Shown: positions 1-64,000 of the stretch, one piece after another
How positions within the stretch are numbered: position 1 is the first letter of the stretch
Layout of the letters: every line of letters begins with the position of its first letter
Assembly (NCBI GenBank): GCA_037133055.1
Contig: JBAXOY010000002.1
Coordinates: 2,985 to 66,984, forward strand
Length of the DNA stretch: 64,000 bases
Source of the DNA: Chlamydiota bacterium
GTDB taxonomy: Bacteria > Auribacterota > Tritonobacteria > UBA1439
Direction of reading: 5' to 3'
Translations under genes and position numbers: made by a program
The notes under the pieces: generated by a model
Database searches by the model: none
What the model saw: the letters and a program-made list of their open reading frames with translations, nothing else
Told to the model about the DNA's origin: nothing

Positions 1-1
1 C

Positions 2-202
2 AAGGTGGACAGCATCATGGCCGGGACGGGCGCCGCCTTTTCGCTATTTCCTCCGGAAAACGCGCTTGGTAATTACGTCAAGGTCGTGCAGAGAATCCCG
101 GTCAAGATCGTGTTTGATAAAAATACCAACAAGGATCATGTGCTGCGCATAGGCATGTCGTGCGTTTCGACCATTATTACAAAGAATGAACAATCCCAGT
201 AA
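2..202 (+). CDS. C-terminal fragment of a HlyD/EmrA-type membrane fusion protein; the 5' end lies upstream of the window
   Basis: The frame is open from the window edge. The tail ...NYVKVVQRIPVKIVFDKNTNKDHVLRIGMS... is typical of EmrA-family periplasmic adaptor C-termini. It overlaps the start of the downstream DHA2 transporter by 17 nt, which is the usual emrAB arrangement. Confidence 0.5.
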   Translation, partial: KVDSIMAGTGAAFSLFPPENALGNYVKVVQRIPVKIVFDKNTNKDHVLRIGMSCVSTIITKNEQSQ

Positions 203-1721
203 ATGGATCATCGCGTTAGCGGTGGTACTGCCGACCCTGCTTGAAGTAATCGATACTTCGGTTGTCAATGTCTCGCTTGATCATATCCGCGGGTCGCTTT
301 CCGCGGGAATTGACGAGGCTACCTGGGCAATTACGGCATATCTGGTTTCCAACGCAATAATCATTCCCTTGACGGGGTGGTTGAGCACGGTGTTCGGCAG
401 AAAGCGATACCTCCTATTTTCAGTGACACTGTTTACCGCGAGTTCATTCATGTGCGGGAGCGCAACCAGCATTTCCGCCCTGATATTATTCAGGATTATT
501 CAGGGGATAGGAGGAGGTGCGCTGCAGCCGATCTCACAGGCCATACTCCTTGAGGCATTTCCTCCCGCAGAGTACGGTATGGCCATGGCAATTTTCGGCG
601 TCGGCGTTATGTTCGGTCCGATTGTCGGTCCTGTCTTGGGCGGCTGGATTACAGATAACTGGTCGTGGAACTGGATATTTTACATCAATATACCCATTGG
701 TATGATCTCGGTATTGATGATCATGCTAGTTATCCAGGACCCTCCCTATTTAAAACGTATACGGGAGAAGATCGATTACATCGGATTGGGCTTGATCGTA
801 GTCGGAATCGGCTGCCTACAGGTTATGTTGGATAAAGGCCAACGCGAAGACTGGTTCTCTTCCCAATTTATCATGCGTTTGGCAATAGTATCCATCGTGT
901 GCCTTATTGCATTTGTCTTTTGGGAGTTAAGGAAGAAGGATCCCATTCTAAATTTACGGGAATTTAAAAACGTTTCCTTCGCAAGCGCGAATGTGATTCA
1001 GTGCGTAGCATTTTTCGTTCTCTTTGGGAGTATTGTGCTTCTTCCGCTATTTGTGCAACAGCTTTTAGGCTACACTTCTTTTCTCTCCGGAATGGTCCTG
1101 GCGCCCGGCGGTATAGCGACCCTGTTTTCGATGGGCATTTCCGGAATATTAGTCCAAAAAGTCAATCCGAAAGCCGTGTTGGCCGCTGGCCTGCTCGTCA
1201 CCACGTATTCTATCTATACGATGTCTCAGTTTAACGCATATATCGATTATAACACGATAGCATTTTCAAGGATTATCATGGGATTCGGATTGGGGATGAT
1301 CTTTGTGCCTTTGACAAGTCTTGCCTTCAGTACCATAAAAAAGGAAGAGATGGGGAATGCGACCAGTATATTCAGCCTCCTGAGGAATATTGCAGGAAGT
1401 TTCGGTATCGCGATCATGACTACTCTTCTTGCCAGAAGGGCACAGTTCCATCAGTTCCGCCTTTCCGAGCAGCTAAACCCTTTTGATCCCCGTTATCAAC
1501 TCGGCATGAATAACGCGATGGCTGCGTTAGGATATAGAACAGGGGAGGCAACTGTTGCCGGGGCACATGGGGTTATCTACGGGCAATTAGTCAAGCAATC
1601 CAACCTGTTATCTTTTAACGACGCATTTTACGTCGCTACACTGCTTATGCTTTGTGTCGTCCCGTTCGTATTCCTGCTCAAAAGGCCAAAGAATCCGGAC
1701 AAACCGATGGCAGTTCATTAA
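186..1721 (+). CDS. emrB: DHA2-family MFS drug-efflux transporter (EmrB/QacA type, 14 TM)
   Basis: 511 aa. The N-terminal motif LEVIDTSVVNVSLDHIRGSL, then GWLSTVFGRKR and FRIIQGIGGGALQP, are hallmark DHA2 motifs. There are multiple hydrophobic helices. GC content is lower than in the flanking genes. Confidence 0.85.
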   Translation: MNNPSKWIIALAVVLPTLLEVIDTSVVNVSLDHIRGSLSAGIDEATWAITAYLVSNAIIIPLTGWLSTVFGRKRYLLFSVTLFTASSFMCGSATSISALILFRIIQGIGGGALQPISQAILLEAFPPAEYGMAMAIFGVGVMFGPIVGPVLGGWITDNWSWNWIFYINIPIGMISVLMIMLVIQDPPYLKRIREKIDYIGLGLIVVGIGCLQVMLDKGQREDWFSSQFIMRLAIVSIVCLIAFVFWELRKKDPILNLREFKNVSFASANVIQCVAFFVLFGSIVLLPLFVQQLLGYTSFLSGMVLAPGGIATLFSMGISGILVQKVNPKAVLAAGLLVTTYSIYTMSQFNAYIDYNTIAFSRIIMGFGLGMIFVPLTSLAFSTIKKEEMGNATSIFSLLRNIAGSFGIAIMTTLLARRAQFHQFRLSEQLNPFDPRYQLGMNNAMAALGYRTGEATVAGAHGVIYGQLVKQSNLLSFNDAFYVATLLMLCVVPFVFLLKRPKNPDKPMAVH

Positions 1722-1965
1722 AGCATCAAAACCCGTTTGTGAGTCTTTGCGAACAGGTAGAAGACGATCTGATGCCGATCGTGAAGAAAACGGAGGACGC
1801 TGATATAGGTATTTTCGGCTCTCCGGTTTATCGGGGGAGCGCGAGTGATGAAACGCAGTCGTCTATAGGGCGTTATATATTCCCATTTGCTGTAGGACAA
1901 AAGATTTTGTACATTGACCCTGAATCATTCTCCGGGCAAATTCTTATCGATCATTAGGAGATCCG

Positions 1966-2721
1966 ATGAAAATGAAAGTTCTCCTGACAACTTTGACGAG
2001 CATGCTGTTGACGGCCCAGGCGTTGTGCGCCGATGACGGACCGGTGGTGGGTGTTGTCGAATGGGAGCCGGGCATCCCCCGCGAATCCAAGACCGATTAC
2101 GACAAAACCGACTTCTGGGCCGCCATCGCCTTTTCGCCCTCGACGGGCAAGTATGGTTCCACCTGCGAGTGGACGAGCCAGGACAACGCAGTCCGCGTCG
2201 CGCGCGAGAGCTGCAACGCCGCCGACGCCCGGGTCGTGGTGCTTTGCTGCAATGGCTGGTGCGCCCTGGCGTTGGGCCAACCGGCGGCCTCGGGAGATCA
2301 AGGTTGGGGAGTCGGGTGGGGTCCCAACCAGGAGAGAGCCGAGCAGTTTGCGTTGGAGATCGCGCGCCAACGGATGAGCGGGGCCAAAGTCGTCTACAGC
2401 ATCAATTCTCGCCAGATGCGGGTATCCGGTGTCATCGCCTACTCGACCGCGACGGGCAAATGGGGTTACTCCAGCGGCTACGGTCGCGGTGATGTCACCC
2501 GAGCAGTGCAGTTCTGCGGGGACCCTGATGCCAAGGTTATGGTCGGGAAGAACGTCTGCTGCTGGATGGCCCTGGCACTGGGCGACGACAAGAGCGCGTA
2601 CGGCTGGGGCTACGCCGGCAACCGCGCCGACGCCGAGCGCAACGCGCTGGAGGAATGCCGCACGCGGACCAAGAACGCGAAGGTCGCCGTCAGCTTCTGC
2701 ACCAACGGGGTGGTGCACTGA
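1966..2721 (+). CDS. secreted protein with three tandem Cys-containing repeats, DUF4189-like
   Basis: It has a signal peptide (MKMKVLLTTLTSMLLTAQA). A unit AIA(F/Y)S..TGK(Y/W)G.S...S...A...A...C......C.V.V..C..GWCALALG occurs three times. Confidence 0.5.
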   Translation: MKMKVLLTTLTSMLLTAQALCADDGPVVGVVEWEPGIPRESKTDYDKTDFWAAIAFSPSTGKYGSTCEWTSQDNAVRVARESCNAADARVVVLCCNGWCALALGQPAASGDQGWGVGWGPNQERAEQFALEIARQRMSGAKVVYSINSRQMRVSGVIAYSTATGKWGYSSGYGRGDVTRAVQFCGDPDAKVMVGKNVCCWMALALGDDKSAYGWGYAGNRADAERNALEECRTRTKNAKVAVSFCTNGVVH

Positions 2722-3080
2722 TTGAGCGTGGTCCCGGTCCGTGCACAGTACACAGTAGATCCCGGCGGGCACCAGGGTTACATCGAACGAAGCCAGAAGC
2801 CATCGGGGTCAGACCTCTACTATACACTAAGAGAAGATGATTCGATAACGACGTCGGTGGCCAGATCAAAAAGAATTTAGGCCAAAGCCAGCCCCCAAAA
2901 TCCCCCACCTGTAAAGCATGTCCGCTGCTTCTCTCTCACTATGCCGATGGACCGATGAACAGGCGCGCGTTCCACTGATAGCATGGGGACTGCCCAATCG
3001 GCGGCGGCAATACAATATTGCGGTCCATGCGGGGATAGTCTAGGATGTGTGCAATAGTTGTTAGCGGGGAGGATATACAA

Positions 3081-3731
3081 ATGAAAGTCATGGCATTTAA
3101 TGGCAGCCCTAGAAAGGAATGGAATACGGCAACCCTGCTCAAAAAAATCCTCGAGGGTGCTGTATCAAAGGGCGCCGAGGCCGAGCTTATCCATCTCTAT
3201 GATCTGCGCTACAAGGGATGTATCAGTTGTTTCGCCTGCAAGGAAAAGGGCGGAAGGAGCTATGGAAAATGCGCGGTACAAGACGATCTATCGCCGATCT
3301 TCAAGAAGGTCAAGGCGGCGGATGCGGTTATCTTCGGCTCTCCGATCTATCTAGGGAGCGTAACCGGGGAGATGCAGTCATTCATGGAGCGCTTGGTATT
3401 TCCCTGCATCAAATACACCGATCCGCCGGAATCTCTCTTCCCCCGGAAGATACCAACGGGCTTTATTTATACAATGAATGTCAACGAGGAGCAAATGGCC
3501 GAGTTCGGCTATAGCCAGCGCTTGGCGAGTATTGAGCGCCTTCTCAGAATAATCTTCGGGTCAAGTGAGATGCTCATCTGCTGCGATACCTGTCAATTTG
3601 AGGATTATTCGAAGGTAGTCGCGCCTCGCTTTGATCCTGAAATGAAATCAAGGAGACGCAGGGAGGTATTCCCAAAAGACTGCCAAAAGGCCTTTGAGAT
3701 GGGCGCGCGATTTGCCAACTATACCGGATGA
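3081..3731 (+). CDS. flavodoxin-fold NAD(P)H-dependent FMN reductase / iron-sulfur-flavoprotein-like protein
   Basis: A GGGAGG ribosome-binding site sits 8 nt before the ATG at 3081. MKVMAFNGSPRKEWNTATLL... is the FMN-reductase N-terminus. There is a CISCFAC Cys cluster, and the motif ADAVIFGSPIY. Confidence 0.6.
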   Translation: MKVMAFNGSPRKEWNTATLLKKILEGAVSKGAEAELIHLYDLRYKGCISCFACKEKGGRSYGKCAVQDDLSPIFKKVKAADAVIFGSPIYLGSVTGEMQSFMERLVFPCIKYTDPPESLFPRKIPTGFIYTMNVNEEQMAEFGYSQRLASIERLLRIIFGSSEMLICCDTCQFEDYSKVVAPRFDPEMKSRRRREVFPKDCQKAFEMGARFANYTG

Positions 3732-4017
3732 ACGATCTTCGAGCAGGAACCGCTCGCCTGGCGAGCCGCCGGAATCAGGGCCCCAGGCGCCGCCCGCGGA
3801 CCTATCGCATCGGTTCGCAACCCGGGCCGCCGAAATATCCGGTGACATGATCGAACGCATCAAGGTCGTTAATAACGGTGCCAGCAAAACATCAGGGTCA
3901 CCTCGACTATTGACAGATGAAGATGACTCGAAGTTTTGCCAGGAGTGCGGCAAGAAGATATAGCTGAAACCATCTCTGGCCGGCTGTCACTCGGTCTCCT
4001 GCGGTCCCGGGGGTCCC

Positions 4018-5142
4018 ATGAGTAATGAGTACGCCGTATCAGGTTCGCGATCCGGGATCGTTACAGGAGCGACCCTCGATCCCGATGTCCAGCGGAAACT
4101 AAAGCAAGCTCTGCGCCCCGCTTCTTTCTTCGAGGAGACACCGTTATCTCCCTCGCCGGATTACCGGTCGCCCAACGCGTGGGCTGCGCTTCCCTGGAGA
4201 AAAGACGATGCGAACGCCGCCCCGCCCAATACGCGCTATCCGGAGGCGCAGGCGACCGCCGTGGCGGACGTCTTCTTCGTCCATCCCACGGGCTACCTGA
4301 AGGCGGCCTCGTGGAACGGGCCGATCGACGATCCCGACGCGGTGCAGGCGGCGTCGCTCGTAATGAAATACCTGGCAAGCTCGTTCAATGCGGGGGCGCG
4401 CGTGTATGCGCCGCGCTACCGGCAGGCAACCCTCTATGCCTTTCTCGACTATGAGACCCTTTCCGGCGTTCAGGCCCTTGATCTTGCCTACTCCGATGTG
4501 GCGCGGGCCTTCGACCGTTACATCTTGGAGTACAATCATGGGCGGCCCTTCATGCTCGCCGGACACAGCCAGGGGAGCAACCACGCCCTTCGCCTCCTCC
4601 AGGAGAAGATTATCGGCGCGCCCCTCCAGAAAAGGATCGTGGCCGCCTATCTCATCGGGATGGCCATCCCAAGGGAGATCCCCGGAATCCGGCCCTCCCG
4701 CACCGCAACCGACACGGGCGGCGTCATAAGCTGGACCTCCTATACGCGCGACGGGCACCCGCGCTTCCTTACCCGCGACATGGCGATTTGGTTTGGCGGG
4801 GCATACAGGAAAGCGGAGGGGCTGGCCCTCGTCCAGGTCAATCCCCTCTCGTGGGAGTTGAACGGGGAGGAGGTTCCTGCATCAAGCAATCCGGGCTCAC
4901 TCCCGTTTTATAACCCGGCCGGTGACCCTCCGCCGCTGGTCCCGGGGGTCACCGGGGCTGACGCCTCCGGGCGGGTCCTGATCGTCGAAAAACCCGTTGT
5001 ACCGGGCTTCCCGGGCTCGGGTCCGGAGATGCCCATCCTCAACGCGGATTTCGGCGACTATCACGATTATGACTACGTGCTCTTTTACGAGAGCATCCGC
5101 AAGAACGTGATCGACAGGGCAAAACGATTCGGTAAAGAATAG
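4018..5142 (+). CDS. alpha/beta-hydrolase-like protein, DUF3089 family
   Basis: 374 aa. The lipase-like nucleophile elbow GHSQGS and the overall pattern of DUF3089 proteins are present. Confidence 0.55.
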   Translation: MSNEYAVSGSRSGIVTGATLDPDVQRKLKQALRPASFFEETPLSPSPDYRSPNAWAALPWRKDDANAAPPNTRYPEAQATAVADVFFVHPTGYLKAASWNGPIDDPDAVQAASLVMKYLASSFNAGARVYAPRYRQATLYAFLDYETLSGVQALDLAYSDVARAFDRYILEYNHGRPFMLAGHSQGSNHALRLLQEKIIGAPLQKRIVAAYLIGMAIPREIPGIRPSRTATDTGGVISWTSYTRDGHPRFLTRDMAIWFGGAYRKAEGLALVQVNPLSWELNGEEVPASSNPGSLPFYNPAGDPPPLVPGVTGADASGRVLIVEKPVVPGFPGSGPEMPILNADFGDYHDYDYVLFYESIRKNVIDRAKRFGKE

Positions 5143-5314
5143 AGCCACTCCAGGATCTGACCCCGGCGTTTTGATCGATAGAACCCTCAGGAACGTCGCA
5201 ACCCCCGGGGCGATCCGTCCCAGGAATATCCCGGCGACGATGCAAAGGATAACTCACACCGTGAGATACCTCTCGAAAAACCCAGCCCCCGTGCGGCCTG
5301 TTTCGCCGAGGCGC

Positions 5315-6196
5315 TCATCGCCTGTTCCTCCCCGCTGATGGAGCCGCGCTCCCTCCCTTGACCGCCTCCACCTTGATGCTCACGACCGACTCTTCCAGCT
5401 CCCGTATCTTTTCCGGACTTGACCCGTACGCCTCCACGACCGCCTTCGCCGTTACGTCATTGGCCATATCCGCGATCGGGAACGCCCGCTCATCCAGGAC
5501 CTCGATCCCTCCAAACCCCGCGGCTTTAAGGGCGCCTAGATACTCGTCCTTGAGAAGCGCCCCCGAGATGCATCCGACGTAGGCCGATACGGAATCCCTG
5601 ATCGCCGCCGGGAGTTCCCTGCATAGCACGATGTCGGACACCATCAGCCTCCCACCGGGCTTCAGGACCCGGAACGCCTCGCGGAATACCCGCGGTTTGT
5701 CCGGCGAGAGATTGATCACACAGTTCGAGATGATGATATCCACGGAATCGTCATCGACGGGGAGTTTCTCGATCTCCCCGAGCCTAAACTCTACATTCCC
5801 CAATCCCCATCCCCGTGCGTTCTCCCGGGCCTTTTGGATCATCTCGGGCGTCATGTCCACGCCGATAACCCGCCCCGTCTTCCCCACCCTGCGGGCCGCG
5901 AGAAAACAATCGAAGCCCGCGCCCGAGCCGAGGTCGAGAACCGTCTCCCCCTTCTTCAGCGACGCGTGTGCGAGCGGGTTCCCGCACCCGAGGCCGAGGT
6001 TCGCCCCCTCGGGAGCCGCCCGGAGATCCTCTTCAGAGTAGCCTACGTGCGCGCTTATGGACTCGGCCGTGCCGCCCGAACAGCACGAAGACGAAGGCCC
6101 GCAGCACGATTTCTGTCCCTTCGCCACCTTCGCATACCCATCCCGGACGATCCGCCGTATGCGGGTCTCGTCCGTCGTAGTTACTCGGTTTTTCAT
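5315..6196 (-). CDS. arsM: arsenite S-adenosylmethionine methyltransferase
   Basis: 293 aa. The N-terminal Cys-pair region (SCCGPSSSCCSGG) is followed by the SAM-MTase motif VLDLGSGAGFD and conserved downstream cysteines (ISNCVINL, YVGCISGA). The architecture is ArsM/Cyt19. Confidence 0.85.
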   Translation of the reverse strand: MKNRVTTTDETRIRRIVRDGYAKVAKGQKSCCGPSSSCCSGGTAESISAHVGYSEEDLRAAPEGANLGLGCGNPLAHASLKKGETVLDLGSGAGFDCFLAARRVGKTGRVIGVDMTPEMIQKARENARGWGLGNVEFRLGEIEKLPVDDDSVDIIISNCVINLSPDKPRVFREAFRVLKPGGRLMVSDIVLCRELPAAIRDSVSAYVGCISGALLKDEYLGALKAAGFGGIEVLDERAFPIADMANDVTAKAVVEAYGSSPEKIRELEESVVSIKVEAVKGGSAAPSAGRNRR

Positions 6197-6239
6197 GTCA
6201 TTCTCCCTTCCGGAGATTCTACTCCCCTGCTTTTACTTC

Positions 6240-8141
6240 TCACCCAGCCGCCGTTTCACGCTTTGACCAGAGCAGAAGAGTGGAACTGAAGACGACCGTC
6301 ACGCAACCCGCCTCCTGAAAGATGACCGCAATAATCGGTGTCATCAATCCCATGACGCCCAGGGTGAGCCCGATGACGTTGTAGATCATGGAAAAAAAGA
6401 TGTTCAGTTTGATCCGACGCAGGACTTTCGCCGACATCCACATAAAATCGGCGACACCTGATATATCATCGTTCATCAGGGTGACGTCGGCCGTTTCTAT
6501 GGCCACGTCCGTGCCGGCGGCGCCCATGGCGATCCCCACATCGGCCAGCGCGAGGGCCGGGGCATCGTTGATGCCGTCGCCGATCATTCCGACGATATGG
6601 CCTTCGGCCTGCAGTTTCCTGACATACTCCTGCTTCTGCTCGGGGAGCATTTCGGCCTGGAAATCATCAACGCCGATCGCCCTGGCCACCGCTTCGGCTA
6701 CCTGGGGATGATCGCCGGTCAGCATGGTAATTCTCTTGACCCCCAGCGTCTTGAGCAGCCGGATGGTTTGGGGGATCTCAGGACGGATCTCATCGGCAAT
6801 CGCCAGCAAACCCAACACTTCCTCGTTGTGCGCGACGAGGACGGCGGTGTGTCCCTGTTCCGATTGTTTTACAATCTCGCGCTCAACCCGGGAGACGATG
6901 GGCACACCGGCCTCCTGCAGGAAGGCCCGCTTTCCGACAAGGATATTCGCGCTGTTCCATCGGGCTTCAACCCCCATGCCCGTGGCGCTCACGAAATGGT
7001 CCGGGTCGGGAATGTCGAGGTTCCTCTCTCTGCCGGCGGCCAGGATGGAACGCCCCAACGGGTGCTCGGAATATTTTTCCGCGATGCACGCCATGCGCAG
7101 AATATCCTCCGGGCCCTTGCCGTTGAAGGAGATGATGCCTTCAACCTTGGGCCTGCCGAAGGTGAATGTCCCCGTTTTGTCCACGAGAAGGCGGTCTATC
7201 TTATGGCCAAGTTCCAGGAAGATACCGCCCTTGATGAGGACCGCCCGGCGGGCCATGGTGGAGACACCGGCGGTCACGGCGGTCGGCGTGGCTATGGCGA
7301 AGGCGCAGGGGCACGCCACAAGCAGAACGGAAACGGCGACCCTGACATCGCCGGAAATGACAAAGGCGATGATCGCAAGCAGAAGCACCGCAGGCAGAAA
7401 CCATGCGGTGAAACGGTCCGCCATATTCTGAATGGGCGCGCGCGTACCCTGTGCTTCCTGAACCAGGTGCACAATCCGCGCGAGGGTGGAGTTCTCTCCG
7501 ACCTTTACCGTGCGAATGTCGAGCCGTCCGGACTCGTTGAGTGTCCCGCTGAACACGCTGCTTCCCTGGAACTTCTCAACCGACATGGACTCGCCGGTGA
7601 TCGGGGCCTGGTTGACGCTGCTTGCCCCGGCGGTCACCACGCCGTCCACCGGGATCCGTGCGCCGGGCTTGACCACCACCACGTCACCCACGCGAAGTTC
7701 GGCGACCGGGACGACGACCTCTTCCCCCTGCCGGCGAACCGTCGCCATCCTGGGGGCAAAGTCCAGAAGGTCGCGGATGCTCTTCCGGGTCTTGTCCAGG
7801 GTGTAGGACTCCAGCGCCCCGGCGGCGGACATGATGAAGACGATAATGGCGGCGGGCCTGAACTCGCCGACCGCCATTGTGGCCAGGAGTGCGACCACGA
7901 CAAAGACATTGACCGTGATCTTCCACTTGAAGATATCCTTGAACCCGGAAATGAACCTTTGATAGCCGCCGAATACGACGGCGACGATGGCGAGCGCCGC
8001 ATTCACGAAAGACGGGCCGATTTCCCGGTGCGCGAGAATCCAACTCGCCAGGGTCAGGGCCGCAACGGCGGCCGGGACGATGGACAGGACGGCAAGGTCC
8101 CTGTACCGGGATCCATCGTGTCTTTCGTGTCTGCTCATCAC
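6240..8141 (-). CDS. heavy-metal-translocating P1B-type ATPase lacking an N-terminal HMA metal-binding domain
   Basis: 633 aa. It has the CPC transmembrane metal site (VLLVACPCAFAIATP), the phosphorylation motif DKTGTFT, the hinge GDGINDAPALA and the TGES loop. The protein begins directly in the membrane domain. Confidence 0.85.
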   Translation of the reverse strand: MMSRHERHDGSRYRDLAVLSIVPAAVAALTLASWILAHREIGPSFVNAALAIVAVVFGGYQRFISGFKDIFKWKITVNVFVVVALLATMAVGEFRPAAIIVFIMSAAGALESYTLDKTRKSIRDLLDFAPRMATVRRQGEEVVVPVAELRVGDVVVVKPGARIPVDGVVTAGASSVNQAPITGESMSVEKFQGSSVFSGTLNESGRLDIRTVKVGENSTLARIVHLVQEAQGTRAPIQNMADRFTAWFLPAVLLLAIIAFVISGDVRVAVSVLLVACPCAFAIATPTAVTAGVSTMARRAVLIKGGIFLELGHKIDRLLVDKTGTFTFGRPKVEGIISFNGKGPEDILRMACIAEKYSEHPLGRSILAAGRERNLDIPDPDHFVSATGMGVEARWNSANILVGKRAFLQEAGVPIVSRVEREIVKQSEQGHTAVLVAHNEEVLGLLAIADEIRPEIPQTIRLLKTLGVKRITMLTGDHPQVAEAVARAIGVDDFQAEMLPEQKQEYVRKLQAEGHIVGMIGDGINDAPALALADVGIAMGAAGTDVAIETADVTLMNDDISGVADFMWMSAKVLRRIKLNIFFSMIYNVIGLTLGVMGLMTPIIAVIFQEAGCVTVVFSSTLLLWSKRETAAG

Positions 8142-8195
8142 GCAACGCTCCTGCCTTCCAGCCGTACCGGGATTCGTGCAACGTCAACGACACGA

Positions 8196-8393
8196 TCAAC
8201 CGCAGCACGAACCAGTACGGTCATTTTTCTTCCCGTTTTTCTCCTTGCCGCTGTCCGATTGAGACGGGCCGCCACAGCTTTCTCCCGAGCCGCAGCACCC
8301 CCCGGTCTTGGTCATGGATTCCCATATCGCGGACAGGAACCCTTTCCCCTTTTTCCGGTTTTTCTTCGCCGTTTCCTTCTCATTCAGTTCCAT
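8196..8393 (-). CDS. small Cys-rich protein with vicinal Cys pairs; possible metal/metalloid-binding chaperone
   Basis: The most likely start is the ATG at 8393, preceded by GGAAAGGGAGG. The protein is MELNEKETAKKNRKKGKGFLSAIWESMTKTGGCCGSGESCGGPSQSDSGKEKNGKKNDRTGSCCG, with two CC pairs. It sits immediately upstream of the P1B ATPase on the same strand. Confidence 0.4.
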   Translation of the reverse strand: MELNEKETAKKNRKKGKGFLSAIWESMTKTGGCCGSGESCGGPSQSDSGKEKNGKKNDRTGSCCG

Positions 8394-8412
8394 CGCACTG
8401 CCTCCCTTTCCA

Positions 8413-9120
8413 TTAGAATGTTGCCAACAGATAGAACCCCGCGCAGACAAGCAGAACACCGGCGACGGTTCGGATCGCGGCATCCGCCTTCTGCGCCTTG
8501 AGCGAAGCCTTTCCGAACGAAACTCCGAACAGGATGGCGCTGAGCGGCAGGCTGAACCCGACCGCGAATGCGGTCATGAGCGCCATGCCCCACAGGATTC
8601 GCCCCATCAACACGCTGGCGCCGATGACGATAAATATGCCGGGATTACACGGCAACGAACATGCCGCCACACCGCCGCCGAGAAACAGTCCCCCCATCGC
8701 GGCGCCCATCTTCCCTCCGGACGCCGAAGGCGCGCCGTCTTTCCGGGCGCGGCCCGGCAGCATGAACGGGAGCAGTTTCAAAGCGGCCAGACCCAGGACT
8801 ATCGCTGTCGCCCCTGCGAACAGTTTCCAGTACCGTCCAAGAAACGCCTGCGCCGTCTGGCCGACAAGCCCGGCCACAAACCCAAGAATAATCAGCGCCA
8901 GTGTGGTGCCGACAAGGAACCATACCGCTGACACGGACGCCGAACGCCGGTCCGCGTCCCGCCGCGTGCCCGAATAGGCCACCAGCATGCCCATCGCCGG
9001 CAGGGTGCAACACGCGCTCGCCACCGCGCTGACCAATCCCAGCAGGAATGCCAGCGGCAACGCCGCCGGCCCCATACTGGCCGCCTGGAGTGCTTCTGTA
9101 ACCCGCTGCAGCATATACAA
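8413..9120 (-). CDS. CcdA/DsbD-family transmembrane thiol-disulfide electron transporter
   Basis: 235 aa with about 6 TM helices. Conserved Cys residues sit in TM segments (ASACCTLPAMG and VAACSLPCNPG), typical of CcdA/DsbD_2. Confidence 0.7.
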   Translation of the reverse strand: MYMLQRVTEALQAASMGPAALPLAFLLGLVSAVASACCTLPAMGMLVAYSGTRRDADRRSASVSAVWFLVGTTLALIILGFVAGLVGQTAQAFLGRYWKLFAGATAIVLGLAALKLLPFMLPGRARKDGAPSASGGKMGAAMGGLFLGGGVAACSLPCNPGIFIVIGASVLMGRILWGMALMTAFAVGFSLPLSAILFGVSFGKASLKAQKADAAIRTVAGVLLVCAGFYLLATF

Positions 9121-9135
9121 TACTCCTTACCTGCA

Positions 9136-9819
9136 TCACTTGGGGCAGCATCCGGACCCGGCTGCCGGACCGCATCCGCGGGCATTCGATGCCCCCACAA
9201 ATGCCTGGACAAGCTTCGTTTCCGTAATCTCCCCGGAAACCGCACTCATCCCGCGTCCCTTGACCATCGCGAGCACCGCCGGCACGGCGACTTGCGCCGT
9301 TATCTGCTCGTAGTCGCGCGCGCCCGGCTTCAGGGTGAAGACGCCGAGCTTGCCCCCCCGGGTTTCGAGCGTCCGCACCGCGCTCCGGATCTGCGCCGCC
9401 GGCGCATTCCCGGCTTTCTCTTTTTTGTCGGGCAGGAAAATGAAGACCGCGTTCGTATCGGCGGCTACCGTGTTAAGCTCTGAAAGCGCGCCGATTTCCC
9501 TTCCGGCTATCGTGTCCATGGTCGCCGGCGCATCATTCTTCGCAGAAGAGATGTCGCCTGCCGACGCGTACGTCTGTCCCGTCGCCTGCGCGGACGCAAA
9601 GCCTGACACGGCCTTATCGGCGGACACTGCTTTGGCCTTCACCACGCTCCGCGCCGCCACCACCAACGCCGCCGCCAGCACCACTGCTCCAATGACCCAG
9701 CGCACTCGACCCGAACCCCCCGCGGCATGGCACCCGCATTCGGGCCCACAGGCCTCGGGCTGCTGCTTCAGCGATTCCCTAGTGTCTGTTTGTTTCCGGT
9801 CTTCATTCGGCGTATGCAT
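9136..9819 (-). CDS. membrane-anchored hypothetical protein with Cys-rich N- and C-termini (possible periplasmic redox or metal-binding partner of CcdA)
   Basis: The N-terminus has CGPECGCH, followed by a TM helix (VIGAVVLAAALVVAA). The C-terminus has GCGPAAGSGCCPK. It lies in an operon between arsR and ccdA. Confidence 0.4.
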   Translation of the reverse strand: MHTPNEDRKQTDTRESLKQQPEACGPECGCHAAGGSGRVRWVIGAVVLAAALVVAARSVVKAKAVSADKAVSGFASAQATGQTYASAGDISSAKNDAPATMDTIAGREIGALSELNTVAADTNAVFIFLPDKKEKAGNAPAAQIRSAVRTLETRGGKLGVFTLKPGARDYEQITAQVAVPAVLAMVKGRGMSAVSGEITETKLVQAFVGASNARGCGPAAGSGCCPK

Positions 9820-9863
9820 CGCTCATTCTCCTTTTGTCCATTGTTTTCAAACACAACAACCCT

Positions 9864-10262
9864 TCACGGCTTGCAGAAGAGCCTCTGGCAGAGGGCGTCC
9901 AACCCTTCCCCGCAAATCCTCTTGAGGTGCTTCCGGTCCGCCACAATCTCAGCAGTCTTTTCCATGTCGATGAACAAAGGAGCGAGTACCTTGCCTGCCG
10001 AGGGCGACCTGAACTCCTTCGACAACCGGTAGTACATCCACCTGCCTTCCTTGCGGCTGTCCACGAGGCGCGCAGACCGCAGGATCGTCAAATGCTTTGA
10101 CACGGTAGACGGCGCCAGCTCAAGCAATGCGATGAGCTGACAGACGCAAAGTTCGCCGCCCTTAAGCGCATACAGAATCCGCATCCGTTTCTCGTCGGCA
10201 AGCGCCTTGAGCATATCCATGAGGTCATGCATAATCGCCTCCATCATTTCGTTATGTGGCAA
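9864..10262 (-). CDS. arsR: ArsR/SmtB-family metalloregulatory repressor
   Basis: It has a winged-HTH with the metal-binding ELCVCQL motif in the recognition-helix region. It is the first gene of the minus-strand metal/arsenic operon. Confidence 0.8.
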   Translation of the reverse strand: MPHNEMMEAIMHDLMDMLKALADEKRMRILYALKGGELCVCQLIALLELAPSTVSKHLTILRSARLVDSRKEGRWMYYRLSKEFRSPSAGKVLAPLFIDMEKTAEIVADRKHLKRICGEGLDALCQRLFCKP

Positions 10263-10396
10263 AATGTACTATATTTGCCGTCCCTTGTCAATGCCCGATT
10301 TGATTTCTGAGTCAGGCTCCTGTCATCTTGGGTGACCCCTATTCTGGACAAGAGTGACCAACACTCTAAGGTATCCGTCGTGTCCGCCAGCTATCT

Positions 10397-10434
10397 TCGG
10401 GGGAGGCCTGAATGGTCTCCCCCGAATTTTTTCT
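10397..10434 (+). terminator. orphan intrinsic terminator: a perfect 9-bp GC-rich stem (TCGGGGGAG / CTCCCCCGA), an 11-nt loop, then ATTTTTTCT
   Basis: Read directly from the sequence. There is no annotated plus-strand gene upstream within 5 kb, so it may end a small transcript that diverges from the arsR promoter. Confidence 0.5.
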
Positions 10435-10607
10435 GGACATTTTCTGGAGATTGTCTGCTATGGAAATAGATCTTTGATGGGTGTGTCTCTAAAAGTCGCA
10501 TATTTTGAACAGCAGTGGTAAAATAGCTTCATTGCTCATCGGCCCCTGTTAGCAGGGAGCTCTAGATCATATACGATTCCTCACACTCGGCGAAAGGCGG
10601 TGACATC

Positions 10608-11621
10608 GTGAAGGCAGTGTTATTGTTCTGCAGCATGATGCTTGGCATGAACGCGTATGCGTCGAGCCCAGGGTATCACGTGATCAAGAAGGTGCAACTC
10701 GGCGGCGAGGGCCGCTGGGACCTTCTGACCGTGGACAGCGCGGCCCGGCGGCTGTACATTTCCCGGAGCTCCCACGTGATGGTCATCGACCTCGACACGG
10801 ACAAGGTGGCGGGCGACATCCCCGACACTCCGGGCGTGCACGGCATCGCGCTCGCGGCCGAGTTGAATCGAGGTTTCACCAGCAACGGCAAGGCGGATAC
10901 GGCGACCATTTTCGACTTGAAAACACTGAAGGTCCTCGGCCATGTGAAAACGGGGAAAAATCCCGATGAGATCCTGTATGACCCCGCCTCCAAGCGGGTG
11001 TTTACCTTCAATGGCCGGAGCAACGACGCCACGGTGTTCGACGCCGCCTCCGGAGAGGTTGCGGGCACGATCGCGCTCGGCGGAAGGCCGGAATTTGCGA
11101 AGGCGGACGGCAGGGGCGCAATCTATGCGAATATAGAGGACACAAGCGAGGTCGTGGAAATCGACAGCCGGAAGCTCGCGGTCACAAAGCGCTTTTCGCT
11201 CAAGCCCGGCGAAGAGCCTTCGGGAATGGGATTGGATGCGGAGCATCACCGGGTCTTCTCGGGATGCCACAACAAGATGATGACCATTCTGGACACGGAG
11301 GCAGGCAAAGTGATCGCAACCGTCCCGATCGGGGAAGGGGTCGATGGAAACGGCTTTGATCCGGGAACCGGTTTGGCGTTCAGCTCCAACGGGGACGGCA
11401 CTCTCACGGTGGTGAGGGAATCGTCGCCGGGCAAATTCGAGGCGGCTGAGACCGTTACGACACAACGCGGATCGCGCACGATGGCCATCGATCCCAAGAC
11501 CCACATTCTTTATGTGCCCGCCGCGCAATTTGGCCCGACTCCGGCCCCGACATCGGAAAACCCGAGACCGCGGCCAACAATGATCAAGGACAGCTTCGCA
11601 CTCCTGGTGATCGGGAAATGA
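10608..11621 (+). CDS. secreted YVTN-family beta-propeller repeat protein
   Basis: It has a signal peptide and repeated about 40-aa units (e.g. LYISRSSHVMVIDLDTDKVAGDIP, VFTFNGRSNDATVFDAASGEVAGTI) typical of YVTN/NHL-like propellers. Confidence 0.7.
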   Translation: MKAVLLFCSMMLGMNAYASSPGYHVIKKVQLGGEGRWDLLTVDSAARRLYISRSSHVMVIDLDTDKVAGDIPDTPGVHGIALAAELNRGFTSNGKADTATIFDLKTLKVLGHVKTGKNPDEILYDPASKRVFTFNGRSNDATVFDAASGEVAGTIALGGRPEFAKADGRGAIYANIEDTSEVVEIDSRKLAVTKRFSLKPGEEPSGMGLDAEHHRVFSGCHNKMMTILDTEAGKVIATVPIGEGVDGNGFDPGTGLAFSSNGDGTLTVVRESSPGKFEAAETVTTQRGSRTMAIDPKTHILYVPAAQFGPTPAPTSENPRPRPTMIKDSFALLVIGK

Positions 11622-11835
11622 GGAGATAATCCTCTTTGTTGAAGGGGGAGCTGTGTAGAAAACTTGTTAGAATTGAAGAGCTTTTTACCGTCGCTTTGGG
11701 ATACGCCTTCTCGAATGCCGCGATGACGGCGGAAGGAACATCCGCCTTCTTGATCGTTTGTTCTTCAGCCGATAACGCCAGCGTGAACGGCGCGAGAACC
11801 AGACACGTTACAACAGCCATCATGCTTCTCATCAT
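11584..11835 (-). CDS. possible PepSY-like (DUF2874-like) secreted protein remnant
   Basis: It has a signal peptide, then DVPSAVIAAFEKAYPKATVK, which matches the PepSY-like N-terminal motif. The remainder does not fit the family, and the ORF overlaps the 3' end of the YVTN gene. It is probably a decayed gene. Confidence 0.25.
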   Translation of the reverse strand: MMRSMMAVVTCLVLAPFTLALSAEEQTIKKADVPSAVIAAFEKAYPKATVKSSSILTSFLHSSPFNKEDYLLISRSPGVRSCP

Positions 11836-11983
11836 CTTCCCTCCCTATGCGGTGGTTATATCGTCGCCGCATTTGCGGCAATGATGTGATCGAGCGGTAT
11901 GCCCCTGCGCCCCGACCCGTAAAATTCTTAGAAGACATGGAGAAGGGGCCCGTGAGGGCGGAGGCATGAGCCGACCGACCGCT

Positions 11984-12013
11984 GGCCGACCCGCAACGGC
12001 CTTGATTTTTTCC
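11984..12013 (+). terminator. intrinsic-terminator-like hairpin (GGCCG-8 nt-CGGCC) followed by TTGATTTTTT
   Basis: Read from the sequence. It is oriented for plus-strand transcripts and lies between the mgtA 3' end and the YVTN region. Confidence 0.35.
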
Positions 12014-12082
12014 GCACGGCGCCCGATCTCCAGAAGAAGCACGGCGTGGAGTTCAACGTCCTCGCCGTCGTCGCCCGCGCGC

Positions 12083-14656
12083 CTACTCGTTCCCGAATCG
12101 CCGGATGAACCACACCTTCACCACCTGCACGAGGTAGAGGTAGCTCCCCACCATCGCGATCAAAATAAGGAAATACGCCGCGGGGGGAACGACGAAGCCG
12201 AACGGTCCCGCGAGCGGCGAGAGCGGGATCACGATCCCCGCCGCCACGATCGCGAGCGACGTCATCACGAGAAACCTGCTCGGCCAGCTCTCGATGAACG
12301 GGACCTTCGCGGTCCGGATCACGTAGATCACGAGCGTCTGCGTGCAGAGGGACTCGATAAACCATCCGGTGTGGAACAACTTCGGGTTGTTCGCGCAGTG
12401 AAAGAATGAGAGCATCACCGCGAAGGTGAGAAAGTCGTAGATCGAGCTGATAGGGCCGATGATCAGCATGAACTTTCTGATGTAGCTCACGTTCCATGGT
12501 CGGGGGCGCAGGAGATACTCCTTGTCCACCTCGTCCATGGGGATGGCGATCTGCGAAACATCGTACAAAAAATTGAGCAGCAGAATCTGGATCGGCAGCA
12601 TCGGGAGGAAGGGAAGGAAGATGCTCGCGCCGGTCATGCTGAGCATGTTGCCGAAGTTTGAGCTCGACCCCATTTTGATGTACTTGACGATGTTGCCGAA
12701 TGTCCTCCTCCCCTGCCGAACGCCGTCCTCGAGCACCATCAGGCTTTTTTTGAGGAGGATCATGTCCGCGGACTCCTTTGCGATGTCCACGGCGTTGTCC
12801 ACCGAGATGCCGACGTCCGATGCCTTAAGTGCGGGGGCGTCGTTGATCCCGTCCCCCAGGTACCCGACGATGTGCCCGTTCGCGTGCAGGGCGTGGATGA
12901 CCCGCTCCTTCTGGATCGGGGAGAGGCGGGCGAAGATGGTGGTCGTCTTCACGCGCTCCCGGAGCTCGCGGTCGTCCATCTTCTCCACGTCGGTCCCGAC
13001 GGCCATCGCCTTGACGTCCAGCCCGACGGCGCCGCAGATCTTCCTCGTCACCAGTGCATTGTCGCCGGTGAGCACTTTGCACTCGACCCCCAGGCGGCGC
13101 AGCACCTCGATGGCGCGGCGCGCGCTCGGTTTCGGAGGGTCGAGAAATGCGACGTACCCCTTCAGGATGAGGTCCCGCTCGTCGTCCTTCGAGTAGACAT
13201 GCTGCGCCGCGTCCAGGTCCCGGTAGGCGATCGCGAGTACCCTGAACCCCTCCGAGCTCAGGGTGTCGTATTCCTCCCGGAGATCGGTGAGAAGCATCTC
13301 CCCCAGGTCGAGAATCTCCCCCTCGAGCTCGAATTTCTTGCAGCGCTTGAATATCTCCTCGGGTGCGCCTTTCGCAATGAGCCGGTGCTTTCCGTCCATT
13401 TCGACGACCACGGACATGATCTTCCTGAAGAAATCGAACGGGACCTCGTCGATCTTCCGGTATTGTTTCACGAGCAGCTTCTGGTGTTTCAGGATGGTGC
13501 GGTCGAGCAGGTTCTTGAGTCCCGTCTGGTAGAAGCTGTTGATGTAGGCGTAGCGCAGGACGTCGTCGCTTTCCTTCCGCACTACGTCGCAGTGCTTTTC
13601 GAGGACAATCCTGTCCATGGTCAGGGTGCCGGTCTTGTCCGTGCAGAGGATATCCATCGCCCCGAAGTTCTGTATGGAGTTCAGGCGCTTGACGATCACT
13701 TTCTTCCGGGACATCGCGATCGCCCCCTTCGAGAGGTTGATCGCGACGATCATCGGGAGCATCTCGGGGGTGAGTCCCACCGCCACGCCGAGGGAGAAGA
13801 GCAGCGACTCGATCCAGTCGCCGCGCCGGAGCGCGTTGATCGCGAAGATGAACGCGACCATGCAGAGCATGGCGCGGATCATGAGCCAGGTGAAGCGCCG
13901 CATCCCCGTGTCGAAGCCGGTCTCCACGCGCATGGCGGCGAGCCGCGCGGCAATCTCTCCGAACTGCGTGGCCGCGCCCGTCCGTATGACGACCCCGAGC
14001 GCCGTGCCGCTCACCACGCTCGACCCCATGAAGGCGATGTTGCGGAGGTCTGTGGCAGGGGAGGATGCGGGGGGCGCGGGGTCGGCGGTCTTTTTCGCCG
14101 GGAACGACTCGCCCGTCAGCGACGCCTCGTTGAGGAAGAGGTCCTTGCAGGAGATGATGCGCAGGTCGGCGGGAATCATGTTTCCGGCGAACAGGTCGAC
14201 GACGTCGCCGGGAACGATCTCCCTGATCAGGATATCACGCGGCCGGCTGTTGCGAAACACGGTGGCGGTGGCCCGAACCATTTCGCTCAGCTTTTCGGCC
14301 TCCTTGCCGGCGCGATACTCCTGGACGAATGAGAGCAGCACGCTCATGATCGCCATCAGGATGACGAGGAGCGCGCTGATCCTCTCGCCGAAAAAGAGGG
14401 AGAACCCCGCGATGATGAGGAGCACGATCACCAGCGGGTTCACAAACTTTGAGAGGACCTGGACGAGGAGGGTGCGCTTCTTCTTGCGGGCCGGCTCGTT
14501 CGGCCCGTATTCCCTGAGGCGCTTCCGCGCCTCCTCCTCTGCGAGACCCTTGGGAGTCGTGTCCATCCTCTTGATGACGGCCTCCGGCGCGCAGCCTGCG
14601 AAATCAAAATCCATGTCCTGGCCCCTGATCCTCGCCTTGAATCCGAATATGTTCAC
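12083..14656 (-). CDS. mgtA: Mg2+-importing P-type ATPase
   Basis: 857 aa. The N-terminus EEARKRLREYGPNE, the phosphorylation site CTDKTGTLT, TGES, GDGINDAPAL and a 10-TM layout match the MgtA/MgtB family. Confidence 0.9.
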   Translation of the reverse strand: MNIFGFKARIRGQDMDFDFAGCAPEAVIKRMDTTPKGLAEEEARKRLREYGPNEPARKKKRTLLVQVLSKFVNPLVIVLLIIAGFSLFFGERISALLVILMAIMSVLLSFVQEYRAGKEAEKLSEMVRATATVFRNSRPRDILIREIVPGDVVDLFAGNMIPADLRIISCKDLFLNEASLTGESFPAKKTADPAPPASSPATDLRNIAFMGSSVVSGTALGVVIRTGAATQFGEIAARLAAMRVETGFDTGMRRFTWLMIRAMLCMVAFIFAINALRRGDWIESLLFSLGVAVGLTPEMLPMIVAINLSKGAIAMSRKKVIVKRLNSIQNFGAMDILCTDKTGTLTMDRIVLEKHCDVVRKESDDVLRYAYINSFYQTGLKNLLDRTILKHQKLLVKQYRKIDEVPFDFFRKIMSVVVEMDGKHRLIAKGAPEEIFKRCKKFELEGEILDLGEMLLTDLREEYDTLSSEGFRVLAIAYRDLDAAQHVYSKDDERDLILKGYVAFLDPPKPSARRAIEVLRRLGVECKVLTGDNALVTRKICGAVGLDVKAMAVGTDVEKMDDRELRERVKTTTIFARLSPIQKERVIHALHANGHIVGYLGDGINDAPALKASDVGISVDNAVDIAKESADMILLKKSLMVLEDGVRQGRRTFGNIVKYIKMGSSSNFGNMLSMTGASIFLPFLPMLPIQILLLNFLYDVSQIAIPMDEVDKEYLLRPRPWNVSYIRKFMLIIGPISSIYDFLTFAVMLSFFHCANNPKLFHTGWFIESLCTQTLVIYVIRTAKVPFIESWPSRFLVMTSLAIVAAGIVIPLSPLAGPFGFVVPPAAYFLILIAMVGSYLYLVQVVKVWFIRRFGNE

Positions 14657-14855
14657 GACGATCCTCGATTTCCGTGCCGGGAACCTATCTGTCCCCGGGA
14701 AGGGGATGCCCGTGCGGCATTCTGAACAGGTAGAGCGTCAGGGGTCTTTCTTTCATCTTCCACCCCGGGGGGCCTTGTCACGGGTGCCGGGCGCTGGTTC
14801 CCCGGTACCGGTGTAGCCCGTTACTATAGTATCCAGTTCCGAGAAAAAGGGGTAG

Positions 14856-14886
14856 CACTCTGGAGATGAGTGACTCTGGAGATGAG
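14856..14886. repeat. tandem direct repeat ACTCTGGAGATGAG x2 (16-bp phasing) in the mgtA / S8-peptidase divergent intergenic region
   Basis: Read from the sequence: cACTCTGGAGATGAGtgACTCTGGAGATGAGcc. The spacing is compatible with a dimeric response-regulator binding site. Confidence 0.6.
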
Positions 14887-15071
14887 CCCCTGAGAAAGGC
14901 CATCATCACTGAGTGTTTGCCGGTGTGATCCCGATATGCTAGGGTACTTCCGGGCACTACGCATCTCGAAAGCACTTCTGAATCCGGGCCTTCTTTGTCT
15001 GGGGTAGAGCGGGAGACCCAGTAGAATTCCGCCGGCGCACCCGTGGTTTTTTAGGGGGACGGATTACTACG

Positions 15072-18000
15072 GTGATCACCTTCATTCTTGCAATGAGCCT
15101 CTTTGGCCTATCACTCCCGCCGGGGAACCCCATGCCGCGCATACCTACCCCGGATAATCCTCAGGCCCGTCATCCTCTTGTTGCAAAGGTCTTGGCCGGC
15201 GATGGGACAGCGCGTTACGTGAAGAGCGGAACCGACGGCAAGGCGGATGACTCGCGGACGGAGTGCGCGCCGCGCGAGCTTCTGGTGAAGTTACGGGACC
15301 AGAGCGCGCAAAGCGGACGAAACGGAATGGCCGCCGCATCACGCACCTACACGGCAGGAGCGCTCGCAGCGAAATATAATGCAGGCGCGAGACGGCTCTT
15401 CCCAGGCCAGCCCAGGGGCGCCTTGCGCTCCGGTGTTGCCCTCAGCCGGATTTACAAGATAACGCTCGGCAACGGCTCTGTCCCGCACGCGGTTGCGGAC
15501 TGCGCCCGGTGTCCGGATATAGAGTGGGCCGAGCCGAACTATATTCGCACAACATGTCTTACTCCGGACGATACCTACTTCAATGCTTCAGGCGCGTGGG
15601 GACAGGCATACCGTGATATGTGGGGCCTGGAGAAGATTCAGGCCGAGCAGGCATGGGATATCTCCACGGGGAGCAGCGCTATTACCGTCGCGGTTATCGA
15701 TACGGGGGTTGACTACACCCATGCGGACATAGCCGCGCATATCTGGACCAATACCGATGAAATACCCGGCGACGGCCTGGATAATGACGGCAACGGGTAT
15801 ATCGATGATTATCGCGGCTGGGATTTTTGCAACGGCGACAACAATCCCATTGATGATCACGGCCACGGGACCCATTGCGCAGGCACGATCGCGGCGGTCA
15901 CGAACAATGCGACTGGAATCTCCGGCATCTGCTGGAACGCGAGGATCATGGCGCTCAAGTTCTTGAATAGCGGGGGCTCGGGGACCGACGCCGACGCAGC
16001 GCAGGCAATCGTTTACGCGGCTGATAACGGCGCCAATGTCCTGAGCAACAGCTGGGGCGGCACGGGCGTCTCCGAGACTCTCAGGACGGCGCTGCGGTAT
16101 GCGCATGATCAGGGGTGCGTCATCGTGGCTGCCGCGGGAAACAGCAGTGCCGACGTACGCAACTTTGGGCCGGCGTGCGAGAACACGGTCGTGAGCGTCG
16201 CCGCGAGCGACCATGCGGATAAAAAGAGCAGCTTCTCGAACTGGGGGCCCAAAATAGACGTGGCGGCGCCCGGAGGGAGCGGAACGGAGGCGGACGGCGA
16301 TAACCGGTTGGGGGCGGATATCCTTTCCCTGCGCGCTGCGGGGACGGATATGGGGGGAGACGGAAAATGCATCGTGGGGGGAAACTATTATCGCGCACGA
16401 GGCACCTCCATGGCCTGCCCTCACGTCGCGGGCCTCGCCGCGCTCGTCCTGTCGCATAATCCCGCGTTTTCAAATGAGGAGGTTCGGCAGGTGCTCCATC
16501 GCGGCGCCGACGATATCGAATCCGCCGGCTGGGACATGAAAACCGGTTTCGGCAGGATCAACGCCCTGAAATCACTCGAGACCGCTGCCGTTTCGGTGTC
16601 ATATATCTCCTCACCCCATTGCGGCGATACACTCTCTTCCACCGTGGCTATCAACGGCCGCGCCTTCGGGGGCAATTTCGCGAGTTATGCGCTTGAATGC
16701 GGGCCGGGCTCCGAACCTCAGAGCTGGTCGCTCATCGCGCAGTCCGCTATCCAAATCATGGACGGCGTGCTGGGCCAGTGGGATACCGCCTATGCGGCGG
16801 ACGGGTATTACACGCTCCGGCTCACGGTGAATAACGGCGACGGGACAACGGACCGCTATCTCCTGAGCGTCACCGTTAAAAACACGGAAATCACCAGCCC
16901 CGACGATGGGGATTGCGTGAAGGCGGGGACCATTGTCATCATCCGCGGCTCCTCCATTGCGCCGTCGTTTCAATCATATGTGCTCGAGTGGGGCAAAAGC
17001 AACGCATATTACTGGCCGTCGATCTGGAAGACCGACGGCATTTCCCTGGAACACGGAGGGCAGCAGCCCGTGCTCGAAGGCACGCTCGGCAGTTTCGATA
17101 CGAGCGTGATTACCGCGCCGGGCAACTATCTCCTCAGATTGCGAACACTCTCCGGCGCCGGGGAGTCGAAGGACTGCAGCAATCTCATCATTGATCCGGA
17201 TCTGAGAGACGGATGGCCGCAGCCGTTCGAGCGCTCGTGGGCGGGGATCGGGAGCGAAGCCGTTCGCTGGTCGCCCAATGTCGCCGATATTGATGGAGAC
17301 GGGCGCGCGGAGATATTCGTAGATGGATTGTACAACCAGACCGCGGGGGGGGACAGCGTCTATTCTTTTGATCTGGATGGCATGCCGTTCTCCGGGTTCA
17401 ACCAGCCTGACTATGATATCCGATGGGTCCCGTCGCTCGCGGATTTGAATGGCGACGGGCGCTGCGAAGTCATCGGCGGGAGAGGGCCCGGGGCCGGCTA
17501 TTTCAGCGTATTCCAGCACGACAAGACCGTCCTGTCGGGATGGGAATGCAATCTTCCCATAACACCCTTCACTGCGACAGCCGATCTTGATGCCGATGGG
17601 CATCTGGAAATTGTCGGGATCTCGTCCGGATCCATCTATGTGCTGGATGACCGCGGCGGGGTACTGCCGGGGTGGCCTCTGTATTTCGGCACCATCTGGG
17701 AACTGCCTGCGGTGGGAGACGTCGATGATGACGGCTATCAAGAGATAGCTTTTGTCATCAACAACGCGCAGAGCCCTGCGCAAGCGGCGGTGTACGATTA
17801 TACGGGCCATCCCCTTCCCGGATGGCCGCTACAGCTTGGTGACTCCAGCTATCGTGCATCGCCCGCCCTCTGCGACATCGACGGCGATCAGGATTTGGAG
17901 ATCGCCGTTAATGACAGCCAGCATGTGTACGTATATCATCACGATGGACAGCCCGCGCAGGGGTGGCCGCAGGCAGTTGCAGGGATTGTCACATCACCCA

Positions 18001-19286
18001 GTGCCGGTGATATGGACGGGGATGGGAGGTCCGAGCTGGCAATAACCTGCAGTGACGCCAAGGCATATCTCTTCAATTACCGGGGCGAACTGCTGCCGGG
18101 ATGGCCGCGGAGCATGAATGAGTCGTTTTCCGGAGACGCATTCTCGAACGCCGCACTGGCGGATGTGGACGGCGACGGCCGCGCGGAGGTCGTCGTCGCG
18201 GCAAGCAGCCTCATCAACAACGGAACGGAGTATATGGTGGAGCGTTGTAAAATATATGCCTTTACCATGGAGGGACAAACGCTCTCCGGATGGCCCAAGG
18301 TGCTGAAATCCTATGCCGAACCCATGAATACTCCCGCGCTCGGCGATTTCGACGGGGACGGTCTCGTGGAAATGATCGCCCTTGGCTCCGGTTTCCCGTA
18401 CAGCGAGTTATGCGTGTGGGAGCTGGACAGCGCGTATGACGATGCCGGAATGCCGTGGCCGATGCATCGTCACGACAGCTCCCGCACGGCGGGCGGCCCG
18501 CCTCTCATAGCCCTCCCGACAAGGACACCCACGGAAACGCCCACGGCAACCCCCACGCCGACCCGGACGCCGACACGAACGCCCACGCCCACTCCGACCG
18601 CGGTGCCGCACATTATTGTCAATCAGGCATGCCCGTTCACCAGCCCCGGGGAGTACGTTGAGCTCTACAACAATGGAAGCTCACAGACCAACCTCCAGGG
18701 ATGGAAGCTCAATGTTTATCAGAACGATTATATCTTCAGTGATTCAGATATAATTCCCGCGCACGGATTCTTCCTGATCTCCGACACAAGCCCGGTCAAT
18801 GGCCTCACTCCCGATGTGACATACGATATAAACATAAGTGACAACGGATCAAACAGCTACGTCCAGCTTTTGAACGCCTCCTCTGAGGTGATGGACACAG
18901 TGGGATGGGCGAGTTCCTCTCTTTACGAGGGGACACGGTTGGGAACGCTTGGAACAAATAAGGTCTGGAAACGCGTTACCGATGGATTTGACACGGACAA
19001 CAACAGCAGCGACTTCTCGCAAGTTGCCCCGAATCCCAGGAACAGTTCGTATCACCCGCCGACCGCAACTCCGACATTGACGCCCACCATAATTCCCACA
19101 CCCACGATACCACCGACGCCGACCCCCTGGGAATTCCCGAGGAGGATCAATTACCAACCTGCCGGGGCCGCGCCCGCTCCAGGATATGCGGTAGATGACG
19201 GATCCGACTATGGACCGCGCGGGGAGCATTATTACGGCTGGCGGCACTACAATGCCTCAGCCCATCCCTCGGGCGTGCCGAGGTGA
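15072..19286 (+). CDS. multidomain secreted S8 subtilisin-like peptidase with FG-GAP/VCBS-like repeats, a PT-rich linker, a lamin-tail domain, and the C-terminal NYQP...YGWR motif
   Basis: It has the catalytic triad motifs VIDTGVD, HGTHCAGTIAA and GTSMACPHVAG. There are many D.DGDGR.E integrin-like repeats. The linker is TPTETPTATPTPTRTPTRTPTPTPT. The lamin-tail-like region is NQACPFTSPGEYVELYNNG...GWKL. The tail is INYQPAGAAPAPGYAVDDGSDYGPRGEHYYGWR. Confidence 0.85.
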   Translation: MITFILAMSLFGLSLPPGNPMPRIPTPDNPQARHPLVAKVLAGDGTARYVKSGTDGKADDSRTECAPRELLVKLRDQSAQSGRNGMAAASRTYTAGALAAKYNAGARRLFPGQPRGALRSGVALSRIYKITLGNGSVPHAVADCARCPDIEWAEPNYIRTTCLTPDDTYFNASGAWGQAYRDMWGLEKIQAEQAWDISTGSSAITVAVIDTGVDYTHADIAAHIWTNTDEIPGDGLDNDGNGYIDDYRGWDFCNGDNNPIDDHGHGTHCAGTIAAVTNNATGISGICWNARIMALKFLNSGGSGTDADAAQAIVYAADNGANVLSNSWGGTGVSETLRTALRYAHDQGCVIVAAAGNSSADVRNFGPACENTVVSVAASDHADKKSSFSNWGPKIDVAAPGGSGTEADGDNRLGADILSLRAAGTDMGGDGKCIVGGNYYRARGTSMACPHVAGLAALVLSHNPAFSNEEVRQVLHRGADDIESAGWDMKTGFGRINALKSLETAAVSVSYISSPHCGDTLSSTVAINGRAFGGNFASYALECGPGSEPQSWSLIAQSAIQIMDGVLGQWDTAYAADGYYTLRLTVNNGDGTTDRYLLSVTVKNTEITSPDDGDCVKAGTIVIIRGSSIAPSFQSYVLEWGKSNAYYWPSIWKTDGISLEHGGQQPVLEGTLGSFDTSVITAPGNYLLRLRTLSGAGESKDCSNLIIDPDLRDGWPQPFERSWAGIGSEAVRWSPNVADIDGDGRAEIFVDGLYNQTAGGDSVYSFDLDGMPFSGFNQPDYDIRWVPSLADLNGDGRCEVIGGRGPGAGYFSVFQHDKTVLSGWECNLPITPFTATADLDADGHLEIVGISSGSIYVLDDRGGVLPGWPLYFGTIWELPAVGDVDDDGYQEIAFVINNAQSPAQAAVYDYTGHPLPGWPLQLGDSSYRASPALCDIDGDQDLEIAVNDSQHVYVYHHDGQPAQGWPQAVAGIVTSPSAGDMDGDGRSELAITCSDAKAYLFNYRGELLPGWPRSMNESFSGDAFSNAALADVDGDGRAEVVVAASSLINNGTEYMVERCKIYAFTMEGQTLSGWPKVLKSYAEPMNTPALGDFDGDGLVEMIALGSGFPYSELCVWELDSAYDDAGMPWPMHRHDSSRTAGGPPLIALPTRTPTETPTATPTPTRTPTRTPTPTPTAVPHIIVNQACPFTSPGEYVELYNNGSSQTNLQGWKLNVYQNDYIFSDSDIIPAHGFFLISDTSPVNGLTPDVTYDINISDNGSNSYVQLLNASSEVMDTVGWASSSLYEGTRLGTLGTNKVWKRVTDGFDTDNNSSDFSQVAPNPRNSSYHPPTATPTLTPTIIPTPTIPPTPTPWEFPRRINYQPAGAAPAPGYAVDDGSDYGPRGEHYYGWRHYNASAHPSGVPR

Positions 19287-19437
19287 AGGTGGAAGAAGGC
19301 AGAGTCCACCTTGCAGCAGAGCAGGAAACAGCGCTCTTTATCCCAACGGAGCGGCAGGCCGCTCCACTCGCAATCCTGAGCGAACGGTTCCACGTCCCAC
19401 GCCGCGTGGGTCACTGAGGACCCTGTGCGTTCCCCTA

Positions 19438-19527
19438 CTACTTCAGGCGCCGGAAGAGATCAATCCAAAATACGATGCAGGTGAAGATGACGAGAATCTT
19501 TCCGAGACTGAATAACCACGGAGTCAT
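19438..19527 (-). CDS. candidate 29-aa single-TM peptide (MTPWLFSLGKILVIFTCIVFWIDLFRRLK)
   Basis: An ATG is preceded by AAGGGAGGTG at the ideal spacing. It lies 80 nt downstream of the radical-SAM gene on the same strand. It is below the 60-aa cutoff of the ORF track. Confidence 0.3.
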   Translation of the reverse strand: MTPWLFSLGKILVIFTCIVFWIDLFRRLK

Positions 19528-19606
19528 TACGCACCTCCCTTTATTGTTGCAGTATATCAAAAGAGGCCATCGGCTCCCCAAAGAAGAAGAGGCTATCCCT
19601 CTCTGC

Positions 19607-20782
19607 TCAATATCCCATAAGACCGCAGCAACGGGCGCATATAGGAAAGAGCCCCTCTTTCTTCAGCGCCCGGCGGAAGCGGCGGTATCGCTCGTTGTTG
19701 AAGATTTTTGAGAGGGGCTGTTCACGGATGTTCCCCGCCACGAAGTCGGGGTAGTCGCGGCATGTGGCAACATCACCGTTGGGGAGGATGAGAGCCATGT
19801 AGTACGGCGCCAGGCAGCGGCGAAAGCCGAAGAGGCTGGAAGGGTTTTGGTAGTACTCCCGGATGGCGGTATCGTCGGGCAGGTTGGGGATGTAGAGATA
19901 CGGGAAGGGCCACCTGCGCTCTTCGAGGGCCCGGCGCCCGGCGATGAGGGCCTCCACGTCGATTCCCGTGGAACTGCCGCAGTATCCCCGCCACGACGTG
20001 GGCGTTTCGCCGAAGTGGCGCTCGAAGCACGCCTGATGGGCGCGGCCGATGGCCTCGTTGGTGAACCATGAATAATACACCCCGACGAAGTCGACCTTTT
20101 CTTCCGCGCAAATCTCGAAGGTTTCCGGCAGTGCGCGGGTGTTCTCCCGGTTGACGGTTATGAGCGCAACGAGGTACGGATGCATGCCCCCGCCGGCGGC
20201 CCGGGCCGAGCGCACCGCGGCAAGGCCCCGGCGGAGACGCCCGAAGGCGCCCGGCAGCCCCCGGACCCTGTCGTGGATCTCAGCGGGTCCATCGAGGCTC
20301 ACCATAAGCACCTCAAGCCCGGAGGCCACGATCCAGTCCGCGTTCTCGGCCAGGGTCGTTCCGTTGGTTACCATAGAGACAAAGAGGCCACGGGCCTTGA
20401 ATTCCTCGACCACTCGGCGTATGTCAGGGTAGAGCAGCGGCTCACCGCCCCAAATGTAGATGACGGGCCTCCACGCGGAGATCTCCTCTGCCAGCCGGGC
20501 GTAATTCTCGGCCGTGCACTCGCCGGCCCTGAGTTCTGCCACGCTCTTGCCAAGGTTATAGCCTTTTTCGCCCCACTGGGCGCACATGGCGCAGCGCATA
20601 TCGCACCGATTGGTGATCTTCAGGTCCAGTTGCATCGGGGGCAGGAAGCTCCTGCCCCCGCCGAACCAGTAATCGACGTACGACGTTGCCTTCCGACGAG
20701 CGACCCCGCGGGCCAGCAACCGTAGGAGTTCCGGTTTGGTCTTCAGGATCTTGTGGACGATGGACCAGGAGAGCCTATTCAT
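19607..20782 (-). CDS. radical SAM enzyme with a C-terminal Cys-rich SPASM/twitch-like extension
   Basis: It has the CDMRCAMC (CxxxCxxC) cluster and the GGEP-like motif IWGGEPLLY. The C-terminus carries additional cysteines (CRDYPDF, PICARCCGLMGY). There is no recognisable precursor-binding (RRE) domain. Confidence 0.8.
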   Translation of the reverse strand: MNRLSWSIVHKILKTKPELLRLLARGVARRKATSYVDYWFGGGRSFLPPMQLDLKITNRCDMRCAMCAQWGEKGYNLGKSVAELRAGECTAENYARLAEEISAWRPVIYIWGGEPLLYPDIRRVVEEFKARGLFVSMVTNGTTLAENADWIVASGLEVLMVSLDGPAEIHDRVRGLPGAFGRLRRGLAAVRSARAAGGGMHPYLVALITVNRENTRALPETFEICAEEKVDFVGVYYSWFTNEAIGRAHQACFERHFGETPTSWRGYCGSSTGIDVEALIAGRRALEERRWPFPYLYIPNLPDDTAIREYYQNPSSLFGFRRCLAPYYMALILPNGDVATCRDYPDFVAGNIREQPLSKIFNNERYRRFRRALKKEGLFPICARCCGLMGY

Positions 20783-20906
20783 TGCGTTATCTTATCACCG
20801 AGGCGTATTTCCATGCCATACATTCATCCCCGCTTTCATGCATCACCCTGAAACTTGCGTGAAAGTGATTGACAAATACCGACGTCGTTGTAAGGACAGG
20901 GGCACT

Positions 20907-20973
20907 GTCCAAATCTGGTACAAATCCTACCACTGCGTAGAACCCATGAACCTATACAACCCTTTCGATGGCA
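20907..20973. repeat. non-coding repeat family A, full-length copy (GTCCAAATCTGGTACAAATCCTACCACTGCGTAGAACCCATGAACCTATACAACCCTTTCGATGGCA)
   Basis: It lies in the AT-rich divergent intergenic region between the radical-SAM and MBL-fold genes. It is related to the copies at 32375-32425 and 32524-32574. The GGTACAAATCC core resembles a tRNA T-arm. Confidence 0.5.
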
Positions 20974-21123
20974 TACGCTCTACAGGAACGCTCTACAGGA
21001 GTAGGTGTCGAAATACCCCCCTTATGGCAAAACTTCCCCACCCCGGACAAAATTGATTTGACATTATCATGGAATAATGCTATAAGGTATTGAATACTAA
21101 TCACCTGAAATGGAGATACCTCC

Positions 21124-22329
21124 ATGATCACAAGATGTAGCGTGGTATTTTTTTCATCAGCACTTCTTATTTTTTCTGCAGCGGTTGACCCCGGATATTC
21201 TCAGAGCCTTGACATTTACTGCATTGAGGTAGGGCTTGATGATGCGCCCCCTGACACAAACGCGCAGGGTGACTCGACCCTCATTCTCTCCCCGGATGGA
21301 TCTACCCGTGTGCTGATTGACGGAGGCATGGGGAAAGAAAACGGCGCGGATTCCGTGCTCGCCTGTTTAAGCAGGGTGATACCGACGGGCGGCCTCACCG
21401 CTATGATCGCCACGCATTGGGATGCGGATCACTATCAGGGCCTTTCGGATATTGCGGATAATGTCGCCACCGGCATGCAGTATATGCCGACGACCATCTA
21501 TGATCTCGGCGATATAGGCAGCGACCCTTCATGGACGTATAAAACCACGTTCGAGGGCAGGCGGGTGACCCCCACCGTCGGGACCACGCTTGACCTCGGC
21601 GGGGGCTGCTCAATACGTTTCGTCACTATCAACGGAAACATCCTTGGCGGGGGATTCAAGGATCCGGTCGTCAATGGGGAGGACGTGAGCAATGCCCGGA
21701 GCATCGGCGTGGTCGTACGCTACGGTGGATTTGATTACCTGACCTGCGGTGACCTCGAGGGCGTAGATCTTAGCGACCCTTATTATTATGTGAATACCGA
21801 GGGACCGCTGGGGGCAGCTCTCGCTGCCGAAGGCACTCATATCGACGTGCTCCACGCAAACCACCACGGGAGTAGCCTCTCGACGATCAGCGCCTTCGTG
21901 TCGGCAATCGGCCCTGAATACGCGGTGATCTCGTGCGGCGATGGCAATACCTATGAGCATCCCACTCAGTCGGTGATAAACAGGCTGAGCGGTTTGTCCC
22001 AGATATACCTCCTCGAACAGGGGACTCCCCGGACCGGATCGAATATCACCATCGTCGGGAATGGGAATATGCCGGGCTATCCCGGCGATCCCACCGAGCA
22101 GGGGAGTTTGCATATTTCCGTCAGCGACGGCGGACGCCGGTTTACCTTTTCGAATGAAGGGCCGAATACCAACGGCTTTATCGACGGCCCCTATGATTCA
22201 AGTGAGCTGACGAGGGTGAATTTCCAGCCCGCGGCATCGTCGACGCCGAGCGGATACTACAAAGACTCCGGCGCCGCCTACTCCTCCCATGCCGGTCCCA
22301 ACGGTGCGCTGAGCTATGGGTGGCGCTGA
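21124..22329 (+). CDS. secreted metallo-beta-lactamase-fold hydrolase (ComEC-C-terminal-like) with the C-terminal VNFQP...YGWR motif
   Basis: It has a signal peptide and the MBL motif ATHWDADHYQG (HxHxDH-type), with a later HANHHG. The tail is VNFQPAASSTPSGYYKDSGAAYSSHAGPNGALSYGWR followed by a stop. Confidence 0.7.
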   Translation: MITRCSVVFFSSALLIFSAAVDPGYSQSLDIYCIEVGLDDAPPDTNAQGDSTLILSPDGSTRVLIDGGMGKENGADSVLACLSRVIPTGGLTAMIATHWDADHYQGLSDIADNVATGMQYMPTTIYDLGDIGSDPSWTYKTTFEGRRVTPTVGTTLDLGGGCSIRFVTINGNILGGGFKDPVVNGEDVSNARSIGVVVRYGGFDYLTCGDLEGVDLSDPYYYVNTEGPLGAALAAEGTHIDVLHANHHGSSLSTISAFVSAIGPEYAVISCGDGNTYEHPTQSVINRLSGLSQIYLLEQGTPRTGSNITIVGNGNMPGYPGDPTEQGSLHISVSDGGRRFTFSNEGPNTNGFIDGPYDSSELTRVNFQPAASSTPSGYYKDSGAAYSSHAGPNGALSYGWR

Positions 22330-22517
22330 TGCCCCTACGGCACTCCCCGCCCTCGCCAAGGGGCAATAATGTGCGAAGCTTCCCTGTCCTAACGACCGCA
22401 TCATGAAACCGTGATTCTGGAGGAAATGGGTAAGACTCGAGAGAGATTCACCCGAATATGACCGATGAGGAGGGAAAAAGCGCGGGAAGAAGCACCACAA
22501 CTCCTCCATCGCCTCAG

Positions 22518-22572
22518 GCCGTGAGCCCCATCCGCTGTATGTCTCTGGCACCCTGTCTCCCCCCCCTCGTAC
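22518..22572. repeat. non-coding repeat family R, copy 1 (…GCCCCATCCGCTGTATGTCTCTGGCACCCTGTCTCCCCCCCC…)
   Basis: It is about 85% identical to 32294-32349. Both copies lie just 3' of plus-strand genes. Confidence 0.5.
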
Positions 22573-22608
22573 TCGCGTAGGCAAGCGCAGATAACAACCG
22601 GCATCAGC

Positions 22609-22743
22609 TCACTTTTTCCCGCCGAAGATATTCTTGAAAAAGTCCCTTGTCGCCCTGCCGAAACCCATGAAGAAGCGGCCGGTCCCCTTGCCGGACTCTG
22701 TCCCCGCGTGACCCACCTTCTCGGCGACGTTGAATCGCTTCAT
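22609..22743 (-). CDS. candidate 44-aa Gly-rich small protein (MKRFNVAEKVGHAGTESGKGTGRFFMGFGRATRDFFKNIFGGKK)
   Basis: An ATG is preceded by AAAAAGGAGATATCGCTA, a strong ribosome-binding site. It lies in the 750-nt gap before the glucan synthase gene. It is below the ORF-track cutoff. Confidence 0.3.
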   Translation of the reverse strand: MKRFNVAEKVGHAGTESGKGTGRFFMGFGRATRDFFKNIFGGKK

Positions 22744-23076
22744 TAGCGATATCTCCTTTTTGTAAGGGGTCACGTACAGTGGGTATTTTTACCCCCCACC
22801 CCCGCCCGCCTTACCTGAGCGAGAGCGATGGCGGGCAAGCCGGCCCTCCATCCGCCAAAGGAGGACAATCCTCAAGCTTGCTCGCCTTCGGCGGGGGAGG
22901 AGGGGGATAATGTGGAAGCCCCCCAGGAGTGACCCCATGCTCCCCGGCGCGTTTTTCAACCTCTCTGCTTCCTCCCCTGTGGTAAAATTCCATTTGCGGA
23001 GGGGAGAATCACGCGAATCCGAGAAGCCGATACCCACTCCGGGGTATGCGATGTAGATAGCTCCCGATTTACAGAG

Positions 23077-26000
23077 GTGCGTGAAGCGCATATGAGTGAA
23101 CAGGCTATCTTGCTCAGTTTCTATTTGAATGATACAGACGCCGGCGAGGCATTGCGGCAGCTGCGTCATGCGCGGTTCAGGCGCTCGGTATCCATACACA
23201 AATCGGCCGAGGGGCGCATTCGCACCGACGGCAGCTCCCTGCGACACGGCGTATTCTGGGGGATTGTCAGCGGCCTGCTGTGCGGCGTTCTCGCCGGGAT
23301 AGGCATGGCGCGTCTGCCGTGGCTGTTCGGCGGCGTGGCGGGCTACCTCGCGCTGGGCATGCCGGTGCTGGCCGGGTGGGTGATCGGGTGGTTCACCATA
23401 CGCAGGGTGAGTCTCGGCCTCGACGAGAAACTGGTGGAGAATCACGCCCGCTGGCTTACGGCCGATGAGACCGTCGTCATCGTCCAGGACTTCCCGGAGG
23501 CGGTGAGCAGGGCGATCTCTCTGCTCCGGAGCACAGGGGAGAGCCAGCCCGCCATTTTCATCATTCGCCGGCAGCCCGGCGGCCCGATCGACGGTGAACC
23601 GGTCCAGGGCGAACCGTTGGCCGCCGCCCGGCTTCAACGGTATGCCCGGCGCCTCGCATCCACACACCGCGTCAAGGCGGATGTAGGGCGCGAAGAGCCC
23701 CTCCTGCGGCAACTCGGCCTGTGCGAGGAGGTCATCGAACGCGTGCGCCAGGAACTCGCTGAGGCCTCCCGCATGGAGCACACCATCTCCGCCACGGCGG
23801 AGTGGATCCTCGACAATGCCTACATCATACAGGGACAAATCGACGACGTCAGGATGCACCTGCCGAAAAAGTTCTATCACGAGCTGCCGGTCCTCGCGTC
23901 CGAACCCGGCAACGGCCAGCCGCGGATCTACCATCTCGCCGCGGAGTTGATCCAGCACGCCGACAGCTACCTGGACCGCAACAATATCAACGAATTCTTG
24001 ACGGCGTATCAATCGGTCTCGCCGCTGACGATCGGCGAGCTCTGGGCGGCGCCGCTGATGCTGCGGATCGCACTGCTTGATATCCTGCGGCGATTGACCG
24101 AGCAGATCGACCGGCGGCTGCACGAGCAGGAGCGCGCCGACTTCTGGGCCAATCGCCTGCTCACCGCGGCGAGGCGCGATCCCAATCAGTTGTTCTTCAT
24201 CCTGGCCGAATTGGCCCGTGAGCAGCCCGACCCAAGCGCGCATTTCGCCTTCCAGCTCACCGGCCCCCTGTACGATGCGGAGGCCGCGCTGGTCCCGGTC
24301 CGGAGCTGGCTGGAACGCACGCTGGGCCGCGGGCTCGGCGAGACCGTCATCCAGGGAGAGTCCCGGCAGGCTGCCGACCAGGTCTCCATCGGCAACGCGA
24401 TCACGAGCCTGAGGCAGCTCTCGAGGCTGGACTGGCGTGAGATCTTTGAGCGCCAGAGCCGGGTCGAGGCGATTTTGTGCAACGATCCGGCGGGCGTCTA
24501 TCACCGTATGGACTTCGCCACCAAGGATAGATATCGCCACGCGGTTGAGGAGATTTCCCGCGATTCGACGACGTCGGAGGAGGGTGTCGCCCAGGCCGCC
24601 GTTGAGATGGCCGGCGGGCACCCGGACCGCGCCGCGGGGGATCAGCGCCTCGGGCATGTCGGATATTACCTGATCGACGAAGGCCGTCACGCGCTTGTCT
24701 CGCAGCTGCAGGGCCATGAAAAGAGCCGGTACAGGGCGCTGCAATGGGTGTACCGTCATCACACCGTGCTCTACCTGTCGGCCATAGGATCGGCAACAGC
24801 CCTGATCATCGGCGCCATTTTCGGATACGGCGTCTGGATGACCGGGCGGGCGGGGTTGACCGCGGTCGCGGCGCTCCTCGCCCTCCTTCCGGCCAGCGAG
24901 CTCGCCATCCAGGCGGTTAATTACCTCGTGACCCGCCTTGTGCCGCCCGGGACGCTGCCGAAGATGTCGTTCGAGAAGGAGGGCATCCCCGATGAGTTCC
25001 GCACGCTGGTCGTCGTGCCGATGCTCTTTCTGGACCGCCGGACCATCCGCGAAGATCTCTACAAGCTGGAGGTCCGTTATTGCGCGAATCCGGAAGCGAA
25101 CATACTGTTCGGCCTCTTCGGGGACCTGCCCGACGCGGACACGCAGCACAAGGACACGGACGCCGGCCTGTTGCGCCAGGCCGTCGAGGGGATCACCGGC
25201 CTCAACGCGCGGTACGGCGAGGGCCGATTTTACCTGTTTCACCGCGAGCGTGAATGGGTTGAAACAGAGGGGCGATTCATAGGGTGGGAGCGCAAGCGGG
25301 GCAAGCTCGAGGAACTGAACCGGCTGTTGAACGGCGCTTCTCCCCGCGACGGACGGAAGATCGTTCACGTGGGCGATCCGCACAAGCTCGCGAACATCCG
25401 CTACGTGATCACCCTCGACAGCGACACCCAGCTGCCGCGCGCCAGCGCCCGGCGCATGATCGAAACCATTTCCCACCCGCTGAACCGCGCGAGGCTCAGC
25501 CCGGATGGCCGCATGGTCATCGGCGCCTACGGCGTCATTCAGCCGCGCATCAGCATCTCGCTGCCCAGCGCGGCGGCGACCCCCTTCAGCCGTCTGTACA
25601 CCGATCCCGTCGGCACCGACCCCTACACCAGGGCGGTGTCGGACGTGTACCAGGATCTGGCGGGCGAGGCCTCTTATCTCGGCAAGGGGATCTACGAACC
25701 GCGGATGTTTTACCGCGTTCTCGCCGGCCGGTTCCCTGAGCAGCTGCTTCTCAGCCACGACCTTATCGAGGGCGCGCATGTGAGGGTGGGGCTTGCGAGC
25801 GATATCGAACTCTACGAGGAGTTCCCCCCGGATTATATTTCCTATATAAGCCGGCAACATCGCTGGATCTGCGGCGACTGGCAGATCGCCGACTGGTGCA
25901 TGCCCCGCGTGCCGACGCCCGAGGGGACGCGCGCGCCCAATCCCCTCTCGGTGCTGAATCGGTGGAAGATATTCGACAACCTCAGGCGGAGCCTGGTGCC

Positions 26001-29000
26001 GGTCGCATCCGCCGTGCTCCTTGTCGCATCCTGGCTGCTTTCGCCGGCGCTGGGCGCCGCTGCCGGCATCCTCGTCGCCCTGCCGGTGATCTTTTCGCCC
26101 CTCGCGCAACTTCTCACCTGGGTGACGACCGCGCCGGGATCGGGAAAGGTCTCATGGGGCGAACTGGGCCATGGTATCTCCCGCTCGTTCGTGGGGGCGG
26201 CCCTTATTCCGCACCAGGCAATCCTCGCCACGGACGCGATTGTGCGGGTCTGGTACCGCCGCCTGGTCAGCACGCGTAGGCTGCTCGAGTGGACGCCGGC
26301 TCAGATAGCAAAGTGGAAGACCCGCGGCCGCGCCCCCGCCTTCCTGGCGCGTGTGAGCCTCATCAGCCTTTTCTCGCTCGGCGTCGGAATTGCCGTGTGG
26401 CTGCGTGAACCGGCCGGACTCCCTCTCGCAGCGCCGTTTCTGGCCCTGTGGCTGCTCAGCCCGCTGATCGTGTGGCGGCTGTGTGCCAAGCCCCGCCGGA
26501 AGCCGCCGCGCGGGCTGGTTTCGCGCGGCGATGCGCAGATGCTGAGGAGCATAGCCCGGCAATCCTGGCGCTATTTTGACGACTATGTCGGCCCCGAATC
26601 GGGCTGGCTCCCCCCGGATAACTACCAGATCTCCCACCAGAACAGCATCGCCCTGCGCACGAGCCCGACGAATATAGGCCTGTGGCTTCTGAGCGCGGTC
26701 GCGGCATACGATTTCGGCTACCTGGCCGGCGACGAGGTCATCCGGCGCCTTGGAGAGACGTTCGCAACCCTCGGCGGACTCGTGCGATACGAGGGCCACC
26801 TCCTGAACTGGTACGACCTGAAAACGCGCGCGCCCTTTGAGCCGCGCTATGTGTCTACCGTGGACAGCGGCAACCTGCTCGGCTGCCTGTGGGCCATGGA
26901 GCACGGCATCGGCGATCTGACCGACGGGCCGCTGATCGGCCCGCAGGCCATCCGGGGGTTGTATGACGCGCTCGGGATCCTGCGCGATCTGATACCCCGG
27001 ACTCCCCGTGATGACGAGCTCCTCGGGGCCATGGGGGCGCTCGAGAAGCTTCTGTGCGATCCACCGGAACGGCTCGACGAGATCATCCGCCGAATCCGCC
27101 AGGCGGCAGCGCCGGCGGGGGTCGTTGCGCAAGTGCTTCGACAGGGCGACGGGGCGGGCAGCGAGCCCTCCTACTGGGCGGAGGCGCTCGTGCGACAGCT
27201 CGCTGGCTGGGGTGCGTTCGTCGACCGCTACCTGGCATGGGTGGAGATGCTGCCCGCCGAATTGGAAGGGGTTCTGATCCGGCTCGGGCCCGAGGTGCGT
27301 GACGCCCCCCGACAGGCGCTGAGGGAGGCTCCCTCAGCGCGGTCCCTTGCGGCCGGGGCTGTTCCCATGTATATGGCCCTCAGGGCGGTGCGAGGGAAGG
27401 CGGGAGAGCATTCCGCGCCGCTCGGGGAGTGGATAGACCGGTTCAGCGAAGCCTTTTCCCGGGCGCAGGGGCCGGCTGGCGAATTGTGCGCGCGGGCTGA
27501 CGATCTCCTCCGGCGCAGCAGGGACCTTGGCAACGGCATGAATATGCGGTTCCTCTATGACCCCGACCGGCGGTTGTTCAGCATCGGCTTCAATGCCAGC
27601 GAGCAACGGCGCGACACCTCGTACTACGACCTTTTTGCCAGCGAGGCCAGGCTGGGCAGTTTCGTGGCGATCGCGCGAGGCGACGTCCCGAGCGCGCACT
27701 GGCTGGCGATGGCCCGGCCGTTCGGCTCGATCGGGAACCGCCGGGTGCTGCTCAGCTGGGGCGGCACCATGTTCGAGTACCTGATGCCGCTGCTGCTTCA
27801 GCGCGTATTCCCCCATTCGCTGCTGGAGAGGGCCTGTCGCGAAGCGGTCGGCGCGCAGATAGCCTATGCGCGCCGGCAGGGAGTGCCCTGGGGGATTTCG
27901 GAGTCGGCCTACAGCGACCTGGACGCGAATAAGACGTATCAGTACCAGGCCTTCGGCGTGCCGGGGCTGGGGCTGAAACGGGGACTCGAAGACGACCTGG
28001 TTGTCGCCCCGTATGCATCAATGCTGGGGCTCCTGGTGGATCCGGCGGCGGCGGTGCGCAACCTGAAATGGCTTGCGCGGCTCGGGCTTCATGGCGGCCA
28101 TGGATTTTTCGAGGCGATCGATTTCGGAAGGCAGCGCCGACGCGAGGGCGGCCGCGGGGTGATCGTGCGCGCCTACATGGCGCACCACCAGGCGATGGGG
28201 TTCCTTGCGATCGACAATTTCATCAACGATTCCGTGATGCAGCGGCGCTTTCACTCCGACCCGCGGGTCAGAGCGACCGAATCGCTGCTGTATGAGCGCA
28301 TTCCGATTTCGCCCCCGCGCTACCAGGTGCCGACGCGCGAACGGGCCGCCTCGCGCGTGATGCCCACGGGGATTGCCCCGGCGGCCGGCAGGTTTGAAAC
28401 GCCGCACTCGGTCACGCCCAAGACGCAGCTCTTCTGCAACGGGCGCTACTCCCTGATGGTGACCAGCGCCGGGGGGGGATACAGCCGATGGCGGGATTTC
28501 GATGTCACGCGCTGGCGGGCGGATTCCACCTGCGACGAGTGGGGTGCGTTCTGCTACATCCGTGACGTGCGGAGCGACCGGGTGTGGTGCACTACGTATC
28601 AGCCCGTCCGCGGCGCGACGGACAAGTACGCGGTCACCTTCACTGTGGACCGGGCCGAGTTCCGCCGCTCGGACGGCGACATCGACACCGAGACCGAGAT
28701 CGTGGTGTCGCCCGAAGACGACGCGGAGATCCGCCGCATCGCCCTGGTCAACCGCTCCGGACGCAAAAAGAAGCTGGAGCTGACCAGCTACATGGAGCTT
28801 GCCCTCGCCCCGCATGGCGTGGATCGCCAGCATCCCGCGTTCAACAAAATGTTTGTGTGCACGGAGGCGATCGAAAAGCGCGGCGCGCTGCTCGCGTTCC
28901 GGCGCCCGCGCAACCTGGACGACCCGCCGATCTATGCGGCGCACTGCATGACATTCGAGACAGGGACGAAAGGCGCGATGCAGTTCGAGACGGACAGGGG

Positions 29001-32000
29001 GCGGTTCATCGGGCGCGGCCGCACCACCGGCAATCCGGCTGCGTTGTTTGGCGCCTTGTCGCAAAGCGCCGGACATGTGCTCGATCCGATTTTCAGTCTG
29101 CGTCGCACGGTGGTGCTGGAACCGGGACAGCGCGTGCACGTGTCTCTCGTCCTCTGCGTCGCCGAGTCGCGCAAGGACGCCCTGGCGCTGGTCGAGAAGT
29201 ACAGCGACCCCCAGACGATCACGCGGGAGCTCGATCTCGCGTGGACGTACGCCCAGGTGGAGCTCCGTCGCCTGCGCATCGAGCCGGACGAGGCCCGCCG
29301 TTTTCAGCAGCTCGCCAGCTACATGCTGTATCCCAGCTCCAAGCTCCGGCCGGCATGGGATCGCCTGCAGCAGAACCGGCTGGGCCAGTCGCGCCTGTGG
29401 CCCCATGGCATCTCGGGCGACCTCCCGATAGCCGCGATCAGCATCGGGGAGTCGGGCGACATCAGCCTCGTGCGCCAGATGCTCCAGGCGCACGCCTACT
29501 GGCGCCTCCACGGCCTGAAGGCGGACCTGGTCATACTCAACGAGGAATCCAGCGGCTATGAGCAGCCGTTGCAGGAAGAACTGAAGAGGCTTGTCAATTC
29601 CCATTCGATGCACGCCGGCGTTGATCAGCCCGGCGGGGTCTTTCTGCGCAGCGCGGACCACATCCCGGATGAGGACCTGACGCTGATACTCTCCGCCGCC
29701 CGCATAGCGCTGGTGGCCGCCCGCGGCCCCCTGTCCCAGCAGCTTGGCGCGCCGACGGAGGCGGCGGAGCTCCCCGCCCCGCTGCCTGTCCGCGCCATCC
29801 CTGAAGAGCCCTCGCTCCCCTTGCCGTTCATGGAGTTGCCGTACTTCAACGGTCTGGGTGGCTTCACCCCCGACGGCCGCGAGTACGCGATCTATCTCGG
29901 CCCCGGGGCGCACACGCCGGCGCCGTGGGTGAATGTGATCGCCAACCCGAGCTTCGGCGCCCTGGTCAGCGAGTCGGGCGCGGGCTTCGCCTGGTACGGC
30001 AACAGCCAGCAGAACCGCCTGACGGACTGGTCCAATGACCCGGTCTCCGACACGCCGTCCGACGCGCTATATATCCGCGACCAGGAAACGGGAAAGTTCT
30101 GGACGCCCACCCCCCTGCCGGTCCGGGAGATGGACGCCTACCGCGCGCGGCATGGCGCGGGCTACACCGTTTTTGAACACAACAGCCACGCCATCCAGCA
30201 GGAGCTCATTACCTTTGTGCCGATGGATGAAAACGGTGGAGAACCGGTTCGCGTGCAGCGGCTCCGGCTGCGCAACGACTCATCACGCATACGGCGACTG
30301 GCGGTCACCTTCTACGTCGAGTGGACTCTCGGCGAGAACAGGGAGGACAGCCAGACGCACGTGATAAGCCAGTGGGACGGCGAGACGCGAACCATGCTGG
30401 CCCGTAACCGCTACCACCCGACGTACGGCGACCGCGTCGCCTTCGCCACGATCAGCCCCGCGCCCAACAGCTATACCGCCGACCGCACCGGCTTCCTCGG
30501 GCGCAACGGGACCTTGGCCGCGCCCGCCGCCATGAAGCGCACCCGCCTGGCGAGCCGCGTCTGGCCGGGGCTCGACCCGTGCGCCGCCGTGCAGGTGGCG
30601 CTGAATCTGCCGCCGGGGGAAAACGCGGAGGTGACCTGCCTGCTCGGACAGGCAGGCTCGATCGAAGAGGTCGGTCGCCTGGTCCGGAAATACCGCGATC
30701 CCGCCGAAGTGGAGGAATCCCTGAAGCGCACGATCGCATGGTGGGACCGGCTGTCGGGAACCATCCAGGTCAGCACCCCGGAGAAGTCGGCGGATATCCT
30801 GTTGAATCGCTGGCTGCCGTACCAGACGCTGAGCTCGAGGATCTGGGGACGGACCGGGTTCTACCAGTCGAGCGGGGCGTTCGGATTCCGCGACCAGCTC
30901 CAGGACGTGACGGCAATGGTATACGCGGAGCCTGACATCGCCCGGCGGCACATACTGCTCGCGGCGGGCCGCCAGTTCAGCGAGGGAGACGTTCAGCACT
31001 GGTGGCAGCCGCCGTCCGGCGCGGGCATACGGACACGCTGTTCCGATGACATGCTCTGGCTGCCGTACGTGGTGGCCCGTTATGTTCGTTTCACGGGCGA
31101 TGCGGGAATCCTGAACGAGCGCATCCCTTTCATCGAGGACCGGGTGCTAGATGAAAAAGAGCATGAGGTCTTTATGACTCCGCACGAGTCCATGGACAGC
31201 GCCACGCTCTACGAGCACTGCCGCCGGGCGATTGTTCGCGGAGCAAGTTCAGGGCCTCACGGTCTGCCCTTGATCGGCAGCGGTGATTGGAACGACGGCA
31301 TGAACCGGGTGGGCATCAAGGGGATCGGAGAGAGCGTCTGGCTGGCATGGTTTCTCATAGATGTGCTCAATGCGTGGGCCGGGATGGCGGAGCTGCACGG
31401 CAGCCCGGAGCATGCGGCCGCATGCCGCGAGAAGGCCCGAACGCTTGCCGAGGCCGTCGAGCGACATGCCTGGGACGGGGGATGGTACCTCCGGGCCTTT
31501 TATGACGATGGCACGCCGCTCGGTTCGGCGGCGAGCGAGGAGGCCCGCATCGACTCACTGCCCCAGTCATGGGCGGTGCTCAGCGGCGCTGCCGACCCCG
31601 AGCGGGCGGCGCGGGCGGTCGAGTCCGCACTTGAGCAGCTGGTGCTCAAGGAAGAAAATCTTGTACTGCTGCTCGCGCCGCCGTTCGACAGAACAGAGAA
31701 GAACCCGGGCTACATCAAGGGGTATCCCCCCGGCGTCCGGGAGAACGGAGGCCAGTACACACATGCCGCGTTATGGCTGGCAATGGCACTCTGCCGGCGG
31801 GGCGACGGGGACCGGGCGGTTTCGCTGCTGCGGATGATCAACCCGATCGAGCGTGCGCGCGACCCGGAAGCCGTGAAACGCTACAGGGTCGAGCCGTACG
31901 TGACCGCCGGCGACGTCTATCGCCTGCCGGAACGGGTCGGTCAGGGCGGCTGGACCTGGTATACCGGTTCCGCGGCCTGGATGTATCGCATCTGGATCGA

Positions 32001-32283
32001 GGAGGTGCTCGGCATGAAGATTTCCGGCAAGGGGCTCCTCATCGATCCGGTCATCCCTCCAGGCTGGAAGCAGTTCGGCATCCGCTATCGCCGGGGCGAG
32101 GCGCTCTACGATATTGCCGTCGAAAACCCCGAGGGGGCACGCCGCGGTGTGGCGTGGGTGGAGATGGATGGCCGGCGCCTGGAAGGATCTCTCATCCCGC
32201 TGGAGGAACTGTCGATCAGGCACAAGGTTGTCGTGCGGATGGGCAAGGGCGACCCCGGTGACGCGGCTGCGGTGAAAATCTGA
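23077..32283 (+). CDS. ndvB: cyclic beta-1,2-glucan synthase (NdvB/ChvB/Cgs type; N-terminal TM region + GT84 glycosyltransferase + C-terminal GH94 phosphorylase-like domain)
   Basis: 3068 aa. It has N-terminal TM helices and the GT84-like DxD region (ITLDSDTQLPRASARRMIETISHPLN). The C-terminal GH94-like block runs from GDWNDGMNRVG to WYTGSAAWMYRIW. Its size and layout are typical of cyclic glucan synthases. Confidence 0.85.
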   Translation: MREAHMSEQAILLSFYLNDTDAGEALRQLRHARFRRSVSIHKSAEGRIRTDGSSLRHGVFWGIVSGLLCGVLAGIGMARLPWLFGGVAGYLALGMPVLAGWVIGWFTIRRVSLGLDEKLVENHARWLTADETVVIVQDFPEAVSRAISLLRSTGESQPAIFIIRRQPGGPIDGEPVQGEPLAAARLQRYARRLASTHRVKADVGREEPLLRQLGLCEEVIERVRQELAEASRMEHTISATAEWILDNAYIIQGQIDDVRMHLPKKFYHELPVLASEPGNGQPRIYHLAAELIQHADSYLDRNNINEFLTAYQSVSPLTIGELWAAPLMLRIALLDILRRLTEQIDRRLHEQERADFWANRLLTAARRDPNQLFFILAELAREQPDPSAHFAFQLTGPLYDAEAALVPVRSWLERTLGRGLGETVIQGESRQAADQVSIGNAITSLRQLSRLDWREIFERQSRVEAILCNDPAGVYHRMDFATKDRYRHAVEEISRDSTTSEEGVAQAAVEMAGGHPDRAAGDQRLGHVGYYLIDEGRHALVSQLQGHEKSRYRALQWVYRHHTVLYLSAIGSATALIIGAIFGYGVWMTGRAGLTAVAALLALLPASELAIQAVNYLVTRLVPPGTLPKMSFEKEGIPDEFRTLVVVPMLFLDRRTIREDLYKLEVRYCANPEANILFGLFGDLPDADTQHKDTDAGLLRQAVEGITGLNARYGEGRFYLFHREREWVETEGRFIGWERKRGKLEELNRLLNGASPRDGRKIVHVGDPHKLANIRYVITLDSDTQLPRASARRMIETISHPLNRARLSPDGRMVIGAYGVIQPRISISLPSAAATPFSRLYTDPVGTDPYTRAVSDVYQDLAGEASYLGKGIYEPRMFYRVLAGRFPEQLLLSHDLIEGAHVRVGLASDIELYEEFPPDYISYISRQHRWICGDWQIADWCMPRVPTPEGTRAPNPLSVLNRWKIFDNLRRSLVPVASAVLLVASWLLSPALGAAAGILVALPVIFSPLAQLLTWVTTAPGSGKVSWGELGHGISRSFVGAALIPHQAILATDAIVRVWYRRLVSTRRLLEWTPAQIAKWKTRGRAPAFLARVSLISLFSLGVGIAVWLREPAGLPLAAPFLALWLLSPLIVWRLCAKPRRKPPRGLVSRGDAQMLRSIARQSWRYFDDYVGPESGWLPPDNYQISHQNSIALRTSPTNIGLWLLSAVAAYDFGYLAGDEVIRRLGETFATLGGLVRYEGHLLNWYDLKTRAPFEPRYVSTVDSGNLLGCLWAMEHGIGDLTDGPLIGPQAIRGLYDALGILRDLIPRTPRDDELLGAMGALEKLLCDPPERLDEIIRRIRQAAAPAGVVAQVLRQGDGAGSEPSYWAEALVRQLAGWGAFVDRYLAWVEMLPAELEGVLIRLGPEVRDAPRQALREAPSARSLAAGAVPMYMALRAVRGKAGEHSAPLGEWIDRFSEAFSRAQGPAGELCARADDLLRRSRDLGNGMNMRFLYDPDRRLFSIGFNASEQRRDTSYYDLFASEARLGSFVAIARGDVPSAHWLAMARPFGSIGNRRVLLSWGGTMFEYLMPLLLQRVFPHSLLERACREAVGAQIAYARRQGVPWGISESAYSDLDANKTYQYQAFGVPGLGLKRGLEDDLVVAPYASMLGLLVDPAAAVRNLKWLARLGLHGGHGFFEAIDFGRQRRREGGRGVIVRAYMAHHQAMGFLAIDNFINDSVMQRRFHSDPRVRATESLLYERIPISPPRYQVPTRERAASRVMPTGIAPAAGRFETPHSVTPKTQLFCNGRYSLMVTSAGGGYSRWRDFDVTRWRADSTCDEWGAFCYIRDVRSDRVWCTTYQPVRGATDKYAVTFTVDRAEFRRSDGDIDTETEIVVSPEDDAEIRRIALVNRSGRKKKLELTSYMELALAPHGVDRQHPAFNKMFVCTEAIEKRGALLAFRRPRNLDDPPIYAAHCMTFETGTKGAMQFETDRGRFIGRGRTTGNPAALFGALSQSAGHVLDPIFSLRRTVVLEPGQRVHVSLVLCVAESRKDALALVEKYSDPQTITRELDLAWTYAQVELRRLRIEPDEARRFQQLASYMLYPSSKLRPAWDRLQQNRLGQSRLWPHGISGDLPIAAISIGESGDISLVRQMLQAHAYWRLHGLKADLVILNEESSGYEQPLQEELKRLVNSHSMHAGVDQPGGVFLRSADHIPDEDLTLILSAARIALVAARGPLSQQLGAPTEAAELPAPLPVRAIPEEPSLPLPFMELPYFNGLGGFTPDGREYAIYLGPGAHTPAPWVNVIANPSFGALVSESGAGFAWYGNSQQNRLTDWSNDPVSDTPSDALYIRDQETGKFWTPTPLPVREMDAYRARHGAGYTVFEHNSHAIQQELITFVPMDENGGEPVRVQRLRLRNDSSRIRRLAVTFYVEWTLGENREDSQTHVISQWDGETRTMLARNRYHPTYGDRVAFATISPAPNSYTADRTGFLGRNGTLAAPAAMKRTRLASRVWPGLDPCAAVQVALNLPPGENAEVTCLLGQAGSIEEVGRLVRKYRDPAEVEESLKRTIAWWDRLSGTIQVSTPEKSADILLNRWLPYQTLSSRIWGRTGFYQSSGAFGFRDQLQDVTAMVYAEPDIARRHILLAAGRQFSEGDVQHWWQPPSGAGIRTRCSDDMLWLPYVVARYVRFTGDAGILNERIPFIEDRVLDEKEHEVFMTPHESMDSATLYEHCRRAIVRGASSGPHGLPLIGSGDWNDGMNRVGIKGIGESVWLAWFLIDVLNAWAGMAELHGSPEHAAACREKARTLAEAVERHAWDGGWYLRAFYDDGTPLGSAASEEARIDSLPQSWAVLSGAADPERAARAVESALEQLVLKEENLVLLLAPPFDRTEKNPGYIKGYPPGVRENGGQYTHAALWLAMALCRRGDGDRAVSLLRMINPIERARDPEAVKRYRVEPYVTAGDVYRLPERVGQGGWTWYTGSAAWMYRIWIEEVLGMKISGKGLLIDPVIPPGWKQFGIRYRRGEALYDIAVENPEGARRGVAWVEMDGRRLEGSLIPLEELSIRHKVVVRMGKGDPGDAAAVKI

Positions 32284-32293
32284 ACGCACCTCA

Positions 32294-32349
32294 CGCCATC
32301 GGCCCCACCCGCTGCATGTCTCTGGCACCCTGTCTCCCCCCCCGCGTAC
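32294..32349. repeat. non-coding repeat family R, copy 2
   Basis: It begins 11 nt after the stop of the glucan synthase gene and is nearly identical to 22518-22572. Confidence 0.5.
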
Positions 32350-32374
32350 AGCCGGCGCGCCGTACGGAGAGGGA

Positions 32375-32425
32375 CTTTGTCCGCATCGGGTACAAATCCG
32401 GCCCCTTCGCAGAACCAATGACCTA
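32375..32425. repeat. non-coding repeat family A, partial copy B1 (GTCCGCATCGGGTACAAATCCGGCCCCTTCGCAGAACCAATGACCTAGAC)
   Basis: It matches the 5' two-thirds of the copy at 20907-20973. Confidence 0.5.
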
Positions 32426-32523
32426 GACTGATGTGACCCGCGGAGCGGTGTAACTATCTGCGAGAGAGAAAGAATGCTAGTGGTACGATAAGCGGGGGAG
32501 GGGTCATTCTGAATCGATCCCAC

Positions 32524-32587
32524 CATATCCAACCACTACGTAGAACTCACGACCTAGCCAACCGCTCGATGGCAGATGTGATCTGCC
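32524..32587. repeat. non-coding repeat family A, partial copy B2, ending in a perfect 7-bp hairpin (GGCAGATgtgATCTGCC)
   Basis: ATCCAACCACTACGTAGAACTCACGACCTAGCCAACCGCTCGATGGCA matches the 3' two-thirds of the copy at 20907-20973. The hairpin at 32571-32587 is read directly from the sequence. Confidence 0.5.
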
Positions 32588-32960
32588 ATCTAACTGCAAC
32601 CGGCACTATTTTCGTGGATCAGATCAAGTGTCAGACAATAATCGGGGGCTCGCCCTGATTTGGTGATCTAGATTAAACAAGGTGAAAGCAGTTCTTTATA
32701 CCATCCATGAATATATCCGTTTTATGGTATCTTACACGGAATCTATCTAACACCCCATCTGCGCCCGGGGTTTAAGAAGCCTGATGAATAAGAACGCTGA
32801 AAGAGAACGGTTGCAGGAAGAGCGAAGCGGCGGGATTCCATGGAAATAGTGGGGTCCCTATTTGAGCGAGGGCCTGAGGCGGCAGGGGGGGGCCGCAGAG
32901 GGGGAAAGCAGGCGAAGTAAATTCAGAAATCCATTACCCCGGCATACAGAAAGGAACATA

Positions 32961-33752
32961 ATGGATATCGGTAAGCTGCTCGAAGTAGTCCCCCTCTGGG
33001 GTATCTACGGGTGTTCGGTCGCCGTGGTCCTGCTCTCTATCCAATGCGGGATTCATATTGGTCATTCCAGGCGAAAGCGTGTGGGAGAGGAGCAGGACTC
33101 GCCGATCGGCGCGGCGGTCGGCGCCACGCTGGGCCTGCTCGCGTTCATGCTGGCGTTCACATTCGGGATAACCGCATCCCGCTTTGATGCCAGGAAGCAG
33201 CTGTTGGTCAATGAAGTCAACGCCATCGATACAACATTCCTGCGGGCCGGGTTGATCCCGGAGCCCCATCGCACCGAGGTCCGCACGCTTCTTACACAGT
33301 ACGCGGACACGCGGGCGAATGTGGGCCGGCACCCGGAGCGCGTCCCGCAGTTCATCAAGGAGTCGGAAAGACTGCTCGATCAACTGTGGCCTCACGCGGA
33401 AGCCCTTGCGGATGCGAATCTCAAGAACCCGGACATCGTGTCGCTCTTCGTGGACTCTCTCAACGAGATGATCGATCTGCACACGGAGCGCGTGGTCGTA
33501 GCTTTTTATCGCATTCCAACGGCTATCTGGATTGCGCTCTGGGGAGTCACGATACTCTCCATGGTGGCTGTGGGATACCATTTCGGTGAATCCGGCCAGG
33601 GCAACTGGCATCTCAGCCTTGTGCTCTCCCTATCCTTTTCGGCGGTAATTCTGCTGATTGCGGATCTCGACCGGACCGAGAAGGGCGCGATCAAAGTCAG
33701 CCAACAACCCATGATCAACCTCCAGGAGAAACTGAAGGAACGGGTGAAATGA
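32961..33752 (+). CDS. hypothetical membrane protein with 2+2 TM helices (DUF4239-like)
   Basis: The ATG at 32961 is preceded by AAAGGAACATA. TM helices flank a soluble central region. Family assignment is tentative. Confidence 0.45.
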   Translation: MDIGKLLEVVPLWGIYGCSVAVVLLSIQCGIHIGHSRRKRVGEEQDSPIGAAVGATLGLLAFMLAFTFGITASRFDARKQLLVNEVNAIDTTFLRAGLIPEPHRTEVRTLLTQYADTRANVGRHPERVPQFIKESERLLDQLWPHAEALADANLKNPDIVSLFVDSLNEMIDLHTERVVVAFYRIPTAIWIALWGVTILSMVAVGYHFGESGQGNWHLSLVLSLSFSAVILLIADLDRTEKGAIKVSQQPMINLQEKLKERVK

Positions 33753-33828
33753 GGCTGCGGCGCTCTGTGATTTCGTCCCGGCCTTCGACAGCCTGACAAC
33801 CGCCGGGACCGTAAAGGAGGAGGAGATA

Positions 33829-34281
33829 ATGGCACACGATCAACCAAAGGCGGCTAATTCTATGGCAAGTGAGAGTACCGATCTTGCGGTCGAGAGAACC
33901 ACTATGGCAAAAGAGCGCACGGATCTTGCGGTCGAGAGAACCATCATGGCGGCCGATCGGTCTTTGATGGCCTGGATTCGCACCGGTCTATCCATGCAGG
34001 GCTTTGGTTTTGCCATCTACAAATTCCTTCTGTATGTGAGACAAGGCCTTTCGGGGGACACCTTCAAGGCGCAAGGCCCCCGGCATTTGGGCCTTGTTCT
34101 GATCGGTTTGGGCACGGTGTGTACGCTCGTGGGCCTTATCGAGTATTATTGGCTGTTCAAGCGATTGGGGAGCCGATGCGATCGCACACCGTGGAGTTTT
34201 GCTTTTTTTATGGGTGTGTGCGCATCCCTTTTGGGATTATTCATGCTGGTCACCATGATTATTCACAGAGAGGTCTTTTAA
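33829..34281 (+). CDS. DUF202 (YidH-like) membrane protein
   Basis: The LAVERT / LAxERTxxA motif is repeated (DLAVERTTMAKERTDLAVERTIMAADRSLMAWIRT) and is followed by TM helices. Confidence 0.7.
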   Translation: MAHDQPKAANSMASESTDLAVERTTMAKERTDLAVERTIMAADRSLMAWIRTGLSMQGFGFAIYKFLLYVRQGLSGDTFKAQGPRHLGLVLIGLGTVCTLVGLIEYYWLFKRLGSRCDRTPWSFAFFMGVCASLLGLFMLVTMIIHREVF

Positions 34282-34346
34282 TCGGCGGGGGGAGATCGAA
34301 GGCTGTTGGCCCTGGCAGATCGCCATAACCAAAACAGGATGAGCCT

Positions 34347-34754
34347 ATGGCGGATCACTGGCAGAGGATTGTTGAGAATCTTTTTGGCCGGATGGACGGA
34401 CCGCTCCATTTCCGGTTTATCGTGCAGCCGCTGATGGCGGTTTTCTTTGCGATCGTTGACGGGTGTAAAGACGCAAGGGCCGGGAAGCCCGCATATTTCT
34501 GGGCGCTGGTTTTCCATCCGGGGCATCGCAAAGGACTTCTGCGCGACGGTTGGAAGAGTGTGGGCAAGATATTTATCCTCGCGGTCGCGCTTGATATCGT
34601 CTATCAGTTAAAAGTTCAGCATTGGATCTATCCGGGAGAAATACTCATCGTGGCGTGTATTCTGGCGATCGTGCCGTATGTGGTGCTGCGCGGCCCGGTG
34701 AATCGCCTCGTGCGGCGGTTAACCATGAAAAACAATGAAGCGGATCATGCCTGA
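34347..34754 (+). CDS. hypothetical small membrane protein
   Basis: 135 aa with 3 predicted TM helices and no recognisable motif. It is co-directional and overlaps the next gene by 20 nt. Confidence 0.4.
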   Translation: MADHWQRIVENLFGRMDGPLHFRFIVQPLMAVFFAIVDGCKDARAGKPAYFWALVFHPGHRKGLLRDGWKSVGKIFILAVALDIVYQLKVQHWIYPGEILIVACILAIVPYVVLRGPVNRLVRRLTMKNNEADHA

Positions 34755-35964
34755 ACACTCGATGCCTCTTGCGTTTCATGTGATGGCCAAGCCGACAGGC
34801 GCGCGCTGCAATCTTGACTGCGCGTACTGCTTCTTCCTGAAGAAGGAGGAGCTCTACCCGGGCAGCGATTTCCGGATGCCGGATGACGTGCATGAAGCCT
34901 ATATCACGCAGCTTTTGGATGCCCACCAGGTTCCCCGAGTCACCGTCGCATGGCAGGGGGGCGAACCGACCTTGATGGGGCTCGATTTCTTCCGGCGGTC
35001 CGTGGAACTTCAAAAGAAGCATCAAAAGCCCCGCACCCGGGTCGAAAACACCCTCCAAACCAACGGCATCCTTCTTGACGACGAGTGGGGCCAATTCTTT
35101 CATGAGAACGACTTCCTGATCGGCCTGAGTCTGGACGGTCCCAAAGAACTTCACGACACCTACCGGAAGGACAAGGGAGGACATGGAACCTTCGACCGGG
35201 TGATGAAGGCCGTCCGGTTGCTCCGGAAACATCACGTGGAATTCAACATCCTCTGCGCGGTCAACAGAAAGAATGCCGACCATCCGGCAGAGGTGTACCG
35301 ATTCTTCCGGGATGAACTCATCGTGAAGTATATCCAGTTCATCCCCATCGTGGAGCGGATAAACGAGAACGGGAAGACCTGCTTCCAGGAAGGAAACAGG
35401 GTTACGGACCGCTCGATCCTTCCCGAACAGTGGGGCCGGTTCCTGATCGAAATCTTCGATGAGTGGGTGAAAAGGGACGTGGGCCGGACGTTCGTTTTGA
35501 ACTTCGACGGAGCACTGGCAGGGTGGCTGAACATGGCCGGGACCGTCTGCATCTTCGGCCCTACGTGCGGCCTGGGCACGGCTCTGGAACGCAATGGCGA
35601 TCTGTATTCCTGCGACCACTTCGTCGAGCCGAAGTACTTCCTGGGAAACATCCTGAAGACCCCCATGATCGAACTCGTGGCCTCCGAGAAGCAGCGGAAA
35701 TTCGGACGGGACAAACGCGATACGCTTCCCCGGCATTGCCGGCAGTGTGACGTCGTGCACATCTGCAACGGCGAGTGTCCCAAGAACCGCTTCATCCGGA
35801 CGCCGGATGGAGAGCCGGGGCTTAACTACCTCTGCGAAGGTTACAAGGCATTTTTCGAACACGCTGATCATCCCATGAAGATCATGGCTGGACTGATGCG
35901 CAGAGGCCGGCTGGCCGGGGAAGTCATGAAGATAATGGAGACGGAAGGAGGCGAAAATGCATGA
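34735..35964 (+). CDS. anaerobic sulfatase-maturating enzyme (radical SAM/SPASM; forms formylglycine)
   Basis: FHVMAKPTGARCNLDCAYCFF is the canonical anSME N-terminus. The C-terminal SPASM cysteines are CIFGPTCGLG...C and CRQCDVVHICNGEC. It is adjacent to sulfatases. Confidence 0.85.
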   Translation: MKRIMPEHSMPLAFHVMAKPTGARCNLDCAYCFFLKKEELYPGSDFRMPDDVHEAYITQLLDAHQVPRVTVAWQGGEPTLMGLDFFRRSVELQKKHQKPRTRVENTLQTNGILLDDEWGQFFHENDFLIGLSLDGPKELHDTYRKDKGGHGTFDRVMKAVRLLRKHHVEFNILCAVNRKNADHPAEVYRFFRDELIVKYIQFIPIVERINENGKTCFQEGNRVTDRSILPEQWGRFLIEIFDEWVKRDVGRTFVLNFDGALAGWLNMAGTVCIFGPTCGLGTALERNGDLYSCDHFVEPKYFLGNILKTPMIELVASEKQRKFGRDKRDTLPRHCRQCDVVHICNGECPKNRFIRTPDGEPGLNYLCEGYKAFFEHADHPMKIMAGLMRRGRLAGEVMKIMETEGGENA

Positions 35965-36048
35965 ATGAAACCGGGCCGAAACGAGTTGTGTCTCTGCGGG
36001 GCGGGAAGCAAGAGTGACCATTGATTCGCAATAAAAAGGAGGGAATGT

Positions 36049-37542
<1,494 letters not shown>

Positions 37543-37690
37543 GTTGCGCCCGGGCATGATGGACGAAGATGATTTCCCCGGCGGACATCGGGTCCGCCGG
37601 GGAAATCCACGGTACAAACCAAAATGGAGCAACAGGGAAAGGCTTCAGCACAAAGAATCGGCATCAGAAAATGAAAAGGACCGGCGCTCC

Positions 37691-39604
37691 ATGAAATGCG
37701 AAACACTTTCACGCATCACGTTCATGGCCGTCGCGGCGGCGGTCGGCGTAACGGTGCTTCTGCACGGAGGACTGTCCGCGGCAGCGGGCAGGGGAAAAAT
37801 GACCTTTACCATCCTGCACACCAACGACATGCACTCGAGTTTCATCGGCATGGGGCCGGCCGCGGACTACACGCCGTTCACACTCAACGACGACGCGACC
37901 CGGGGCGGGTACGCGCGTCTGGCCGGCTTGATCGCGAAGAGGAAGGAGGCGCGCAAAGATCAGGGTCCCGTGTTGGTGCTTGACGCGGGCGACTACAGCA
38001 TGGGGACCGCGTTCGGCGCCGCGACTCGCGAGACCGGCGGTGAACTGCAGCTCATGTCCCGCATGGGTTACGATGCGACCACCTTCGGCAACCATGAATA
38101 TGACCTTGGACCTGACGGCCTGGGCAAGTCAATCGGCGTGGCCGCCAAGGCTGGCCGGATTCCGGCGGTGGTCGCTTCGAATACCAACTTCTCGAAGGAC
38201 GACGCTACGCTGGCCGATCTCCAGCGCCTGGCCAAGGAGGGGGTGATCCGCCGATACGTCGTGATCGAACGCGGCGGAATGCGTTTCGGTATCTTCGGCG
38301 TGCTCGGTAAAGAGGCCCAGTTTTACACCGCTGGCGCGGGTGCGGCGACGTTCTCCGACGCCATCGAGACCGCCAGGGAGATGGTGAAGGTCCTGCGCGA
38401 AACGGAGAAGGTGGATGCGGTCATCTGTCTCAGCCACGGCGGCCTGGAGAAAGGGAAGGACGGAAGCATTACCGACGGCGACGACGTGCGCCTGGCCAAG
38501 GCCGTGCCGGGCATCGACGTGGTGATCGGCGGCCACAGCCACACCGAGCTGCGAGAGGCGATCATCGTCAACGGACGCACTCCAGTGGTCCAGACCGGGA
38601 AGGAAAGCAAGAACCTCGGTGAATTGGCGATCACATTGGACGGGGACAAACTGACGGTCGAGTCGTACCGGCTCCACCCGATCGACGACACCATTTCCGG
38701 CGACCGGGCCATCGCCGACGAGATTGACAAGTTCAAGAAATCGGTCACCGAAATCGTGTTCGCGTCCCGGGGTTATCGCATCGATCAGCCGCTGGCGGTG
38801 GCGCCGCGAGACCTGCCCAACACGTTCACCGACATCGCGGCCGGCACCCTCCTCGCCAACCTCTGCACCGACGCCTTCAGAAAGGCCACGAAAGCGGATA
38901 TCGGATTCTCCGTCAACGGGCTGATGCGCGCCGGTTTTACGCGGGGGAAATCGGGCGTGCAAACCGTCTACGACGTGTTCGCCGTGGCGCCCCTCGGCGC
39001 CGGTGTCGTGGATACCACGGCCGGGAGTGCTCTCGTGACCGGCTACTTCACCGGCCTGGAACTGAAGAATCTGCTCGAGTATTTTCTCGTGGACAACCCG
39101 GCCCACCCCGGCGAGTATTTCCCCCGAGCTTCCGGCATGAGGTTCCGCTACGACCCGTCGCGCCCGAGGTTCGACGTCGTGACGGCCATCGAGATGGGCG
39201 ACCTCGATCGCGGCTACAAGGCGATCGACATCACCGGGAAGGACGAGCGGTTGTACAGCCTCACGTGCCCCCTGATGCTCGGCACGATCCTCGTGGGTAT
39301 CCCCAAGTACAGCAAGGGCGAACTGCCTCTTGTCCCCAAGAACAAGGAGGGCCATCCCCTCACATCGAGGGTCGAGGCACTCGACGACCCTCGTCGCAGC
39401 ACGGCCCAACTGATGCCGCCGCCGGGCACGGTGGACAAGAGCAGTGTCGCCACGGGGGCGGGGAAAGCCGCTGTCCAGGAGATCAAGGAATGGCAGGCGA
39501 TCATGGATCACCTCCGCAGTCTGCCGGTCAAGACCAAGGGCGAATTGCCCACGATCCCGGTCGACGAGCGCGCCGCAGAGGTCCGCGCGATCAAAGTCCG
39601 CTGA
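37691..39604 (+). CDS. secreted bifunctional metallophosphatase / 5'-nucleotidase (UshA-like)
   Basis: A signal peptide follows the start MKCETL. The calcineurin-like motifs are ILHTNDMHS, GNHEYD and GGHSHT. A C-terminal 5'-nucleotidase substrate-binding region is present. Confidence 0.75.
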   Translation: MKCETLSRITFMAVAAAVGVTVLLHGGLSAAAGRGKMTFTILHTNDMHSSFIGMGPAADYTPFTLNDDATRGGYARLAGLIAKRKEARKDQGPVLVLDAGDYSMGTAFGAATRETGGELQLMSRMGYDATTFGNHEYDLGPDGLGKSIGVAAKAGRIPAVVASNTNFSKDDATLADLQRLAKEGVIRRYVVIERGGMRFGIFGVLGKEAQFYTAGAGAATFSDAIETAREMVKVLRETEKVDAVICLSHGGLEKGKDGSITDGDDVRLAKAVPGIDVVIGGHSHTELREAIIVNGRTPVVQTGKESKNLGELAITLDGDKLTVESYRLHPIDDTISGDRAIADEIDKFKKSVTEIVFASRGYRIDQPLAVAPRDLPNTFTDIAAGTLLANLCTDAFRKATKADIGFSVNGLMRAGFTRGKSGVQTVYDVFAVAPLGAGVVDTTAGSALVTGYFTGLELKNLLEYFLVDNPAHPGEYFPRASGMRFRYDPSRPRFDVVTAIEMGDLDRGYKAIDITGKDERLYSLTCPLMLGTILVGIPKYSKGELPLVPKNKEGHPLTSRVEALDDPRRSTAQLMPPPGTVDKSSVATGAGKAAVQEIKEWQAIMDHLRSLPVKTKGELPTIPVDERAAEVRAIKVR

Positions 39605-39998
39605 TCGCGAGCCCTGAGGGAGCCGCGGGACGACGTTTTATGGCCGGGGAACGGCAAGATCGAGCAGGTACAGTGTCTCGAATTCTTCCAAGCTGTTAGA
39701 GATGGTATGGATGCTAAGTGGCAATCTCGCCTGATGCCTGCCCCCATTCACTGGACAGGTTATGATGAGAGTCCCATAGGCGGGCGGAGGCTAACATAGA
39801 AGGTGGCACATATAGTGGGGGCAGGTCAATTGAACTCCGGCAATGGAAAGAGTGGCGGCGCAGAGCGAAGTAACGCACATCAGAGGGACTCGTATGACCC
39901 TGCTCGGATCGGGAAGCAACCTGACGGGCAGGGTTAGTCCTTGTATGGGACAAAGCACCCATCAGGGGAGATAGAATATCCCTCAGAGGAGGAGGGCA

Positions 39999-40736
39999 AT
40001 GATGAGGTGGTTCGTATTCATTTCATTGTTGGGTAGCGTGGTATATATAGCCAATGCCCCAGCCGCCCCGCAAAAGGAACAGGTTGCTGCTCCCCCGGAA
40101 TCTACCCCCCCCGCCGTAATGGATAAAGCCCCACTCGCAGTACTTGACCTAGAAACACACGAGGGTATGGATGCGGGGGTTAGAATAGGCATCAGTGACC
40201 GTGTCCGTTATGCACTTTCCAAGACGGGGAAGTACCGCATTACAACCCGAAGTTCAATGGAATCTATGCTCAAAGAGCAGGACTTTCAACAATCGGGCAG
40301 ATGCGATGAACTGGCGTGCATAGTTCAAGTAGGGAAGATAGTCGGCGTGAAAAAGATGGTTGCAGGCAGGGTTGCAAAGATGGGCAGCCTTTATCAAATC
40401 AGTCTGCAACTTATTGATGTTGAGTCAGCCGTGGTTGAAAATGAAGTCATTGACAGTTGCAAGTGCAATGAAGGGGGGCTACTGCGGCTGGCCGAGGAAG
40501 AAGCGTGCCTTCTGGCCGGGGTGCCCAAGGCGCCCGCATCTCACGATTTGCGGGCGGGATCGGCGTCTAGGAAGGTGCCGGTGGGACAATACTGGTCCAA
40601 CACGATCGGGCCGACGTTCCACCGCGACGACTGCGCGCGGCTGAACAGGACCAAACCAAGCGCCTTGGTCATCTACAAAACCAGAGAAGATGCACTCGCC
40701 GCAGGCAAGAAGCCCTGCCGGGACTGCCAGCCGTGA
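39999..40736 (+). CDS. secreted protein with a CsgG-like N-terminal domain fused to a C-terminal Ada-like zinc-ribbon (YHxxxC...PCxxC)
   Basis: It has a signal peptide. LAVLDLETHEGMDAGVRIGISDRVRYALSKTGKYRITTR...QDFQQSGRCDE...VGKIVGVKKMVAGRV matches the CsgG pattern. The tail is FHRDDCARLNRTKPSALVIYKTREDALAAGKKPCRDCQP. Confidence 0.45.
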   Translation: MMRWFVFISLLGSVVYIANAPAAPQKEQVAAPPESTPPAVMDKAPLAVLDLETHEGMDAGVRIGISDRVRYALSKTGKYRITTRSSMESMLKEQDFQQSGRCDELACIVQVGKIVGVKKMVAGRVAKMGSLYQISLQLIDVESAVVENEVIDSCKCNEGGLLRLAEEEACLLAGVPKAPASHDLRAGSASRKVPVGQYWSNTIGPTFHRDDCARLNRTKPSALVIYKTREDALAAGKKPCRDCQP

Positions 40737-40799
40737 GACCATAGTGGAAGTAGTTATGCCCAAGGAACAAATTGAAGAGGCGCAGCGGATAGCACGGAA

Positions 40800-41711
40800 G
40801 TGGAAGCCGAAGAGGCACATATGAACACGATCCAAGGGGCATCCATACCATTTCCACATGCTAAAGATCGAAGGCATATTGTGGAAGTCCTTCTGTGTGT
40901 TTGCGTTTATGCACACGGTGCTCAGATATGCCATGGAATCGAGAAACTAGATATTAATACCGTTACGTATGATGAATTAGTCAGTGTAGTTAAGATCAAA
41001 CCCGAGAGGGCACGCCTGATCATAGGTTATAGAGACACGCATGGCCCTTATGCCTCGATAGAAGATTTGCAGCGCGTTGTATCACCAAATTATGTCGATG
41101 CGATAGATGCAGAATTGGTTGTGAGCGACAATCTTAGATGCTGGAGTTGCGGCAAAATCTTTTCTGAATCCATGCGGCATAAGACCGGGGTGTGTCCTTA
41201 TTGTAGGAAGGAATGGCCAGCAGCGCCGTCCGATATTGAACCACGAGAGATATCCATCCCGGAAAATGAACTCGGAATAAAAATTGGGGACCCCATTACA
41301 AAGGCAATCGACTTGATGGGAGAGCCGAAAAGGAAAGGCCTATCACCAATGGGGGCGTTGGAAGGAGAACGGAAAGAATTTTTTGGGCTGCAATCTTACC
41401 CTTATCCTTCAAAAGGTCTGACTTTTCACATAGTGAGGGATCGGATATGGAAAATAGAAGCAAAAGAACGATATGGGGGAATGTTGATGGGTATACATAT
41501 AGGATCGACAAAAGCAGATGTAATACAGAAACATGGCAAAGATTATCACGGAGAAGTCATGATGATTTACGATAAGAGGCCGACATGTCAGATGCAATTC
41601 AATGTGGACAAGGTATCGCAAAAGGTAACGCAAATTCGCATTTGGGATAAAAGCATAAGCGATAGATATTCAAAAAAAGCACGAAGGGTGTATAAACGGG
41701 AGTATCGGTAG
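40800..41711 (+). CDS. hypothetical protein with a ComEA-like helix-hairpin-helix segment and a CxxC...CxxC zinc ribbon, in a low-GC patch
   Basis: The HhH-like segment is DINTVTYDELVSVVKIKPERARLIIGYRDTHGPYASIEDL. The zinc ribbon is CWSCGK...CPYCRK. Codon usage is visibly AT-richer than in the neighbours. Confidence 0.45.
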   Translation: MEAEEAHMNTIQGASIPFPHAKDRRHIVEVLLCVCVYAHGAQICHGIEKLDINTVTYDELVSVVKIKPERARLIIGYRDTHGPYASIEDLQRVVSPNYVDAIDAELVVSDNLRCWSCGKIFSESMRHKTGVCPYCRKEWPAAPSDIEPREISIPENELGIKIGDPITKAIDLMGEPKRKGLSPMGALEGERKEFFGLQSYPYPSKGLTFHIVRDRIWKIEAKERYGGMLMGIHIGSTKADVIQKHGKDYHGEVMMIYDKRPTCQMQFNVDKVSQKVTQIRIWDKSISDRYSKKARRVYKREYR

Positions 41712-41853
41712 ATTGTGGAGTACGGACCAGGCGTAATAACGTCTATTCAGCAGATACAGTCCCTTCACCACACAAAAGAGGGTCGCAAACTGCGTGACCG
41801 GATGCGACTCTTGACTCAGGGCACATGCACTGTTCGACCCCGTTTCCAGTATC

Positions 41854-42921
41854 GTGTATAATGGCGCCATGTACATCCGGCGTATCCTCGGTTCCGTTCT
41901 GTGTTCCGCGATTGCCGCCCTCTCTCCGGCATATGCCTCTCCGGGCGACACGCATTTCATTGACCGGGATGCACTGTCGGTCTACTTCTACACGAGCACG
42001 CTCTACGCCTACGACGGATCGTACCCCGCCCTGGCGGCGCAGATGCGGGACGCCGAAAACATCGGGGCTGTTTTTCTCAGCGTCAGCATGCTCCACCTTG
42101 CGGAAACCGATTACGCCCGCATAGTCAGGGATTTCATCGAAGCCATGCATGGCGAAAATATTTATGTCCACGCGATGTATCTCCAGGACGCGACAATCCT
42201 CGACAACATCGCTCTCGCGCGTACACGGACGCAGGAGATCATCGCCTTTCACAACGCCTCCCCCGCGCAGTCGAAATTCGACGGCCTCACCCTCGATATC
42301 GAGCCCGAGAGCACCGACGAATGGGATACCGAATCCAACAGGTTCGGGCTTGTCCGGGAGCTCCTCTCCGTCATGGAGGCAATCCATGAAGAGCTGACGG
42401 ATTCGGCACTCGATCTCCCGCTCTCCTCCGCGCTGTACGCACACTACATGAAAAACGGTGCCCTTCGCTCGTGGCTGACCGTGAACGGCGAATCCGTCGG
42501 GTATCCGTCCGATTTCCTCCGCTTCATGGATTTCCTGATCCTGATGTCCTATGACGACGATCCTGCGGACATCGTGGACTACCTTCAAGACGAGCTGGCG
42601 TATGCAGGGGAGGACGACAGCATCCTGGCAGGGATAAAAACAAAGAATTCCGGCGACGATGACACCACCTCCTGGCAGGAGGGGTGGGAGGCCCTCTGTT
42701 CCGCCGTCGGCGAGGTCCGGTGCAGTTTGGACTCCACGAGCGGCCCGCTCCTGGGATTCGCTGTGTTTGAATACGAGTCGTACCGGGCCATGAAGGGGCT
42801 CGCGCCGGTCGATCTGAGGATCAATTTTCAAGCGCACGTTGCGACAAGGCCCGCGGGGTACCTGGAGGATCTGGCGCTGCCGTACGGCGTGATGGGCGGG
42901 TACCGCTTCGGCTGGCGTTGA
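41854..42921 (+). CDS. secreted TIM-barrel-like putative glycoside hydrolase with the C-terminal INFQ...GWR motif
   Basis: It has a signal peptide, a DGLTLDIEPE-type catalytic-looking block, and the tail INFQAHVATRPAGYLEDLALPYGVMGGYRFGWR followed by a stop. Confidence 0.45.
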   Translation: MYNGAMYIRRILGSVLCSAIAALSPAYASPGDTHFIDRDALSVYFYTSTLYAYDGSYPALAAQMRDAENIGAVFLSVSMLHLAETDYARIVRDFIEAMHGENIYVHAMYLQDATILDNIALARTRTQEIIAFHNASPAQSKFDGLTLDIEPESTDEWDTESNRFGLVRELLSVMEAIHEELTDSALDLPLSSALYAHYMKNGALRSWLTVNGESVGYPSDFLRFMDFLILMSYDDDPADIVDYLQDELAYAGEDDSILAGIKTKNSGDDDTTSWQEGWEALCSAVGEVRCSLDSTSGPLLGFAVFEYESYRAMKGLAPVDLRINFQAHVATRPAGYLEDLALPYGVMGGYRFGWR

Positions 42922-43125
42922 GGATTTCACCCATGCCCTGCATTCGGCTGAAGGGGGTCGTCGACAGGGTCTATGTCCCCGGGATACAGGCCGGCGCCGC
43001 GGAGGAGAAGAAACACCCCTGACCCGAGGCCGGGCCCCCGCCCTGATCGGAAGCCGTCAGACATTTACTAGGGTGACGCAGGAAAAAGAAAACAGGTATC
43101 TGTCCATAATTCTCTAAAAGGAGGA

Positions 43126-45579
43126 TTGAGGATGAGAGTCGTGAAAGAAGGCAAAGGATTGTGGTTAACGGCCTCCGCATCTGTCATGAGTCTTCTGGTG
43201 AGCGGTTCGGGGGCCACCGCCGCGTCTGCAAAAGAAAAGACCATATCCGACTATGAGAACGCCTTTAAGGGCGTTATCAAGCTGGATGTGCGCGATTCGG
43301 TGGCGGACTGGGCGCCCTACATGCAAAAAAAAGCGCCCGAAGGGGCGCCGAACGCCCTGATCATCCTTTACGATGACACCGGTCTTGCCGCGTGGTCGTC
43401 CTACGGCGGCAGGATCAATATGCCGACGATGGACAAACTGGCCGCGAACGGTCTGACGTACACGCAATGGCACACGTGCGCGCTTTGCTCGCCGACCCGG
43501 TCAACGATCCTGACCGGGCGCAACCATCACCTCAACGGCATGGCCTCCATCACGGAGGGGTCCAACGGATTCCCCGGTGCGTGCGGCCGCATTCCGGAAG
43601 AATGCGCCACGATCGGAGAGATCCTTCAGGACAACGGCTGGAGCACCTTCTGGCTTGGCAAGGACCACAACGTGCCCGTGCAGGATATCGGTTCGGGCGG
43701 GAGCCGCAGGGAATGGCCGCTCCAGATGGGCTTCGACCGTTTTTACGGTTTCCTGGGCGGTGAAACCAGCCAATGGTATCCGGACCTTGTCGAGGACAAC
43801 CGGTTCGTCGAGCCGCCGTATGGCCCCGAGGATGGCTACCACCTCTCAAAAGACCTTGCAGACAAGGCGATCGCGATGATCCGCGACCAGAAGTCCAGCA
43901 ATCCGTCGAAACCATGGTTCATGTGGTTCTGTCCGGGAGCAAACCACGCGCCTCACCAGAGCCCGCAGGAATACATCGATAAGTACAAGGGCAAGTTCGA
44001 TGACGGCTATGAAGCGTATCGCACATGGGTGCTTGAGCGCATGATCGCCAAGGGTATCATGCCGAAGGGCACCCAACTCACGCCGCTTAATCCTCTGCCG
44101 GGGGAAGTGGCGAATACGGCGGACTTCGTGCGCCCCTGGGGCTCGCTCAACGCCGACGAAAAGAAATTGTTCTCGCGGATGGCGGAAGTCTTCGCGGGAT
44201 TCTCGGAGTACACGGATGCCCAGATTGGCCGTCTCATCGATTACCTGGAGAAGAGCAAACAGATCGAGAACACCATAATTTTCTATGCCGCCGATAACGG
44301 CACGTCCGGCGAGGGAACCCCCAACGGCTCGGTCAACGAGAACAAGTTCTTCAACGGTTACCCGGATGATCTCTCCGAGAACATGAAATATCTGAATGCC
44401 CTGGGAGGACCGGACACGTACGAGCACTTTCCGACCGGATGGGCCGCCGCGTTTTCGACGCCGTTCCAGATGTTCAAGCGGTACTCGCAATATGCGGGCG
44501 GCACCTGCGACCCCCTGGTCATCTCGTGGCCCAAGGGCATCAAGGCGCGCGGCGAGATACGGAACCAGTATCACCATTCCACGGACATAGTGCCGACGAT
44601 TCTGGACGTGTGCGGACTGGAGATGCCGAAGGTCTATCGGGGCGTCGAGCAGTTCCCTCTCTCCGGCGTCTCGATGCGCTACACCTTTGATGCGAAGCCC
44701 GACGATCCGACGACGAAGAAGCGTCAATATTACGCCATGCTCGGAACCCGCGGGATCTGGGAGGGCGGCTGGAAGGCCGCCGCCGTCCACGCCCCGCTGA
44801 CCAGCAAGGGGCATTTCGACAAGGACCAGTGGCAGCTCTACCACGTGGACACCGACCGCTCCGAGTCCAAGGACCTGGCCAACGCGCATCCCGGGAAGAT
44901 CGAGGCGCTCATCAAAGCCTGGTTCGAGGAGGCGGGAAAAAACCTGGTCCTTCCGCTCGATGACCGAACCACTTTGGAGATACTGAGTACTGAACGGCCC
45001 ACTCAAGAACGGCCGCGCGAAAGATATGTGTACTATCCCGATACTTCTCCGGTGCCGGAAGCTGTTGCCGTAAGCATAATCGGCAGGTCGTATAAGATAC
45101 TCGCCGATGTGGAGATCACCGATCCGGATTGCTCGGGGGTTATCTTCGCCCATGGTTCGCGTTTCGGCGGCCACACGCTCTTCATCAAGGACAAGAAACT
45201 GCACTATGTCTACAACTTCCTCGGCATCAAGCCGGAGCAGCAATTCGTCTCGCCCGAGCTTAAGCCCGGCAAATATACTCTCGGTATGGAGTTCAACCGG
45301 GAGGGCGCGGGCAAATATCATGAGTCTCTGGGCGCAACCAAACTCTATGTAAACGACAAGGTGGTCGCGGAAGGCCCCATGAGGACGCAGGCGGGCGCCT
45401 TCAGCCTGTGCGGCGACGGCCTCTGTGTCGGGTATGACAGCGCCGATGCGGTGAGCAAGGAATATGCGTCGCCGGGGAGGTTCAAGGGCGGGAAGATCAT
45501 GGGCGTCGGGGTCACCGTCGAAAAGGCGCAGTACCTCGATCTGGAGAAAGAAGCGCAGGCAAAATTCAGCAGGGACTAG
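43126..45579 (+). CDS. secreted Cys-type arylsulfatase with a large C-terminal extension
   Basis: The ribosome-binding site is AAAAGGAGG. It has a signal peptide. The sulfatase signature is CALCSPTRSTILTGR, with the N-terminal metal-binding motif LIILYDDTG. Confidence 0.85.
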   Translation: MRMRVVKEGKGLWLTASASVMSLLVSGSGATAASAKEKTISDYENAFKGVIKLDVRDSVADWAPYMQKKAPEGAPNALIILYDDTGLAAWSSYGGRINMPTMDKLAANGLTYTQWHTCALCSPTRSTILTGRNHHLNGMASITEGSNGFPGACGRIPEECATIGEILQDNGWSTFWLGKDHNVPVQDIGSGGSRREWPLQMGFDRFYGFLGGETSQWYPDLVEDNRFVEPPYGPEDGYHLSKDLADKAIAMIRDQKSSNPSKPWFMWFCPGANHAPHQSPQEYIDKYKGKFDDGYEAYRTWVLERMIAKGIMPKGTQLTPLNPLPGEVANTADFVRPWGSLNADEKKLFSRMAEVFAGFSEYTDAQIGRLIDYLEKSKQIENTIIFYAADNGTSGEGTPNGSVNENKFFNGYPDDLSENMKYLNALGGPDTYEHFPTGWAAAFSTPFQMFKRYSQYAGGTCDPLVISWPKGIKARGEIRNQYHHSTDIVPTILDVCGLEMPKVYRGVEQFPLSGVSMRYTFDAKPDDPTTKKRQYYAMLGTRGIWEGGWKAAAVHAPLTSKGHFDKDQWQLYHVDTDRSESKDLANAHPGKIEALIKAWFEEAGKNLVLPLDDRTTLEILSTERPTQERPRERYVYYPDTSPVPEAVAVSIIGRSYKILADVEITDPDCSGVIFAHGSRFGGHTLFIKDKKLHYVYNFLGIKPEQQFVSPELKPGKYTLGMEFNREGAGKYHESLGATKLYVNDKVVAEGPMRTQAGAFSLCGDGLCVGYDSADAVSKEYASPGRFKGGKIMGVGVTVEKAQYLDLEKEAQAKFSRD

Positions 45580-45639
45580 ATGCCCGGCATTCACGTTCCT
45601 GCCGAACCAACGGGCGTGATCTGTAATCTCCGGCATGGT

Positions 45640-46977
45640 TCATTTATTCGTCTCATGTAAGGGGTGATTCACCATCGCGCGTGCGGTGCTTCGGGCCTGC
45701 GTGCGGGCCTGGGCCAGGGTTGCTGCAACAGCGGCAATCCACTTGTCGGGAAAACGGGCAGGATCCGTCATCCATGGCCGAAGGCTCTCGACCGCGCCTT
45801 CGCTCCCCTCCAACTCGTCGGCGACGGCGCAGATGAGCAAGGCCCCGGTCTGGGGAAACCGCGCGCTCCACTCCGGCCCCACGGCATGATCGAACCCGGC
45901 GGCGAACGCCTGGAGTTGGTCATCGGCCAGATGTGTGCGCCGCGTCTCGCCTAGTTCGGCGGCGGCCTGCGACAGTTTTTTGTATTCGGACTTTTTCTCG
46001 GGGATGGCGGCGGCCAGTTCCTCTGCCAGGATCTCCAACTGGACCTGCAACAGGAAGGTCGGCATGCCGCGGCCCGCGAGGATACGGCCCAGCCACCGCA
46101 CCTGCTGGATGATCTGCGCCGGCTCGTAGTGGTAGAGCGTGGCCAGCCAGGCGGAGTCGCTCCGGGCAAAGAGCCGCCCCCTCTCGCCATAACGGTGCTC
46201 AAAGTAGGGAAACCGCTGCCAGCAGACATCGGCGGCCCGGAGGGAGGCCTGGACCTCGCGGGCATCGGCCGGCACCGGATGCCGCCCCGCCTCTGGATTG
46301 ATGGAGGTGGCAAGGAAGGTCTTGGACTCCGGTTTGAACGGGTACAGCGCCCGGAAGATCGCCTCGATCTGGGCCAAAAACTCGTTGGCCGCCTGTGTCA
46401 TCTGGTCGCGATCCTCGACGCTGAGGCGAAGCGCGTTCATGCGCTGCTGATACTGCGCCCACCGGACATACACTGCGGCCACATCAGTGTGCAGATAGGC
46501 CGACCCTTCATCGCCCGCGAGCAGGAAAGCCCGGGCATAGAGCGGCTGCAACACAACGGCGCCGAGCGTGGATCCCTCCAAAACATACACACAGCCCAGA
46601 ATGGTCAGCGGCTGCTCCATAGACCTGAAACGGAGCCACTCGGCGGTTTTCAGCGCCGCCTCGGCCGCCTCCTTCAGGTCAGCCACGGCCCGCGGTTCGA
46701 AATACCGCAGGTCTTGCTGAAGCCGGGGGAGTTTGCGCATGTCCTGGTTCCAGACGGAGGCAATCTGCTCGTCAGGGCAGCGTTCGAGCGCCTGCTCCAT
46801 CTCCCCATGTATAACGGACAAGGCCCGCAGTTGTCCCACATAGGATTCCAGCGGCAATCGGCACGCGACGAGGGCATGGAAGAAAGGCGCGGTTTGCAGT
46901 CGGGCATGAACCGGAAAAGTCGCCGCCCTGAGTTCTTCCATCAGGGTTAGCTGCTGTCCGTAGAGTCCTGTCTTCAT
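45640..46977 (-). CDS. heme-oxygenase-like N-terminal domain fused to an about 220-aa C-terminal domain of unknown function
   Basis: The N-terminal 220 aa follow the bacterial HO/BphO pattern (LMEELRAATFPVHARLQTAPFF...YVGQLRALSVIHGEMEQALE...LPRLQQDLRYF...YVLEGSTLG). Its start overlaps the stop of the upstream histidine kinase by 4 nt. Confidence 0.6.
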   Translation of the reverse strand: MKTGLYGQQLTLMEELRAATFPVHARLQTAPFFHALVACRLPLESYVGQLRALSVIHGEMEQALERCPDEQIASVWNQDMRKLPRLQQDLRYFEPRAVADLKEAAEAALKTAEWLRFRSMEQPLTILGCVYVLEGSTLGAVVLQPLYARAFLLAGDEGSAYLHTDVAAVYVRWAQYQQRMNALRLSVEDRDQMTQAANEFLAQIEAIFRALYPFKPESKTFLATSINPEAGRHPVPADAREVQASLRAADVCWQRFPYFEHRYGERGRLFARSDSAWLATLYHYEPAQIIQQVRWLGRILAGRGMPTFLLQVQLEILAEELAAAIPEKKSEYKKLSQAAAELGETRRTHLADDQLQAFAAGFDHAVGPEWSARFPQTGALLICAVADELEGSEGAVESLRPWMTDPARFPDKWIAAVAATLAQARTQARSTARAMVNHPLHETNK

Positions 46978-48122
46978 GGATGTGTTGACTCCTCAGTCAG
47001 AGGTAGTTCCTGGACCGGCAAAGCGAAAAGAAAGGTCGAGCCCGCGCCGGGGATGCTCTCCACCCAAATGCGCCCGCCGTGCGCCTCGACGACCAGCCAC
47101 GCGATGGAGAGGCCGAGTCCCACGCTGCGTTCCCCGGCGGTCTTGCGGGTCCCGGCGCGCACGAAAGGCGCAAAGAGCCGCTCTTGGTCCTCGAACGCGA
47201 TGCCGGGCCCTTCGTCACGCACGGAGAAGACCAGTTCCGAGGCTTCCCGGCGAGCCGCCAGCCAGACGCGCTGGCCTGCGTTGGAGTGTTCAACGGCATT
47301 ACTCAACAGGTTGATTAAAACCTGCCGGACCTTGGCAACGTCCACGACCAGAGGGCGCGCATCGCCCTCCGCCTCCGCGAGCAATTCGACCTTCTTCCTG
47401 GCGGCGACCAGGCGGACCAGCGGCAGAACGCTCGACAGGATCTCCGCCATATCGGTTCGCGCCCGCTCCAGCCGCAGGTGTCCAGATTCGATTACGGACA
47501 CATCGAGAAAATTATCGATCAGCCGCTTCATGCCGGCGGCGGCGGCCAGAATGGCGCGAAGAAATCCCCGCTGCTCGTCGCCGAGGCAGCCGCCGGCCGC
47601 GTCAAGAACCAACTGGCTGTAGATCATGATGACCCCGACGGGATTGCGGAGGTCGTGCGCCGCCATGCCGATAAAGTGGTTCTTGAGCTCGTTCAGTTCG
47701 CGCAGCTCCGCGTTGGCCTGATGGAGCTGCCGGGTAAGGTTGTTCAACTCGCGGTTCAGCCCCAGCGCCTCGTCGCGCAGTTTCCGCTGTTCCTGGAAGT
47801 CGAGACTCCCGAGAGCGAGCGTCCCCTCGGGCAATGGGAAGAATCGGAAGCACAGGGTCTCGGGTATTCCGGAAACGGTGCTCAGCGTGAGCCGATGAAC
47901 CGCGCTGCCCTGCCGGATGAGCGAAGGGAGATTGAGCGAGCGGGTGAAATCCACGATCTGTTCAGCAAACGGGCGCCCGAAGGCCTCGCCGCGCAGCACC
48001 TGGCGCGCCAGGGCGTTGGCGCCCGCCACGCAATGGTCGGCGTCAAGGTAGAGCGCCAGGACGGGCGCGGTCTCCACCACATAGGTTCGCATAGCCTCGG
48101 CGATGCGGGGGTCGTCAAACAT
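46974..48122 (-). CDS. cytoplasmic sensor histidine kinase with an N-terminal PAS-like domain
   Basis: The H-box is NHFIGMAAHDLRNP, the N-box is NLLSNAVEHS, and the G-boxes are DEGPGIAFEDQERLFAPF and GLGLSIAWLVVEAHGGRIWVES. There are no TM helices. Confidence 0.8.
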   Translation of the reverse strand: MFDDPRIAEAMRTYVVETAPVLALYLDADHCVAGANALARQVLRGEAFGRPFAEQIVDFTRSLNLPSLIRQGSAVHRLTLSTVSGIPETLCFRFFPLPEGTLALGSLDFQEQRKLRDEALGLNRELNNLTRQLHQANAELRELNELKNHFIGMAAHDLRNPVGVIMIYSQLVLDAAGGCLGDEQRGFLRAILAAAAGMKRLIDNFLDVSVIESGHLRLERARTDMAEILSSVLPLVRLVAARKKVELLAEAEGDARPLVVDVAKVRQVLINLLSNAVEHSNAGQRVWLAARREASELVFSVRDEGPGIAFEDQERLFAPFVRAGTRKTAGERSVGLGLSIAWLVVEAHGGRIWVESIPGAGSTFLFALPVQELPLTEESTHP

Positions 48123-48786
48123 GGTTTCCGCCGCCCGTTATCCACGCCTCGAGTTCGCTCAGGGACGTCAGGCAACGCACCCCGGGCAGGCCTGCGACCC
48201 GCTCCCGTCCGCCCCGGCGGAACGCCTGCCCGCCGACGAGAATCGGCACGTCCGGGAAGGCCGCCCGGATTTCAGCGGCGGCGCTGATGAGCGTATCCAG
48301 ACCAAAGGCTACGGTCACCGAAAGCGCAACCACGTCCGGCCGCTTTTCCGCAATGAGCGCCTTCACGTCGCTCACGGTCGTGTTCGCGCCCAGGAAGTAA
48401 CCGCGCCAGCCGTGCAACTCGAAGAGATCGGCTACCATTTTTCCGCCGATCTGGTGATGCTCGTTGGCCACGCACGCGACGATCGCCGACTTTCCCACGT
48501 GCGGCTGCGCGAAGAGCCGGGGATAGGCAAGGTTTAGCAGGCTCTCGGTGATCGCAGTGGCCAAGTGCTCCGTGGCCACGGAAATCCGTCCCCGTTCCCA
48601 CAGATCGCCTATTTCGTAGAGCGAGCGCTGCACCAGCTCCTCATAGAGCGTGCGAAGCTCGACATTGGCCTCCAGCCATTGCTCGAAGCTCACACGGCAC
48701 TGGTGTCGGTCGTTGGCCAGCAGGCCGCCCAGATAACGCCGATAGTCATCCTCGGAGGAGAAAAGTTGGTCCGGCGACTGATTCAT
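48115..48786 (-). CDS. stand-alone cobalamin(B12)-binding domain protein (CarH/AerR-like sensor module without a DNA-binding domain)
   Basis: The most plausible start is the ATG at 48786 (MNQSPDQLF...). The B12-binding motif is ANEHHQIGGKMVADLFELHGW (ExHxxG...G) in a Rossmann-like region. It overlaps the histidine kinase start by 8 nt. Confidence 0.65.
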   Translation of the reverse strand: MNQSPDQLFSSEDDYRRYLGGLLANDRHQCRVSFEQWLEANVELRTLYEELVQRSLYEIGDLWERGRISVATEHLATAITESLLNLAYPRLFAQPHVGKSAIVACVANEHHQIGGKMVADLFELHGWRGYFLGANTTVSDVKALIAEKRPDVVALSVTVAFGLDTLISAAAEIRAAFPDVPILVGGQAFRRGGRERVAGLPGVRCLTSLSELEAWITGGGNHV

Positions 48787-49127
48787 TCGTGAGCCTTCGT
48801 CGAAGTCGCCGGGGCCGTCTCGCCCCCCGCGGGCCGGTGGCGGGGCGGTTCGCCAATCTTCCCGCGCAGATCGCTCACTTCGCGCTTCAGTTCGATCATG
48901 CGGAGGGTGCGATCGACGGCGACCCGGTTGAAGCGGCTCAGCTCGTCGTTGCGGGCACGGGGTTCTCCGGCCTGCTCCCGCAGCGCATCCTCCGCCTTCT
49001 TGCGCGAGGTGGTGTCGCTCGTCACGGCGCGGTACACGGGCGCGCCGTCGGCGTCCTGCGCCGCGATTGCCCCCACCCGCGCCCAGAATGACAGGGCGTC
49101 TTTTCGCGCCATCCCCATCTCCCACAC
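48783..49127 (-). CDS. possible remnant or N-terminal piece of a sensory protein (PAS-linker / coiled-coil-like segment)
   Basis: ...TSRKKAEDALREQ...ELSRFNRVAVDRTLRMIELKREVSDLR resembles inter-domain linkers of PAS sensor proteins. Its stop abuts the B12-binding protein start in another frame. Confidence 0.25.
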   Translation of the reverse strand: MWEMGMARKDALSFWARVGAIAAQDADGAPVYRAVTSDTTSRKKAEDALREQAGEPRARNDELSRFNRVAVDRTLRMIELKREVSDLRGKIGEPPRHRPAGGETAPATSTKAHE

Positions 49128-49420
49128 CCGCGGCGCGCCGTGTCGAGCTCCGCCACGAACATCGCCGCGATCTTTTCGATCGCCCCATTTCTCCTGCGCC
49201 TATTGTACTTCCTCATTCCCTCCCGTCCAGTGCAAAACACCCCGCAGGATGTACGACCCCGCATCAGCCCCGACTCGACCCGGGGATGATCGAGGCGCGG
49301 TTCAGCCTCGGGATCGTTCTCTTAATCTCGGCGACCGGGAAGGGGCGGCAGCCGGGTTCGATCGGATGCCCGCGGAGAGGCCCGATTTCGCGCCGGCTGC
49401 GGCGTGACGCGCACGAGTGA

Positions 49421-49844
49421 ATGCCTTCCGTTGAAATGATCCGCGACAAATATCTTTTCCATGCGGCCTCCCTGCGGCATCCTTTTCATGCAGCGGGGCG
49501 CCGATTTGGTGTACAATACGTGCCCGGCGCCCGTCCGGCACGCACACGTCCGGAGTGCGATCATCATGAACTCGTCCCCGAAGAAGTCCGCGCCCGATTC
49601 AACAAGCCCGCCGCGAAGGCGGAGATCTTTATCGAGGACACGGGCAGCGGGATCCCGGAGAAGGATCCGGGGAAAATCTTCAAGCCATTTTTCAAGAGTA
49701 AAAAGGGGGGAGACAGGCCTCGGCGCTTCCATCGTCCGGCGCATTGTGCTGGGGCGCCACGGGACCATACGCTGCGAAAGCGCACGGAATAAGGGGACCT
49801 GTTTCACCATCGCGTTGCCGCGTGCGAAATGGGGGAGGGCATGA
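49421..49844 (+). pseudogene. frameshifted 3' fragment of a histidine kinase (HATPase_c G1/G2 boxes split across two frames)
   Basis: One frame reads FIEDTGSGIPEKDPGKIFKPFFKSKKGG. The adjacent frame reads TGLGASIVRRIVLGRHGTIRCESARNKGTCFTIALP. No HisKA or sensor region is intact upstream. Confidence 0.45.
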
Positions 49845-51199
49845 AGAAGATCCTTATCGTGGACGACGAGGAATCGATACGGACGTCCCTGTCGATCCTT
49901 CTGAAGAAGGACGGCTATTCCGTGAGCGAGGCGGCTGACGCGAACGAGGCGCTGGGCATGCTTGACGCATCCTGCTACGACCTGGTCATCACGGATTTGA
50001 ACATGCCGGAGATGGGGGGGATCGATCTCCTGAGGCACGTGAAGAAGGAGCACCCGGACGCCGAGGTCATCATCCTCACCGCCTACGGCAGCATCCAGTC
50101 GGCGGTCGAGGCGATCAAGATCGGAGGGTGCGACTACCTGACGAAGCCGATCGAGTCCAAGGACATCCTCATACGGGTCGGGAACGCGCTCGAGCGCAGC
50201 TTCCTCAGGCAGGAGGTGCGCCGCCTGAAAGACGCGGTGGGAGACCGGTTCTCGTCCAAGCACATCATCGGCACGAGCCGGGCGATCGCCGCGCTGCTCG
50301 ACACCGTAGACCAGGTCGCGAAGACGGATTCCACGGCGCTCCTGATCGGGGAGAGCGGCACGGGCAAGGAGCTCGTGGCGCGTGCCCTGCACGGGGGGAG
50401 CAGCAGGAGGGAGCGGGCATTCATCCCCATCAACTGCGGGGCGCTGCCCGAAACGCTGCTCGAGAGCGAGCTGTTCGGCCACGCGAAGGGCGCGTTCACG
50501 GGTGCGATGCACTCGAAGAAAGGCCTGTTCGAAGAGGCGGACGGGGGTACGATATTCCTGGACGAGATCTCGGCGACGGCCCCCATGACACAGGTCAGGC
50601 TCCTCCGCGTGCTCCAGGAGCAGGAGGTCCGCCGGCTCGGGAGCAACGAAACGGTGAAGATCAATGTCCGCGTGATCGCCGCGACGAACCAGGACTTCGG
50701 CGCGCTGGTGCGGGCCGGGAAGATCCGCGAGGATCTCTACCACCGATTGAACGTCATCACCATCATGCTCCCCTCCCTGCGGGATCGGAGGGAGGACATC
50801 CCGCTTCTGATCGAGCATTTCGTCAAGGCGTACACAGGCGGCGACAGGGCGAGGGCCAGGAGTATGTCCGACGATGCGTTCGAAGCCCTGAGCCGGTACG
50901 ACTGGCCCGGCAACGTGCGGGAGCTGAAAAATGCCGTCGAGCGGGCCATGGTCATGTCGAAGACGTCGGTGATCGAGCTCGCCGATCTCCCCCAGGAGAT
51001 CCGATCCGTCGCCGGGAAGGCCGTTAGGGCGCGGGGCGGCGCGGGAGGGCTCAAGGACGTGGAACGGGATTATGTCCTGGAACGGCTCACACTCCACGAC
51101 TGGAACTACTCGAAGACCGCGCGGGACCTCCGCATCGCGAGGAACACCCTTCTCAAGAAGGTGAGAGAGTACAGGCTGAGCCGCCCCCCCGGGCGGTGA
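49841..51199 (+). CDS. NtrC-family sigma-54-dependent response regulator (REC + AAA+ + HTH)
   Basis: It starts at an ATG preceded by GGGGGAGGG. The REC domain shows KILIVDDE...DLVITDLNMP. The sigma-54 AAA+ domain shows GESGTGKELVARALH and GAFTGA. A C-terminal Fis-type HTH is present. Confidence 0.85.
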   Translation: MKKILIVDDEESIRTSLSILLKKDGYSVSEAADANEALGMLDASCYDLVITDLNMPEMGGIDLLRHVKKEHPDAEVIILTAYGSIQSAVEAIKIGGCDYLTKPIESKDILIRVGNALERSFLRQEVRRLKDAVGDRFSSKHIIGTSRAIAALLDTVDQVAKTDSTALLIGESGTGKELVARALHGGSSRRERAFIPINCGALPETLLESELFGHAKGAFTGAMHSKKGLFEEADGGTIFLDEISATAPMTQVRLLRVLQEQEVRRLGSNETVKINVRVIAATNQDFGALVRAGKIREDLYHRLNVITIMLPSLRDRREDIPLLIEHFVKAYTGGDRARARSMSDDAFEALSRYDWPGNVRELKNAVERAMVMSKTSVIELADLPQEIRSVAGKAVRARGGAGGLKDVERDYVLERLTLHDWNYSKTARDLRIARNTLLKKVREYRLSRPPGR

Positions 51200-51897
51200 T
51201 CCGGGAGAGCGGCTCGTCGCTCCGGCCTTTCAAAAACTGCACACCGCGTAGTATCTCCACAGCTCCCGCCCCCCTCGTTCCCATCCCGGCTCCCTCCTCG
51301 ACACGTTCGCGCTGATTCGCATCCCCTTGTCGTGGGGTAGGCTGAATGGCATCCGCAGAAAAAAGCCGGACGATCCGATGCGTGACGTGGAAGTTGCAGT
51401 CTCTTTTGAGAGCGGGGACGCGTGTCTCCGCATCTCATGCAATTTTGCGCAGGCCCGGAAGCGCCGATCCCGGAGGGGTATGTCATGATCGTATCCGACG
51501 GGAAGACGGTTCTACACGAGCGGCCGGCCGATGCAGCTCATTACGAAAACATTATGCGGTGGCGCGGACCGCACTGCGGGCGAAAGGCTCCAGTGGCGAA
51601 CCTTGGGGCATGCCTCGCAGCGCGGTGTCCGCCCCGTCAATCCGTCCGTGCAGGTTGCTCAATAATTGAACACCTGTCATTTTCTGAATAGCCATCCGCG
51701 CTCAGAGAAACGTCCGTGGAACTGTATCCAGGAGTTCAGCAATCTAACCTACTGGTATTACGCATACTAGGAATAGCGACGGATTTTTCTCAATTGCCCA
51801 TCGACGGCATGAATTATGCTTCGCTTGTACGCGGGGGACTGGGTACCCGGCGTAAGGTTTTGTTTTGAAATCTCGAACGGTCGGACAAGGGGGGAGC

Positions 51898-52959
51898 ATG
51901 AAACGGCAGATTTCCATTGCGGCATCTGCATTCATCGGTCTGTGCGCGGCGGTATGGGCCGCTCCGCAAGCGGCAAAGGATTCGCTGCCACCGTCGGCGG
52001 CGAAGACGCATCTTTCCGCGCTTGAAGGCGCGTGCCGGAGAGGGGATGAACGGGGGATAGTGCAGAGCATCGGTGATCTCAGAGCGGAGTGGGGTAACGT
52101 CCCCGATTACGGGGCGATCGGGGAGGCGGTGCTCTCGCGCGACGCGGATCCGAAATACCGCTGGGTCATGCTCGACTCGCTTGTGCAGTACAAGCGCATC
52201 GTGAAGGACAGCCGCGACGCCCGCGCTCTCCTCACGCTTCTCGACGTCGTGTCGTGGGCGGAGAACGATACGTCGTTCGTGCGCGCCAAGGCGCTTACCG
52301 TGGAAGCGGGGATGATCGCCCTATTCGAGGAGAAGGGGCTCATCCGGGAAGCCCGGCGGCGCGAGTTCGGGAAAAAACTCGCCGCGCTCATCGAGAAGGA
52401 GAAGGACGGCGACCTGCTTGCCGCGGCCTGCATCGCCGCGGGGAGTGCGGATGCCGGGGAGGCCGTTCCCGCGCTGCGGAAGCATGTGCGGAACGAGAAT
52501 GCCCCGTCCCTTGTGCGGCGCACGGCGGCGGGCTCGCTCGGGAAGTTGAAAGACAGGGAGAGCATCCCCCTCATCGCGGAGGTCATGAAAAACACGACCG
52601 ACCGCGCGCTTTACGGCTCAAGTGCCTTTGCTCTGGGGACCATGGGGGGCGAGGAGGTCGTGGAGCCGCTCGTGGCGCACGCGGGGCGCTTCGACACGCA
52701 CTCCTGCGGAAACGCCCTCCGGAGAAATTCGGCGACGGTCGCGCGCATGTTGACGGACACCCAATCCCCCCGCCTGGAGAACGCGATCAGGGCGGCGGGC
52801 CTTGCGGAAATGAAGGAAACCCTCCCGCAGCTCGAGGCGCTGGAGAAGGACGGGCGTCCGGAGGTGCGGCGCGCGGCGAAGGAGGCCCGGGAACGAATCA
52901 GCCGGAAACCGGGGGGGGCGACCCCCGGCGCGGATGCCCGCAGGGAGGTGAAGCCATGA
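51898..52959 (+). CDS. secreted HEAT/PBS-lyase-like repeat protein
   Basis: It has a signal peptide after [21 protein letters not shown]. It contains repeated helical units with conserved R..AA..LG. Its stop (TGA) overlaps the ATG of the giant downstream gene (ATGA). Confidence 0.6.
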
Positions 52960-55900
52960 AGAGACCGGCAATCCTCCTGATTCTCGCGGCAATGGGAACA
53001 GCGGCTCCCCCTGTGTCCGGTCAAATCATCGGGAGCCAGGAGCGCGGAGACGCCGTCTACCACAACCTCACCGGGCTCTACAGCATCGCGGGCTACGACC
53101 ATGCGGCGATCTATTACGGGTACACGAGTGGCGACCGCACCGACATGGGCAACCACCGCGTCATCGAGGTTGGGGGCCTTTTCGACGTGGTGAGCGAGAA
53201 CTCATTCGGCGATTTCACCACCGGGGAGGACCTGTACTACTACGGCGCCCACACCAATCCATCGATCACGGCCGCCCAGCGCGCAGCGATCATCGCCACC
53301 GCCGAGGATTTTCGCGACAACTCGAACCTCACGTACACGGTCTTCGGGCAGATTGACTGGAAAGGGCTCGACTGGGACGGCACGATCGGCGACCTCGAGA
53401 ACATCCGGTGCGACGGTTTGGTGGAATGCTGCTACGAGATGAACGGGGTAAACGTGTGGGGCAAGGAGGGGACGCACTTCTCGATCGTGAACTACCCCGA
53501 CGAGCACAACGACATGCCCGACTTTTGGAATCACGACACCTCGGACGGCATGATGGAGGACCCGCGCTGGGAGGTCTCGCCGAAGGCACAGCGGGGCGGG
53601 CTGGGTGAGGAGTACACGCAGTTCCGCATTTCGATCGCCTATAATCCTGTCGTCCACCCCTCGCTGTCGGGGGATACCGGATGGGAGGGCTGGTACCGGG
53701 GCGACGTGGAGGTCTCCCTCACCGCGACGGACGACTCGGGCATTCACCAGGAAAACGGGATCGACTACATCCAGTACGGACCTTCCGCGTCGGGGCCGTG
53801 GACGACGTACACGGAGCCTTTTACCGTGACATCCTCCACACGCATCTACGGATACTCCGTGGACAAGGCCGGGAATGGCCCCTCGCACGGGAGCGAGGTG
53901 GTATACGTCAAGATTGACAGGGACGCCCCGCCCGTCACGAGCCCCGCGCCGTCCCCCGCGGGGCCGACGTGCAGCACGATGCCGACGGTTTCGGGCTACA
54001 CGGTGAACGACAACGGCCCGAGCGGGATACACCACTACGAGTACAAGATCGACGGAGACGAGACCGTCCGCACGGCGACGTGGACGAGCTTCCAGACGCC
54101 GACGCTGGGGGAGGGGACCCACACCGTGTACGTGCGCGCGGTGGACAAGGCAGGCAGCGAGGGCCCGTGGGGGAGCTGCCAGGTCGTGGTGGACTTCAAC
54201 ACAATCCCCTGTCCCACCCCCACGCCCGGAAACCCCGAGAATGATCCGGGAGAGCTGTATAACGCCCAGGTGGCCGGCAGTGTGCCTTTCACCTCGACGG
54301 GGTCGTGGACGAGCGGCTGCGTGGACGGGAACTATCTCTATCTTGCCGCAGGGGGCCTGTCGATCTTCGATCTCGGCGACCCCGCCAACCCAAGCCTTGT
54401 CGGCTCGTATCCGGGCGACTGGGACGGGGAGTTCGGCATCATCGTTCGCGACTGGAAGGCGTACACGATCAGCTACCATGGCCTGAAGATCTTCGACGTC
54501 TCCAACCCCGCCCAGCCGGTTCTCCTGGGGAGCAGCGCGACGGGGGGTTACTTCCCGGGCTACCCGTACGAGAAGAAGATGTGTGTCTCCGGCGACTACG
54601 CCTACGCCTATGCCACGCTCTGGAATATCTCCAACCCCCAGAGCCCCTCCTACGTGTATGACCTGAGGGGCGCTCCGGCGTATGTGAGCGGGGGCTACGA
54701 GTGGTGGTTCTACAACACCATGCTCGGCGTCAAGAACGTCTTCCTGGCTCCGCCCCCCGCCGACACTGACATCATCCGCGTCAGGCCGTACCCGATTCGG
54801 TCTGAGGACGCCTCCTACGCCTACGACATGCATGTGCAGCCGCCCTATGTGTATCTCGTGGACAACCGCTTCGGGCTTACGATCTATGACATGAACTTCA
54901 ACCAGCAGGGGACCTATCTCCAGTTCACGCCGTGGAGCAGCCCGACCTACAGCAACAGCCATCTCTGTGTCTCTGGGAACCGGGCATACATCGGTTCGGC
55001 TGCCAGACCCCCCGGAACCGGGGAGGACGTCACGTTCCTCCAGGTCATCGATGTTTCAAACCCGGCAGCCACCCGGCTCGCCGGTCAGATCGGGATCCAG
55101 GGGATCACAGGCGGGTTGGGCAATTTGCAGGATATCGTCGCGAGGGACGGCTACGTCTACATGCTTTTCAACGGCCGGATACTGGTAATCCGCGACGAAG
55201 CCGCGGCCCCGGCCTCCGTGGTCGGATTCGATTTCCCGGTGGCGGACCGCGACCAGGACCCGGTCGAGGGGGTGGTTCGGGACACGCGTTACTTCGCCCG
55301 GTTCCTGCCCGGCGCCTACAGTTACGGCGGAAACTCCTACCTCGGGTTCGGCATTCTTCCCGACGGCGACTTCCTCGCGCCGAATTACAGCAGCACGATC
55401 GAGCACCCGGGCGAGGACTGGAACGGCTCGGGTGGCGGCTCTACTGACCAGGGACAGCCGGCGCGCGCGATCGGCGACGGGGTGGTGAGGGTGAGCGCGG
55501 ACTTCGGCGGCGCGTGGGGAAACGTCATCCTCGTGGAGCACAGCGCGCCCGGGGGTTTTTCGTTCAAGGTCGCCGACCGGAACGGCGAGACCGGGAACAC
55601 GGTCTCGAAGGTCTGGTCTCTCTACGGGCACCTGAATAATCGCGCGGTGAGCGCGGGGGACACGGTCACGCGCAGCCAGGAGCTGGGCGGGATCGGGAAC
55701 GCCGACGGCTATTACGGCAACGGGTACCACCTCCACCTCGAGGTGAGGTACGCCACCTGGGTGGCGAAGGCGATGAGTGAGTGGACGCAGAGCGACTGGA
55801 ACGCGTGGGCGGTGAGCTGGGGCGGGAAGGCGGGGAGCGCGACGACGGTCGAGCAGTACTGGTGCGACCCGACAAACTTCATTCTGGCCAACCGGTCGGT

Positions 55901-58900
55901 CGCGGGCGGCAGCACGGGAGACGGGCCGTCGCCGAAGCGGTTCTCCGCGACGAAGCAGTTCGGATACTACAACTGGACGATGAACGTGAGGCTTCTCGAC
56001 ACGGCCGGCGTGGCCGGATTCAAGTTCTACATGTCGGACGACACGAAGCCCGACCCGACCGACCCTGATAATTTCCCGTCGTCGTGGGCGTACAAGGGGA
56101 CCGCGGCGGCGGGCAGCGCGGTGCAGATCGGCGCGGACGAGTTCCAGGCCGGCACCCGCTACTACTTCACGGTGACGGCCTACGACACCCTGTACCGTAT
56201 GAGCGATCCGTATTACCCGACGGTGCAGTACGTGGCGACAAGCGAGTGGGACGGCGATTCGGACGGACTCGAGGACAGTTGGGAGATGCTCTACTGGGGG
56301 AACCTCGACCAGGGGGCGAACGACGACCCGGACGGGGACGGGCTCACGAACGCGGAGGAGTATGCGCTCGGGACCTATCCCACGAATCCTGATTCCGACG
56401 GGGACGGCGTGAGCGACGGGGACGAGGCGGACGGGGGCTTCGACCCGCTCGACCCGGCCAGCCATCCGTTCCCGGGGGCGGCGGTCTACACGAGCGCGGC
56501 GAACACCGCCGGGCCGTGGGACGGGACGCAGGCGCACCCGTTCAGGACGATCGGCGACGCGGTCCGCGCGTCGGGCGCCGACTACACGGTCAGCGTCGCG
56601 GCGGGGACCTACAGCGAGAACCTTACCCTGAAAGAGGGGATGCAGCTCATCGGGGCCGGCGCGAACCAGACGACGATCGACGGCCCGGACGAGGAATATG
56701 TCTACACCGCCGTGATGGCGCCCTCGAACGCCACGGTCAGCGGCTTCACGATCAATGCGCCGAACGACGGGGACGGGATCGACATCTATGACGCGAATGA
56801 CCCGTACGGAGTCCCCACCACCGGCGTGACGGTGAAAAATAACGTCATCGTCGGGGGATACGGGATCTACGCGACGAACCTGCACTCCTCGACGATCGCC
56901 AACAACACGTTCGTCACGACGTGGTCGGGGATCGGCCTTTCGATGTCGGACACGGTGACCGTGAAGAACAACGTGATCGCCGTGTCGGACCAGGAGTACG
57001 GGGAGGGGATATCGTTTGATCAGGTGGCGGACCCCGCCGACATCGCGATCTCGTACAACGATGTCGTGGCGCTGACGCCCTACATGGACTACGGCACGAG
57101 CGGGGCGTTCACGCCGCTCCCGGGAACGGGGGAGATGAGCGAGGACCCGGTGCTGATGCCGGGGGCGGGATACCGGCTGGACGCCGCCTCGCCGAGCATC
57201 GACGCCGGGGACCCGGCGGACAACTATGCCTTGGAGCCGGACTATCCGGCGGGCGCGATCAACATGGGCGCCTACGGCGGCACGGCGCAGGCGGAGACGC
57301 CCGCGGAAGGGAACCAGCCGCCCGCGGCGGCGATCGCCGACCCGGGGACCGTCGGCTCGAACACCGTGACGCTGGACGGGAGCGGGTCGAGCGACCCGGA
57401 CGGGAGCATCATCGCGTACGACTGGTACGTGGGCGGGGACTACGCCGGGAGCGGGAGCCCTCTCCAGGTGAACGTGCCGGCGGCAAAGGTGAAGGCGGGC
57501 CACGGCAGTGTGCAGGCGGAGCTCTCCGTCCTGGACAACAACTATGCCTCGGGGACGACGAGCCGCACCCTGCAGTTCACAGACACCGACAGGGACGGGC
57601 TGGCGAACGACGACGACCCGGACGACGACAACGACGGAATGCCGGACGTGTGGGAGAACGCCTACGGGCTGAACCCGCTTGTGGCGGACGGCAATGCCGA
57701 CCCTGATCACGACGGGCTGACGAACCTCCAGGAGTACCAGGCGGGGACCGATCCGATGGATCCGAACGATCCGCCCCCGCTGGAGCCGAGCCCCACCCCG
57801 ACAGCGGGTTCCGCGACCGCAACGCCCACCGAAACACCGGAGCCGATGCTGACATCGACTCCCACGGAGACGCCGGCGCCGACGATGTCTCCTACATCGA
57901 CACCTACCGGAACGCCGACACCGGAGCCGACGGCGACCGAAACCGAGACGCCGACTGAGACCCCCACCGAGACCCCGACGCCGGGGCCCGAGGTGACGGA
58001 CACGCCGGAGCCGACGCTGACGCCGACCGAGACCCCGACGGAGGCTCCGACTGCAACACCCACGCCATCGGTTGTACAGACGGACCGTTATTATGTAAAC
58101 GGCGACGTCGCCCAGTCCGGCAACGGCTCGAGCTGGGGGGAGGCGCTCAAGACGATCCAGGAGGCGGTGGACGCCGCCGCGTGGACGACCGATCCGGTCG
58201 ATATCTGGGTGAAGCAGGGGACCTACGCCCTCTCGTCGGAGATCACATTCAATAATGTCAGGGTGTTGATCTACGGCGGTTTTGTCGGAAACGAGACGGA
58301 GAGGAGCCAGCGCGACTGGCAGAACAACCCGACGGTCGTGGACGGGCAGGACACGGTTCGATGCTTCCATCTTGGCGACAGTGAGGTTGAGATCAACGGC
58401 GTTACCATCACCCGGGGCGCGGCGTATCGCGGCGCGGGGATTTATAGGGAGGCCGGAGACTTCGGCACGATCCTCGGCACGATCCTCAACTGCACCCTTT
58501 CGTACAATGTTGCGGAGGATGCGGGCGGCGCGATCTACGCCGCCGGAGGGAATCTGAACGTCATGGACTGCACCCTTTCCCAGAATACTGGGGACAGAGG
58601 AGGGGCGATCTGTCCCGAAGGGGGAGTGGTTGCGACCGTCTCCCGGTGCGTCTTTGAGAGCAACGTCGCGGCGAGTTTCGGAGGAGCCCTCTACGGGGGT
58701 TTCAGCAGCGTTTCGGAATGCCGCTTCGCCGGGAACACGGCGCTCTACGACGGCGGCGGCGCGCATCTCTTCCTCGGCAGCGTGGCAGACTGCGTCTTCG
58801 AGGGGAATGCGGCGAGCTCCGGGAGCGGCGGCGGCGCGTTCTGCACCGGCGCGACGCTTGATCGCTGCACCTTCACCTCCAACACCGCCAGTGTCTCCGG

Positions 58901-61900
58901 GGGAGGACTGCGCCTTGTAAGTGACCCGGGGTACACGACTGCGGGGGTGACCAACTGCGTGTTCGCATCGAACTCTTCGGCGACCGGCGGCGGCGTCTCC
59001 ACGGAGGGGAATGCAAACGGCAACTCGATGCTCGTGCACTGCACGCTCTGGGGGAACGGCGCGGCGGTGTCGGGGGGAGGGGTCTATAGCGAGGTGAATC
59101 CACCGACGGTGGTGAACTGTGTGCTGTGGAACGACTCGTCGTCCTCGGGCGCGGAGATCGGCTACGGCGAGGGCGCCGCGCCGTACGTGTCGTACTCCGA
59201 CGTGAATCAGGACGGTTATGCGGGGGAGAACGGGAACATCCGGCTGGATCCATATTTCGCGGGGGCGCTGGGCGGGGAATTCCATCTTCGCGGCTACAGC
59301 CCGTGCATCGGGGCGGGTGAGGGCTTTGGAATTACGGTGGACAGGGATATGAATCCGCGGCCTGCCCCCGAGGGATCGAGCCCCGACATGGGCGCGTACG
59401 AGAGCCCGCTGGGTGTCCCCGAGGTATACCCCTACACCGTGATGAATCTGGGGACTCTCGGAGGCAACGGTAGTCAGGCCTGGAGCATCAATTCCTCCGG
59501 GGTAGTCGTCGGTGGAGCGGGGACATCCGGCGGAGACCATGCGTTCAAGTACGAGAATGGAATTATGACGGATCTCGGAACCATCGGAGGCAGCGTAAGT
59601 TGGGCCTTCGGCATCAATTCCTCCGGGGTGATCGTCGGCGCAGCAAATATACCCAGCGACTCCTTGAGCCATGCATTCAAGTATGAGAATGGAGTGATGA
59701 CTGACCTCGGCACCCTCGGCGGCTCCTACAGTTGTGCCTGGGGCATCGATTCGTCGGGGGTGATCGTCGGCGATGCATTTACATCCGGCGAAGAGCAGCA
59801 TGCATTCAAGTACGAAAACGGGAACATGACGGATCTTGGAACCCTCGGCGGCAGCTATAGTCAGGCCTTTGGCATCAATTTCTCCAGGGTGATCGTCGGT
59901 GGAGCGAGGACATCCGGCGGAGATGACCATGCGTTCAAGTACGAGAACGGGATCATGACGGATCTCGGGACCCTCGGCGGCTCCTACAGTTGTGCCTATG
60001 GCATCAATTTCTCCGGGGTGATCGTCGGTACATCAACTACATCCGGCGGAGATTACCATGCATTCAAATACGAGAACGGAGTCATGACGGATCTCGGGAC
60101 TCTCGGCGGCAGCGTGAGTGTCGCCCGGAGCATCAATTCCTCCGGGGTGATCGTCGGTTATTCGTCTCCATCCAACGCGGACAACCATGCATTCAAGTAC
60201 GAGAACGGCGTCATGACGGATATTAATCCATCCGGCGCGTGGAATTCGGATGCGATCGCCATTAACGACAACGGGTGGATCGTGGGCTATGACGATGAAG
60301 GGGCGATGCTGCTCATCCCGCTCGGAGAAGAACCCACGCCGGAGCCGACACTGACGCCTACCGAAATGCCGACGGTGACGCCGACACCCGCCGCAGAGCC
60401 CTGGTACACGACATACGGTCCCGGCGGACAGGATCAGGTGGTGCGGATCGGTAACCTGTATGTTGCAAAGTGGACGGACAATCCGGGCACCGATACGAAC
60501 GCAGCAAAGGACTGGTCATCCGCCTGCTCCTGGGGCGCCGATTTGGTCTGGCTGGGCAAGGATGACTGGAGAGTGCCGACGAAGGATGAATTGACCGCGA
60601 TATGCGGAAGCAGGGGGAGCCTCGGGTCGTATCAGGAGGGCTGGTACTGGTCGTCCACCGAAATCAACGCTAATGATGCCTGGTGCGACTACCTGCCCGA
60701 ATGTTACATGGGGAACCGGCCGAGGGGGCAGGAAAACTATGTGCGCGCGGTGCGCGATGCCGGGGAGGACGCAACCCCGACACCGATGCCGGAGGTGACG
60801 GAGACGCCGACATCGGAGCCGACCGAAACCCCGACGCCGACGGAGACTCCCGAGGTGACGGAAACACCGACCCCGACGCCGACGGAGACTCCCGCGGGGA
60901 ACACCGCGACGGTGTACAGCATGATGGACGGGGTATGCTACTCGGGTGGCAGCTCCGACTGGGCGACGGAGCACGACGCGACTTACCACAACGCGCGGAC
61001 CAACGACGGGAACTATAACCTGCACGCGTCGTGGAACGGGAATTCATACTACATCAACCGCCATTTCATCCATTTCGACATCTCTGGCGCGGTGCCGGCG
61101 GGATCGACAGTGACGGGTGCGAAGCTGAAGCTGTATTTGGACCATGTGTCGACATCGTCGGGTCACTCGCTGGCGGTGGTGAGGAGCTATGCGGCGAGCA
61201 ACACCACCATCGAAGGCAACGACTACGACAACTGCGGCGACGCGGTGACCAACCCGACGGAGGGCGCGGTGCGGAGGGCTTACAGCGCCTTGAGCGAGGG
61301 GTGGAACGAGATTACGCTGAATGCGAGCGCGGTAATGTGGGCAAACGAGGCCGTGGCCGGAGACGGGTGGGTGAAGCTCGGCTTGAGAGAGGGCGAACAC
61401 GACTGCTCCAATGTCGCCCCGGCGGCGTGGGAGGAGATCCGTGTGTGGTTCAGCGAGAGCGGGAACACGCCGGCGCTGGAACTCACGTACGAGGATGGGG
61501 CTGAAACTCCTACGCCCACGGAAACGCCGGTGCCCGAGCCGACGATGACTCCTACACCGGAGCCGACATTGACACCGACCGAAGTGCCGACGGAGACGCC
61601 GACGCAGATGTCTCCTACGTCGACACCTTCGGCTACGCCTGCGGCACCTACGGCTACGCCTCCGGCTCCCACGCCGACACAGACGGCGGCCCCGGCGAAG
61701 ATGCCACTCGTGGCGGGGGAGGTGTCGGGGATGAGGGTGGCGGCGCCGAGGGCCCCCGGCGAGGACGGGTTCGTCTACTTCATGGGGTGCGCGGACGACC
61801 CGCTGGCGCACACGATGGGGTCGGTCTCCGACGGCGACAACACGTTCGTAGGCGGGAACAGTTATACGCCCCAGCCGATAGGGATACGGATCGTGAGATC

Positions 61901-62210
61901 GACGGCGGCGCGGATCACGGTGCAGGCGGGGGATCAGTTGGTCATCACGAACGCAGAAGGGGAGAAGATGAAGGTGCACCTGCCGCCGCTCGACACGACG
62001 GAGGACGTGGCTCTCTACGTGGGATCGGACGGGGCGACGTACTACGACAGCGGGCTCGCCGGCGTGGCGCAACCCGCCCCGACCGTCACGGCGATCAGAG
62101 TGAACTTCCAGCCCGGCGCGTCGGCGATCCCCGCCGGGTTCTACCGCGCTCCGGATACGACGAAGGGGACGCACTGGGGAGACTCGGGGGTGCGGGAGTA
62201 CGGCTGGTAG
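52956..62210 (+). CDS. giant (3084 aa) secreted multidomain surface protein: Ig-like repeats, LVIVD-like propeller repeats, an M23 peptidase domain, TSP3-type Ca-binding repeats, a PKD domain, beta-helix / PMP-like repeats, eight HAF-family repeats, a DUF1566-like domain, and PT-rich linkers; it ends in VNFQP...EYGW
   Basis: A GGGAGGTG ribosome-binding site precedes the ATG at 52956, and there is a signal peptide ([22 protein letters not shown]). The M23 domain shows GNVILVEH...YGHLNN...GYHLHLEV. The TSP3 repeats include [12 protein letters not shown] and [12 protein letters not shown]. The HAF repeats read [28 protein letters not shown], eight times. The DUF1566-like domain shows [15 protein letters not shown]. 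The tail is [36 protein letters not shown] followed by a stop. Confidence 0.8.
57775..58075 (+). repeat. low-complexity PT/ET-rich linker-coding repeats (TPTETPT units) inside the giant gene
   Basis: Repeated acnccgacn / gagacn units are read from the sequence. Similar linkers occur at about 18517-18600, 60340-60395, 60775-60900 and 61505-61690. Confidence 0.7.
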
Positions 62211-62465
62211 CGTCACCTGCAGACGTAATAGATTGTTCATTGGTTTTGCCCGGGTGAAGGCGGTGGAGCCGGCCGGTGTACCGGACCAGAGTCGACTGTG
62301 GTCCGCGCGGGGCTGTTTCGGCACCATTTAATGTGAGGCAATTCGCTGGGCGATTATCACTTGAAAATAGCTTCATAAATAGTGTATAAGAATAACCACT
62401 CCGGTGTCGGCGTTCCCTTGCGCGAAGGACTCGGTGGCACGCGACCCTGGAGTGCGGTCGCCGAA

Positions 62466-63653
62466 ATGAAAAAAGAGATTCTGATCGTCGCCCTCGTTGC
62501 AAGCGCCCTCGGCGCCGGAATTATCCTGTGGCAGATGGGAAAAACCGGCGCCGTTTCCTCCGTGGCGAACGCGCGCGCTCCGGGCCGGGCGTCGGAAAAC
62601 GAACCGCTCCCGCGGGGCAGAAGTTTGGTGCCCGGCAATCGGGCACAGGAGCCGCCGCCTCGGGTTTCCCCGGAGGGGGCTCGCGCGCGGGGAGACCAGC
62701 CCGCCGTCCAGGGTCACCCGACGCCGTCCCCCGCGCTCGCGCCGCCGACGGAAGAGGTTCGCGAAGCCGCGGACATTCCCTCGCCGCCGGGCATTCCCCT
62801 GGCGGAGGCCGCCCTTTCCCCCTCGGGAGAGAAGCTTCTCTTCGGCAGTGCGAGCGGCCGCGGATTGGCCATCCATGATATGGCGTCCAATTCGGAGTTG
62901 ACCGTAAGCTCGGCCCCCGGCTCGGGGTACGGAGCGTCATGGTCGCCCCGGGGCGACCGGGTCGCGTACAAGGAGGTGGACACCGCGTCGGGAGAGGAGA
63001 ACGCGGTGGTGTACGACACGGGGACGGGCACGGCGACGGCATTGAATAAGGAGGGCCGGCAGTGCGGCACGCCGGTCTTCTCGCAAAGCGGCTCGGTTGG
63101 ATTCGCCGCCGGCGATGCGATATATCTCTATGATGAAAATCTCGATTTCAGGAAGAAGATAGCGGTCGATGAAAACGTGCGACAGATGGCGTTCTCGCCG
63201 GACGGGGAGCGCGTGGGGATAGTGACCGTCCGCGGCCTCTTTCTCGTGGATACGGGCGACGGCGGCAAAAAGGAGATCGCGCGCACGAGCGCGGAATACC
63301 TGCAGCCTCATTTTTCGCCCGACGGAAAGAGGATAGCCCTTGGAACCTCGTCCGCCGACCTACATATCGCCGACGTCGCATCGGGGGATATCTGGAACGC
63401 GGGACGCGGAGAATGCCCTCAATGGTTTTCGGACGGCGCCCGTGTGATCTTCCTCAGAAACAGGCGGCTGTTGATAGACGGGGTCAATCAATCGGAGATT
63501 GTCATCGCCGATGCCGCGAAGAGAACGAAGAGGGCCATATTCGAAACGAAAGAGGAGATTCTGTCCGGCCTGTCAGTCTCCTCAGATGAAAAGAAGGCAA
63601 GCTGCATTTCTTCGGACGGGAAAACGGTGAAGATATTCAGCCTCGCCCGGTGA
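62466..63653 (+). CDS. TolB-like (PD40/WD40-like) beta-propeller protein with an N-terminal membrane anchor and a Pro-rich linker
   Basis: The ATG at 62466 is followed by MKKEILIVALVASALGAGIIL, a TM anchor. Repeated about 40-aa units carry S/D-x-G (SWSPRGDRVAY, AFSPDGERVGI, HFSPDGKRIAL), typical of PD40 propellers. Confidence 0.6.
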   Translation: MKKEILIVALVASALGAGIILWQMGKTGAVSSVANARAPGRASENEPLPRGRSLVPGNRAQEPPPRVSPEGARARGDQPAVQGHPTPSPALAPPTEEVREAADIPSPPGIPLAEAALSPSGEKLLFGSASGRGLAIHDMASNSELTVSSAPGSGYGASWSPRGDRVAYKEVDTASGEENAVVYDTGTGTATALNKEGRQCGTPVFSQSGSVGFAAGDAIYLYDENLDFRKKIAVDENVRQMAFSPDGERVGIVTVRGLFLVDTGDGGKKEIARTSAEYLQPHFSPDGKRIALGTSSADLHIADVASGDIWNAGRGECPQWFSDGARVIFLRNRRLLIDGVNQSEIVIADAAKRTKRAIFETKEEILSGLSVSSDEKKASCISSDGKTVKIFSLAR

Positions 63654-63678
63654 GTCGCACGAAAACGGGGGCGGACGG

Positions 63679-64000
63679 ATGAAAAGAACAGCCGGCATTC
63701 CGGCCGCGCTGGCGGCGGTTGCTTTTTCCGGGGGAGTTGCCCGGGCGGTGCAGCTCAGCAACGTGCCCTATGTCCACCAGGTATATGATACCCCCTCGGC
63801 CTTTGACGGAAGCTGGGCATGCAACGCGACCTCCGCGCTCATGGCGATCCAGTATTACGGCAGACTCCCCGTCCATCAGATATCGCTTCCCGCCTTCAAC
63901 GGCGTCCCGGCGCACACGAGCGACTATGGCTTCTACGTCTCCGAGCAGTACACCTACAACGGCGTCACGTACAGCGTCACGTTCAACGACGCAAGCGGCA
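63679..64000 (+). CDS. secreted peptidase C39-like domain protein; the 3' end lies outside the window
   Basis: It has a signal peptide (MKRTAGIPAALAAVAFSGGVARA). VPYVHQVYDTPSAFDGSWACNATSALMAIQYYG matches the C39-like / papain-like pattern with the catalytic Cys embedded in GSWAC. Confidence 0.45.
   Translation, partial: MKRTAGIPAALAAVAFSGGVARAVQLSNVPYVHQVYDTPSAFDGSWACNATSALMAIQYYGRLPVHQISLPAFNGVPAHTSDYGFYVSEQYTYNGVTYSVTFNDASG

Follow-up and report, generated by a model that had tools for sequence, protein, structure and literature searches.

Organization of the operon

The window, a stretch of DNA 64,000 nucleotides long, carries on its minus strand between positions 5315 and 10262 six co-directional genes, which encode ArsR, the unannotated protein P227, a CcdA-like protein, a 65-aa Cys protein, a P1B ATPase and ArsM (Table 1). 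The intergenic gaps from arsR to arsM measure 44, 21, 19, 57 and 43 nt, and gene calls together with domain matches bear out the tightly spaced order on one strand that the initial annotation had described. The same six-gene set, including the 65-aa gene, was called independently on a 100%-identical MAG contig (NCBI GCA_964409435.1).

Table 1. Features of the operon, listed in the direction of the genes.
Feature	Position	Strand	Characteristics
Sigma-70-like promoter TTGACA-17-TACATT	10263..10291	-	directly upstream of arsR; 10/12 consensus matches
arsR, ArsR/SmtB-family repressor	9864..10232	-	122 aa from ATG 10232; HTH_5 9e-17
P227, unannotated family, single-pass, Cys-rich	9136..9819	-	227 aa; predicted TM 42-60; six Cys
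CcdA/DsbD-family six-TM protein	8413..9114	-	DsbD_TM 42.1 bits vs. cutoff 27; DsbD_2 37.8 bits
65-aa small protein	8196..8393	-	contains GGCCGSGESCGG; C-terminal SCCG
P1B-type ATPase	6240..8138	-	632 aa; E1-E2_ATPase and Hydrolase domains; 8 predicted TM helices
arsM, As(III) S-adenosylmethionine methyltransferase	5315..6196	-	NF008823 364.5 bits vs. cutoff 263; last operon gene

The sigma-70-like site is the best-scoring one within positions 5000-10700, and the region that it spans is the probable promoter and operator of the operon. The arsR reading frame reaches further, to a TTG at 10262 (132-aa ORF), and the independent gene call gives 122 aa. ArsR exceeds the NF033788 cutoff (98 bits vs. 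55). In the numbering of the 132-aa ORF, its conserved cysteines are C39 (39/39 cases), C41 (38/39) and C125 (36/39); the first two belong to ELCVCQ and the third lies close to the C-terminus.

The small cysteine protein and its neighbouring ATPase

The 65-aa ORF has a GGGAGG 8 nt ahead of its ATG and encodes, in order, a basic N-terminus, the amphipathic helix GFLSAIWESMTK and an invariant GGCCGSGxxC cluster, after which comes a tail that is charged and disordered. A homologue search, as suggested by the initial annotation, returned at least 142 homologues with E<=0.01, and clustering at 50% identity leaves 66 representatives. The family core WESMTKTGGCCGxGxxC is invariant, and twelve residues do not vary at all (E25, S26, M27, T28, K29, G31, G32, C33, C34, G35, G37 and C40). 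Codon entropy over 50 loci is 0.59, 0.32 and 1.32 at positions 1, 2 and 3, i.e., the third position varies strongly, and this pattern together with the invariant core identifies the small ORF as a real protein. A chance ORF or a translated leader without a function of its own would be in keeping with its shortness, partly low complexity, lack of a database family and poor structure model, but this extremely improbable reading is contradicted by the conservation pattern, and the ORF has its own GGGAGG and is called as a gene in independent assemblies.

The hallmark of the family is one vicinal Cys pair with a third Cys six residues on (CCx5C). Both vicinal pairs noted initially are present in this 65-aa protein, but the C-terminal one (SCCG) is found in just 6-7 of 51 orthologues. 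No Pfam or NCBIfam model matches the protein, which has no ArsD or HMA domain and no predicted TM segment, and its structure model contains only the amphipathic helix, at low confidence (pLDDT 53).

The small ORF lies directly upstream of a gene of the ATPase clade in about 48 of 52 loci (47 intact and one with an ATPase remnant). In these 47 loci the two genes share a strand, with a spacing that ranges from a 35-nt overlap to 233 nt. Reverse look-ups from ATPase homologues picked regardless of the small ORF recovered it in four cases out of four, which dispels the initial doubt whether it would be conserved in syntenic loci. This adjacency is conserved across the PVC superphylum and beyond, and the pair is found in arsenic-resistance clusters of many uncultured anaerobic bacteria. 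A profile search detected no homologue fused to any ATPase or larger protein, thus a direct interaction of the two partners is without fusion support. We propose that the small protein is a dedicated chaperone or adaptor of the ATPase.

The ATPase begins directly in the membrane domain, as had been observed, with the first TM starting near residue 18. An HMA domain or an N-terminal Cys/His motif occurs in none of its homologues nor in the ATPase itself, which would therefore require an external donor. Its motifs comprise CPC 277-279, DKTGT at 321, N580(x)6Y587N588, F608-Q-E-A-G-C613 and S619-S620, and the FQEAGC of TM6 is invariant. Helix MB retains the GG kink (FGGFQRF), which in CopA serves as the chaperone-docking platform.

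Instead of donating substrate, the small protein could regulate the pump or be a structural part of it, like KdpF, sarcolipin/phospholamban or MgtR, or could serve as a cytosolic thiol buffer. Metal binding alone would not require conservation as tight as that of the helix IWESMTK, which is the sole predicted structure of the protein and, being amphipathic, could sit at the membrane interface; moreover, the small gene abuts the ATPase gene or overlaps it, an arrangement often seen with subunit genes. However, three invariant Cys come right after the helix, and an array of the CCx5C type is not known from P-type ATPase regulatory peptides. The missing metal-binding domain of the pump and the missing TM segment of the small protein also speak against a subunit. 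In loci L026 and L047 the ATPase was lost and the small ORF persists beside P227, the CcdA-like gene and ACR3, which argues for a role that is not tied to the pump alone. We consider a subunit or thiol buffer improbable.

Arsenic genes around the module and its probable function

The arsenic neighbours over 52 loci are ACR3 (28), arsM (21), arsC (17) and the ArsP_1 permease (14). The position of arsM differs between loci, and the gene is a variable accessory of the module. In four loci (L028, L041, L043, L054) arsD has the CcdA-like gene on one side and the small ORF on the other, and in a fifth (L026) it is fused onto the N-terminus of P227; no arsA was seen in the loci checked. The arsenic reading of the initial annotation is strengthened by these neighbours, ACR3, arsC, arsM and the arsD inside the module, although a further arsenic exporter seems redundant where ACR3 and an ArsP-type permease are already present, as they are at many loci. 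The gene hgcA is a direct neighbour in 5 loci, and L055 contains MerB fusions.

About 20 loci have the gene order P227-CcdA-small-ATPase and about 16 have small-ATPase-P227-CcdA, and the two sub-modules, the small protein with the ATPase and P227 with the CcdA-like protein, stay intact when the order changes. The five core proteins have three conserved Cys each: 39/41/125 in ArsR, 33/34/40 in the small protein, 277/279/613 in the ATPase, 37/38/158 in the CcdA-like protein and 24/28/30 in P227, which adds those of its C-terminal tail. Three thiolates form the standard As(III)/Sb(III) site, as in ArsR, ArsD and ArsA.

The solved structures closest to the ATPase are Cu(I) pumps, whose CPC, N(x)6YN and SS it keeps, and it exceeds both NCBIfam cut-offs, that of the Cd family (464 vs. 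313) and that of the Cu family (430 vs. 397), so the substrate is not fixed by sequence. With these relatives and its own invariant TM6 signature, the ATPase does not fall among the stand-alone Zn/Cd exporters that had been raised as a possible objection. The same likenesses would suit a pump for a soft metal cation (Cu(I)/Ag(I), Cd(II), Pb(II), Zn(II) or Hg(II)) with the small protein as a metal chaperone, the arsenic genes being merely co-resident in a mixed resistance island. Such a reading gains from the adjacent hgcA genes and the MerB fusions and from Cys3 sites, which bind Hg, Cd, Pb and Cu(I) too. The conserved E610 retained in TM6 resembles the carboxylate of divalent-metal pumps, of which a TM6 Glu is more typical, and counts against a metalloid. 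TtArsX shows that a P1B pump linked to arsenic can at the same time be a Cd pump (PMC5960188). On the other side, clustering of recurrent neighbours in the 52 loci yielded ACR3, arsC and arsM, each in 17-28 of them, but none of cop, cus, czc or merA, and in 5 loci the module contains arsD, whose product is an As(III)/Sb(III)-specific chaperone. In the alignment to ATP7B, V616 replaces the Cu-binding Met of MxxSS, with C613 one helical turn off (P1B-1 signature compared after PMC5552934), and the P1B-2 signature is absent from the ATPase, which has neither the TM5 Lys nor the TM6 DxG(x)7N (motifs per PMC5960188). We regard a soft metal cation as unlikely, while giving it some weight.

P227 and the CcdA-like protein always co-occur. 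P227 had no match in a Pfam search; an N-terminal CGPxCxC motif, the TM helix and a variable Ala/Pro/Ser/Thr linker are followed by a thioredoxin-fold domain that lacks CxxC (about 105-215) and by a C-terminal Cys-rich tail (GCGP...GCC). The CcdA-like protein has a non-canonical vicinal CC in TM1 (SACCTLP) and a single Cys in TM4 (LPCNP), with C37 conserved in 39/41, C38 in 41/41 and C158 in 40/41 cases; its paralogues in the same neighbourhoods carry the canonical motifs SPC and GPC, each with a single Cys. Gene pairs of the ArsF family and the canonical DsbD family also occur in module neighbourhoods.

Periplasmic maturation pathways classically combine a CcdA with a thioredoxin-like protein anchored in the membrane (CcdA with ResA or CcmG). 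The pairing of the CcdA-like gene with the membrane-anchored P227 could accordingly mean that the module supplies the periplasm with a metal or metalloid for the assembly or modification of extracytoplasmic proteins, as in cytochrome or cuproenzyme maturation, and not for detoxification; FixI/CcoI-type P1B pumps do act in biogenesis and not in resistance (PMC5552934). This is very improbable given that no target enzyme gene recurred in the 52-locus neighbourhoods, regulation is by an ArsR with a CVC motif, resistance genes surround the module and P227 has no CxxC of the kind used by maturation thioredoxins.

The explanation that we prefer, with about even confidence, is that the module performs ArsR-controlled, ATP-driven efflux of a thiophilic trivalent metalloid with a dedicated small chaperone. 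The substrate would most likely be As(III) and/or Sb(III), and possibly methylarsenite. Most likely, the small protein hands these arsenic-type toxins to the pump: the cytosolic 65-aa protein would capture the metalloid on C33, C34 and C40, dock on the ATPase through its invariant amphipathic helix and pass the substrate by thiol exchange to the intramembrane site C277, C279 and C613, from where ATP hydrolysis would expel it to the periplasm. P227 and the CcdA-like protein may form a cysteine relay across the same membrane, with the CGPxCxC of P227 predicted to be cytoplasmic, the CC and single C of the CcdA-like protein intramembrane, and the thioredoxin-fold domain and Cys-rich tail of P227 periplasmic. 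We infer this topology of P227 from one ArsD fusion, in the partly degraded locus L026. The relay would either maintain an acceptor thiol site in the periplasm in its reduced state or move the metalloid outward itself. The observation of the initial annotation is confirmed, and its interpretation, an ArsD-like chaperone feeding the pump, is partly supported.

Comparison with known systems

CcdA/DsbD with ResA/CcmG and ArsF-ArsG likewise place a six-TM DsbD-family gene beside a gene for a single-pass thioredoxin-fold protein. P227, however, has no CxxC, and it shows no detectable sequence similarity to ArsF-family or thioredoxin neighbours. The supply of reducing power through CcdA that the initial annotation suggested is not supported in that form: the CcdA-like protein differs from canonical CcdA by its vicinal CC in TM1 in place of a single Cys. 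It also scores far below the ArsG cut-off (31.9 bits vs. 200).

TtArsX of Thermus thermophilus is a P1B-2 ATPase that gives As and Cd resistance under TtSmtB (PMC5960188), so in both systems a P1B ATPase stands under an ArsR/SmtB repressor, and TtArsX contributes to arsenic resistance. TtArsX has an N-terminal HMA with CXXC and six predicted TM helices, both absent here, its description includes no small partner protein, and of its signature SXP/CPC, T(x)5QN(x)7K and DxG(x)7N the present ATPase has CPC only (PMC5960188). With CopA the ATPase has in common eight TM helices, CPC, N(x)6YN, SS and the MB GG kink, and as in CopZ-CopA a small cytosolic donor would serve the pump. In contrast, neither partner here has an HMA domain, Val stands in for the MxxSS Met, the invariant FQEAGC brings an extra Cys into TM6, the Pro of YN(x)4P is missing, and the context is one of arsenic genes and not cop or cus.

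The likeness to ArsD claimed initially holds for the chemistry: both are soluble proteins with a vicinal Cys pair and a third Cys a few residues on, CCx4C in ArsD (MCCSSGVC in the ArsD domain of L026) and CCx5C here. It does not extend to the fold, since the small protein, about half the size of ArsD, lacks both an ArsD domain and a thioredoxin fold and is modelled as one amphipathic helix. The chaperone gene lies directly upstream of the gene for its presumed client ATPase in both systems; the partner here is a P1B membrane pump, whereas ArsA is a soluble ATPase. In function the two pairs would be analogous.

A partnership of such a small protein with an ATPase has not previously been described for arsenic genes. 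The Sb(III) resistance operon of Comamonas testosteroni JL40 encodes the ArsR-family regulator AntR, the metallochaperone AntC and the P-type ATPase AntA, with AntC sequestering the metalloid for delivery to the pump AntA (PMC12641948). The P227/CcdA-like pair and arsM are absent from the ant operon as described, and no Comamonas member is among the named matches of the small-protein family. Going by this description of the operon, the small protein and its ATPase would be functionally analogous to AntC-AntA.

The operon and its gene order

The operon had been described in the initial annotation as six tightly spaced genes on one strand at 5315-10262, and this is borne out by our gene calls: on the minus strand, arsR, the gene for P227 (a single-pass Cys-rich protein), a CcdA-like gene, a small ORF for a 65-aa Cys protein, a P1B-type ATPase and arsM are closely packed, with 19-57 nt between neighbours. 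The accuracy of the description is further indicated by the NCBI MAG contig GCA_964409435.1, which carries a 100%-identical ATPase and on which independent gene calling yielded the same six genes, the 65-aa one included. A sigma-70-like promoter (TTGACA-17-TACATT) lies just 5' of arsR, and a GGGAGG motif is found 8 nt ahead of the small-ORF ATG. ArsR has a winged-helix HTH_5 domain, and its ELCVCQ motif, located in the DNA-binding region, is conserved among the module-linked ArsRs. The third Cys of the R773-type CVCxxC is absent, and a C-terminal Cys conserved in 36/39 sequences may stand in for it.

The coordinates of these genes, of notable features in homologous loci (L numbers) and of other features of the window are collected in the table. 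Between the arsR promoter and a divergent beta-propeller gene there is a GC-rich hairpin with a 13-bp stem and a following T-run, which is terminator-like, yet has no obvious upstream gene on that strand.

Coordinates of the operon genes, of features elsewhere in the window and of features at homologous loci
Locus	Feature	Position	Strand	Remark
Window	arsR	9864-10232	-	ELCVCQ motif
Window	P227, 227 aa	9136-9819	-	no database family; zero Pfam/NCBIfam matches
Window	CcdA/DsbD-family membrane protein	8413-9114	-	PF02683, 42.1 bits (cutoff 27.1)
Window	65-aa small ORF	8196-8393	-	no family match
Window	P1B-type ATPase	6240-8138	-	TIGR01525, 568 bits (cutoff 346)
Window	arsM	5315-6196	-	NF008823, 364.5 bits (cutoff 263)
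Window	hairpin	10396-10426
Window	beta-propeller gene	10608-11621
Window	second P-type ATPase, 857 aa	12083-14656	-	Cation_ATPase_N and Cation_ATPase_C; type II/III-like, not P1B; 2 kb from the operon, same strand
Window	giant ORF, 3068 aa	23077-32283	+	high-GC stretch
Window	giant ORF, 3318 aa	52254-62210	+	high-GC stretch
Window	GC dip	1-2000		0.47-0.50 vs background about 0.6; MFS transporter gene
Window	GC dip	40001-42000		0.47-0.50 vs background about 0.6; CsgG-like and helix-hairpin-helix genes
L037	hgcA	424-1485
L044	hgcA	6104-7144
L047	hgcA	6103-7170
L052	hgcA	13772-14809
L054	hgcA	525-2079
L026	arsD	6279-7229		P227 fusion
L028	arsD	3089-3397		between CcdA-like gene and small ORF
L041	arsD	9382-9687		between CcdA-like gene and small ORF
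L043	arsD	2398-2667		between CcdA-like gene and small ORF
L054	arsD	4414-4743		between CcdA-like gene and small ORF
L028	DUF6951	6008-6340
L054	DUF6951	8004-8336
L013, L014, L048	DUF6951
L054	PEP_mutase-family gene	4930-5784		between arsD and small ORF
L055	MerB-thioredoxin fusions and ArsM-CMD (AhpD-like) fusion	1-1497, 3092-4324
L057	MtrA-like gene and CMD gene	3355-4320		between arsC and P227
L026	truncated ArsP_1-like ORF and arsC fragments	8080-8613, 10234-10554		degraded-looking
L013	ArsF-DsbD pair	3895-5048

A scan for the small ORF, with one genome per species, returned 52 loci, almost all of them in MAGs of Verrucomicrobiota, Kiritimatiellia, Lentisphaerota/Victivallales and Planctomycetota (Phycisphaerae, Sedimentisphaerales, Pirellulales), with single records from Myxococcales, Gammaproteobacteria, Elusimicrobia and Omnitrophota. 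Synteny upholds the pairing of the small ORF with a P1B ATPase: an ATPase orthologue (62-88% identity) follows on the same strand in 47/52 loci, at an estimated spacing ranging from a 35-nt overlap to a 233-nt gap. The remaining five comprise one ATPase remnant, one locus at a contig edge, one small ORF cut by the contig start and then followed by the ATPase, and two loci without an ATPase. In the reverse direction, four ATPase homologues picked solely for their long contigs all had a motif-bearing gene of 59-63 aa directly upstream (4/4). It is almost certain that the small ORF and the pump are functional partners.

P227 and the CcdA-like gene are always neighbours of each other. They precede the small ORF and ATPase, as in the window, in about 20 loci and follow them (small-ATPase-P227-CcdA) in about 16, thus the module consists of two sub-modules. 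Several lineages (L004, L008, L021) have the small ORF and ATPase without the P227-CcdA pair.

The small protein and the ATPase

At least 142 homologues of the small protein, 50-83 aa long, were found in a search of 5.8 billion proteins; all those returned are labelled hypothetical and none has a Pfam domain. An alignment of 35 sequences reveals the invariant core (I/L)WESMTKTGGCCGxGxxC, with E25, S26, M27, T28, K29, G31, G32, C33, C34, G35, G37 and C40 invariant. Codon-position entropies of the core across 50 loci (0.59, 0.32 and 1.32) indicate purifying selection at the protein level; the ORF encodes a genuine, conserved protein. The two vicinal Cys pairs ascribed to it in the initial annotation were confirmed in part: the core pair is conserved, but the C-terminal SCCG is kept in only 6-7/51 orthologues, and the hallmark of the family is a single vicinal pair with a third Cys six residues on.

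When 1.84 billion cluster representatives were searched with a family profile, only 66 members were recovered, essentially all stand-alone and 46-97 aa long, and no fusion to an ATPase; the few longer matches seem to reflect unrelated repeats or start codons called wrongly. Structure prediction yielded a low-confidence model (pLDDT 53) with residues 4-29 as the only helix, in whose conserved part (GFLSAIWESMTK) the hydrophobic F, L, I, W and M share one face. The protein had no family match to the ArsD domain (PF06953, thioredoxin fold, Cys12-Cys13-Cys18), and its model is one helix with the rest unstructured; nor is it of the CopZ/HMA type, which has a ferredoxin-like fold and an MxCxxC motif, as PF00403 gave no match and the conserved core contains no CxxC. 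We also considered a RiPP precursor, and rejected it because the recurrent neighbours are arsenic-related genes, thioredoxins and ABC components, with no modifying enzyme among them.

The ATPase shows the general features of P1B pumps (PF00122, 6.6e-55; PF00702, 1.4e-30; DKTGT at 321; CPC at 277). It had been annotated as lacking an N-terminal metal-binding domain, and indeed the HMA domain (PF00403) is absent from it and from all 120 homologues among the matches listed, and its first TM helix starts near residue 18. Hydropathy indicates eight TM helices, the second with a GG kink (FGGFQRF). The CPC motif (LLVACPCAFAIATPTAVT) is identical in 41/41 orthologues, and the last helix reads FQEAGC(V/I/L)TVV(F/L)SSTLLLW, with FQEAGC invariant.

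Among solved structures, Archaeoglobus CopA is the nearest (1e-117), ahead of a P1B-4 pump, Legionella CopA and ZntA. From the P1B-1 signature of TM5 the N(x)6YN part is kept (N580...Y587-N588), while the Pro of YN(x)4P is missing (T593). The last TM of P1B-1 pumps carries P(x)6M(x)2SS, in which Met is a Cu ligand (PMC5552934). When aligned with ATP7B, our ATPase has Q609 at the Pro, V616 in place of the Met and S619-S620 at the SS, with the invariant C613 three residues ahead of the Met position. The P1B-2 signature comprises T(x)5QN(x)7K in TM5 and DxG(x)7N in TM6 (PMC5960188); TM5 of the ATPase (NIFFSMIYNVIGLTLGV) has no Lys, and TM6 (FQEAGCVTVVFSSTLLL) has Glu for Asp and no Asn seven after Gly. 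On these sequence motifs the ATPase forms a distinct, tightly conserved clade fitting neither P1B-1 nor P1B-2. It nevertheless passes the NCBIfam cut-offs of both the Cd family (TIGR01512) and the Cu family, and since the former is passed despite the absent P1B-2 motifs, assignment at the HMM level is ambiguous. This ambiguity, together with the CopA-like scaffold and the conserved Glu in TM6, speaks for a soft-metal cation pump, the main rival to metalloid export and in our estimate an unlikely one; a group-15 metalloid is probably the substrate.

Arsenic genes and the membrane pair

Clustering of all neighbours in the 52 loci recovered ACR3 in 28 (TIGR00832, 463 bits), arsM in 21, LMW-phosphatase-type arsC in 17, an ArsP_1-family permease in 14, thioredoxins in nine, ArsF-family proteins in seven, DGC-domain proteins in five, and DUF6951 and hgcA (NF040863, 416 bits) in four each. 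None of cop, cus, czc or merA was recovered as a recurrent neighbour. ACR3, arsC, the ArsP_1 permease and hgcA were not found elsewhere within the 64-kb window.

Five loci have an arsD gene within the module. The usual client of the ArsD chaperone is ArsA, and as no arsA was seen in the examined gene lists of the arsD-bearing loci, ArsD must serve another partner there. Five loci also have a gene for DUF6951, immediately behind the ATPase or not far from the module; the 110-aa product carries GCCAGC, in which a third Cys again accompanies a vicinal pair. The mercury-methylation gene hgcA occurs a few genes from the module in five loci, i.e., four of the 52 and L054, which is outside that set; it usually comes directly after ACR3, and L054 has hgcB as well. 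A link between hgcAB and ars genes has been reported before, in a paper that does not mention a P-type ATPase (PMC7438021); the ATPase module beside them is not known to have been remarked on.

P227 has 535 homologues and zero family assignment. Its N-terminal CGPxCxC (C24 and C30 in 38/38, C28 in 30/38) is followed by one TM helix, a variable Ala/Pro/Ser/Thr linker and a C-terminal tail of GCGP-type repeats. Structure prediction, and only this, reveals a thioredoxin fold in the C-terminal domain, which holds no Cys at all and hence no redox-active CxxC; the cysteines are confined to the N-terminal motif and the tail. Profile-profile comparison gave no significant match to the ArsF-family or thioredoxin neighbours from the same neighbourhoods (probabilities 0.3-2%). 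In L026 an ArsD domain (MCCSSGVC...) is joined in frame to the P227 N-terminus, and this fusion and the lack of a signal peptide suggest that the N-terminal motif is cytoplasmic, in which case the thioredoxin-fold domain would be periplasmic; as L026 is partly degraded, this topology is a lead and not proof. The small ORF of L026 is shortened, with no ATPase after it.

The CcdA-like protein belongs to the CcdA/DsbD family by PF02683 (DsbD_TM) and by conserved cysteines in TM1 (SACCTLP; C37 in 39/41, C38 in 41/41) and TM4 (LPCNP; C158 in 40/41). The extra C37 is non-canonical, and the motifs of DsbD-family paralogues encoded at the same loci are the canonical SPC and GPC, with one Cys each. A conserved CxxC in TM4 was ruled out (C154 in only 12/41), and the protein is not ArsG (NF040495, 31.9 bits vs cutoff 200). 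ArsF-family proteins (NF040494) paired with canonical DsbD-family proteins in L011, L013, L014, L022 and L038 form a second thioredoxin-like/DsbD-like membrane pair.

Proposed function and comparison with known systems

Three cysteines are invariant or nearly so in every one of the five core proteins: C39, C41 and C125 in ArsR, C33, C34 and C40 in the small protein, C277, C279 and C613 in the ATPase, C37, C38 and C158 in the CcdA-like protein, and C24, C28 and C30 on one side of P227 with the Cys-rich tail on the other. In ArsR, ArsD and ArsA, As(III) and Sb(III) are known to be bound by three thiolates; the arrangement is also able to hold Hg(II), Pb(II), Cd(II) and Cu(I). The genes, conservation, reciprocal synteny, motifs, fold and context observed are best read as a module under ArsR control that uses ATP to export a trivalent metalloid. 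The small protein would be a dedicated cytosolic donor to the pump without a metal-binding domain, and P227 with the CcdA-like protein would constitute a thiol relay across the membrane, which could either maintain a reduced periplasmic acceptor or hand on the metalloid itself. We infer the substrate, transfer steps, docking and topology, and consider the reading as a whole about as likely as not. That the small protein is instead a regulatory subunit of the pump seems quite improbable to us. The chaperone-and-pump interpretation of the initial annotation is partly supported: it withstood both computational attempts at refutation, on synteny and on ATPase grouping, but the SCCG pair is not conserved.

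More tentatively, and with some doubt, the efflux reading could be extended so that the ATPase clade is a P1B subgroup for trivalent As/Sb that has an intramembrane three-Cys site and depends on a 50-70-aa chaperone from a new family, and in P227 with the CC-bearing CcdA-like protein the DsbD fold is put to a second use, one that is not redox. The three-Cys chain would then move the metalloid itself from the cytoplasmic motif through the intramembrane site to the periplasmic tail, fed by ArsD in some lineages.

No P1B pump paired with a dedicated small protein is known to have been described for arsenic genes. If metalloid export is correct, the module adds an ATP-driven route for arsenic or antimony that is common in uncultured anaerobic Verrucomicrobiota, Kiritimatiellia, Lentisphaerota and Planctomycetota, defines two protein families now without annotation, offers a natural test case for the loading of a P1B pump without a metal-binding domain, and provides a sequence marker (WESMTKTGGCCG plus FQEAGC) to find the module in metagenomes. 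Among the anaerobes with the module, many possess arsM and several hgcAB, and they influence how arsenic and mercury are methylated in anoxic waters and sediments.

The donor-plus-pump logic is shared with ArsD-ArsA and CopZ-CopA, but the small protein is outside both the ArsD and the HMA families, and the spacing of CCx5C and the CCx4C of ArsD is the only likeness. Closest in logic is AntR-AntC-AntA of Comamonas testosteroni, which is described as combining a regulator of the ArsR family, a metallochaperone and an Sb(III) P-type ATPase (PMC12641948); the likeness is one of functional description, and no Comamonas protein was among the named small-family matches in the 5.8-billion-protein search. 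A P1B pump able to give arsenic resistance is known in TtArsX, which, however, has an HMA domain and is a canonical member of P1B-2 (PMC5960188); the module ATPase has neither the domain nor the P1B-2 motifs of TM5 and TM6. Beside these systems, our data partly support the module as a chaperone-fed P1B pump made up of two still unannotated protein families together with a distinct clade of ATPases, and it is widespread in uncultured anaerobic PVC-group bacteria.

Follow-up and report, generated by a model that had tools for sequence, protein, structure and literature searches.

Four Tails at One Locus

The window, a 64,000-nucleotide stretch of contig JBAXOY010000002.1 (assembly GCA_037133055.1), carries four genes whose products are unrelated secreted proteins ending in a similar tail. 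The tail had been noticed in a preliminary description of this DNA, and translation and profile searches confirmed that it is shared. The carriers and their tails, hereafter stubs, are listed below with E-values against a profile of stubs from other organisms (external-stub profile) and a profile of the intact domain described in the next section.

15072 to 19286, + strand: carrier 1, an S8 subtilase with FG-GAP repeats, a lamin-tail domain and Pro/Thr linkers
19146 to 19244, + strand: stub 1, INYQPAGAAPAPGYAVDDGSDYGPRGEHYYGWR; external-stub profile E 3e-16, intact-domain profile E 2.4e-7
21124 to 22329, + strand: carrier 2, a secreted MBL-fold hydrolase with a signal peptide, related to the ComEC MBL domain
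22216 to 22326, + strand: stub 2, VNFQPAASSTPSGYYKDSGAAYSSHAGPNGALSYGWR; external-stub profile E 4e-15, intact-domain profile E 1.7e-9; TGA directly after
41869 to 42921, + strand: carrier 3, a 350-residue secreted protein of unassigned family with a signal peptide and no linker before the stub
42820 to 42918, + strand: stub 3, INFQAHVATRPAGYLEDLALPYGVMGGYRFGWR; external-stub profile E 1.5e-11, intact-domain profile E 2.9e-5; TGA directly after
52956 to 62210, + strand: carrier 4, a 3084-residue secreted multi-domain protein
62100 to 62207, + strand: stub 4, the most divergent of the four; external-stub profile E 3.3e-7; TAG directly after, with no Arg

Carrier 1 matches the Pfam families Peptidase_S8 (3.7e-57), FG-GAP_3 and LTD; its start codon is uncertain, the NCBI call being 20 codons shorter. 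Its stub is followed by an atypical 13-residue extension, HYNASAHPSGVPR (19245 to 19283), and then by a TGA stop; the 14 extra residues reported earlier are right when counted after the W, and become 13 when counted after the R. The 350-residue protein, earlier called a TIM-barrel hydrolase, a label that found no support here, has no sequence match in Pfam, NCBIfam or PDB. The giant protein combines M23, DUF1565/NosD beta-helix, PKD, LVIVD, HAF-repeat, Lcl_C and DNRLRE domains. Its true start lies at 52956, in agreement with the length of 3084 residues first given for it, while a longer open reading frame from 52254 overlaps a separate HEAT-repeat gene.

Each of the four tails forms the end of a long open reading frame with high third-position GC. 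When a profile built from the four was run against the six-frame translation of the window, only those four matched, with E-values of 1e-18 to 1e-21 and the next hit at 0.2; a profile made from 15 stubs of other organisms likewise recovered exactly the same four, the next best scoring 2.7. The stub proteins of the window were found identical on contigs of a separate NCBI MAG and of several ENA and Logan assemblies. The DNA that follows each of the four stop codons is non-coding in all three frames, which close quickly. Three of the window stubs end at TGA and one at TAG, and TAA is used by stubs elsewhere. Given the agreement between independent assemblies, the use of TGA, TAG and TAA alike and the lack of coding sequence downstream, the tails are not products of misassembly, frameshift or recoding. 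Readthrough was considered separately and rejected on the rapid closing of the downstream frames, the occurrence of all three stop codons and the lack of unusual RNA structure, folds downstream of the stops being no more stable than those of shuffled sequence (z −0.9 to +0.1).

The Parent Domain

The resemblance of the tail to a malectin-type fold, at first described as faint, reflects genuine homology. An intact-domain profile made from sequences of other phyla, none of them from the window, matched three of the four tails over its positions 2 to 36 with E-values of 1.7e-9 to 2.9e-5; the fourth tail had no significant match (E 0.53). In the opposite direction, the tail profile retrieved 827 representative clusters, nearly all of them intact domains, which form a beta-sandwich of about 150 residues. 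The model of the intact domain (pLDDT 95.9) is closest in the PDB to 2O14, the N-terminal domain of B. subtilis YxiM, followed by the malectin-like domains of FERONIA and then by CBM35/6. The stub is homologous to the ~35 N-terminal residues of an unannotated bacterial subfamily of this fold, related to Pfam PF21254 (AGA-YXIM_GBD), and this subfamily bears the same hallmarks NFQP, PxGY, DxG, YG and YGW. These results show that, by descent, the stub corresponds to strands 1-3 of a carbohydrate-binding beta-sandwich of YxiM/malectin-like type, cut off at a fixed point after the YGW strand.

Among the best 150 proteins, 366 of the 376 motif copies examined lead into the remainder of the domain, and 475 of 477 rest-of-domain matches from other organisms had the motif upstream in the same chain. 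The preliminary description had held that its proposal would fail if the motif proved to be the internal start of a known domain, truncated here by assembly or frameshift errors; the first part of this objection stands, since the motif is mostly internal and begins a domain, and the second does not, the window copies being no such errors. In contrast with the YxiM-type domain, the stub always ends its protein and lacks ~115 of the ~150 residues, both in the same protein and in the neighbouring DNA. The strands beyond YGW, which include the segments RDR…DQRYDTL and WEIAVPNGxY, are absent from the stubs, leaving an incomplete beta-sandwich, and the stub by itself is unlikely to be a carbohydrate-binding module. 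A split gene or a circular permutation, with the remainder in the following gene or at an earlier place in the same chain, was also considered and rejected, as neither rest-of-domain profile searches of six-frame translations and the carrier proteins nor hhalign found the remainder.

A Class of Stubs in Other Organisms

Additional C-terminal copies exist in related genomes, where the preliminary description had suggested looking: beyond the four of the window at least fifteen were found, for a total of 19 distinct stubs, in Auribacterota-like MAGs of the PVC group. The tail is thus shown to be a conserved, strictly C-terminal module of ~30-37 residues, with the pattern [IV]-N-[FY]-Q-P-x5-P-x-G-[YF]-x2-D-x-G-x2-Y-G…[YF]-G-W-(R)-COOH. 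In the originally proposed consensus, the opening R-[IV]-N and the final R are preferences rather than rules. A word-indexed homologue search with the four tails yielded seven scored candidates, the query being too short for that method.

The end of the chain is sharply set. In 18 of the 19 stubs it falls 0-4 residues past GW, mostly as GWR-COOH, and wherever the rest of the domain is absent a stop codon follows; the motif never continues into unrelated sequence. The DNA pattern scans, in which the reverse complement was anchored on W-R (CGN), are biased toward copies, in stubs and domains alike, in which R follows GW; how often it does was therefore judged solely from stubs found by other means. 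In the 13 stubs found without requiring R, GW was followed by R in seven, by nothing in three, and by Q, D and T in one each, whereas R directly follows GW in only 7 of 342 intact domains.

The carriers are unrelated signal-peptide proteins (S8 and C25 peptidases, MBL hydrolases, LamG proteins, beta-propellers, CBM96/DNRLRE proteins and giant adhesins), and the stub often stands behind a Pro/Thr linker. In one locus (L026), the last ~240 nucleotides of two genes with unrelated bodies are ~95% identical: linker and stub are exchanged between genes as a cassette. Among MBL orthologues the C-terminal module differs in turn: it may be a stub, but FG-GAP repeats or a propeller of the PQQ type can take its place. 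The hallmark residues (N, F/Y, Q, G-Y, D-x-G, Y-G and Y-G-W) are kept in stubs that are only 31-46% identical overall.

That the motif normally starts a longer domain could suggest that stubs are what is left of decayed domains and have no function, or that they arise from faulty assembly, frameshift or recoding. This explanation is effectively refuted by the shared cut point across several organisms, the retention of the hallmark residues, the movement of the cassette between unrelated genes, and the agreement of assemblies and stop codon usage described above. Neither Pfam nor NCBIfam has a model for the stub; nothing in them matched it at E≤10, their models of T9SS, PEP-CTERM and LPXTG-type signals included. 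No such tag is mentioned in a published account of the Auribacterota. It behaves like an undescribed localisation tag.

Rival Readings: Sorting or Modification

The main rival to the reading that we prefer below makes the stub a C-terminal signal for sorting or secretion, recognized by a machinery of its own. This could be an outer-membrane translocon or a sortase-like peptidase, and it might remove the stub and bind the cargo covalently, on the lines of T9SS with its C-terminal domains or of exosortase with PEP-CTERM; the likeness to a domain would then reflect evolutionary origin only. We consider this possible but rather unlikely. Much about the stub resembles the known sorting tags (the T9SS C-terminal domain or Por_Secre_tail, PEP-CTERM, LPXTG and GlyGly-CTERM): its position, its restriction to a lineage, the diversity of its cargo and the presence of several copies per genome. 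Several unrelated signal-peptide proteins in each genome carry it, strictly at the C-terminus and behind linkers, in tandem "cargo islands", and S8, C25, LamG and giant adhesin proteins are classes that bear T9SS or PEP-CTERM tags elsewhere. The preference for GWR-COOH, rare in intact domains, indicates a new constraint at the chain end. The organism appears to be diderm, so that secretion would involve passage through an outer membrane, and a TolC-like OEP gene adjoins the window region. Sigma-54 two-component genes lie near stub genes both in the window and in L026; such genes recall PrsK/PrsR of PEP-CTERM systems and offer a lead only.

The stub itself, in contrast, fits none of these signals. 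As first described, it is not hydrophobic and is not a PEP-CTERM, LPXTG or GlyGly-type anchor: it has neither a transmembrane helix nor a basic tail, and its highest 15-residue Kyte-Doolittle mean does not exceed 1.27 and is mostly below 0.6. The earlier statement that it is no T9SS C-terminal domain holds as well, for that fold spans 70-100 residues, while the stub core has 30-37, is predicted to be disordered and has no TIGR04183 or Pfam match. The dedicated export, attachment or modification system that had been postulated found no support in the loci examined. Across the loci of different organisms no candidate machinery is conserved beside the stub genes, radical-SAM, TolB-like, sigma-54 two-component and peptidase genes being inconsistent from one to another, and no sortase-like partner is evident in them. 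The suggested links to the C39 peptidase, the TolB-like gene and the glucan synthase fared no better, none of these being tied to stubs elsewhere.

A second rival makes the stub a target of post-translational modification, such as RiPP-like cross-linking by the radical-SAM/SPASM enzyme whose gene (19607 to 20782) lies between the S8 and MBL genes. This gene is an orphan, not of the anaerobic sulfatase maturase type, and stands between two stub carriers; aromatic-x-basic motifs such as YGWR are of the kind that some SPASM enzymes cross-link, again a lead only. Nevertheless, the connection drawn earlier between this gene and the tails has no counterpart beside stub genes in the annotated neighbourhoods of other organisms. 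The stub cluster of L038 includes no radical-SAM gene among those annotated, and no match was found in the subset of neighbouring open reading frames scanned in L021, L023, L026, L029 and L034. Among the loci compared, a radical-SAM/SPASM gene adjoins stub genes only in the window organism, the arrangement recurs only in assemblies of that organism, and the other radical-SAM gene of the window is a standard sulfatase maturase beside sulfatases. Modification of this kind is therefore highly improbable.

Structure, Coevolution and a Proposed Docking Model

The structural data point in another direction. In the AlphaFold model of carrier 2, the MBL hydrolase, pLDDT exceeds 90 in the catalytic part but falls below 50 in the stub (residues 366-401), for which no secondary structure is predicted; the low stub values may partly reflect a shallow alignment there. 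Mean-field direct coupling analysis of 489 intact domains placed 14 pairs between the stub segment and the rest of the domain among the top 60 couplings, including Y27-R66, D30-W83, Y44-W83, W46-W83, N15-T69, T12-I85 and R13-E159. From these couplings and the general topology of jelly-rolls we infer that the stub strands would pair with the rest of the domain, and a partner seems to be needed for the stub. A sorting signal leaves unexplained why stubs conserve the very residues whose coevolving partners lie in the absent remainder of the domain.

The same observations bear on the proposal that the stub is an autonomous mini-module that retains part of the parent site and binds a surface glycan, a metal ion or another ligand without a protein partner. 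Conservation within the intact domain is highest in its N-terminal segment, the parent fold is of carbohydrate-binding type, and the stub is rich in aromatic and acidic residues (Y, Y, W, D, N and Q) like those that form carbohydrate and calcium sites. Its predicted disorder, however, and the coupling of its conserved residues to the rest of the intact domain rather than within a self-contained unit argue against this proposal, and some 33 jelly-roll residues would not be expected to fold alone. We regard such a module as improbable.

Tentatively, we favour a model in which the stub is a localisation or docking tag that works by beta-strand complementation. The stub alone could not fold; as a disordered segment it would provide N-terminal strands that are missing from, or can be displaced in, an acceptor domain of malectin-like fold. 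This domain would sit on a scaffold or cell-surface protein and tether the cargo enzymes there. The acceptor was not found in the DNA searched, and this tethering step is accordingly hypothetical. A more specific version, on the doubtful side, takes the stub for half of a domain of carbohydrate-binding type that is split in nature, with the enzymes assembling on a surface scaffold through headless or strand-displaced malectin-like acceptors, into which the stub would insert as strands 1-3. Two points count against docking: we know of no precedent for a natural split carbohydrate-binding module, and a sorting signal read by a machinery would account equally well for the frequent Arg at the end of the chain and for cargo of the S8, C25, LamG and adhesin classes.

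Acceptors were sought both in the window and elsewhere. Neither a headless nor an intact rest-of-domain was present in the window (hmmsearch --max, E>7; hhalign against 15 window proteins, probability ≤1.1%), nor in the loci of other stub organisms, which form part of ~265 kb of locus sequence and cover well under a tenth of any one genome; given this coverage, the absence of an acceptor counts only weakly against docking. The 477 rest-of-domain matches offered two candidates for headless acceptors, both rejected: one is a fragment at a contig edge, the other a classical malectin.

Comparison with Known Docking Systems

Among known systems, the dockerins of cellulosomal enzymes are likewise short C-terminal modules, borne behind Pro/Thr linkers by many unrelated secreted enzymes of one organism and interchangeable between genes; action in trans is presumed for both. 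Unlike dockerins, the stub is half as long and has no duplicated calcium-binding loop-helix, and the two have no kinship in sequence or fold, with no match to the Pfam dockerin family (PF00404) in the tails or the full proteins. No candidate for a cohesin-like partner was seen in the window or in the stub-organism loci examined.

Where the dockerin would be the functional counterpart of the proposed tag, donor-strand exchange in pili would be its mechanistic one. In type V pili, an Arg-specific C25 protease removes an N-terminal strand of a subunit, whose place is then taken by the C-terminal strands of another. Donor-strand systems include the chaperone-usher pili and the type V pili of Bacteroidota (for example PMC13655056 and PMC9046445). 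In these pili, as proposed for the stub, a terminal beta-strand stretch that is disordered alone completes the beta-sandwich of another polypeptide. The stub carriers, in contrast, are enzymes and adhesins rather than pilins, and the parent fold is a CBM-type jelly-roll; the analogy is one of mechanism only.

Significance

C-terminal tags show how bacteria sort and display their secreted proteins, and new tags have usually led to new machinery. The tag described here comes from a barely studied candidate phylum of the PVC group and has an unusual origin, being a fragment of a carbohydrate-binding fold, cut at a fixed point, in which the residues that contact the absent portion in the intact domain are retained. 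Should docking by strand complementation prove true, it would represent a new principle for the assembly of extracellular enzyme complexes and a compact natural pair of peptide and acceptor with possible use in protein engineering; in the split-domain version, it would amount to a cellulosome-like system and to a natural counterpart of the engineered split-domain tag/catcher pairs. Even if the stub is a conventional sorting signal, its profile would at once point out which proteins these uncultured organisms secrete or expose on their surface, and it would also enable phylogenetic profiling for the partner.

Four secreted proteins with a common end

The preliminary description proposed that four proteins encoded in the window share one C-terminal motif of about 35 residues, NFQP…PxGY…YGW(R), and translation gives these tails (hereafter stubs) as described. 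Each forms the end of a long open reading frame with coding-type composition:

15072-19286: S8 subtilase with FG-GAP repeats and lamin-tail domain; stub carrier
21124-22329: MBL-fold hydrolase with signal peptide; stub carrier
41869-42921: 350-aa signal-peptide protein; stub carrier
52956-62210: giant multi-domain secreted protein, 3084 aa; stub carrier

The 350-aa carrier has no sequence match in Pfam, NCBIfam or PDB. The giant protein begins at ATG 52956, followed by a signal peptide, which confirms the length first given for it. A GTG start at 52254, giving the longest open reading frame (3318 aa), was rejected because that frame crosses a separate HEAT-repeat gene (51865-52959) read in another frame.

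A profile of the four tails searched against the six-frame translation of the window returned those four and no others (E 1e-18 to 1e-21, the next match being at 0.2). The same four, all terminal in their open reading frames, were recovered with a second profile made exclusively of 15 stubs from other organisms, at E values of 3e-16, 4e-15, 1.5e-11 and 3e-7 (next 2.7). Past the four stops all frames close quickly, the DNA holds nothing common between the loci, and its folding is no better than that of shuffled sequence. The same proteins, identical, are found on contigs of a separate NCBI metagenome-assembled genome (GCA_964409435.1, 'Chlamydiota bacterium') and in several ENA/Logan assemblies. 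Since identical proteins recur in other assemblies and nothing coding continues past the stops, the truncation of the tails is biological; an origin of the stub in decay or artefact is effectively excluded.

The intact parent domain

The tails draw no match from any Pfam or NCBIfam model, even with the cutoff at E<=10. A degenerate DNA pattern, N[FY]Q[PA]-x5-[PA]xG[YF]-x13-22-[YF]GWR, for which zero chance matches are expected in the window, matched 10 loci in a genome collection and 14 in a metagenome collection, and these fall into two classes, intact domains and stubs. Hosts of the intact class are Planctomycetota, Phycisphaerae, Tepidisphaerales, Anaerolineae, Salinibacteraceae and two metagenome contigs (L024, L028), and the domain, of some 150 residues, has the consensus …YGWxxDNxAxxRDRNxxxSPDQRYDTLxxxxxWEIAVPNGxYxVxVxxGD…DGxLTI…NxKIxFxEI. 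In planctomycetes (L016, L017, P0001) it often starts directly behind 'LE(x)RRLL', an N-terminal motif typical of planctomycete secreted proteins; an example is IESLEERRLLATTPLALKINFQP.

When 1.84 billion representative proteins were searched exhaustively, 827 clusters matched at E<=1e-3. Among the best 150 proteins, which carry up to seven copies each, the rest of the domain follows 366 of 376 motif copies, and conversely, for 475 of 477 matches to the rest of the domain, the motif lies ahead of it on the same chain. Of the other two, one is a contig-edge fragment and one a classical malectin. The motif is thus mostly internal to ordinary domains, an outcome that the preliminary description had set against its own proposal; yet the truncation in the window is biological and more C-terminal stubs exist in other genomes.

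The intact domain gives a sub-threshold match to PF21254 (beta-agarase/YxiM galactose-binding-like domain), and a profile of it hits Bacillus subtilis YxiM (PDB 2O14) in the N-terminal domain at E 1.4e-5. An AlphaFold model of one intact copy (pLDDT 95.9) was compared with the PDB by Foldseek; its best matches were 2O14 (E 6e-8), plant FERONIA malectin-like domains, a Bacteroides beta-glucuronidase carbohydrate-binding module and CBM35/CBM6. Because of the YxiM profile match and these fold matches, the malectin-type resemblance first described as faint proves to be true homology. In that fold, a YxiM/malectin-like carbohydrate-binding-type sandwich, the tail corresponds to strands 1-3 (model residues 11-46); it is homologous to part of the domain and not a complete member. 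Intact copies mostly lack Pfam annotation, few of them reaching PF21254 (P0213-P0331; 827 representative clusters), and the abundant NFQP…YGW…RDR…DQRYDTL…WEIAVPNG domain appears to be a family that has no model of its own.

Distribution and exchange of stubs

With the window's four included, 19 distinct stubs were gathered. Those among the pattern matches, with the stop codon right after GWR, belong to Candidatus Tritonobacter lacicola, a member of Auribacterota in the PVC group, and to several other bins. Those outside the window are:

Ace Lake Tritonobacter contigs: five stubs, including a tandem of three in L026; a C25 peptidase carries one, a DUF5122 propeller protein another
CALLYX01 / ERZ1026796 bin: two stubs; MBL hydrolase, CBM96/disaggregatase-repeat protein
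Logan contig L038 (14.7 kb, ERR14173470): three stubs; LTD giant, C25 peptidase, MBL+LTD protein
Further stubs: L031, L033, P0133, P0145, P0159

The chain ends 0-4 residues past GW in 18 of the 19, the exception being the S8 protein of the window, which ends 14 residues past W. No motif copy lacking the rest of the domain ran on into unrelated sequence; each closed its protein, and TGA, TAG and TAA all occur as stop codons. After GW, intact domains have N, S, D, V, I, T or L; R follows in just 7 of 342. Of 13 stubs found without requiring R, the motif closes with R in seven and with W in three, and the remaining three show Q, D and T. On L038 (169-11737), three of four adjacent secreted genes bear diverged stubs ending YGWTAP*, YGWD* and YGW*, so the terminal Arg is not universal. 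A protease and MBL gene neighbourhood is common to the window, Tritonobacter and L038.

A signal peptide is present in every carrier whose N-terminus is available, and in many a Pro/Thr linker lies immediately upstream of the stub. The Ace Lake contig L026 (Ga0208771_1000082, 1-5823) encodes three tandem stub proteins; the first two have unrelated bodies, and the last ~240 nt of their genes, covering linker and stub, are ~95% identical. This identity points to a cassette transfer or gene conversion of recent date. Two paralogous LamG genes in L026 bear different stubs, and orthologues of the window MBL hydrolase (~50% identical; 'Candidatus Aureabacteria' and other bins) end alternatively in a stub, in a PQQ-type propeller or in FG-GAP repeats. 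The stub has thus been shown to be conserved, strictly terminal, borne on secreted proteins and able to pass from gene to gene.

As a kind of feature, C-terminal tags of secreted proteins are already known. None of the 19 stubs has a hydrophobic helix and, as far as tested, the defining features of PEP-CTERM, LPXTG and GlyGly-CTERM anchors are absent, as the preliminary description held; it was equally right in separating the tail from the T9SS C-terminal domain, of whose defining features the stub has none, as far as tested, and the same applies to dockerins. Both the architecture and the origin of the stub are unusual: it is a piece of a CBM-type fold cut off at a fixed point, and it has neither a hydrophobic anchor nor a Pfam/NCBIfam model.

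Genomic surroundings

A TolC-like OEP gene adjoins the window region and suggests a diderm envelope. At 34735-37542 a gene for an anaerobic sulfatase maturase (TIGR03942, E 1e-146) immediately precedes one for a sulfatase, and a second sulfatase of 817 aa (43126-45579) lies just past the third stub carrier; together these form a sulfated-glycan degradation locus interleaved with stub proteins. Two further genes lie nearby:

19607-20782 (-): orphan radical-SAM/SPASM gene between the S8 and MBL stub carriers
23077-32283 (+): 3068-aa protein with GH94, glycoamylase and GH94 beta-supersandwich domains

The 3068-aa protein is similar to a cyclic beta-1,2-glucan synthase; it lacks a stub, and no signal peptide is obvious. 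The best NCBIfam matches of the radical-SAM gene (tungsten-cofactor maturase, AhbD, 'putative metalloenzyme maturase') all fall far below cutoff. This orphan gene is the sole support for the stub as a radical-SAM substrate; it keeps its position solely in assemblies of the same organism, and no radical-SAM gene occurs among the annotated L038 genes or the scanned neighbours in other stub loci, which leaves that reading very improbable. The neighbouring genes initially suggested as partners are not linked to the tail.

Light, B12 or redox state may be the signal sensed by the products of a cluster at 45640-51199: a histidine kinase, a sigma-54 response regulator, and proteins with a heme-oxygenase and a B12-binding domain, respectively. 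In L026, too, the tandem stub genes have a sigma-54 two-component pair next to them (6345-9632). Genes for a ComEA-like helix-hairpin-helix protein (40800-41711) and an MFS transporter (186-1721) have third-position GC of 0.42 and 0.56, against ~0.75-0.85 elsewhere in the window, and may be horizontally acquired.

A possible mode of action

In the AlphaFold model of the MBL carrier the body exceeds pLDDT 90, while residues 366-401 fall below 50 and lack secondary structure, with the reservation that the alignment is shallow there. Mean-field DCA of 489 intact-domain copies (effective number 424) placed 14 of the 60 top couplings between stub and rest-of-domain residues, among them Y27-R66, D30-W83, Y44-W83, W46-W83, N15-T69, T12-I85 and R13-E159. 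These couplings indicate that, within the intact fold, hallmark residues among the first 35 positions are packed onto the equally characteristic RDR…DQRYDTL and WEI segments and onto the strands at 82-86 and 157-162. The predicted disorder and the coupling pattern speak against an autonomous ligand-binding peptide, which we consider improbable.

The same hallmark residues are conserved in stubs otherwise just 31-46% identical. A sorting signal read by a machinery would agree with how the stubs are distributed, with the cargo classes and with the terminal Arg; no candidate machinery was found, however, and the conservation pattern stays unexplained, there being no obvious reason to select exactly intradomain packing residues, so that we regard a sorting signal as rather unlikely. 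The interpretation in the preliminary description is partly supported: the C-terminal tag is real and novel and its malectin-like resemblance is true homology, but no dedicated system for it was identified.

Because stub conservation falls on intradomain packing residues and the chain end is fixed at the strand-3 boundary, we tentatively favour a docking tag, in which the stub, acting in trans, would complete or invade an acceptor domain of malectin-like type. A fixed chain end of this kind would also be required of a split domain. Searches with hmmsearch and hhalign found no acceptor domain in the window, nor did one appear in the loci of other stub organisms, part of ~265 kb of fetched loci and a small fraction of any one genome. 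The proposed docking stub would be functionally akin to a dockerin, and mechanistically akin to donor-strand exchange in pili, type V included, where a proteolytically removed N-terminal strand is replaced by C-terminal strands. That split-domain docking holds is doubtful; if true, it would be categorically new.

Follow-up and report, generated by a model that had tools for sequence, protein, structure and literature searches.

A repeat family with an initiator tRNA-like core in a Chlamydiota bacterium, probably composed of old attachment sites

The stretch of Chlamydiota bacterium DNA analysed here (64,000 nucleotides, hereafter the window) contains a short non-coding repeat with a tRNA-like core on both sides of a segment that carries an MBL-fold hydrolase gene and a glucan synthase gene. 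The question is whether these copies are the two ends of one integrated island, the relics of something older, or repeats of another kind. The original prediction described a copy A (20907-20973) and two overlapping partial copies, B (32375-32425) and C (32524-32574), and took them for possible attL/attR scars of a single island or, alternatively, for MITE-like elements or a shared cis-regulatory RNA.

Copies in the window and their tRNA-like core

The three copies are confirmed both by local alignments set against 1000 shuffles and by a scan for their core. Copies A and B are identical at 38 of 48 positions (z = 14.9) and copies A and C at 43 of 54 (z = 15.1), with none of the shuffles as good in either case, and copies B and C are identical at 24 of 33 positions (z = 4.3, 3 of the 1000 shuffles as good), which places the pairwise identity at 73-80%. 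The degenerate core pattern ACAAATCCNNCCNCTNCGNAGAAC, allowing up to three mismatches, matches at the A, B and C sites only, with 0.01 matches expected, and all three copies lie on the + strand with one core in common. Copy B carries the 5' part and the core, and copy C the core and the 3' part, in the overlapping layout that had been described. A family HMM extends the copies beyond the intervals first noted, to 20886-20975 (A), 32281-32428 (B) and 32501-32628 (C), and a fourth fragment is found at 22510-22603.

Copy A (+ strand; family HMM positions 324-412, E = 7.7e-15) is located between the divergently oriented rSAM/SPASM gene (start at 20782, - strand) and MBL-fold hydrolase gene (21124, + strand), and is 81% identical to the copy at 1627-1708 of L037, one of the loci in other contigs that are designated here by L numbers. 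It consists of a degenerate tRNA-fMet-like segment, with a pseudo anticodon arm GGACAGGGGCACTGTCC, a T-loop-like stretch GGTACAAATCC at 20917-20927 and the match to the core pattern at 20920-20943, followed by the first ~40 nt of a right arm named S3, and it ends in TCGATGGC. The fourth fragment (+ strand; family HMM positions 254-340, E = 1.2e-6), between the stop of the MBL gene (22329) and a 44-aa ORF on the - strand, contains the left (P-type) arm only and is truncated ahead of the T-loop-like core; over 61 nt it is 89% identical to positions 32289-32349 in the 5' arm of copy B.

Copy B (+ strand; family HMM positions 248-394, E = 1.9e-25; 77-78% identical to the copies in L037, L022 and L031) has a left (P-type) arm that begins at the stop codon of the glucan synthase gene, and then a degenerate 3' part of tRNA-fMet. 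The latter includes the best-preserved tRNA remnant of the window, GGTACAAATCCGGCCCCTTCGCAGAACCA (32389-32417, + strand), which corresponds to the T-loop, the 3' strand of the T-stem, the 3' strand of the acceptor and ACCA, with two insertions of 2 nt. An alternative right arm, X (CTAGACTGATGTGACCC...GAGAGAGAAAGAATGCTAGTGGTACGATAA, 32429-32500, + strand), joins B to C; it aligns with L018, L026 and L054, and is also found in L032, from 8124 downstream. Copy C (+ strand; family HMM positions 338-463, E = 3.3e-18; 81-83% identical to the copies in L037, L019 and L032) has an abbreviated left part, then the core (ATATCCAACCACTACGTAGAAC) and finally the whole of right arm S3, the end of which reads ...GGATCAGATCA. 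The 7-bp hairpin that had been pointed out after this copy, GGCAGATgtgATCTGCC at 32571-32587, is present and lengthens to 10 bp (32568-32577 with 32581-32590). It occupies the position of an imperfect palindrome of arm S3 (32568-32590, + strand), which in copy C has become the perfect hairpin GATGGCAGAT gtg ATCTGCCATC and is perfect in this copy only.

The resemblance of the core to a tRNA T arm and acceptor, already remarked upon in the original prediction, proved to be true homology to tRNA-fMet. In a local alignment, the copy B remnant aligns with positions 52-77 of the E. coli initiator tRNA-fMet, a sequence verified as an annotated tRNA-Met gene, with z = 7.0 and none of 200 shuffles as good. 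The match is closer in related loci: L026 is identical to positions 24-67 of the same tRNA at 36 of 43 positions (z = 15), and L018 at 34 of 41 (z = 11). The better-preserved members of the family keep the tRNA-fMet anticodon arm CTCATAA together with the T arm, and the Rfam tRNA model gives a partial match at L018 143-195 (model positions 8-63, 24.7 bits). The direct signal in copy A is low (z = 1.8-3.0) and local alignment of copy C with tRNA-fMet gives none, so that A and C are tied to the tRNA through the family alone. Judged from these alignments, the family core derives from the 3' portion of initiator tRNA-fMet.

The copies are not tRNA genes themselves. The original prediction had looked to a matching intact tRNA, and ARAGORN finds no tRNA gene in the 64-kb window; it finds none in the family-bearing contigs either, and the tRNA model RF00005 has no match at E<=10 around A, B and C. 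A tRNA or tmRNA gene, or a tRNA pseudogene, was rejected because there is no ARAGORN cloverleaf and the copies are fragments that lack the 5' half.

The family and its integrases in related contigs

A pattern scan of metagenomes returned 23 loci, nine of which have long flanks in common with the window copies. With the family HMM, 21 copies or fragments are found in 67.9 kb of related sediment-metagenome contigs, on the same strand within each contig; these contigs were picked for containing the motif, which biases the copy density upward. No family copies are found among 185,579 reference species, and all 12 matches of a pattern scan of a genome collection were discarded as chance, having no similarity in their flanks. 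By these comparisons, the repeats of the window belong, as fragments, to a larger repeat family that had not been described.

Full-length units of this family that lack an integrase measure 454-457 nt and are non-coding. They hold this length and sharp ends, which read directly are CGTAGGGTTTC... and ...AGGTCA, at only 68-82% identity, two copies in one contig being 75% identical, and an internally deleted copy (L036 5815-5624) retains both ends. There are no inverted ends in the full-length units (end-to-end alignment scores of 5-8 versus a shuffle mean of ~6), no direct repeats in the flanks of five units that would represent target duplications, and no T-loop-like half-site in the left flanks of the full-length units. 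One head-to-tail junction is observed, at L031 ~3305 (AAATCCC GCCCGTA GGGTTTC), and looks like a core of inverted repeats around a 7-nt spacer. An IS200/IS605-like insertion beside CGTAG was considered and dropped because this sole tandem junction does not have the expected sequence, and a recurrent left boundary at reference position ~1470 was rejected as a breakpoint, being a more divergent variant of the left arm. In the relatives, three to four copies occur per 6-10 kb, on one strand, and the genes between them include a toxin-antitoxin pair, a catalase, SOD plus Dps, and large secreted proteins.

Tyrosine integrases lie beside tRNA-fMet fragments in the relatives. In L018, positions 366-1703 code for a Phage_integrase protein of 445 aa (PF00589, E = 2.5e-15), the start of which is ~170 nt from the tRNA-like fragment, and more than 1000 homologues of it are found at 61-75% identity, several of them source-labelled Verrucomicrobia. 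Five distinct loci have a member of this conserved integrase family ~150-190 nt away from a tRNA-fMet fragment, the start of a homologue being at that distance from a 3' fragment in L049/L051, L052, L053 and L056/L057. The native 3' end of tRNA-fMet, CCCCGCTACCA, occurs in L052 and L053, and L049/L051 and L056/L057 have CCCCGCAACCA. The fragments of L049/L051, L053 and L056/L057 follow the pattern CGTCAGGCTCATAACCTGAAGG..GGTTCAAATCC..CCCCGC(A/T)ACCA plus a terminator, of which L052 has the variant CTTCCGGCTCATAACC; the arm motif AACCAACAAAACCACCAAC is common to the same three loci and L018, and takes the form AACCAACCAATCCACCAAC in L052. The island of L052 carries an excisionase-like HTH_17 protein, Mrr and MmeI as cargo. 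Near one copy of the family, an IS630-type DDE gene is also present (L018 2323-2946).

The arrangement most similar to that of the window is found in L054/L055, where integrase P0014 (75% identical to the L018 integrase) is followed by an arm, a tRNA fragment, X, a second site and S3, collinear with positions 32389-32628 of the window. A composite of the window's B-X-C type adjoins an integrase in two loci, one of which comes from samples holding the species of the window: L054/L055 derive from samples ERZ4223250 and SRR12676969, which also contain the window's own MBL gene, and the coverage of L054 is 7.1, versus 6.9 for the contig with that gene. There is no integrase in the 64-kb window, according to Pfam scans of the neighbouring genes and tblastn with the L018 integrase. 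Having neither a tRNA gene nor an integrase, the window is therefore linked to integrases by homology with other contigs only. A candidate integrase pseudogene at L019 1853-1924 (15 of 24 residues, two stop codons) was too weak to be retained.

In three loci, the family is joined to a genuine tRNA 3' end, CCCCGCTACCA. At L031 ~5745, L036 ~465 and L041 ~9164, the left arm of the family continues to ...TTCGAAT and then switches, inside the T-loop, onto the genuine end, which reads (A)CCGCCCCCGCTACCA / AGAGCCCCCGCTACCA and is followed by a hairpin-T terminator; other copies begin at this switch point (L036 5722). A tmRNA origin of these CCA-ending hybrids was rejected, as the acceptor does not have the G3:U70 signature and ARAGORN is negative, and tRNA-fMet is preferred.

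The neighbours of the repeats vary. Orthologues of the rSAM gene that are at least 90% identical have wholly different genes on either side, and in L033, where the glucan synthase is 89% identical, a copy is located directly upstream of the glucan synthase gene and an AIG2-like gene replaces the MBL gene. Homology around the rSAM and glucan synthase genes stops 45-150 nt from the repeat ends; no clean empty site was found there, and no pair of empty and occupied sites with exact boundaries.

Origin of the repeats

The explanation that we consider probable is that the repeats are degenerate att sites left by small mobile elements with a tyrosine integrase that targeted the T-loop region of tRNA-fMet. 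In the ancestral site, a copy of tRNA-fMet reaching from the anticodon stem to the 3' end would have been flanked by a left arm of ~100-350 nt, probably with arm-binding repeats for the integrase (CCAAC..AACC type), and by a right arm (S3/X/S1), and the crossover would lie inside the T-loop. Repeated integration beside sites already present (tandem accretion), disappearance of the integrase genes and recombination among copies, presumably in this order, may then have left the integrase-less units of 454-457 nt, truncated pieces and hybrid sites scattered between unrelated genes. Tandem accretion and decayed att-flanked elements are known (PMC5704250), as are partial tRNAs strewn through islands (10.1101/2020.12.28.424599). 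The four old pieces of the window (A, the 22.5-kb fragment and the B-X-C composite) would thus border the MBL-hydrolase and glucan-synthase segments, and they are most likely idle today, save as substrates for homologous recombination or for an integrase acting in trans.

Several observations count against this explanation. The window has neither a tRNA gene nor an integrase, the left flanks of the full-length units show no T-loop-like half-site, and no empty and occupied sites with exact boundaries could be paired. Integrases among the family-bearing loci are limited to two independent cases (L018, and L054 with its orthologue L026). Blocks shared between contigs sometimes break away from the core, the block common to L031 and L036 beginning inside the left arm. 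Finally, a functional acceptor stem of tRNA-fMet would not be restored by the family's right-hand sequence (..GCC ACTGCGTAGAACCCA), whereas classical tRNA-targeting islands do restore it (PMC4383910). Moreover, the retention of length and sharp ends at 68-82% identity is contrary to what is expected of passive scars.

The copies could also still be functional recombination sites, which we regard as unlikely, with a low but appreciable probability. The units of 454-457 nt would in that case act as small integrative elements, or as borders of cassettes, that the integrase mobilises in trans, within an integron-like or tycheposon-like array that trades individual genes or small operons among its sites and in which the window copies delimit an MBL and a glucan-synthase cassette. 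Both ends persist despite 18-32% divergence, and even in the internally deleted L036 copy; the copies of the relatives, three to four per 6-10 kb and on one strand, separate a toxin-antitoxin pair, a catalase and SOD-Dps; the head-to-tail junction of L031 is similar to an inverted-repeat core with its spacer; and an integrase with the same composite occurs in samples that hold the window species. Nonetheless, no excision or integration polymorphism with exact boundaries is seen, shared blocks break within the arms and not at the core alone, and the window copies are truncated and differ at a fifth or more of their positions. Some of the intervening genes are huge (the 9.2-kb glucan synthase gene, and that for a 1964-aa protein), some are on the opposite strand, and there is one integrase gene per ~70 kb of family-bearing contigs. 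It is likewise doubtful that the integrase-less units are maintained, trans-mobilisable modules, in the manner of a MITE but dependent on a tyrosine integrase, or of an integron-like boundary with a core derived from tRNA-fMet. If they were, this PVC-group lineage would, with a small integrase-only element, shuffle single adaptive genes among many chromosomal sites, including those for catalase, SOD-Dps, toxin-antitoxin pairs and secreted enzymes that act on glycans; the window's MBL and glucan-synthase segments might belong to this set.

It is improbable that A and B/C form the attL/attR pair of a single 11.7-kb island carrying the MBL hydrolase and the glucan synthase, as the original prediction had proposed. 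The copies do bracket these genes in direct orientation, the GC content is 65-68% over 24-32 kb versus 57-61% in the flanks, and the rSAM neighbourhood upstream of A is wholly different in relatives. The segment is, however, split by the fourth fragment at 22510-22603, the copies are far from near-identical, and neither a tRNA nor an integrase is found in the window. In addition, the L033 glucan synthase gene has its own copy immediately upstream and no MBL gene nearby, and it follows from this arrangement that the two genes do not travel as one unit. The att-scar idea was right in kind, the integrases beside tRNA fragments and the hybrid junctions pointing to old attachment-site relics at gene-shuffling junctions, but one island spanning 20.9-32.6 kb between an attL and an attR is not supported. 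With degenerate att sites as the preferred reading, this segment would be a mosaic produced by integrase-linked recombination of MBL-hydrolase and cyclic glucan-synthase segments that were separately acquired or reshuffled.

A non-autonomous transposon of REP/MITE type, spread by a DDE or Y1 transposase, is very improbable. The family is multi-copy, intergenic, non-coding and uniform in length with sharp ends, its single orientation per contig is similar to that of IS200/IS605 derivatives, and an IS630-type DDE gene neighbours one copy, in L018. It also occupies many unrelated intergenic sites, which the original prediction would have read as the mark of a generic REP/MITE-like repeat, yet it appears to be derived from a tRNA/att site. 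Terminal inverted repeats, target-site duplications and conserved subterminal hairpins are all absent, and the tRNA-homologous core, together with hybrid junctions in the T-loop, points to site-specific recombination.

Folding and database searches provide no support for a role as RNA. Rfam, searched with the window regions and the full-length unit at the gathering score and at E<=10, returns noise only. The folding energies of A, B and C (z = -1.25, +1.24 and -2.21) and of the full-length unit (+0.96) are ordinary; the consensus fold of the core with S3 reaches -1.1 kcal/mol with no compensatory pairs, and that of the full-length unit has an unfavourable covariation term (+3.4). Across eight family copies, 73% of the cells of the S3 hairpin pair, a value that 102 of 500 shuffles reach, and the copy C hairpin is absent from the consensus fold. 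Scans for sigma-70 promoters and terminators around the copies gave nothing relevant, and a sigma-54 promoter in CTGGCAC-N5-TTTCG was rejected by eye, as the GC at -12 appears to be missing in all copies. A near-consensus promoter is located 3' of copy A, at 21058-21086. A new riboswitch, small RNA or tRNA gene can be discounted for these repeats, and a shared cis-regulatory RNA, small RNA or tRNA-like processing signal is hardly credible: the copies do lie on the strand of the downstream MBL and bestrophin-like genes, several S3-bearing copies of the relatives are 130-310 nt upstream of same-strand genes, such as those for SOD, glucan synthase and an ice-binding-like protein, and copy C has its perfect hairpin, but that hairpin is not conserved, the energies and Rfam searches are as above, some copies abut convergent genes (L019 6430, L031 2232), and the promoter lies downstream of copy A.

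Comparison with known systems

The repeats share with the att fragments of the Islander framework (PMC4383910) a 3' tRNA-gene fragment in direct repeat, a tyrosine integrase beside the fragment in relatives, and hybrid sites that join element DNA to a genuine tRNA 3' end and terminator. They differ from Islander-type islands in that the window has no regenerated tRNA or integrase and four repeats of limited identity, that conserved arms extend 100-350 nt beyond the tRNA part, and that the right side of the family cannot restore tRNA-fMet.

CIMEs and tandem accretion, as known for ICESt1-type elements and IMEs (PMC5704250), are similar in that att sites form arrays, the segments between them having no integrase. 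Arrayed units without an integrase, both full-length and partial, are found here as well, with the head-to-tail junction of L031, and the site-X-site composite fits the CIME pattern, with an integrase beside that of L054 and none beside that of the window (PMC5704250). Known CIMEs consist of a few elements of several kb at one chromosomal target beside an intact gene (PMC5704250), in contrast to the repeat units described here, which are as short as 455 nt, carry no cargo, and are dispersed, with no tRNA within 20-30 kb.

The tycheposons of Prochlorococcus likewise use tyrosine recombinases directed at tRNA genes, among them tRNA-Met(cat). Older elements are displaced inward as further ones integrate, and the tycheposon islands contain scattered fragmented integrases and partial tRNAs with adaptive cargo (10.1101/2020.12.28.424599). 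The host here is a PVC-group MAG, the system is known from sequence, and tycheposons are not described as having long conserved arms or integrase-less units of 455 nt.

Integron attC arrays are alike in that same-orientation repeats, with lineage-specific similarity, lie between individual genes or small operons, toxin-antitoxin pairs among them. In contrast to integrons, the integrase here is a 445-aa phage-type protein beside a tRNA fragment, with no IntI-type gene or attI seen; the repeats do not have the R''/L''-L'/R' palindrome, the GTTRRRY core or a conserved stem of attC, the units are three to eight times longer, and the intervening genes can be very large. MITE, REP and ERIC repeats are equally short, non-coding, multi-copy and intergenic with truncated variants, and differ in the inverted ends, target duplications and conserved hairpin that are missing here, and in the tRNA-homologous core that is found here.

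If the preferred reading of degenerate att sites is correct, it names initiator tRNA-fMet as the target of an abundant integrase family in Verrucomicrobia-type metagenome genomes. Should the integrase-less units be active, they would constitute an unusual gene-shuffling system. The repeat family, which is lineage-specific and outside Rfam and the reference species searched, could serve as a marker of genome plasticity regions in this uncultivated group. It also breaks metagenome assemblies, and several metagenome contigs terminate inside repeat copies.

Repeat copies and genes in the window

The three copies of the repeat family (family A) are present where the original prediction placed them, and their relatedness is beyond that of shuffled sequences. 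Copy A (20907-20973) is identical to copy B (32375-32425) at 38 of 48 positions and to copy C (32524-32574) at 43 of 54, with none of 1000 shuffles scoring as high in either comparison; B and C agree at 24 of 33 positions, and identity among the window copies spans 73-80%. A degenerate pattern of the core occurs at exactly these three sites in the 64 kb, all on the forward strand, versus 0.01 expected. The proposed partition also holds, with B carrying the 5' part and the core, and C the core and the 3' part, while the hairpin 3' of copy C is real and, at 10 bp, longer than the 7 bp claimed. A repeat finder paired 22512-22572 with 32289-32349 (61 nt, 89% identical), the second stretch lying directly 5' of copy B. 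By BLAST and HMM mapping, the window copies proved to be fragments of a longer unit; the family HMM places copy A at 20886-20975, copy B at 32281-32428 and copy C at 32501-32628, all on the forward strand, and a fourth fragment at 22510-22603.

Pfam identifies a divergent radical-SAM/SPASM (rSAM) gene (19607-20782, reverse strand), an MBL-fold hydrolase (MBL) gene (21124-22329, forward strand) and a GH94 cyclic-glucan-synthase-like gene of 3068 aa (23077-32283). Copy A lies between the first two, the fourth fragment is 3' of the MBL gene, copy B begins at the stop codon of the glucan-synthase-like gene, and a bestrophin-like gene follows copy C. No integrase or other mobile-element gene was found among the scanned window ORFs.

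A near-consensus sigma-70-type promoter (21058-21086, TTGACA-17 nt-TATAAG) precedes the MBL start codon at 21124 and lies 3' of copy A; the final G of its second hexamer explains why the promoter scan did not report it. Expression of MBL is probably driven by a promoter of its own, located downstream of copy A. Between the MBL and glucan synthase genes, a 44-aa ORF on the reverse strand (22610-22744), with a GGAG ribosome-binding site and no Pfam match, abuts the truncated fourth fragment; public assemblies of this species (L001, L004) include it in their gene calls. The GC content of the glucan synthase gene (24000-32000) is 65-68% versus 57-61% in its flanks, and low-GC patches of 47% and 50% are found at 1-2000 and 40000-42000. 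Pro/Thr-rich coding repeats are present at 18500-19110, in the subtilase gene, and at 57830-61640, in a 3318-aa ORF that also contains a tandem array of 129-nt coding repeats (59440-60313); similar Pro/Thr-rich repeats are seen in the related contigs L018, L032, L036 and L037. A second rSAM/SPASM gene (34735-35964) adjoins a sulfatase gene (36049-37542), likely as an anaerobic sulfatase maturase pair, and a further sulfatase gene lies at 43126-45579; such genes are typical PVC-group content, and here they are unrelated to the repeats.

The family in related contigs

A pattern spanning all three copies, searched in one genome per species across 185,579 species, gave 12 chance matches, none with flank similarity. 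In JGI metagenomes the same pattern detected 23 loci, nine of which (L018, L019, L022, L026, L031, L032, L033, L036, L037) have long flanks in common with the window copies and come mostly from one set of sediment samples. Full-length units, with L037 1306-1762 as reference, measure 454-457 nt, start with CGTAGGGTTTCAAAAC and end with AGGTCA; neither an ORF nor inverted ends or target duplications were found in them. They are 68-82% identical to one another (75% for two within one contig). The family-bearing contigs hold 21 copies or fragments in 67.9 kb, a density biased upward since these contigs were chosen for carrying the motif, and within any contig the copies are always on one strand.

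As for RNA readings, ARAGORN found no tRNA or tmRNA in the 64-kb window, and Rfam gave no match there at gathering thresholds; relaxing the search around the copies to E<=10 brought up nothing but noise. The folding energies of the three copies (z of -1.25, +1.24 and -2.21) are no better than those of shuffles and no common structure was found among them; a full-length unit likewise matches nothing in Rfam, its folding energy is ordinary (z=+0.96), and the consensus fold of full-length units has an unfavourable covariation term. The core and right arm give a consensus fold of -1.1 kcal/mol with 0 compensatory pairs, and the position of the copy-C hairpin is 73% paired across family copies, no better than shuffles. 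Separately, a match to the c-di-GMP-I-GGC riboswitch aptamer, interrupted by an insertion of 83 nt, lies at L018 2071-2219 (forward strand; 56.1 bits, the gathering score being 59; E=6.9e-11), with an IS630-type transposase gene on one side and the repeat/integrase region on the other.

Initiator tRNA and integrase

The impression that the core is a T-arm/acceptor remnant proved to be true homology, and the tRNA is the initiator, because L018, L026 and copy B all match tRNA-fMet. L018 and L026, relatives of copy B, have a tRNA piece at the same position, composed of an anticodon arm (TCAGG-CTCATAA-CCTGA), AGGTC and a T arm. The comparator was E. coli initiator tRNA-fMet, which corresponds to an annotated tRNA-Met gene found in all 5,426 genomes. 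L026 is identical to it at 36 of 43 positions (positions 24-67, z=15) and L018 at 34 of 41 (z=11); copy B (GGTACAAATCCGGCCCCTTCGCAGAACCA) aligns to its positions 52-77 (z=7), carrying two insertions of 2 nt each. The Rfam tRNA model aligns its positions 8-63 to L018 143-195 and scores 24.7 bits, short of its gathering score of 29. For copies A and C, the resemblance to a tRNA comes only via the family. An intact elongator-type tRNA-Met(CAT) at L042 531-607 (reverse strand) has a T arm, GCTGGTTCGAATCCAGC, identical to that of the L018 fragment, and therefore two Met-type tRNAs may have contributed sequence to these sites.

L018 encodes a 445-aa Phage_integrase protein (PF00589, E=2.5e-15); its gene is on the strand opposite to the tRNA-like piece, with about 170 nt separating that piece from the gene start. 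The protein has >1000 homologues at 61-75% identity, several source-labelled Verrucomicrobia. Seven homologue contexts, which represent five distinct loci (L049/L051, L052, L053, L056/L057 and L054/L055), were examined. At the first four, a tRNA-fMet 3' fragment (CGTCAGGCTCATAACCTGAAGG..GGTTCAAATCC..CCCCGC(A/T)ACCA, with the variant CTTCCGGCTCATAACC in L052) and the terminator that follows it lie near the integrase gene, with about 150-190 nt between fragment and integrase start, and the 5' half of the tRNA is absent. This adjacency indicates, at the sequence level, that the L018-type integrase family targets tRNA-fMet. The arm motif AACCAACAAAACCACCAAC is common to L049/L051, L053 and L056/L057 (AACCAACCAATCCACCAAC in L052) and is also found in L018. 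L052 carries an excisionase-like HTH_17 gene, Mrr and MmeI, which are typical island cargo.

Samples ERZ4223250 and SRR12676969, the source of the fifth locus (L054/L055), also contain the window's own MBL gene, with similar contig coverage (7.1 for L054 versus 6.9 for the MBL contig). The order at L054/L055 is integrase, arm, decayed tRNA fragment, X, second site and S3, where X and S3 are two kinds of right arm; this composite is collinear with window 32389-32628, and L026 is its orthologue. Multiple alignment puts the left arm of integrase-less copies (..CTGCCAACCCAACCCGCTGCAT..) as far from the T-loop as the integrase-proximal motif is, which suggests common descent of the two.

Junctions, neighbourhoods and origin of the copies

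In three loci (L031 ~5745, its orthologue L036 ~465, and the independent L041 ~9164) the family left arm runs up to TTCGAAT and is followed by a genuine tRNA 3' end (ACCGCCCCCGCTACCA or AGAGCCCCCGCTACCA) and a hairpin-T terminator; CCCCGCTACCA is the native 3' end also beside the integrases of L052 and L053. At such a junction the T-stem strand on one side does not pair with that on the other, from which we infer a crossover inside the T-loop. Other copies (as at L036 5722) start at the same point, and others again have only the first ~25 nt past it in common before continuing into S3 or X. One head-to-tail junction of two units was found (L031 ~3305).

The neighbourhoods of the copies are variable. 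Around orthologues of the rSAM gene with at least 90% identity, the gene content on either side is quite unlike that of the window (one side has SocA/Panacea, a methyltransferase, P63C and IS1595, the other a B12-rSAM and two ketosynthases), and the homology of these loci to the window ends ~45-60 nt before copy A. Between copies in relatives there are a toxin-antitoxin pair, catalase, SOD with Dps, and very large secreted beta-propeller/BNR proteins. In L033 the glucan synthase orthologue, 89% identical at the DNA level, is closely preceded by an S3-type copy, and the place of the MBL gene is taken by an AIG2-like gene, which argues against MBL and glucan synthase moving together. In the close relatives L041-L045 the orthologous rSAM gene heads a cluster with a B12-binding rSAM, two ketosynthases and an acetyltransferase, and a hybrid copy ending in CCCCGCTACCA and a terminator lies inside it (L041 9278-9164); the window rSAM gene is solitary.

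Family A is best read as degenerate attachment sites of small integrase elements, in each of which a copy of the tRNA-fMet 3' part is framed by a left and a right arm. Their number would have grown as elements integrated beside existing sites and integrase genes were lost, and recombination would afterwards have scrambled them. The original prediction of tRNA-derived att scars was thus right in kind, given the tRNA-fMet homology and the integrase link, but A and B/C as attL and attR of a single 20.9-32.6 kb island are not borne out; the window copies are best taken as old att pieces (73-80% identity) bordering the MBL and glucan-synthase segments. It is rather unlikely that the units are still-used modules mobilised in trans, as in an integron-like shuffling system; what keeps this alternative alive is that integrase-less units, although only 68-82% identical, have retained both length and ends, that the right side of the family would not restore a functional tRNA-fMet, and that the left flanks of units have no T-loop-like half-site. 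As degenerate attachment sites, the family corresponds to tandem accretion with CIME-like remnants (PMC5704250) and resembles the scattered partial tRNAs and fragmented integrases of tycheposon-built islands (10.1101/2020.12.28.424599). The repeat family itself is undescribed and lineage-restricted, and its kind, att relics of tRNA-targeting integrase elements, is known. Metagenome contigs L001, L019, L026, L032 and L054 end inside a repeat copy; short-read assembly in this lineage is evidently interrupted by the family.

Follow-up and report, generated by a model that had tools for sequence, protein, structure and literature searches.

The window analysed here is a 64-kb stretch of DNA from a metagenome-assembled genome. 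From the ORF list, three intact genes were located on its minus strand, at 48115-48786 (223 aa), 46974-48122 (382 aa) and 45640-46977 (445 aa), which confirmed the coordinates and the overlaps of 8 and 4 nt given in a preliminary description of this DNA. The junction between the B12 gene and the kinase gene reads ATGTTTGA (8-nt overlap) and that between the kinase gene and the heme oxygenase (HO) fusion gene reads ATGA (4-nt overlap), suggesting that the three core genes are translationally coupled. A 114-aa ORF at 48783-49127(-) overlaps the B12-gene start with its own end, also at an ATGA. The features of the locus are as follows.

48783..49127 (-): 114-aa ORF, 3' remnant of a multi-sensor gene; homologous stretch 48801-49031 (tblastn)
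48115..48786 (-): stand-alone CarH/photocobilin-type cobalamin-binding protein, 223 aa (Pfam and PDB sequence matches)
~48532-48732 (-): B12-binding_2, four-helix bundle (Pfam E = 2e-11)
48598-48600 (-): W63 (aligned to SasPcob W61, TtCarH W131)
48565-48570 (-): E73-H74 (aligned to SasPcob E71-H72, TtCarH E141-H142)
~48217-48489 (-): B12-binding, Rossmann domain (Pfam E = 2.5e-16)
48454-48456 (-): H111, predicted lower axial ligand (aligned to SasPcob H108, TtCarH H177)
46974..48122 (-): soluble sensor histidine kinase, 382 aa (Pfam and motifs)
~47778-48122 (-): PAS-like N-terminal domain of the kinase (profile match to kinase sensor domains)
~47481-47684 (-): HisKA (Pfam E = 6e-13)
47655-47657 (-): phospho-acceptor H156 of the kinase (motif AAHDLRNP)
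~47010-47342 (-): HATPase_c with N, G1 and G2 boxes (Pfam E = 4e-26)
46345..46947 (-): heme oxygenase domain of the 445-aa fusion, residues ~11-211 (PF01126, alignment, fold)
46906-46908 (-): H24, proximal His of the HO domain (aligned to HO-2)
46561-46581 (-): distal-helix motif L133-E-G135-S-T-L-G139 (aligned to HO-2)
45928..46275 (-): predicted photoglobin (bilin-binding, non-heme globin), residues ~235-350, five helices
46156-46158 (-): D274, predicted biliverdin contact (maps to SasPcob D270)
46093-46095 (-): W295, predicted biliverdin contact (maps to SasPcob W296)
45667..45927 (-): extra C-terminal helical subdomain, residues ~351-437, five helices (secondary structure and conservation)

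The start of the 223-aa B12 protein agreed with the public gene call P0271 at 100% identity and coverage. Scanning the window for promoters and terminators gave counts no higher than shuffle expectation, and no Rfam match to a cobalamin riboswitch or other RNA element was found in it.

The B12 protein had been described as a CarH/AerR-like module without a DNA-binding domain, and this held: Pfam found none, and the ExHxxG motif is present as E109-x-H111-x-x-G114, with the lower-ligand His retained on alignment as H111. Its top PDB sequence match was the photocobilin SasPcob (8J2W, E = 1.1e-22) and TtCarH followed at 9e-10, so by sequence match the protein stands closer to the B12 module of photocobilins than to that of CarH. 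Residue numbering for SasPcob and TtCarH was taken from PMC10979010 and PMC11796333. Both motifs typical of CarH-like domains that respond to light, W-x9/10-EH and E/DxH, were present (W63, E73-H74 and E109-x-H111), and all four CarH key residues (W131, E141, H142, H177) were kept. Of the four published motifs of light-responsive CBDs (GxxW, EH, GxxH, GxxxP; SignatureFinder 2024), the first two were found as GDLW and EH; the GxxH position reads NEHH, keeping the His with Gly replaced by Asn, and the GxxxP position reads GANTT, with Pro replaced by Thr. Light-responsive CBDs are told apart by AdoCbl-specific adenosyl-capping residues, and the equivalents Trp63 and Glu73-His74 are kept here (PMC11796333). 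The best 120 matches of a homologue search were all stand-alone proteins of 205-322 aa, with no photocobilin sequences among them.

The second gene encodes a histidine kinase with H156 in AAHDLRNP, followed by NLLSNAVEHS, DEGPGI and GLGLSI boxes, and with a coiled-coil linker between the N-terminal domain and HisKA. Its longest hydrophobic stretch is 9 aa, indicating no membrane segment. The preliminary description of a soluble PAS histidine kinase was therefore right as to solubility and the HisKA/HATPase_c transmitter. The PAS assignment found no match in Pfam; a profile of the N-terminal family was compared with solved kinase sensor domains (7YRT, E = 2.6e-4; 9P6I, 8e-4; ThkA 3A0V, 0.059), and on the modest match to 7YRT we describe the domain as PAS-like. 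This domain is kept beside the cassette in relatives (E from 1e-8 to 1e-59).

The N-terminal part of the 445-aa fusion is a bacterial heme oxygenase domain, as had been proposed. Heme_oxygenase PF01126 covered residues 11-201 (E = 2.3e-19; 70.5 bits against a curated cut-off of 23), PDB sequence matches were to HO-2, HO-1 and HemO, and Foldseek gave target TM-scores of 0.72-0.82 against HO-1, HO-2 and HmuO; heme oxygenases were the only matches of the full-length fusion model. Alignment with HO-2 located the proximal His (H24) and the two distal-helix Gly (G135 and G139); in HO-2 an Asp comes after the first of the two Gly, and Ser takes its place here. Across 41 homologues H24 and E134 were invariant, and G135 and G139 were at least 90% conserved.

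The remaining domain of roughly 220 aa had been left unplaced. Residues ~212-445 gave no Pfam match even at E ≤ 10, and neither Pfam nor NCBIfam placed this C-terminal half. Searches of PDB sequences with the single sequence and with two family profiles returned nothing significant (8J2X, E = 0.59), the first profile search missing 8J2W, 8J2X and 8J2Y altogether, and Foldseek with the C-domain alone found no match at E ≤ 0.001. Placement was achieved through fold comparison and a targeted profile-profile comparison only. The domain is a predicted non-heme globin whose fold is closest to that of phycobiliproteins, and its top fold match was SasPcob, also the top sequence match of the B12 protein. 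With hhalign, the C-domain matched a mini-profile of three alphaproteobacterial photoglobin-B12 fusions and the SasPcob fragment at 88% probability (E = 3e-6, 72 columns; reversed control 0.1%), a relatedness that rests on this one small profile. On these comparisons the unplaced domain is assigned as a photoglobin.

The SasPcob residues that contact biliverdin, D270 and W296 (PMC10979010), have their counterparts in D274 and W295 of the fusion, both invariant in the family. D274 was invariant in 38 diverse sequences and corresponds to the conserved ligand-pocket Asp of the third helix (D49 in the photoglobin numbering of Schneider 2021); its mapping to D270 is a two-step alignment in which one link is weak (second domain, i-Evalue 4). 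No Cys is found at the phycobiliprotein attachment position. The C-terminal subdomain beyond the globin had no Pfam match and no significant PDB sequence match; D387 is invariant in it, and W402, W413 and F409 are conserved. A tandem globin duplication within the 231-aa C-domain was considered and rejected (hhalign probability of 0.1% between the halves).

The 114-aa ORF upstream, in which no Pfam domain was found, had been read as a possible decayed N-terminal extension. It is instead the tail of a separate gene: two relatives, L028 and L022, carry a full-length multi-sensor gene upstream of the B12 gene, and tblastn of their proteins against the window matched only the last 64-79 residues (E about 1e-16). 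The L028 protein is dCache_1-PAS-GAF-PAS without a transmitter domain. A sensor role for the ORF is improbable at this locus. Another neighbor, the HEAT/PBS-lyase-repeat protein at 51865-52959, was considered as a bilin lyase partner and set aside, as it is kept in 0/46 loci and the globin lacks an attachment Cys.

We then examined related loci with at least 3.5 kb of flank (n = 23), counting co-occurring genes on one strand. The B12 gene was present in 20/23 and the kinase gene in 18/23, in three gene orders (B12>HK>HO, HO>B12>HK and B12>HO>HK), and the bins bearing this synteny were assigned to Verrucomicrobia, Betaproteobacteria, Alphaproteobacteria, Spirochaetota, Chloroflexota and others. 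The synteny is thus conserved across several phyla; the same genes on one strand in 20/23 loci and three orders is an arrangement far beyond chance. In about 30 relatives a conserved receiver gene, with a variable output domain, lies directly downstream of the cassette. No orthologous receiver gene was found in the whole 64-kb window, where the receiver of a divergent sigma-54 regulator shares only 26% identity with the conserved partner receiver. In this genome, then, the three-gene core is intact, and the receiver and upstream multi-sensor genes are missing from the locus. The cassette family forms about 650 clusters at 50% identity. Among 270 C-domain proteins a natural HO-photoglobin-B12 fusion was seen only in P0061, a singleton on a 2.7-kb contig that could be a sequencing artefact.

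The circuit had not been recognised as a described system, and here the literature corrects the earlier view, through the photoglobins (2021; PMC8717448), BBAG-2 globins (2023; PMC10151467) and photocobilins (2024; PMC10979010). In 2021 Schneider et al. reported that photoglobins are coupled to B12 modules in two-component operons, and they listed the Heme_oxygenase-photoglobin architecture (PMC8717448). That survey, made without locus experiments, includes WP_045221611.1 as an example, lists sequences annotated 'biliverdin-producing heme oxygenase' and proposed heme sensing or heme degradation as a possible role of the oxygenases in these operons (PMC8717448). [quoted passage not shown] Absent from the survey are the conserved four-gene layout of the cassette, a dedicated PAS-like kinase, the extra C-terminal subdomain and HO as an in-cis supplier of biliverdin (PMC8717448). 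Public labels on the cassette genes are 'biliverdin-producing heme oxygenase' and 'cobalamin-dependent protein' only.

Photocobilins bind B12 and biliverdin and respond across the visible spectrum, their photochemistry being supported by crystal structures; a stand-alone photocobilin domain appears to regulate its partner enzyme via protein-protein interaction (Zhang et al., 2024; PMC10979010). SasPcob and AbDPcob (8J2W/8J2X/8J2Y) resemble the window proteins in two modules: the B12 module is CarH-like and contains the W-x9-EH and E-x-H motifs, and the globin is phycobiliprotein-like, with five helices, an Asp and a Trp at the biliverdin contacts, and no Cys for attachment. In photocobilins, however, B12 module and globin form one polypeptide, whereas here they are encoded by separate genes with the kinase gene between them, and the globin is fused to HO and followed by an extra helical subdomain of ~90 aa. 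Photocobilins are free-standing or have a fused diguanylate cyclase as output; the output here would be a separate PAS-like histidine kinase. BBAG-2 globins likewise lack the CXRD Cys motif; they are biliverdin-specific by experiment, and an association of HO, globin and B12 was reported with them (PMC10151467). They are stand-alone and often lie beside a pre-PcyA bilin reductase in Myxococcota, whereas the window globin is fused to HO in a cassette with a kinase, and no bilin reductase was seen among the genes examined. From CarH (TtCarH 5C8A), which shares the two-domain B12 module and AdoCbl-contact residues, the window protein differs in having no MerR DNA-binding domain, so that output would pass through partner proteins, and in carrying Glu in place of His132, the upper ligand of TtCarH in the light state.

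In BphO-BphP operons a heme oxygenase is co-transcribed with a photoreceptor that uses its biliverdin, and a histidine kinase is the output. BphP has a GAF/PHY/PAS-GAF photosensory core, whereas Pfam found neither GAF nor PHY in the window operon, as the preliminary description had stated; the bilin here would sit non-covalently in a globin, paired with B12.

Taken together, these data make it fairly probable that the cassette encodes a light sensor of split photocobilin type whose signal passes to a two-component kinase; the earlier proposal of one two-tetrapyrrole circuit is supported by domains, residues and synteny. The HO domain would cleave heme to biliverdin, and the fused photoglobin would capture the product non-covalently via Asp274 and Trp295. 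The 223-aa protein would bind adenosylcobalamin in the manner of CarH, base-off and with His111 as the lower ligand (His-on), and Trp63 and Glu73-His74 would cap the adenosyl group. These chromophore steps rest on domain identity and residue conservation; the two that come next, docking and control of the kinase by light, we infer. On the model of single-chain photocobilins, the photoglobin may bind in trans to the B12 module, bringing B12 (green) and biliverdin (red/far-red) into joint action, and light-driven Co-C cleavage would alter the assembly state. The kinase, which is co-translated, would sense this change through its PAS-like domain and alter autophosphorylation at His156; in relatives, the kinase would phosphorylate the receiver protein encoded immediately downstream. 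A more elaborate version, which we offer tentatively and with some doubt, has the HO-photoglobin as a self-charging bilin sensor, forming in trans a split photocobilin that gates the PAS-like kinase, with the ~90-aa subdomain as docking module and the heme and O2 needs of HO integrating light with oxygen and heme status. In that case B12/biliverdin photoreception would have its first two-component (phosphorelay) output.

The genes could instead be two separate modules that share an operon, the B12 protein and kinase acting as an AdoCbl-only green-light sensor and the HO-globin as a heme-degrading enzyme whose globin accepts or sequesters biliverdin (for release, detoxification or iron recovery) with no signalling. 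In three full-flank loci the stretch of 6 kb around the HO-photoglobin gene holds no B12 gene, CarH-type domains that stand alone can sense light in the absence of a bilin (PMC11796333), and a possible role in heme sensing or degradation has been suggested for the operon oxygenases (PMC8717448). However, linkage of B12 and photoglobin genes outlasts three gene orders and several phyla, in Alphaproteobacteria a photoglobin-type domain stays with B12 and kinase where the HO part is missing, the B12 protein most resembles a photocobilin module, and the solved relatives show optical coupling between bilin and B12 (PMC10979010), so that we regard separate modules as unlikely. It is quite improbable, in our view, that the cassette senses tetrapyrrole, oxygen or redox state in the dark, the B12 domain reporting cobalamin and the HO turnover and biliverdin occupancy of the globin reporting heme and O2. 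HO activity does need O2, reductant and heme, the two peripheral light-signature positions of the B12 protein deviate, and some B12-binding regulators respond to the form of cobalamin as well as to light, AerR being a weak PDB relative (7TE2, E = 0.01; L037 protein). Against this, the AdoCbl-specific capping residues Trp63 and Glu73-His74 are conserved (PMC11796333) and many related bins bear freshwater or lake-type sample names.

A last reading, to which we give a small chance, falling between those of the previous two, concerns this genome alone: whatever the family does elsewhere, the cassette here may be a relic or an assembly artefact that no longer signals. It is flanked by truncated genes, the multi-sensor gene being reduced to its last 64-79 codons and facing a 5'-truncated, frameshifted HATPase_c remnant (49421-49844); the HO-fusion stop lies 60 bp from that of a convergent sulfatase gene, the window holds no orthologous receiver gene, and its source is a metagenome-assembled genome. 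Yet the three core genes are full length with all key residues intact, are 70-85% identical to relatives and keep their overlaps. A sigma-70-like promoter match lies upstream, though the scan count is no higher than shuffle expectation, and another part of the genome could encode the receiver.

By its sequence, the cassette, real and widespread, is probably a two-gene ('split') form of a described B12 and biliverdin light sensor, with an architecture already catalogued; for the window itself the value lies in correct annotation rather than discovery. If the split-photocobilin reading is true, photocobilin halves can work as separate proteins, and B12/biliverdin photoreception is wired to histidine-kinase phosphorelays in nature. 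A photoreceptor could then carry its own chromophore-making enzyme, which would be attractive for optogenetic tools without added biliverdin, and heterotrophic freshwater bacteria (e.g., Verrucomicrobia and Rhodoferax relatives) would possess a broad-spectrum light input that is hidden by current annotation.

The three operon genes lie on the minus strand at exactly the coordinates assigned to them in the preliminary description, and the junction sequences ATGTTTGA and ATGA give the 8-nt and 4-nt overlaps between them that were described there. The public gene call for the B12-binding protein shares its 223-aa start (100% identity, 100% length, labelled 'MAG: cobalamin-dependent protein [Chlamydiota bacterium]'), and the heme oxygenase (HO) fusion exactly matches a public entry of that MAG labelled 'biliverdin-producing heme oxygenase'. 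The stop codon of the HO fusion gene is 60 bp from that of a convergent sulfatase gene (window 45579-45640).

Features of the operon
48115-48786, minus strand: B12-binding protein gene, 223 aa (ORF call)
46974-48122, minus strand: histidine kinase gene, 382 aa (ORF call)
45640-46977, minus strand: HO fusion gene, 445 aa (ORF call)
45667-45927, minus strand: five-helix subdomain, residues ~351-437 of the HO fusion (model and conservation)

The Pfam family Heme_oxygenase covers only residues 11-201 of the HO fusion. The catalytic residues are present: alignment with human HO-2 equates His24 with the proximal His, and Gly135 and Gly139 with the two distal-helix glycines. Among 41 homologues His24 and Glu134 were invariant, with Gly135 and Gly139 at least 90% conserved. 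The full-length model was confident (pLDDT 87) and superposed on HO-1, HO-2 and HmuO with a target TM-score of 0.72-0.82.

The remainder of the fusion (the C-domain, residues ~212-445) had been described as a domain of about 220 aa that could not be placed, and it has no Pfam or NCBIfam match even at E ≤ 10. Modeled separately, residues 215-445 formed an all-helical structure of ten helices (pLDDT 89.4, pTM 0.84). Two C-domain family profiles gave no significant match when compared with PDB sequences; the second returned 8J2X, an entry of the photocobilin SasPcob, at E = 0.59 in an alignment that matched the invariant Trp. Alphaproteobacterial relatives served as a bridge, as their B12 proteins are extended at the N-terminus by a stretch that aligns with the globin segment of SasPcob. 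A small profile built from these B12-fused photoglobin segments matched the first half of the C-domain profile in hhalign (probability 88%, E = 3e-6, 72 columns); the reversed control gave a probability of 0.1%, and another comparison gave the same register. The chained alignments, in which the SEQRES-to-paper numbering offset for SasPcob was taken from His108 and confirmed by Trp296, equate Asp274 with SasPcob Asp270 and Trp295 with SasPcob Trp296. In the SasPcob crystal structure, Asp270 and Trp296 are the residues that hold biliverdin by its A-C pyrrole rings and its D ring (PMC10979010). When 38 sequences with 36-54% identity to the query were aligned, only nine positions were invariant, Asp274 and Trp295 among them. 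From the profile match, the chained alignment and this invariance, residues ~235-350 are identified as a five-helix photoglobin, a non-heme globin predicted to bind bilin. At the position of the phycobiliprotein attachment Cys the C-domain family has Thr, Ala, Ser or Gly, which agrees with the non-covalent bilin binding seen in photocobilins.

For the second part of the C-domain, residues ~351-437, no relative was detected. It has conserved residues of its own (Asp387 invariant, Trp402 and Trp413 conserved) and could be a docking surface. That this subdomain duplicates the globin was considered and rejected, as hhalign of the two halves gave a probability of 0.1%. A metagenomic protein of 632 aa (P0121) is a doubled form of the fusion, with two C-domains in tandem after the heme oxygenase.

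[quoted passage not shown] By sequence its nearest solved relative is SasPcob (8J2W/8J2X, E = 1.1e-22) and not CarH; the next PDB matches, in descending order, were 8JBS, then AbPcob, a second photocobilin (8J2Y, 1e-12), and only after these TtCarH (9e-10). Trp63, Glu73-His74 and His111 align with Trp61, Glu71-His72 and His108 of SasPcob and with Trp131, Glu141-His142 and His177 of TtCarH, the lower-ligand His thus being kept. In those two proteins the aligned residues provide the adenosyl-group cap and the lower axial ligand (PMC10979010, PMC11796333).

The kinase has Pfam HisKA and HATPase_c domains, complete H, N, G1 and G2 boxes and no membrane segment, and its earlier designation as a soluble histidine kinase stands. 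The PAS part of that designation is more modestly supported: the N-terminal ~115 residues have no Pfam match, and their family profile matched solved histidine-kinase sensor domains (7YRT, E = 2.6e-4; 9P6I, 8e-4; the ThkA PAS domain 3A0V, 0.059). On these profile matches, 'PAS-like' is a reasonable label.

An exhaustive search recovered 647 C-domain clusters at 50% identity, 519 of them at E ≤ 1e-10. Most members are HO fusions of ~430 aa; roughly one in five has only the C-domain, in a shorter chain, and some of these may be fragments. A genome scan gave 46 loci, whose bins were assigned to Verrucomicrobia, Betaproteobacteria (many of them Rhodoferax), Alphaproteobacteria, Spirochaetota, Chloroflexota, Omnitrophica, Gemmatimonadetes and further groups. 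Synteny was counted over the 23 loci flanked by at least 3.5 kb on each side: a B12 gene lay within 4.5 kb on the same strand in 20/23 and a kinase in 18/23, and the N-terminal sensor domain of the kinase was recognizably orthologous across loci (E 1e-8 to 1e-59). A fourth conserved gene, directly downstream of the cassette at about 30 loci, encodes a receiver-domain protein. The receiver domain is orthologous and the outputs vary (Cys-rich tail, HisKA kinase, HWE-like kinase, PAS-GGDEF, multi-PAS); the C-terminal region of the multi-PAS protein resembles an HD-GYP domain by eye. At two of the 46 loci (L028:1-3510 and L022:1013-3382) the gene directly upstream of the B12 gene encodes a large membrane multi-sensor protein of dCache-PAS-GAF-PAS architecture. 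This protein lacks a transmitter or output domain and has a coiled-coil linker at its end; it may provide the same kinase with another input.

Features of related loci
L001:6685-7326: receiver-domain gene, example in a relative
L036, L037, L038 and L041, about 3300-6650 in each: alphaproteobacterial variant cassette, with a B12 protein bearing an N-terminal photoglobin-like extension, a kinase and a stand-alone C-domain gene without HO

In the three intact copies of this variant (L037, L038, L041) the Asp270 equivalent in the extension is Val (motif RQV/RQI), and the extension is disrupted in L036. The stand-alone alphaproteobacterial C-domain keeps the Asp, and bilin binding may be delegated to this separate protein.

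Upstream of the operon, the window holds two gene remnants that face each other.

Remnants upstream of the operon
48783-49127, minus strand: 114-aa ORF, carrying the last 64-79 residues of the dCache-PAS-GAF-PAS multi-sensor protein
49421-49844, plus strand: 5'-truncated and frameshifted HATPase_c remnant, two overlapping short ORFs (profile positions 27-69 and 58-110)

The 114-aa ORF, previously taken for a possible decayed N-terminal extension, is instead the 3' remnant of the separate multi-sensor gene that lies ahead of the B12 gene at L028 and L022; no other part of that gene was found in the window. The HATPase_c remnant is directly upstream of a sigma-54 NtrC-type regulator (49829-51199). 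The arrangement suggests a deletion, or a mis-join in the metagenome-assembled genome, at about 49130-49420, which would explain both truncations. An orthologous receiver gene is absent from the window by tblastn, where only the receiver of the sigma-54 regulator matched (26% identity).

Elsewhere in the window, a HEAT-repeat protein (PBS-lyase HEAT-like repeats, PF03130, E = 2e-9; 51865-52959, plus strand) is encoded 2.7 kb from the operon, a closeness that is probably coincidental, since the gene is not conserved beside the cassette in any relative. Two giant ORFs are present on the plus strand, at 23077-32283 (3068 aa) and 52254-62210 (3318 aa); matches of the latter to M23 peptidase, DUF1565/NosD beta-helix, Chlamydia PMP repeat, LVIVD and Lcl_C suggest a large surface or secreted protein. 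A radical-SAM/SPASM protein adjoins a sulfatase (34735-37542, plus strand), resembling an anaerobic sulfatase-maturase pair, and a second sulfatase (817 aa) lies at 43126-45579 on the plus strand. GC content falls to 47% at 1-2000 and 50% at 40001-42000, against about 62% elsewhere in the window.

The best-supported reading, and the one towards which we lean, is a split photocobilin-type sensor that feeds the kinase. Domain identity and residue conservation point to a heme oxygenase that would make biliverdin, a fused photoglobin that would capture this product, and a separate CarH-like protein that would bind AdoCbl. SasPcob gains absorbance at ~700 nm when it binds biliverdin. From synteny, translational coupling and the behavior of solved relatives, the two proteins may pair in trans in the same way as the corresponding domains of 8J2W in cis, with light altering the assembly and the PAS-like kinase reading that change. 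In those relatives, protein-protein contacts appear to let a stand-alone photocobilin domain modulate a partner enzyme (PMC10979010).

That independent modules merely share one operon is unlikely. The cassette occurs in three gene orders (B12>HK>HO-globin, as in the window, HO-globin>B12>HK and B12>HO-globin>HK), which points to the association itself being under selection, and not to one operon having simply been inherited. Coupling is not universal, as three HO-photoglobin genes with full 6-kb flanks (L005, L023, L034) have no B12-binding gene nearby; a 662-aa protein fusing HO, C-domain and B12 module (P0061) counts for little, being a singleton on a short contig. We regard as also unlikely a locally defunct or mis-assembled copy, which would be compatible with the other readings: beside the two remnants, the three core genes are full length, keep all key residues and share 70-85% identity with relatives. 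Least likely is a sensor of tetrapyrrole or oxygen acting in the dark. Two peripheral positions of the published four-motif light-responsive signature differ in the B12 protein (GxxH is NEHH, GxxxP is GANTT), and all residues proven important in CarH are present.

The proposal of a two-tetrapyrrole sensor was sound, and the feature is real and conserved; the system, which the preliminary description did not recognize, has been described. Schneider et al. (2021) defined photoglobins, predicted that they bind bilin, and showed that within two-component operons they are almost always coupled to B12-binding domains; they listed an architecture that contains Heme_oxygenase, as well as sequences that carry the annotation 'biliverdin-producing heme oxygenase' (PMC8717448). 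Rockwell et al. (2023) reported an association of HO, globin and B12, and biliverdin binding by globins of this kind (PMC10151467). Zhang et al. (2024) determined photocobilin structures and showed B12/biliverdin photochemistry (PMC10979010). In the literature searched, no published experiments were found on the HO-fused, split, kinase-coupled form. The HO fusion has the features of a photoglobin and the B12 protein those of a CarH-like module; the system is not a photocobilin in the strict sense, since the B12 module and the globin sit in separate chains. The value of the finding would lie in the correct annotation and predicted architecture of this system, with some appeal for photobiology and optogenetics.
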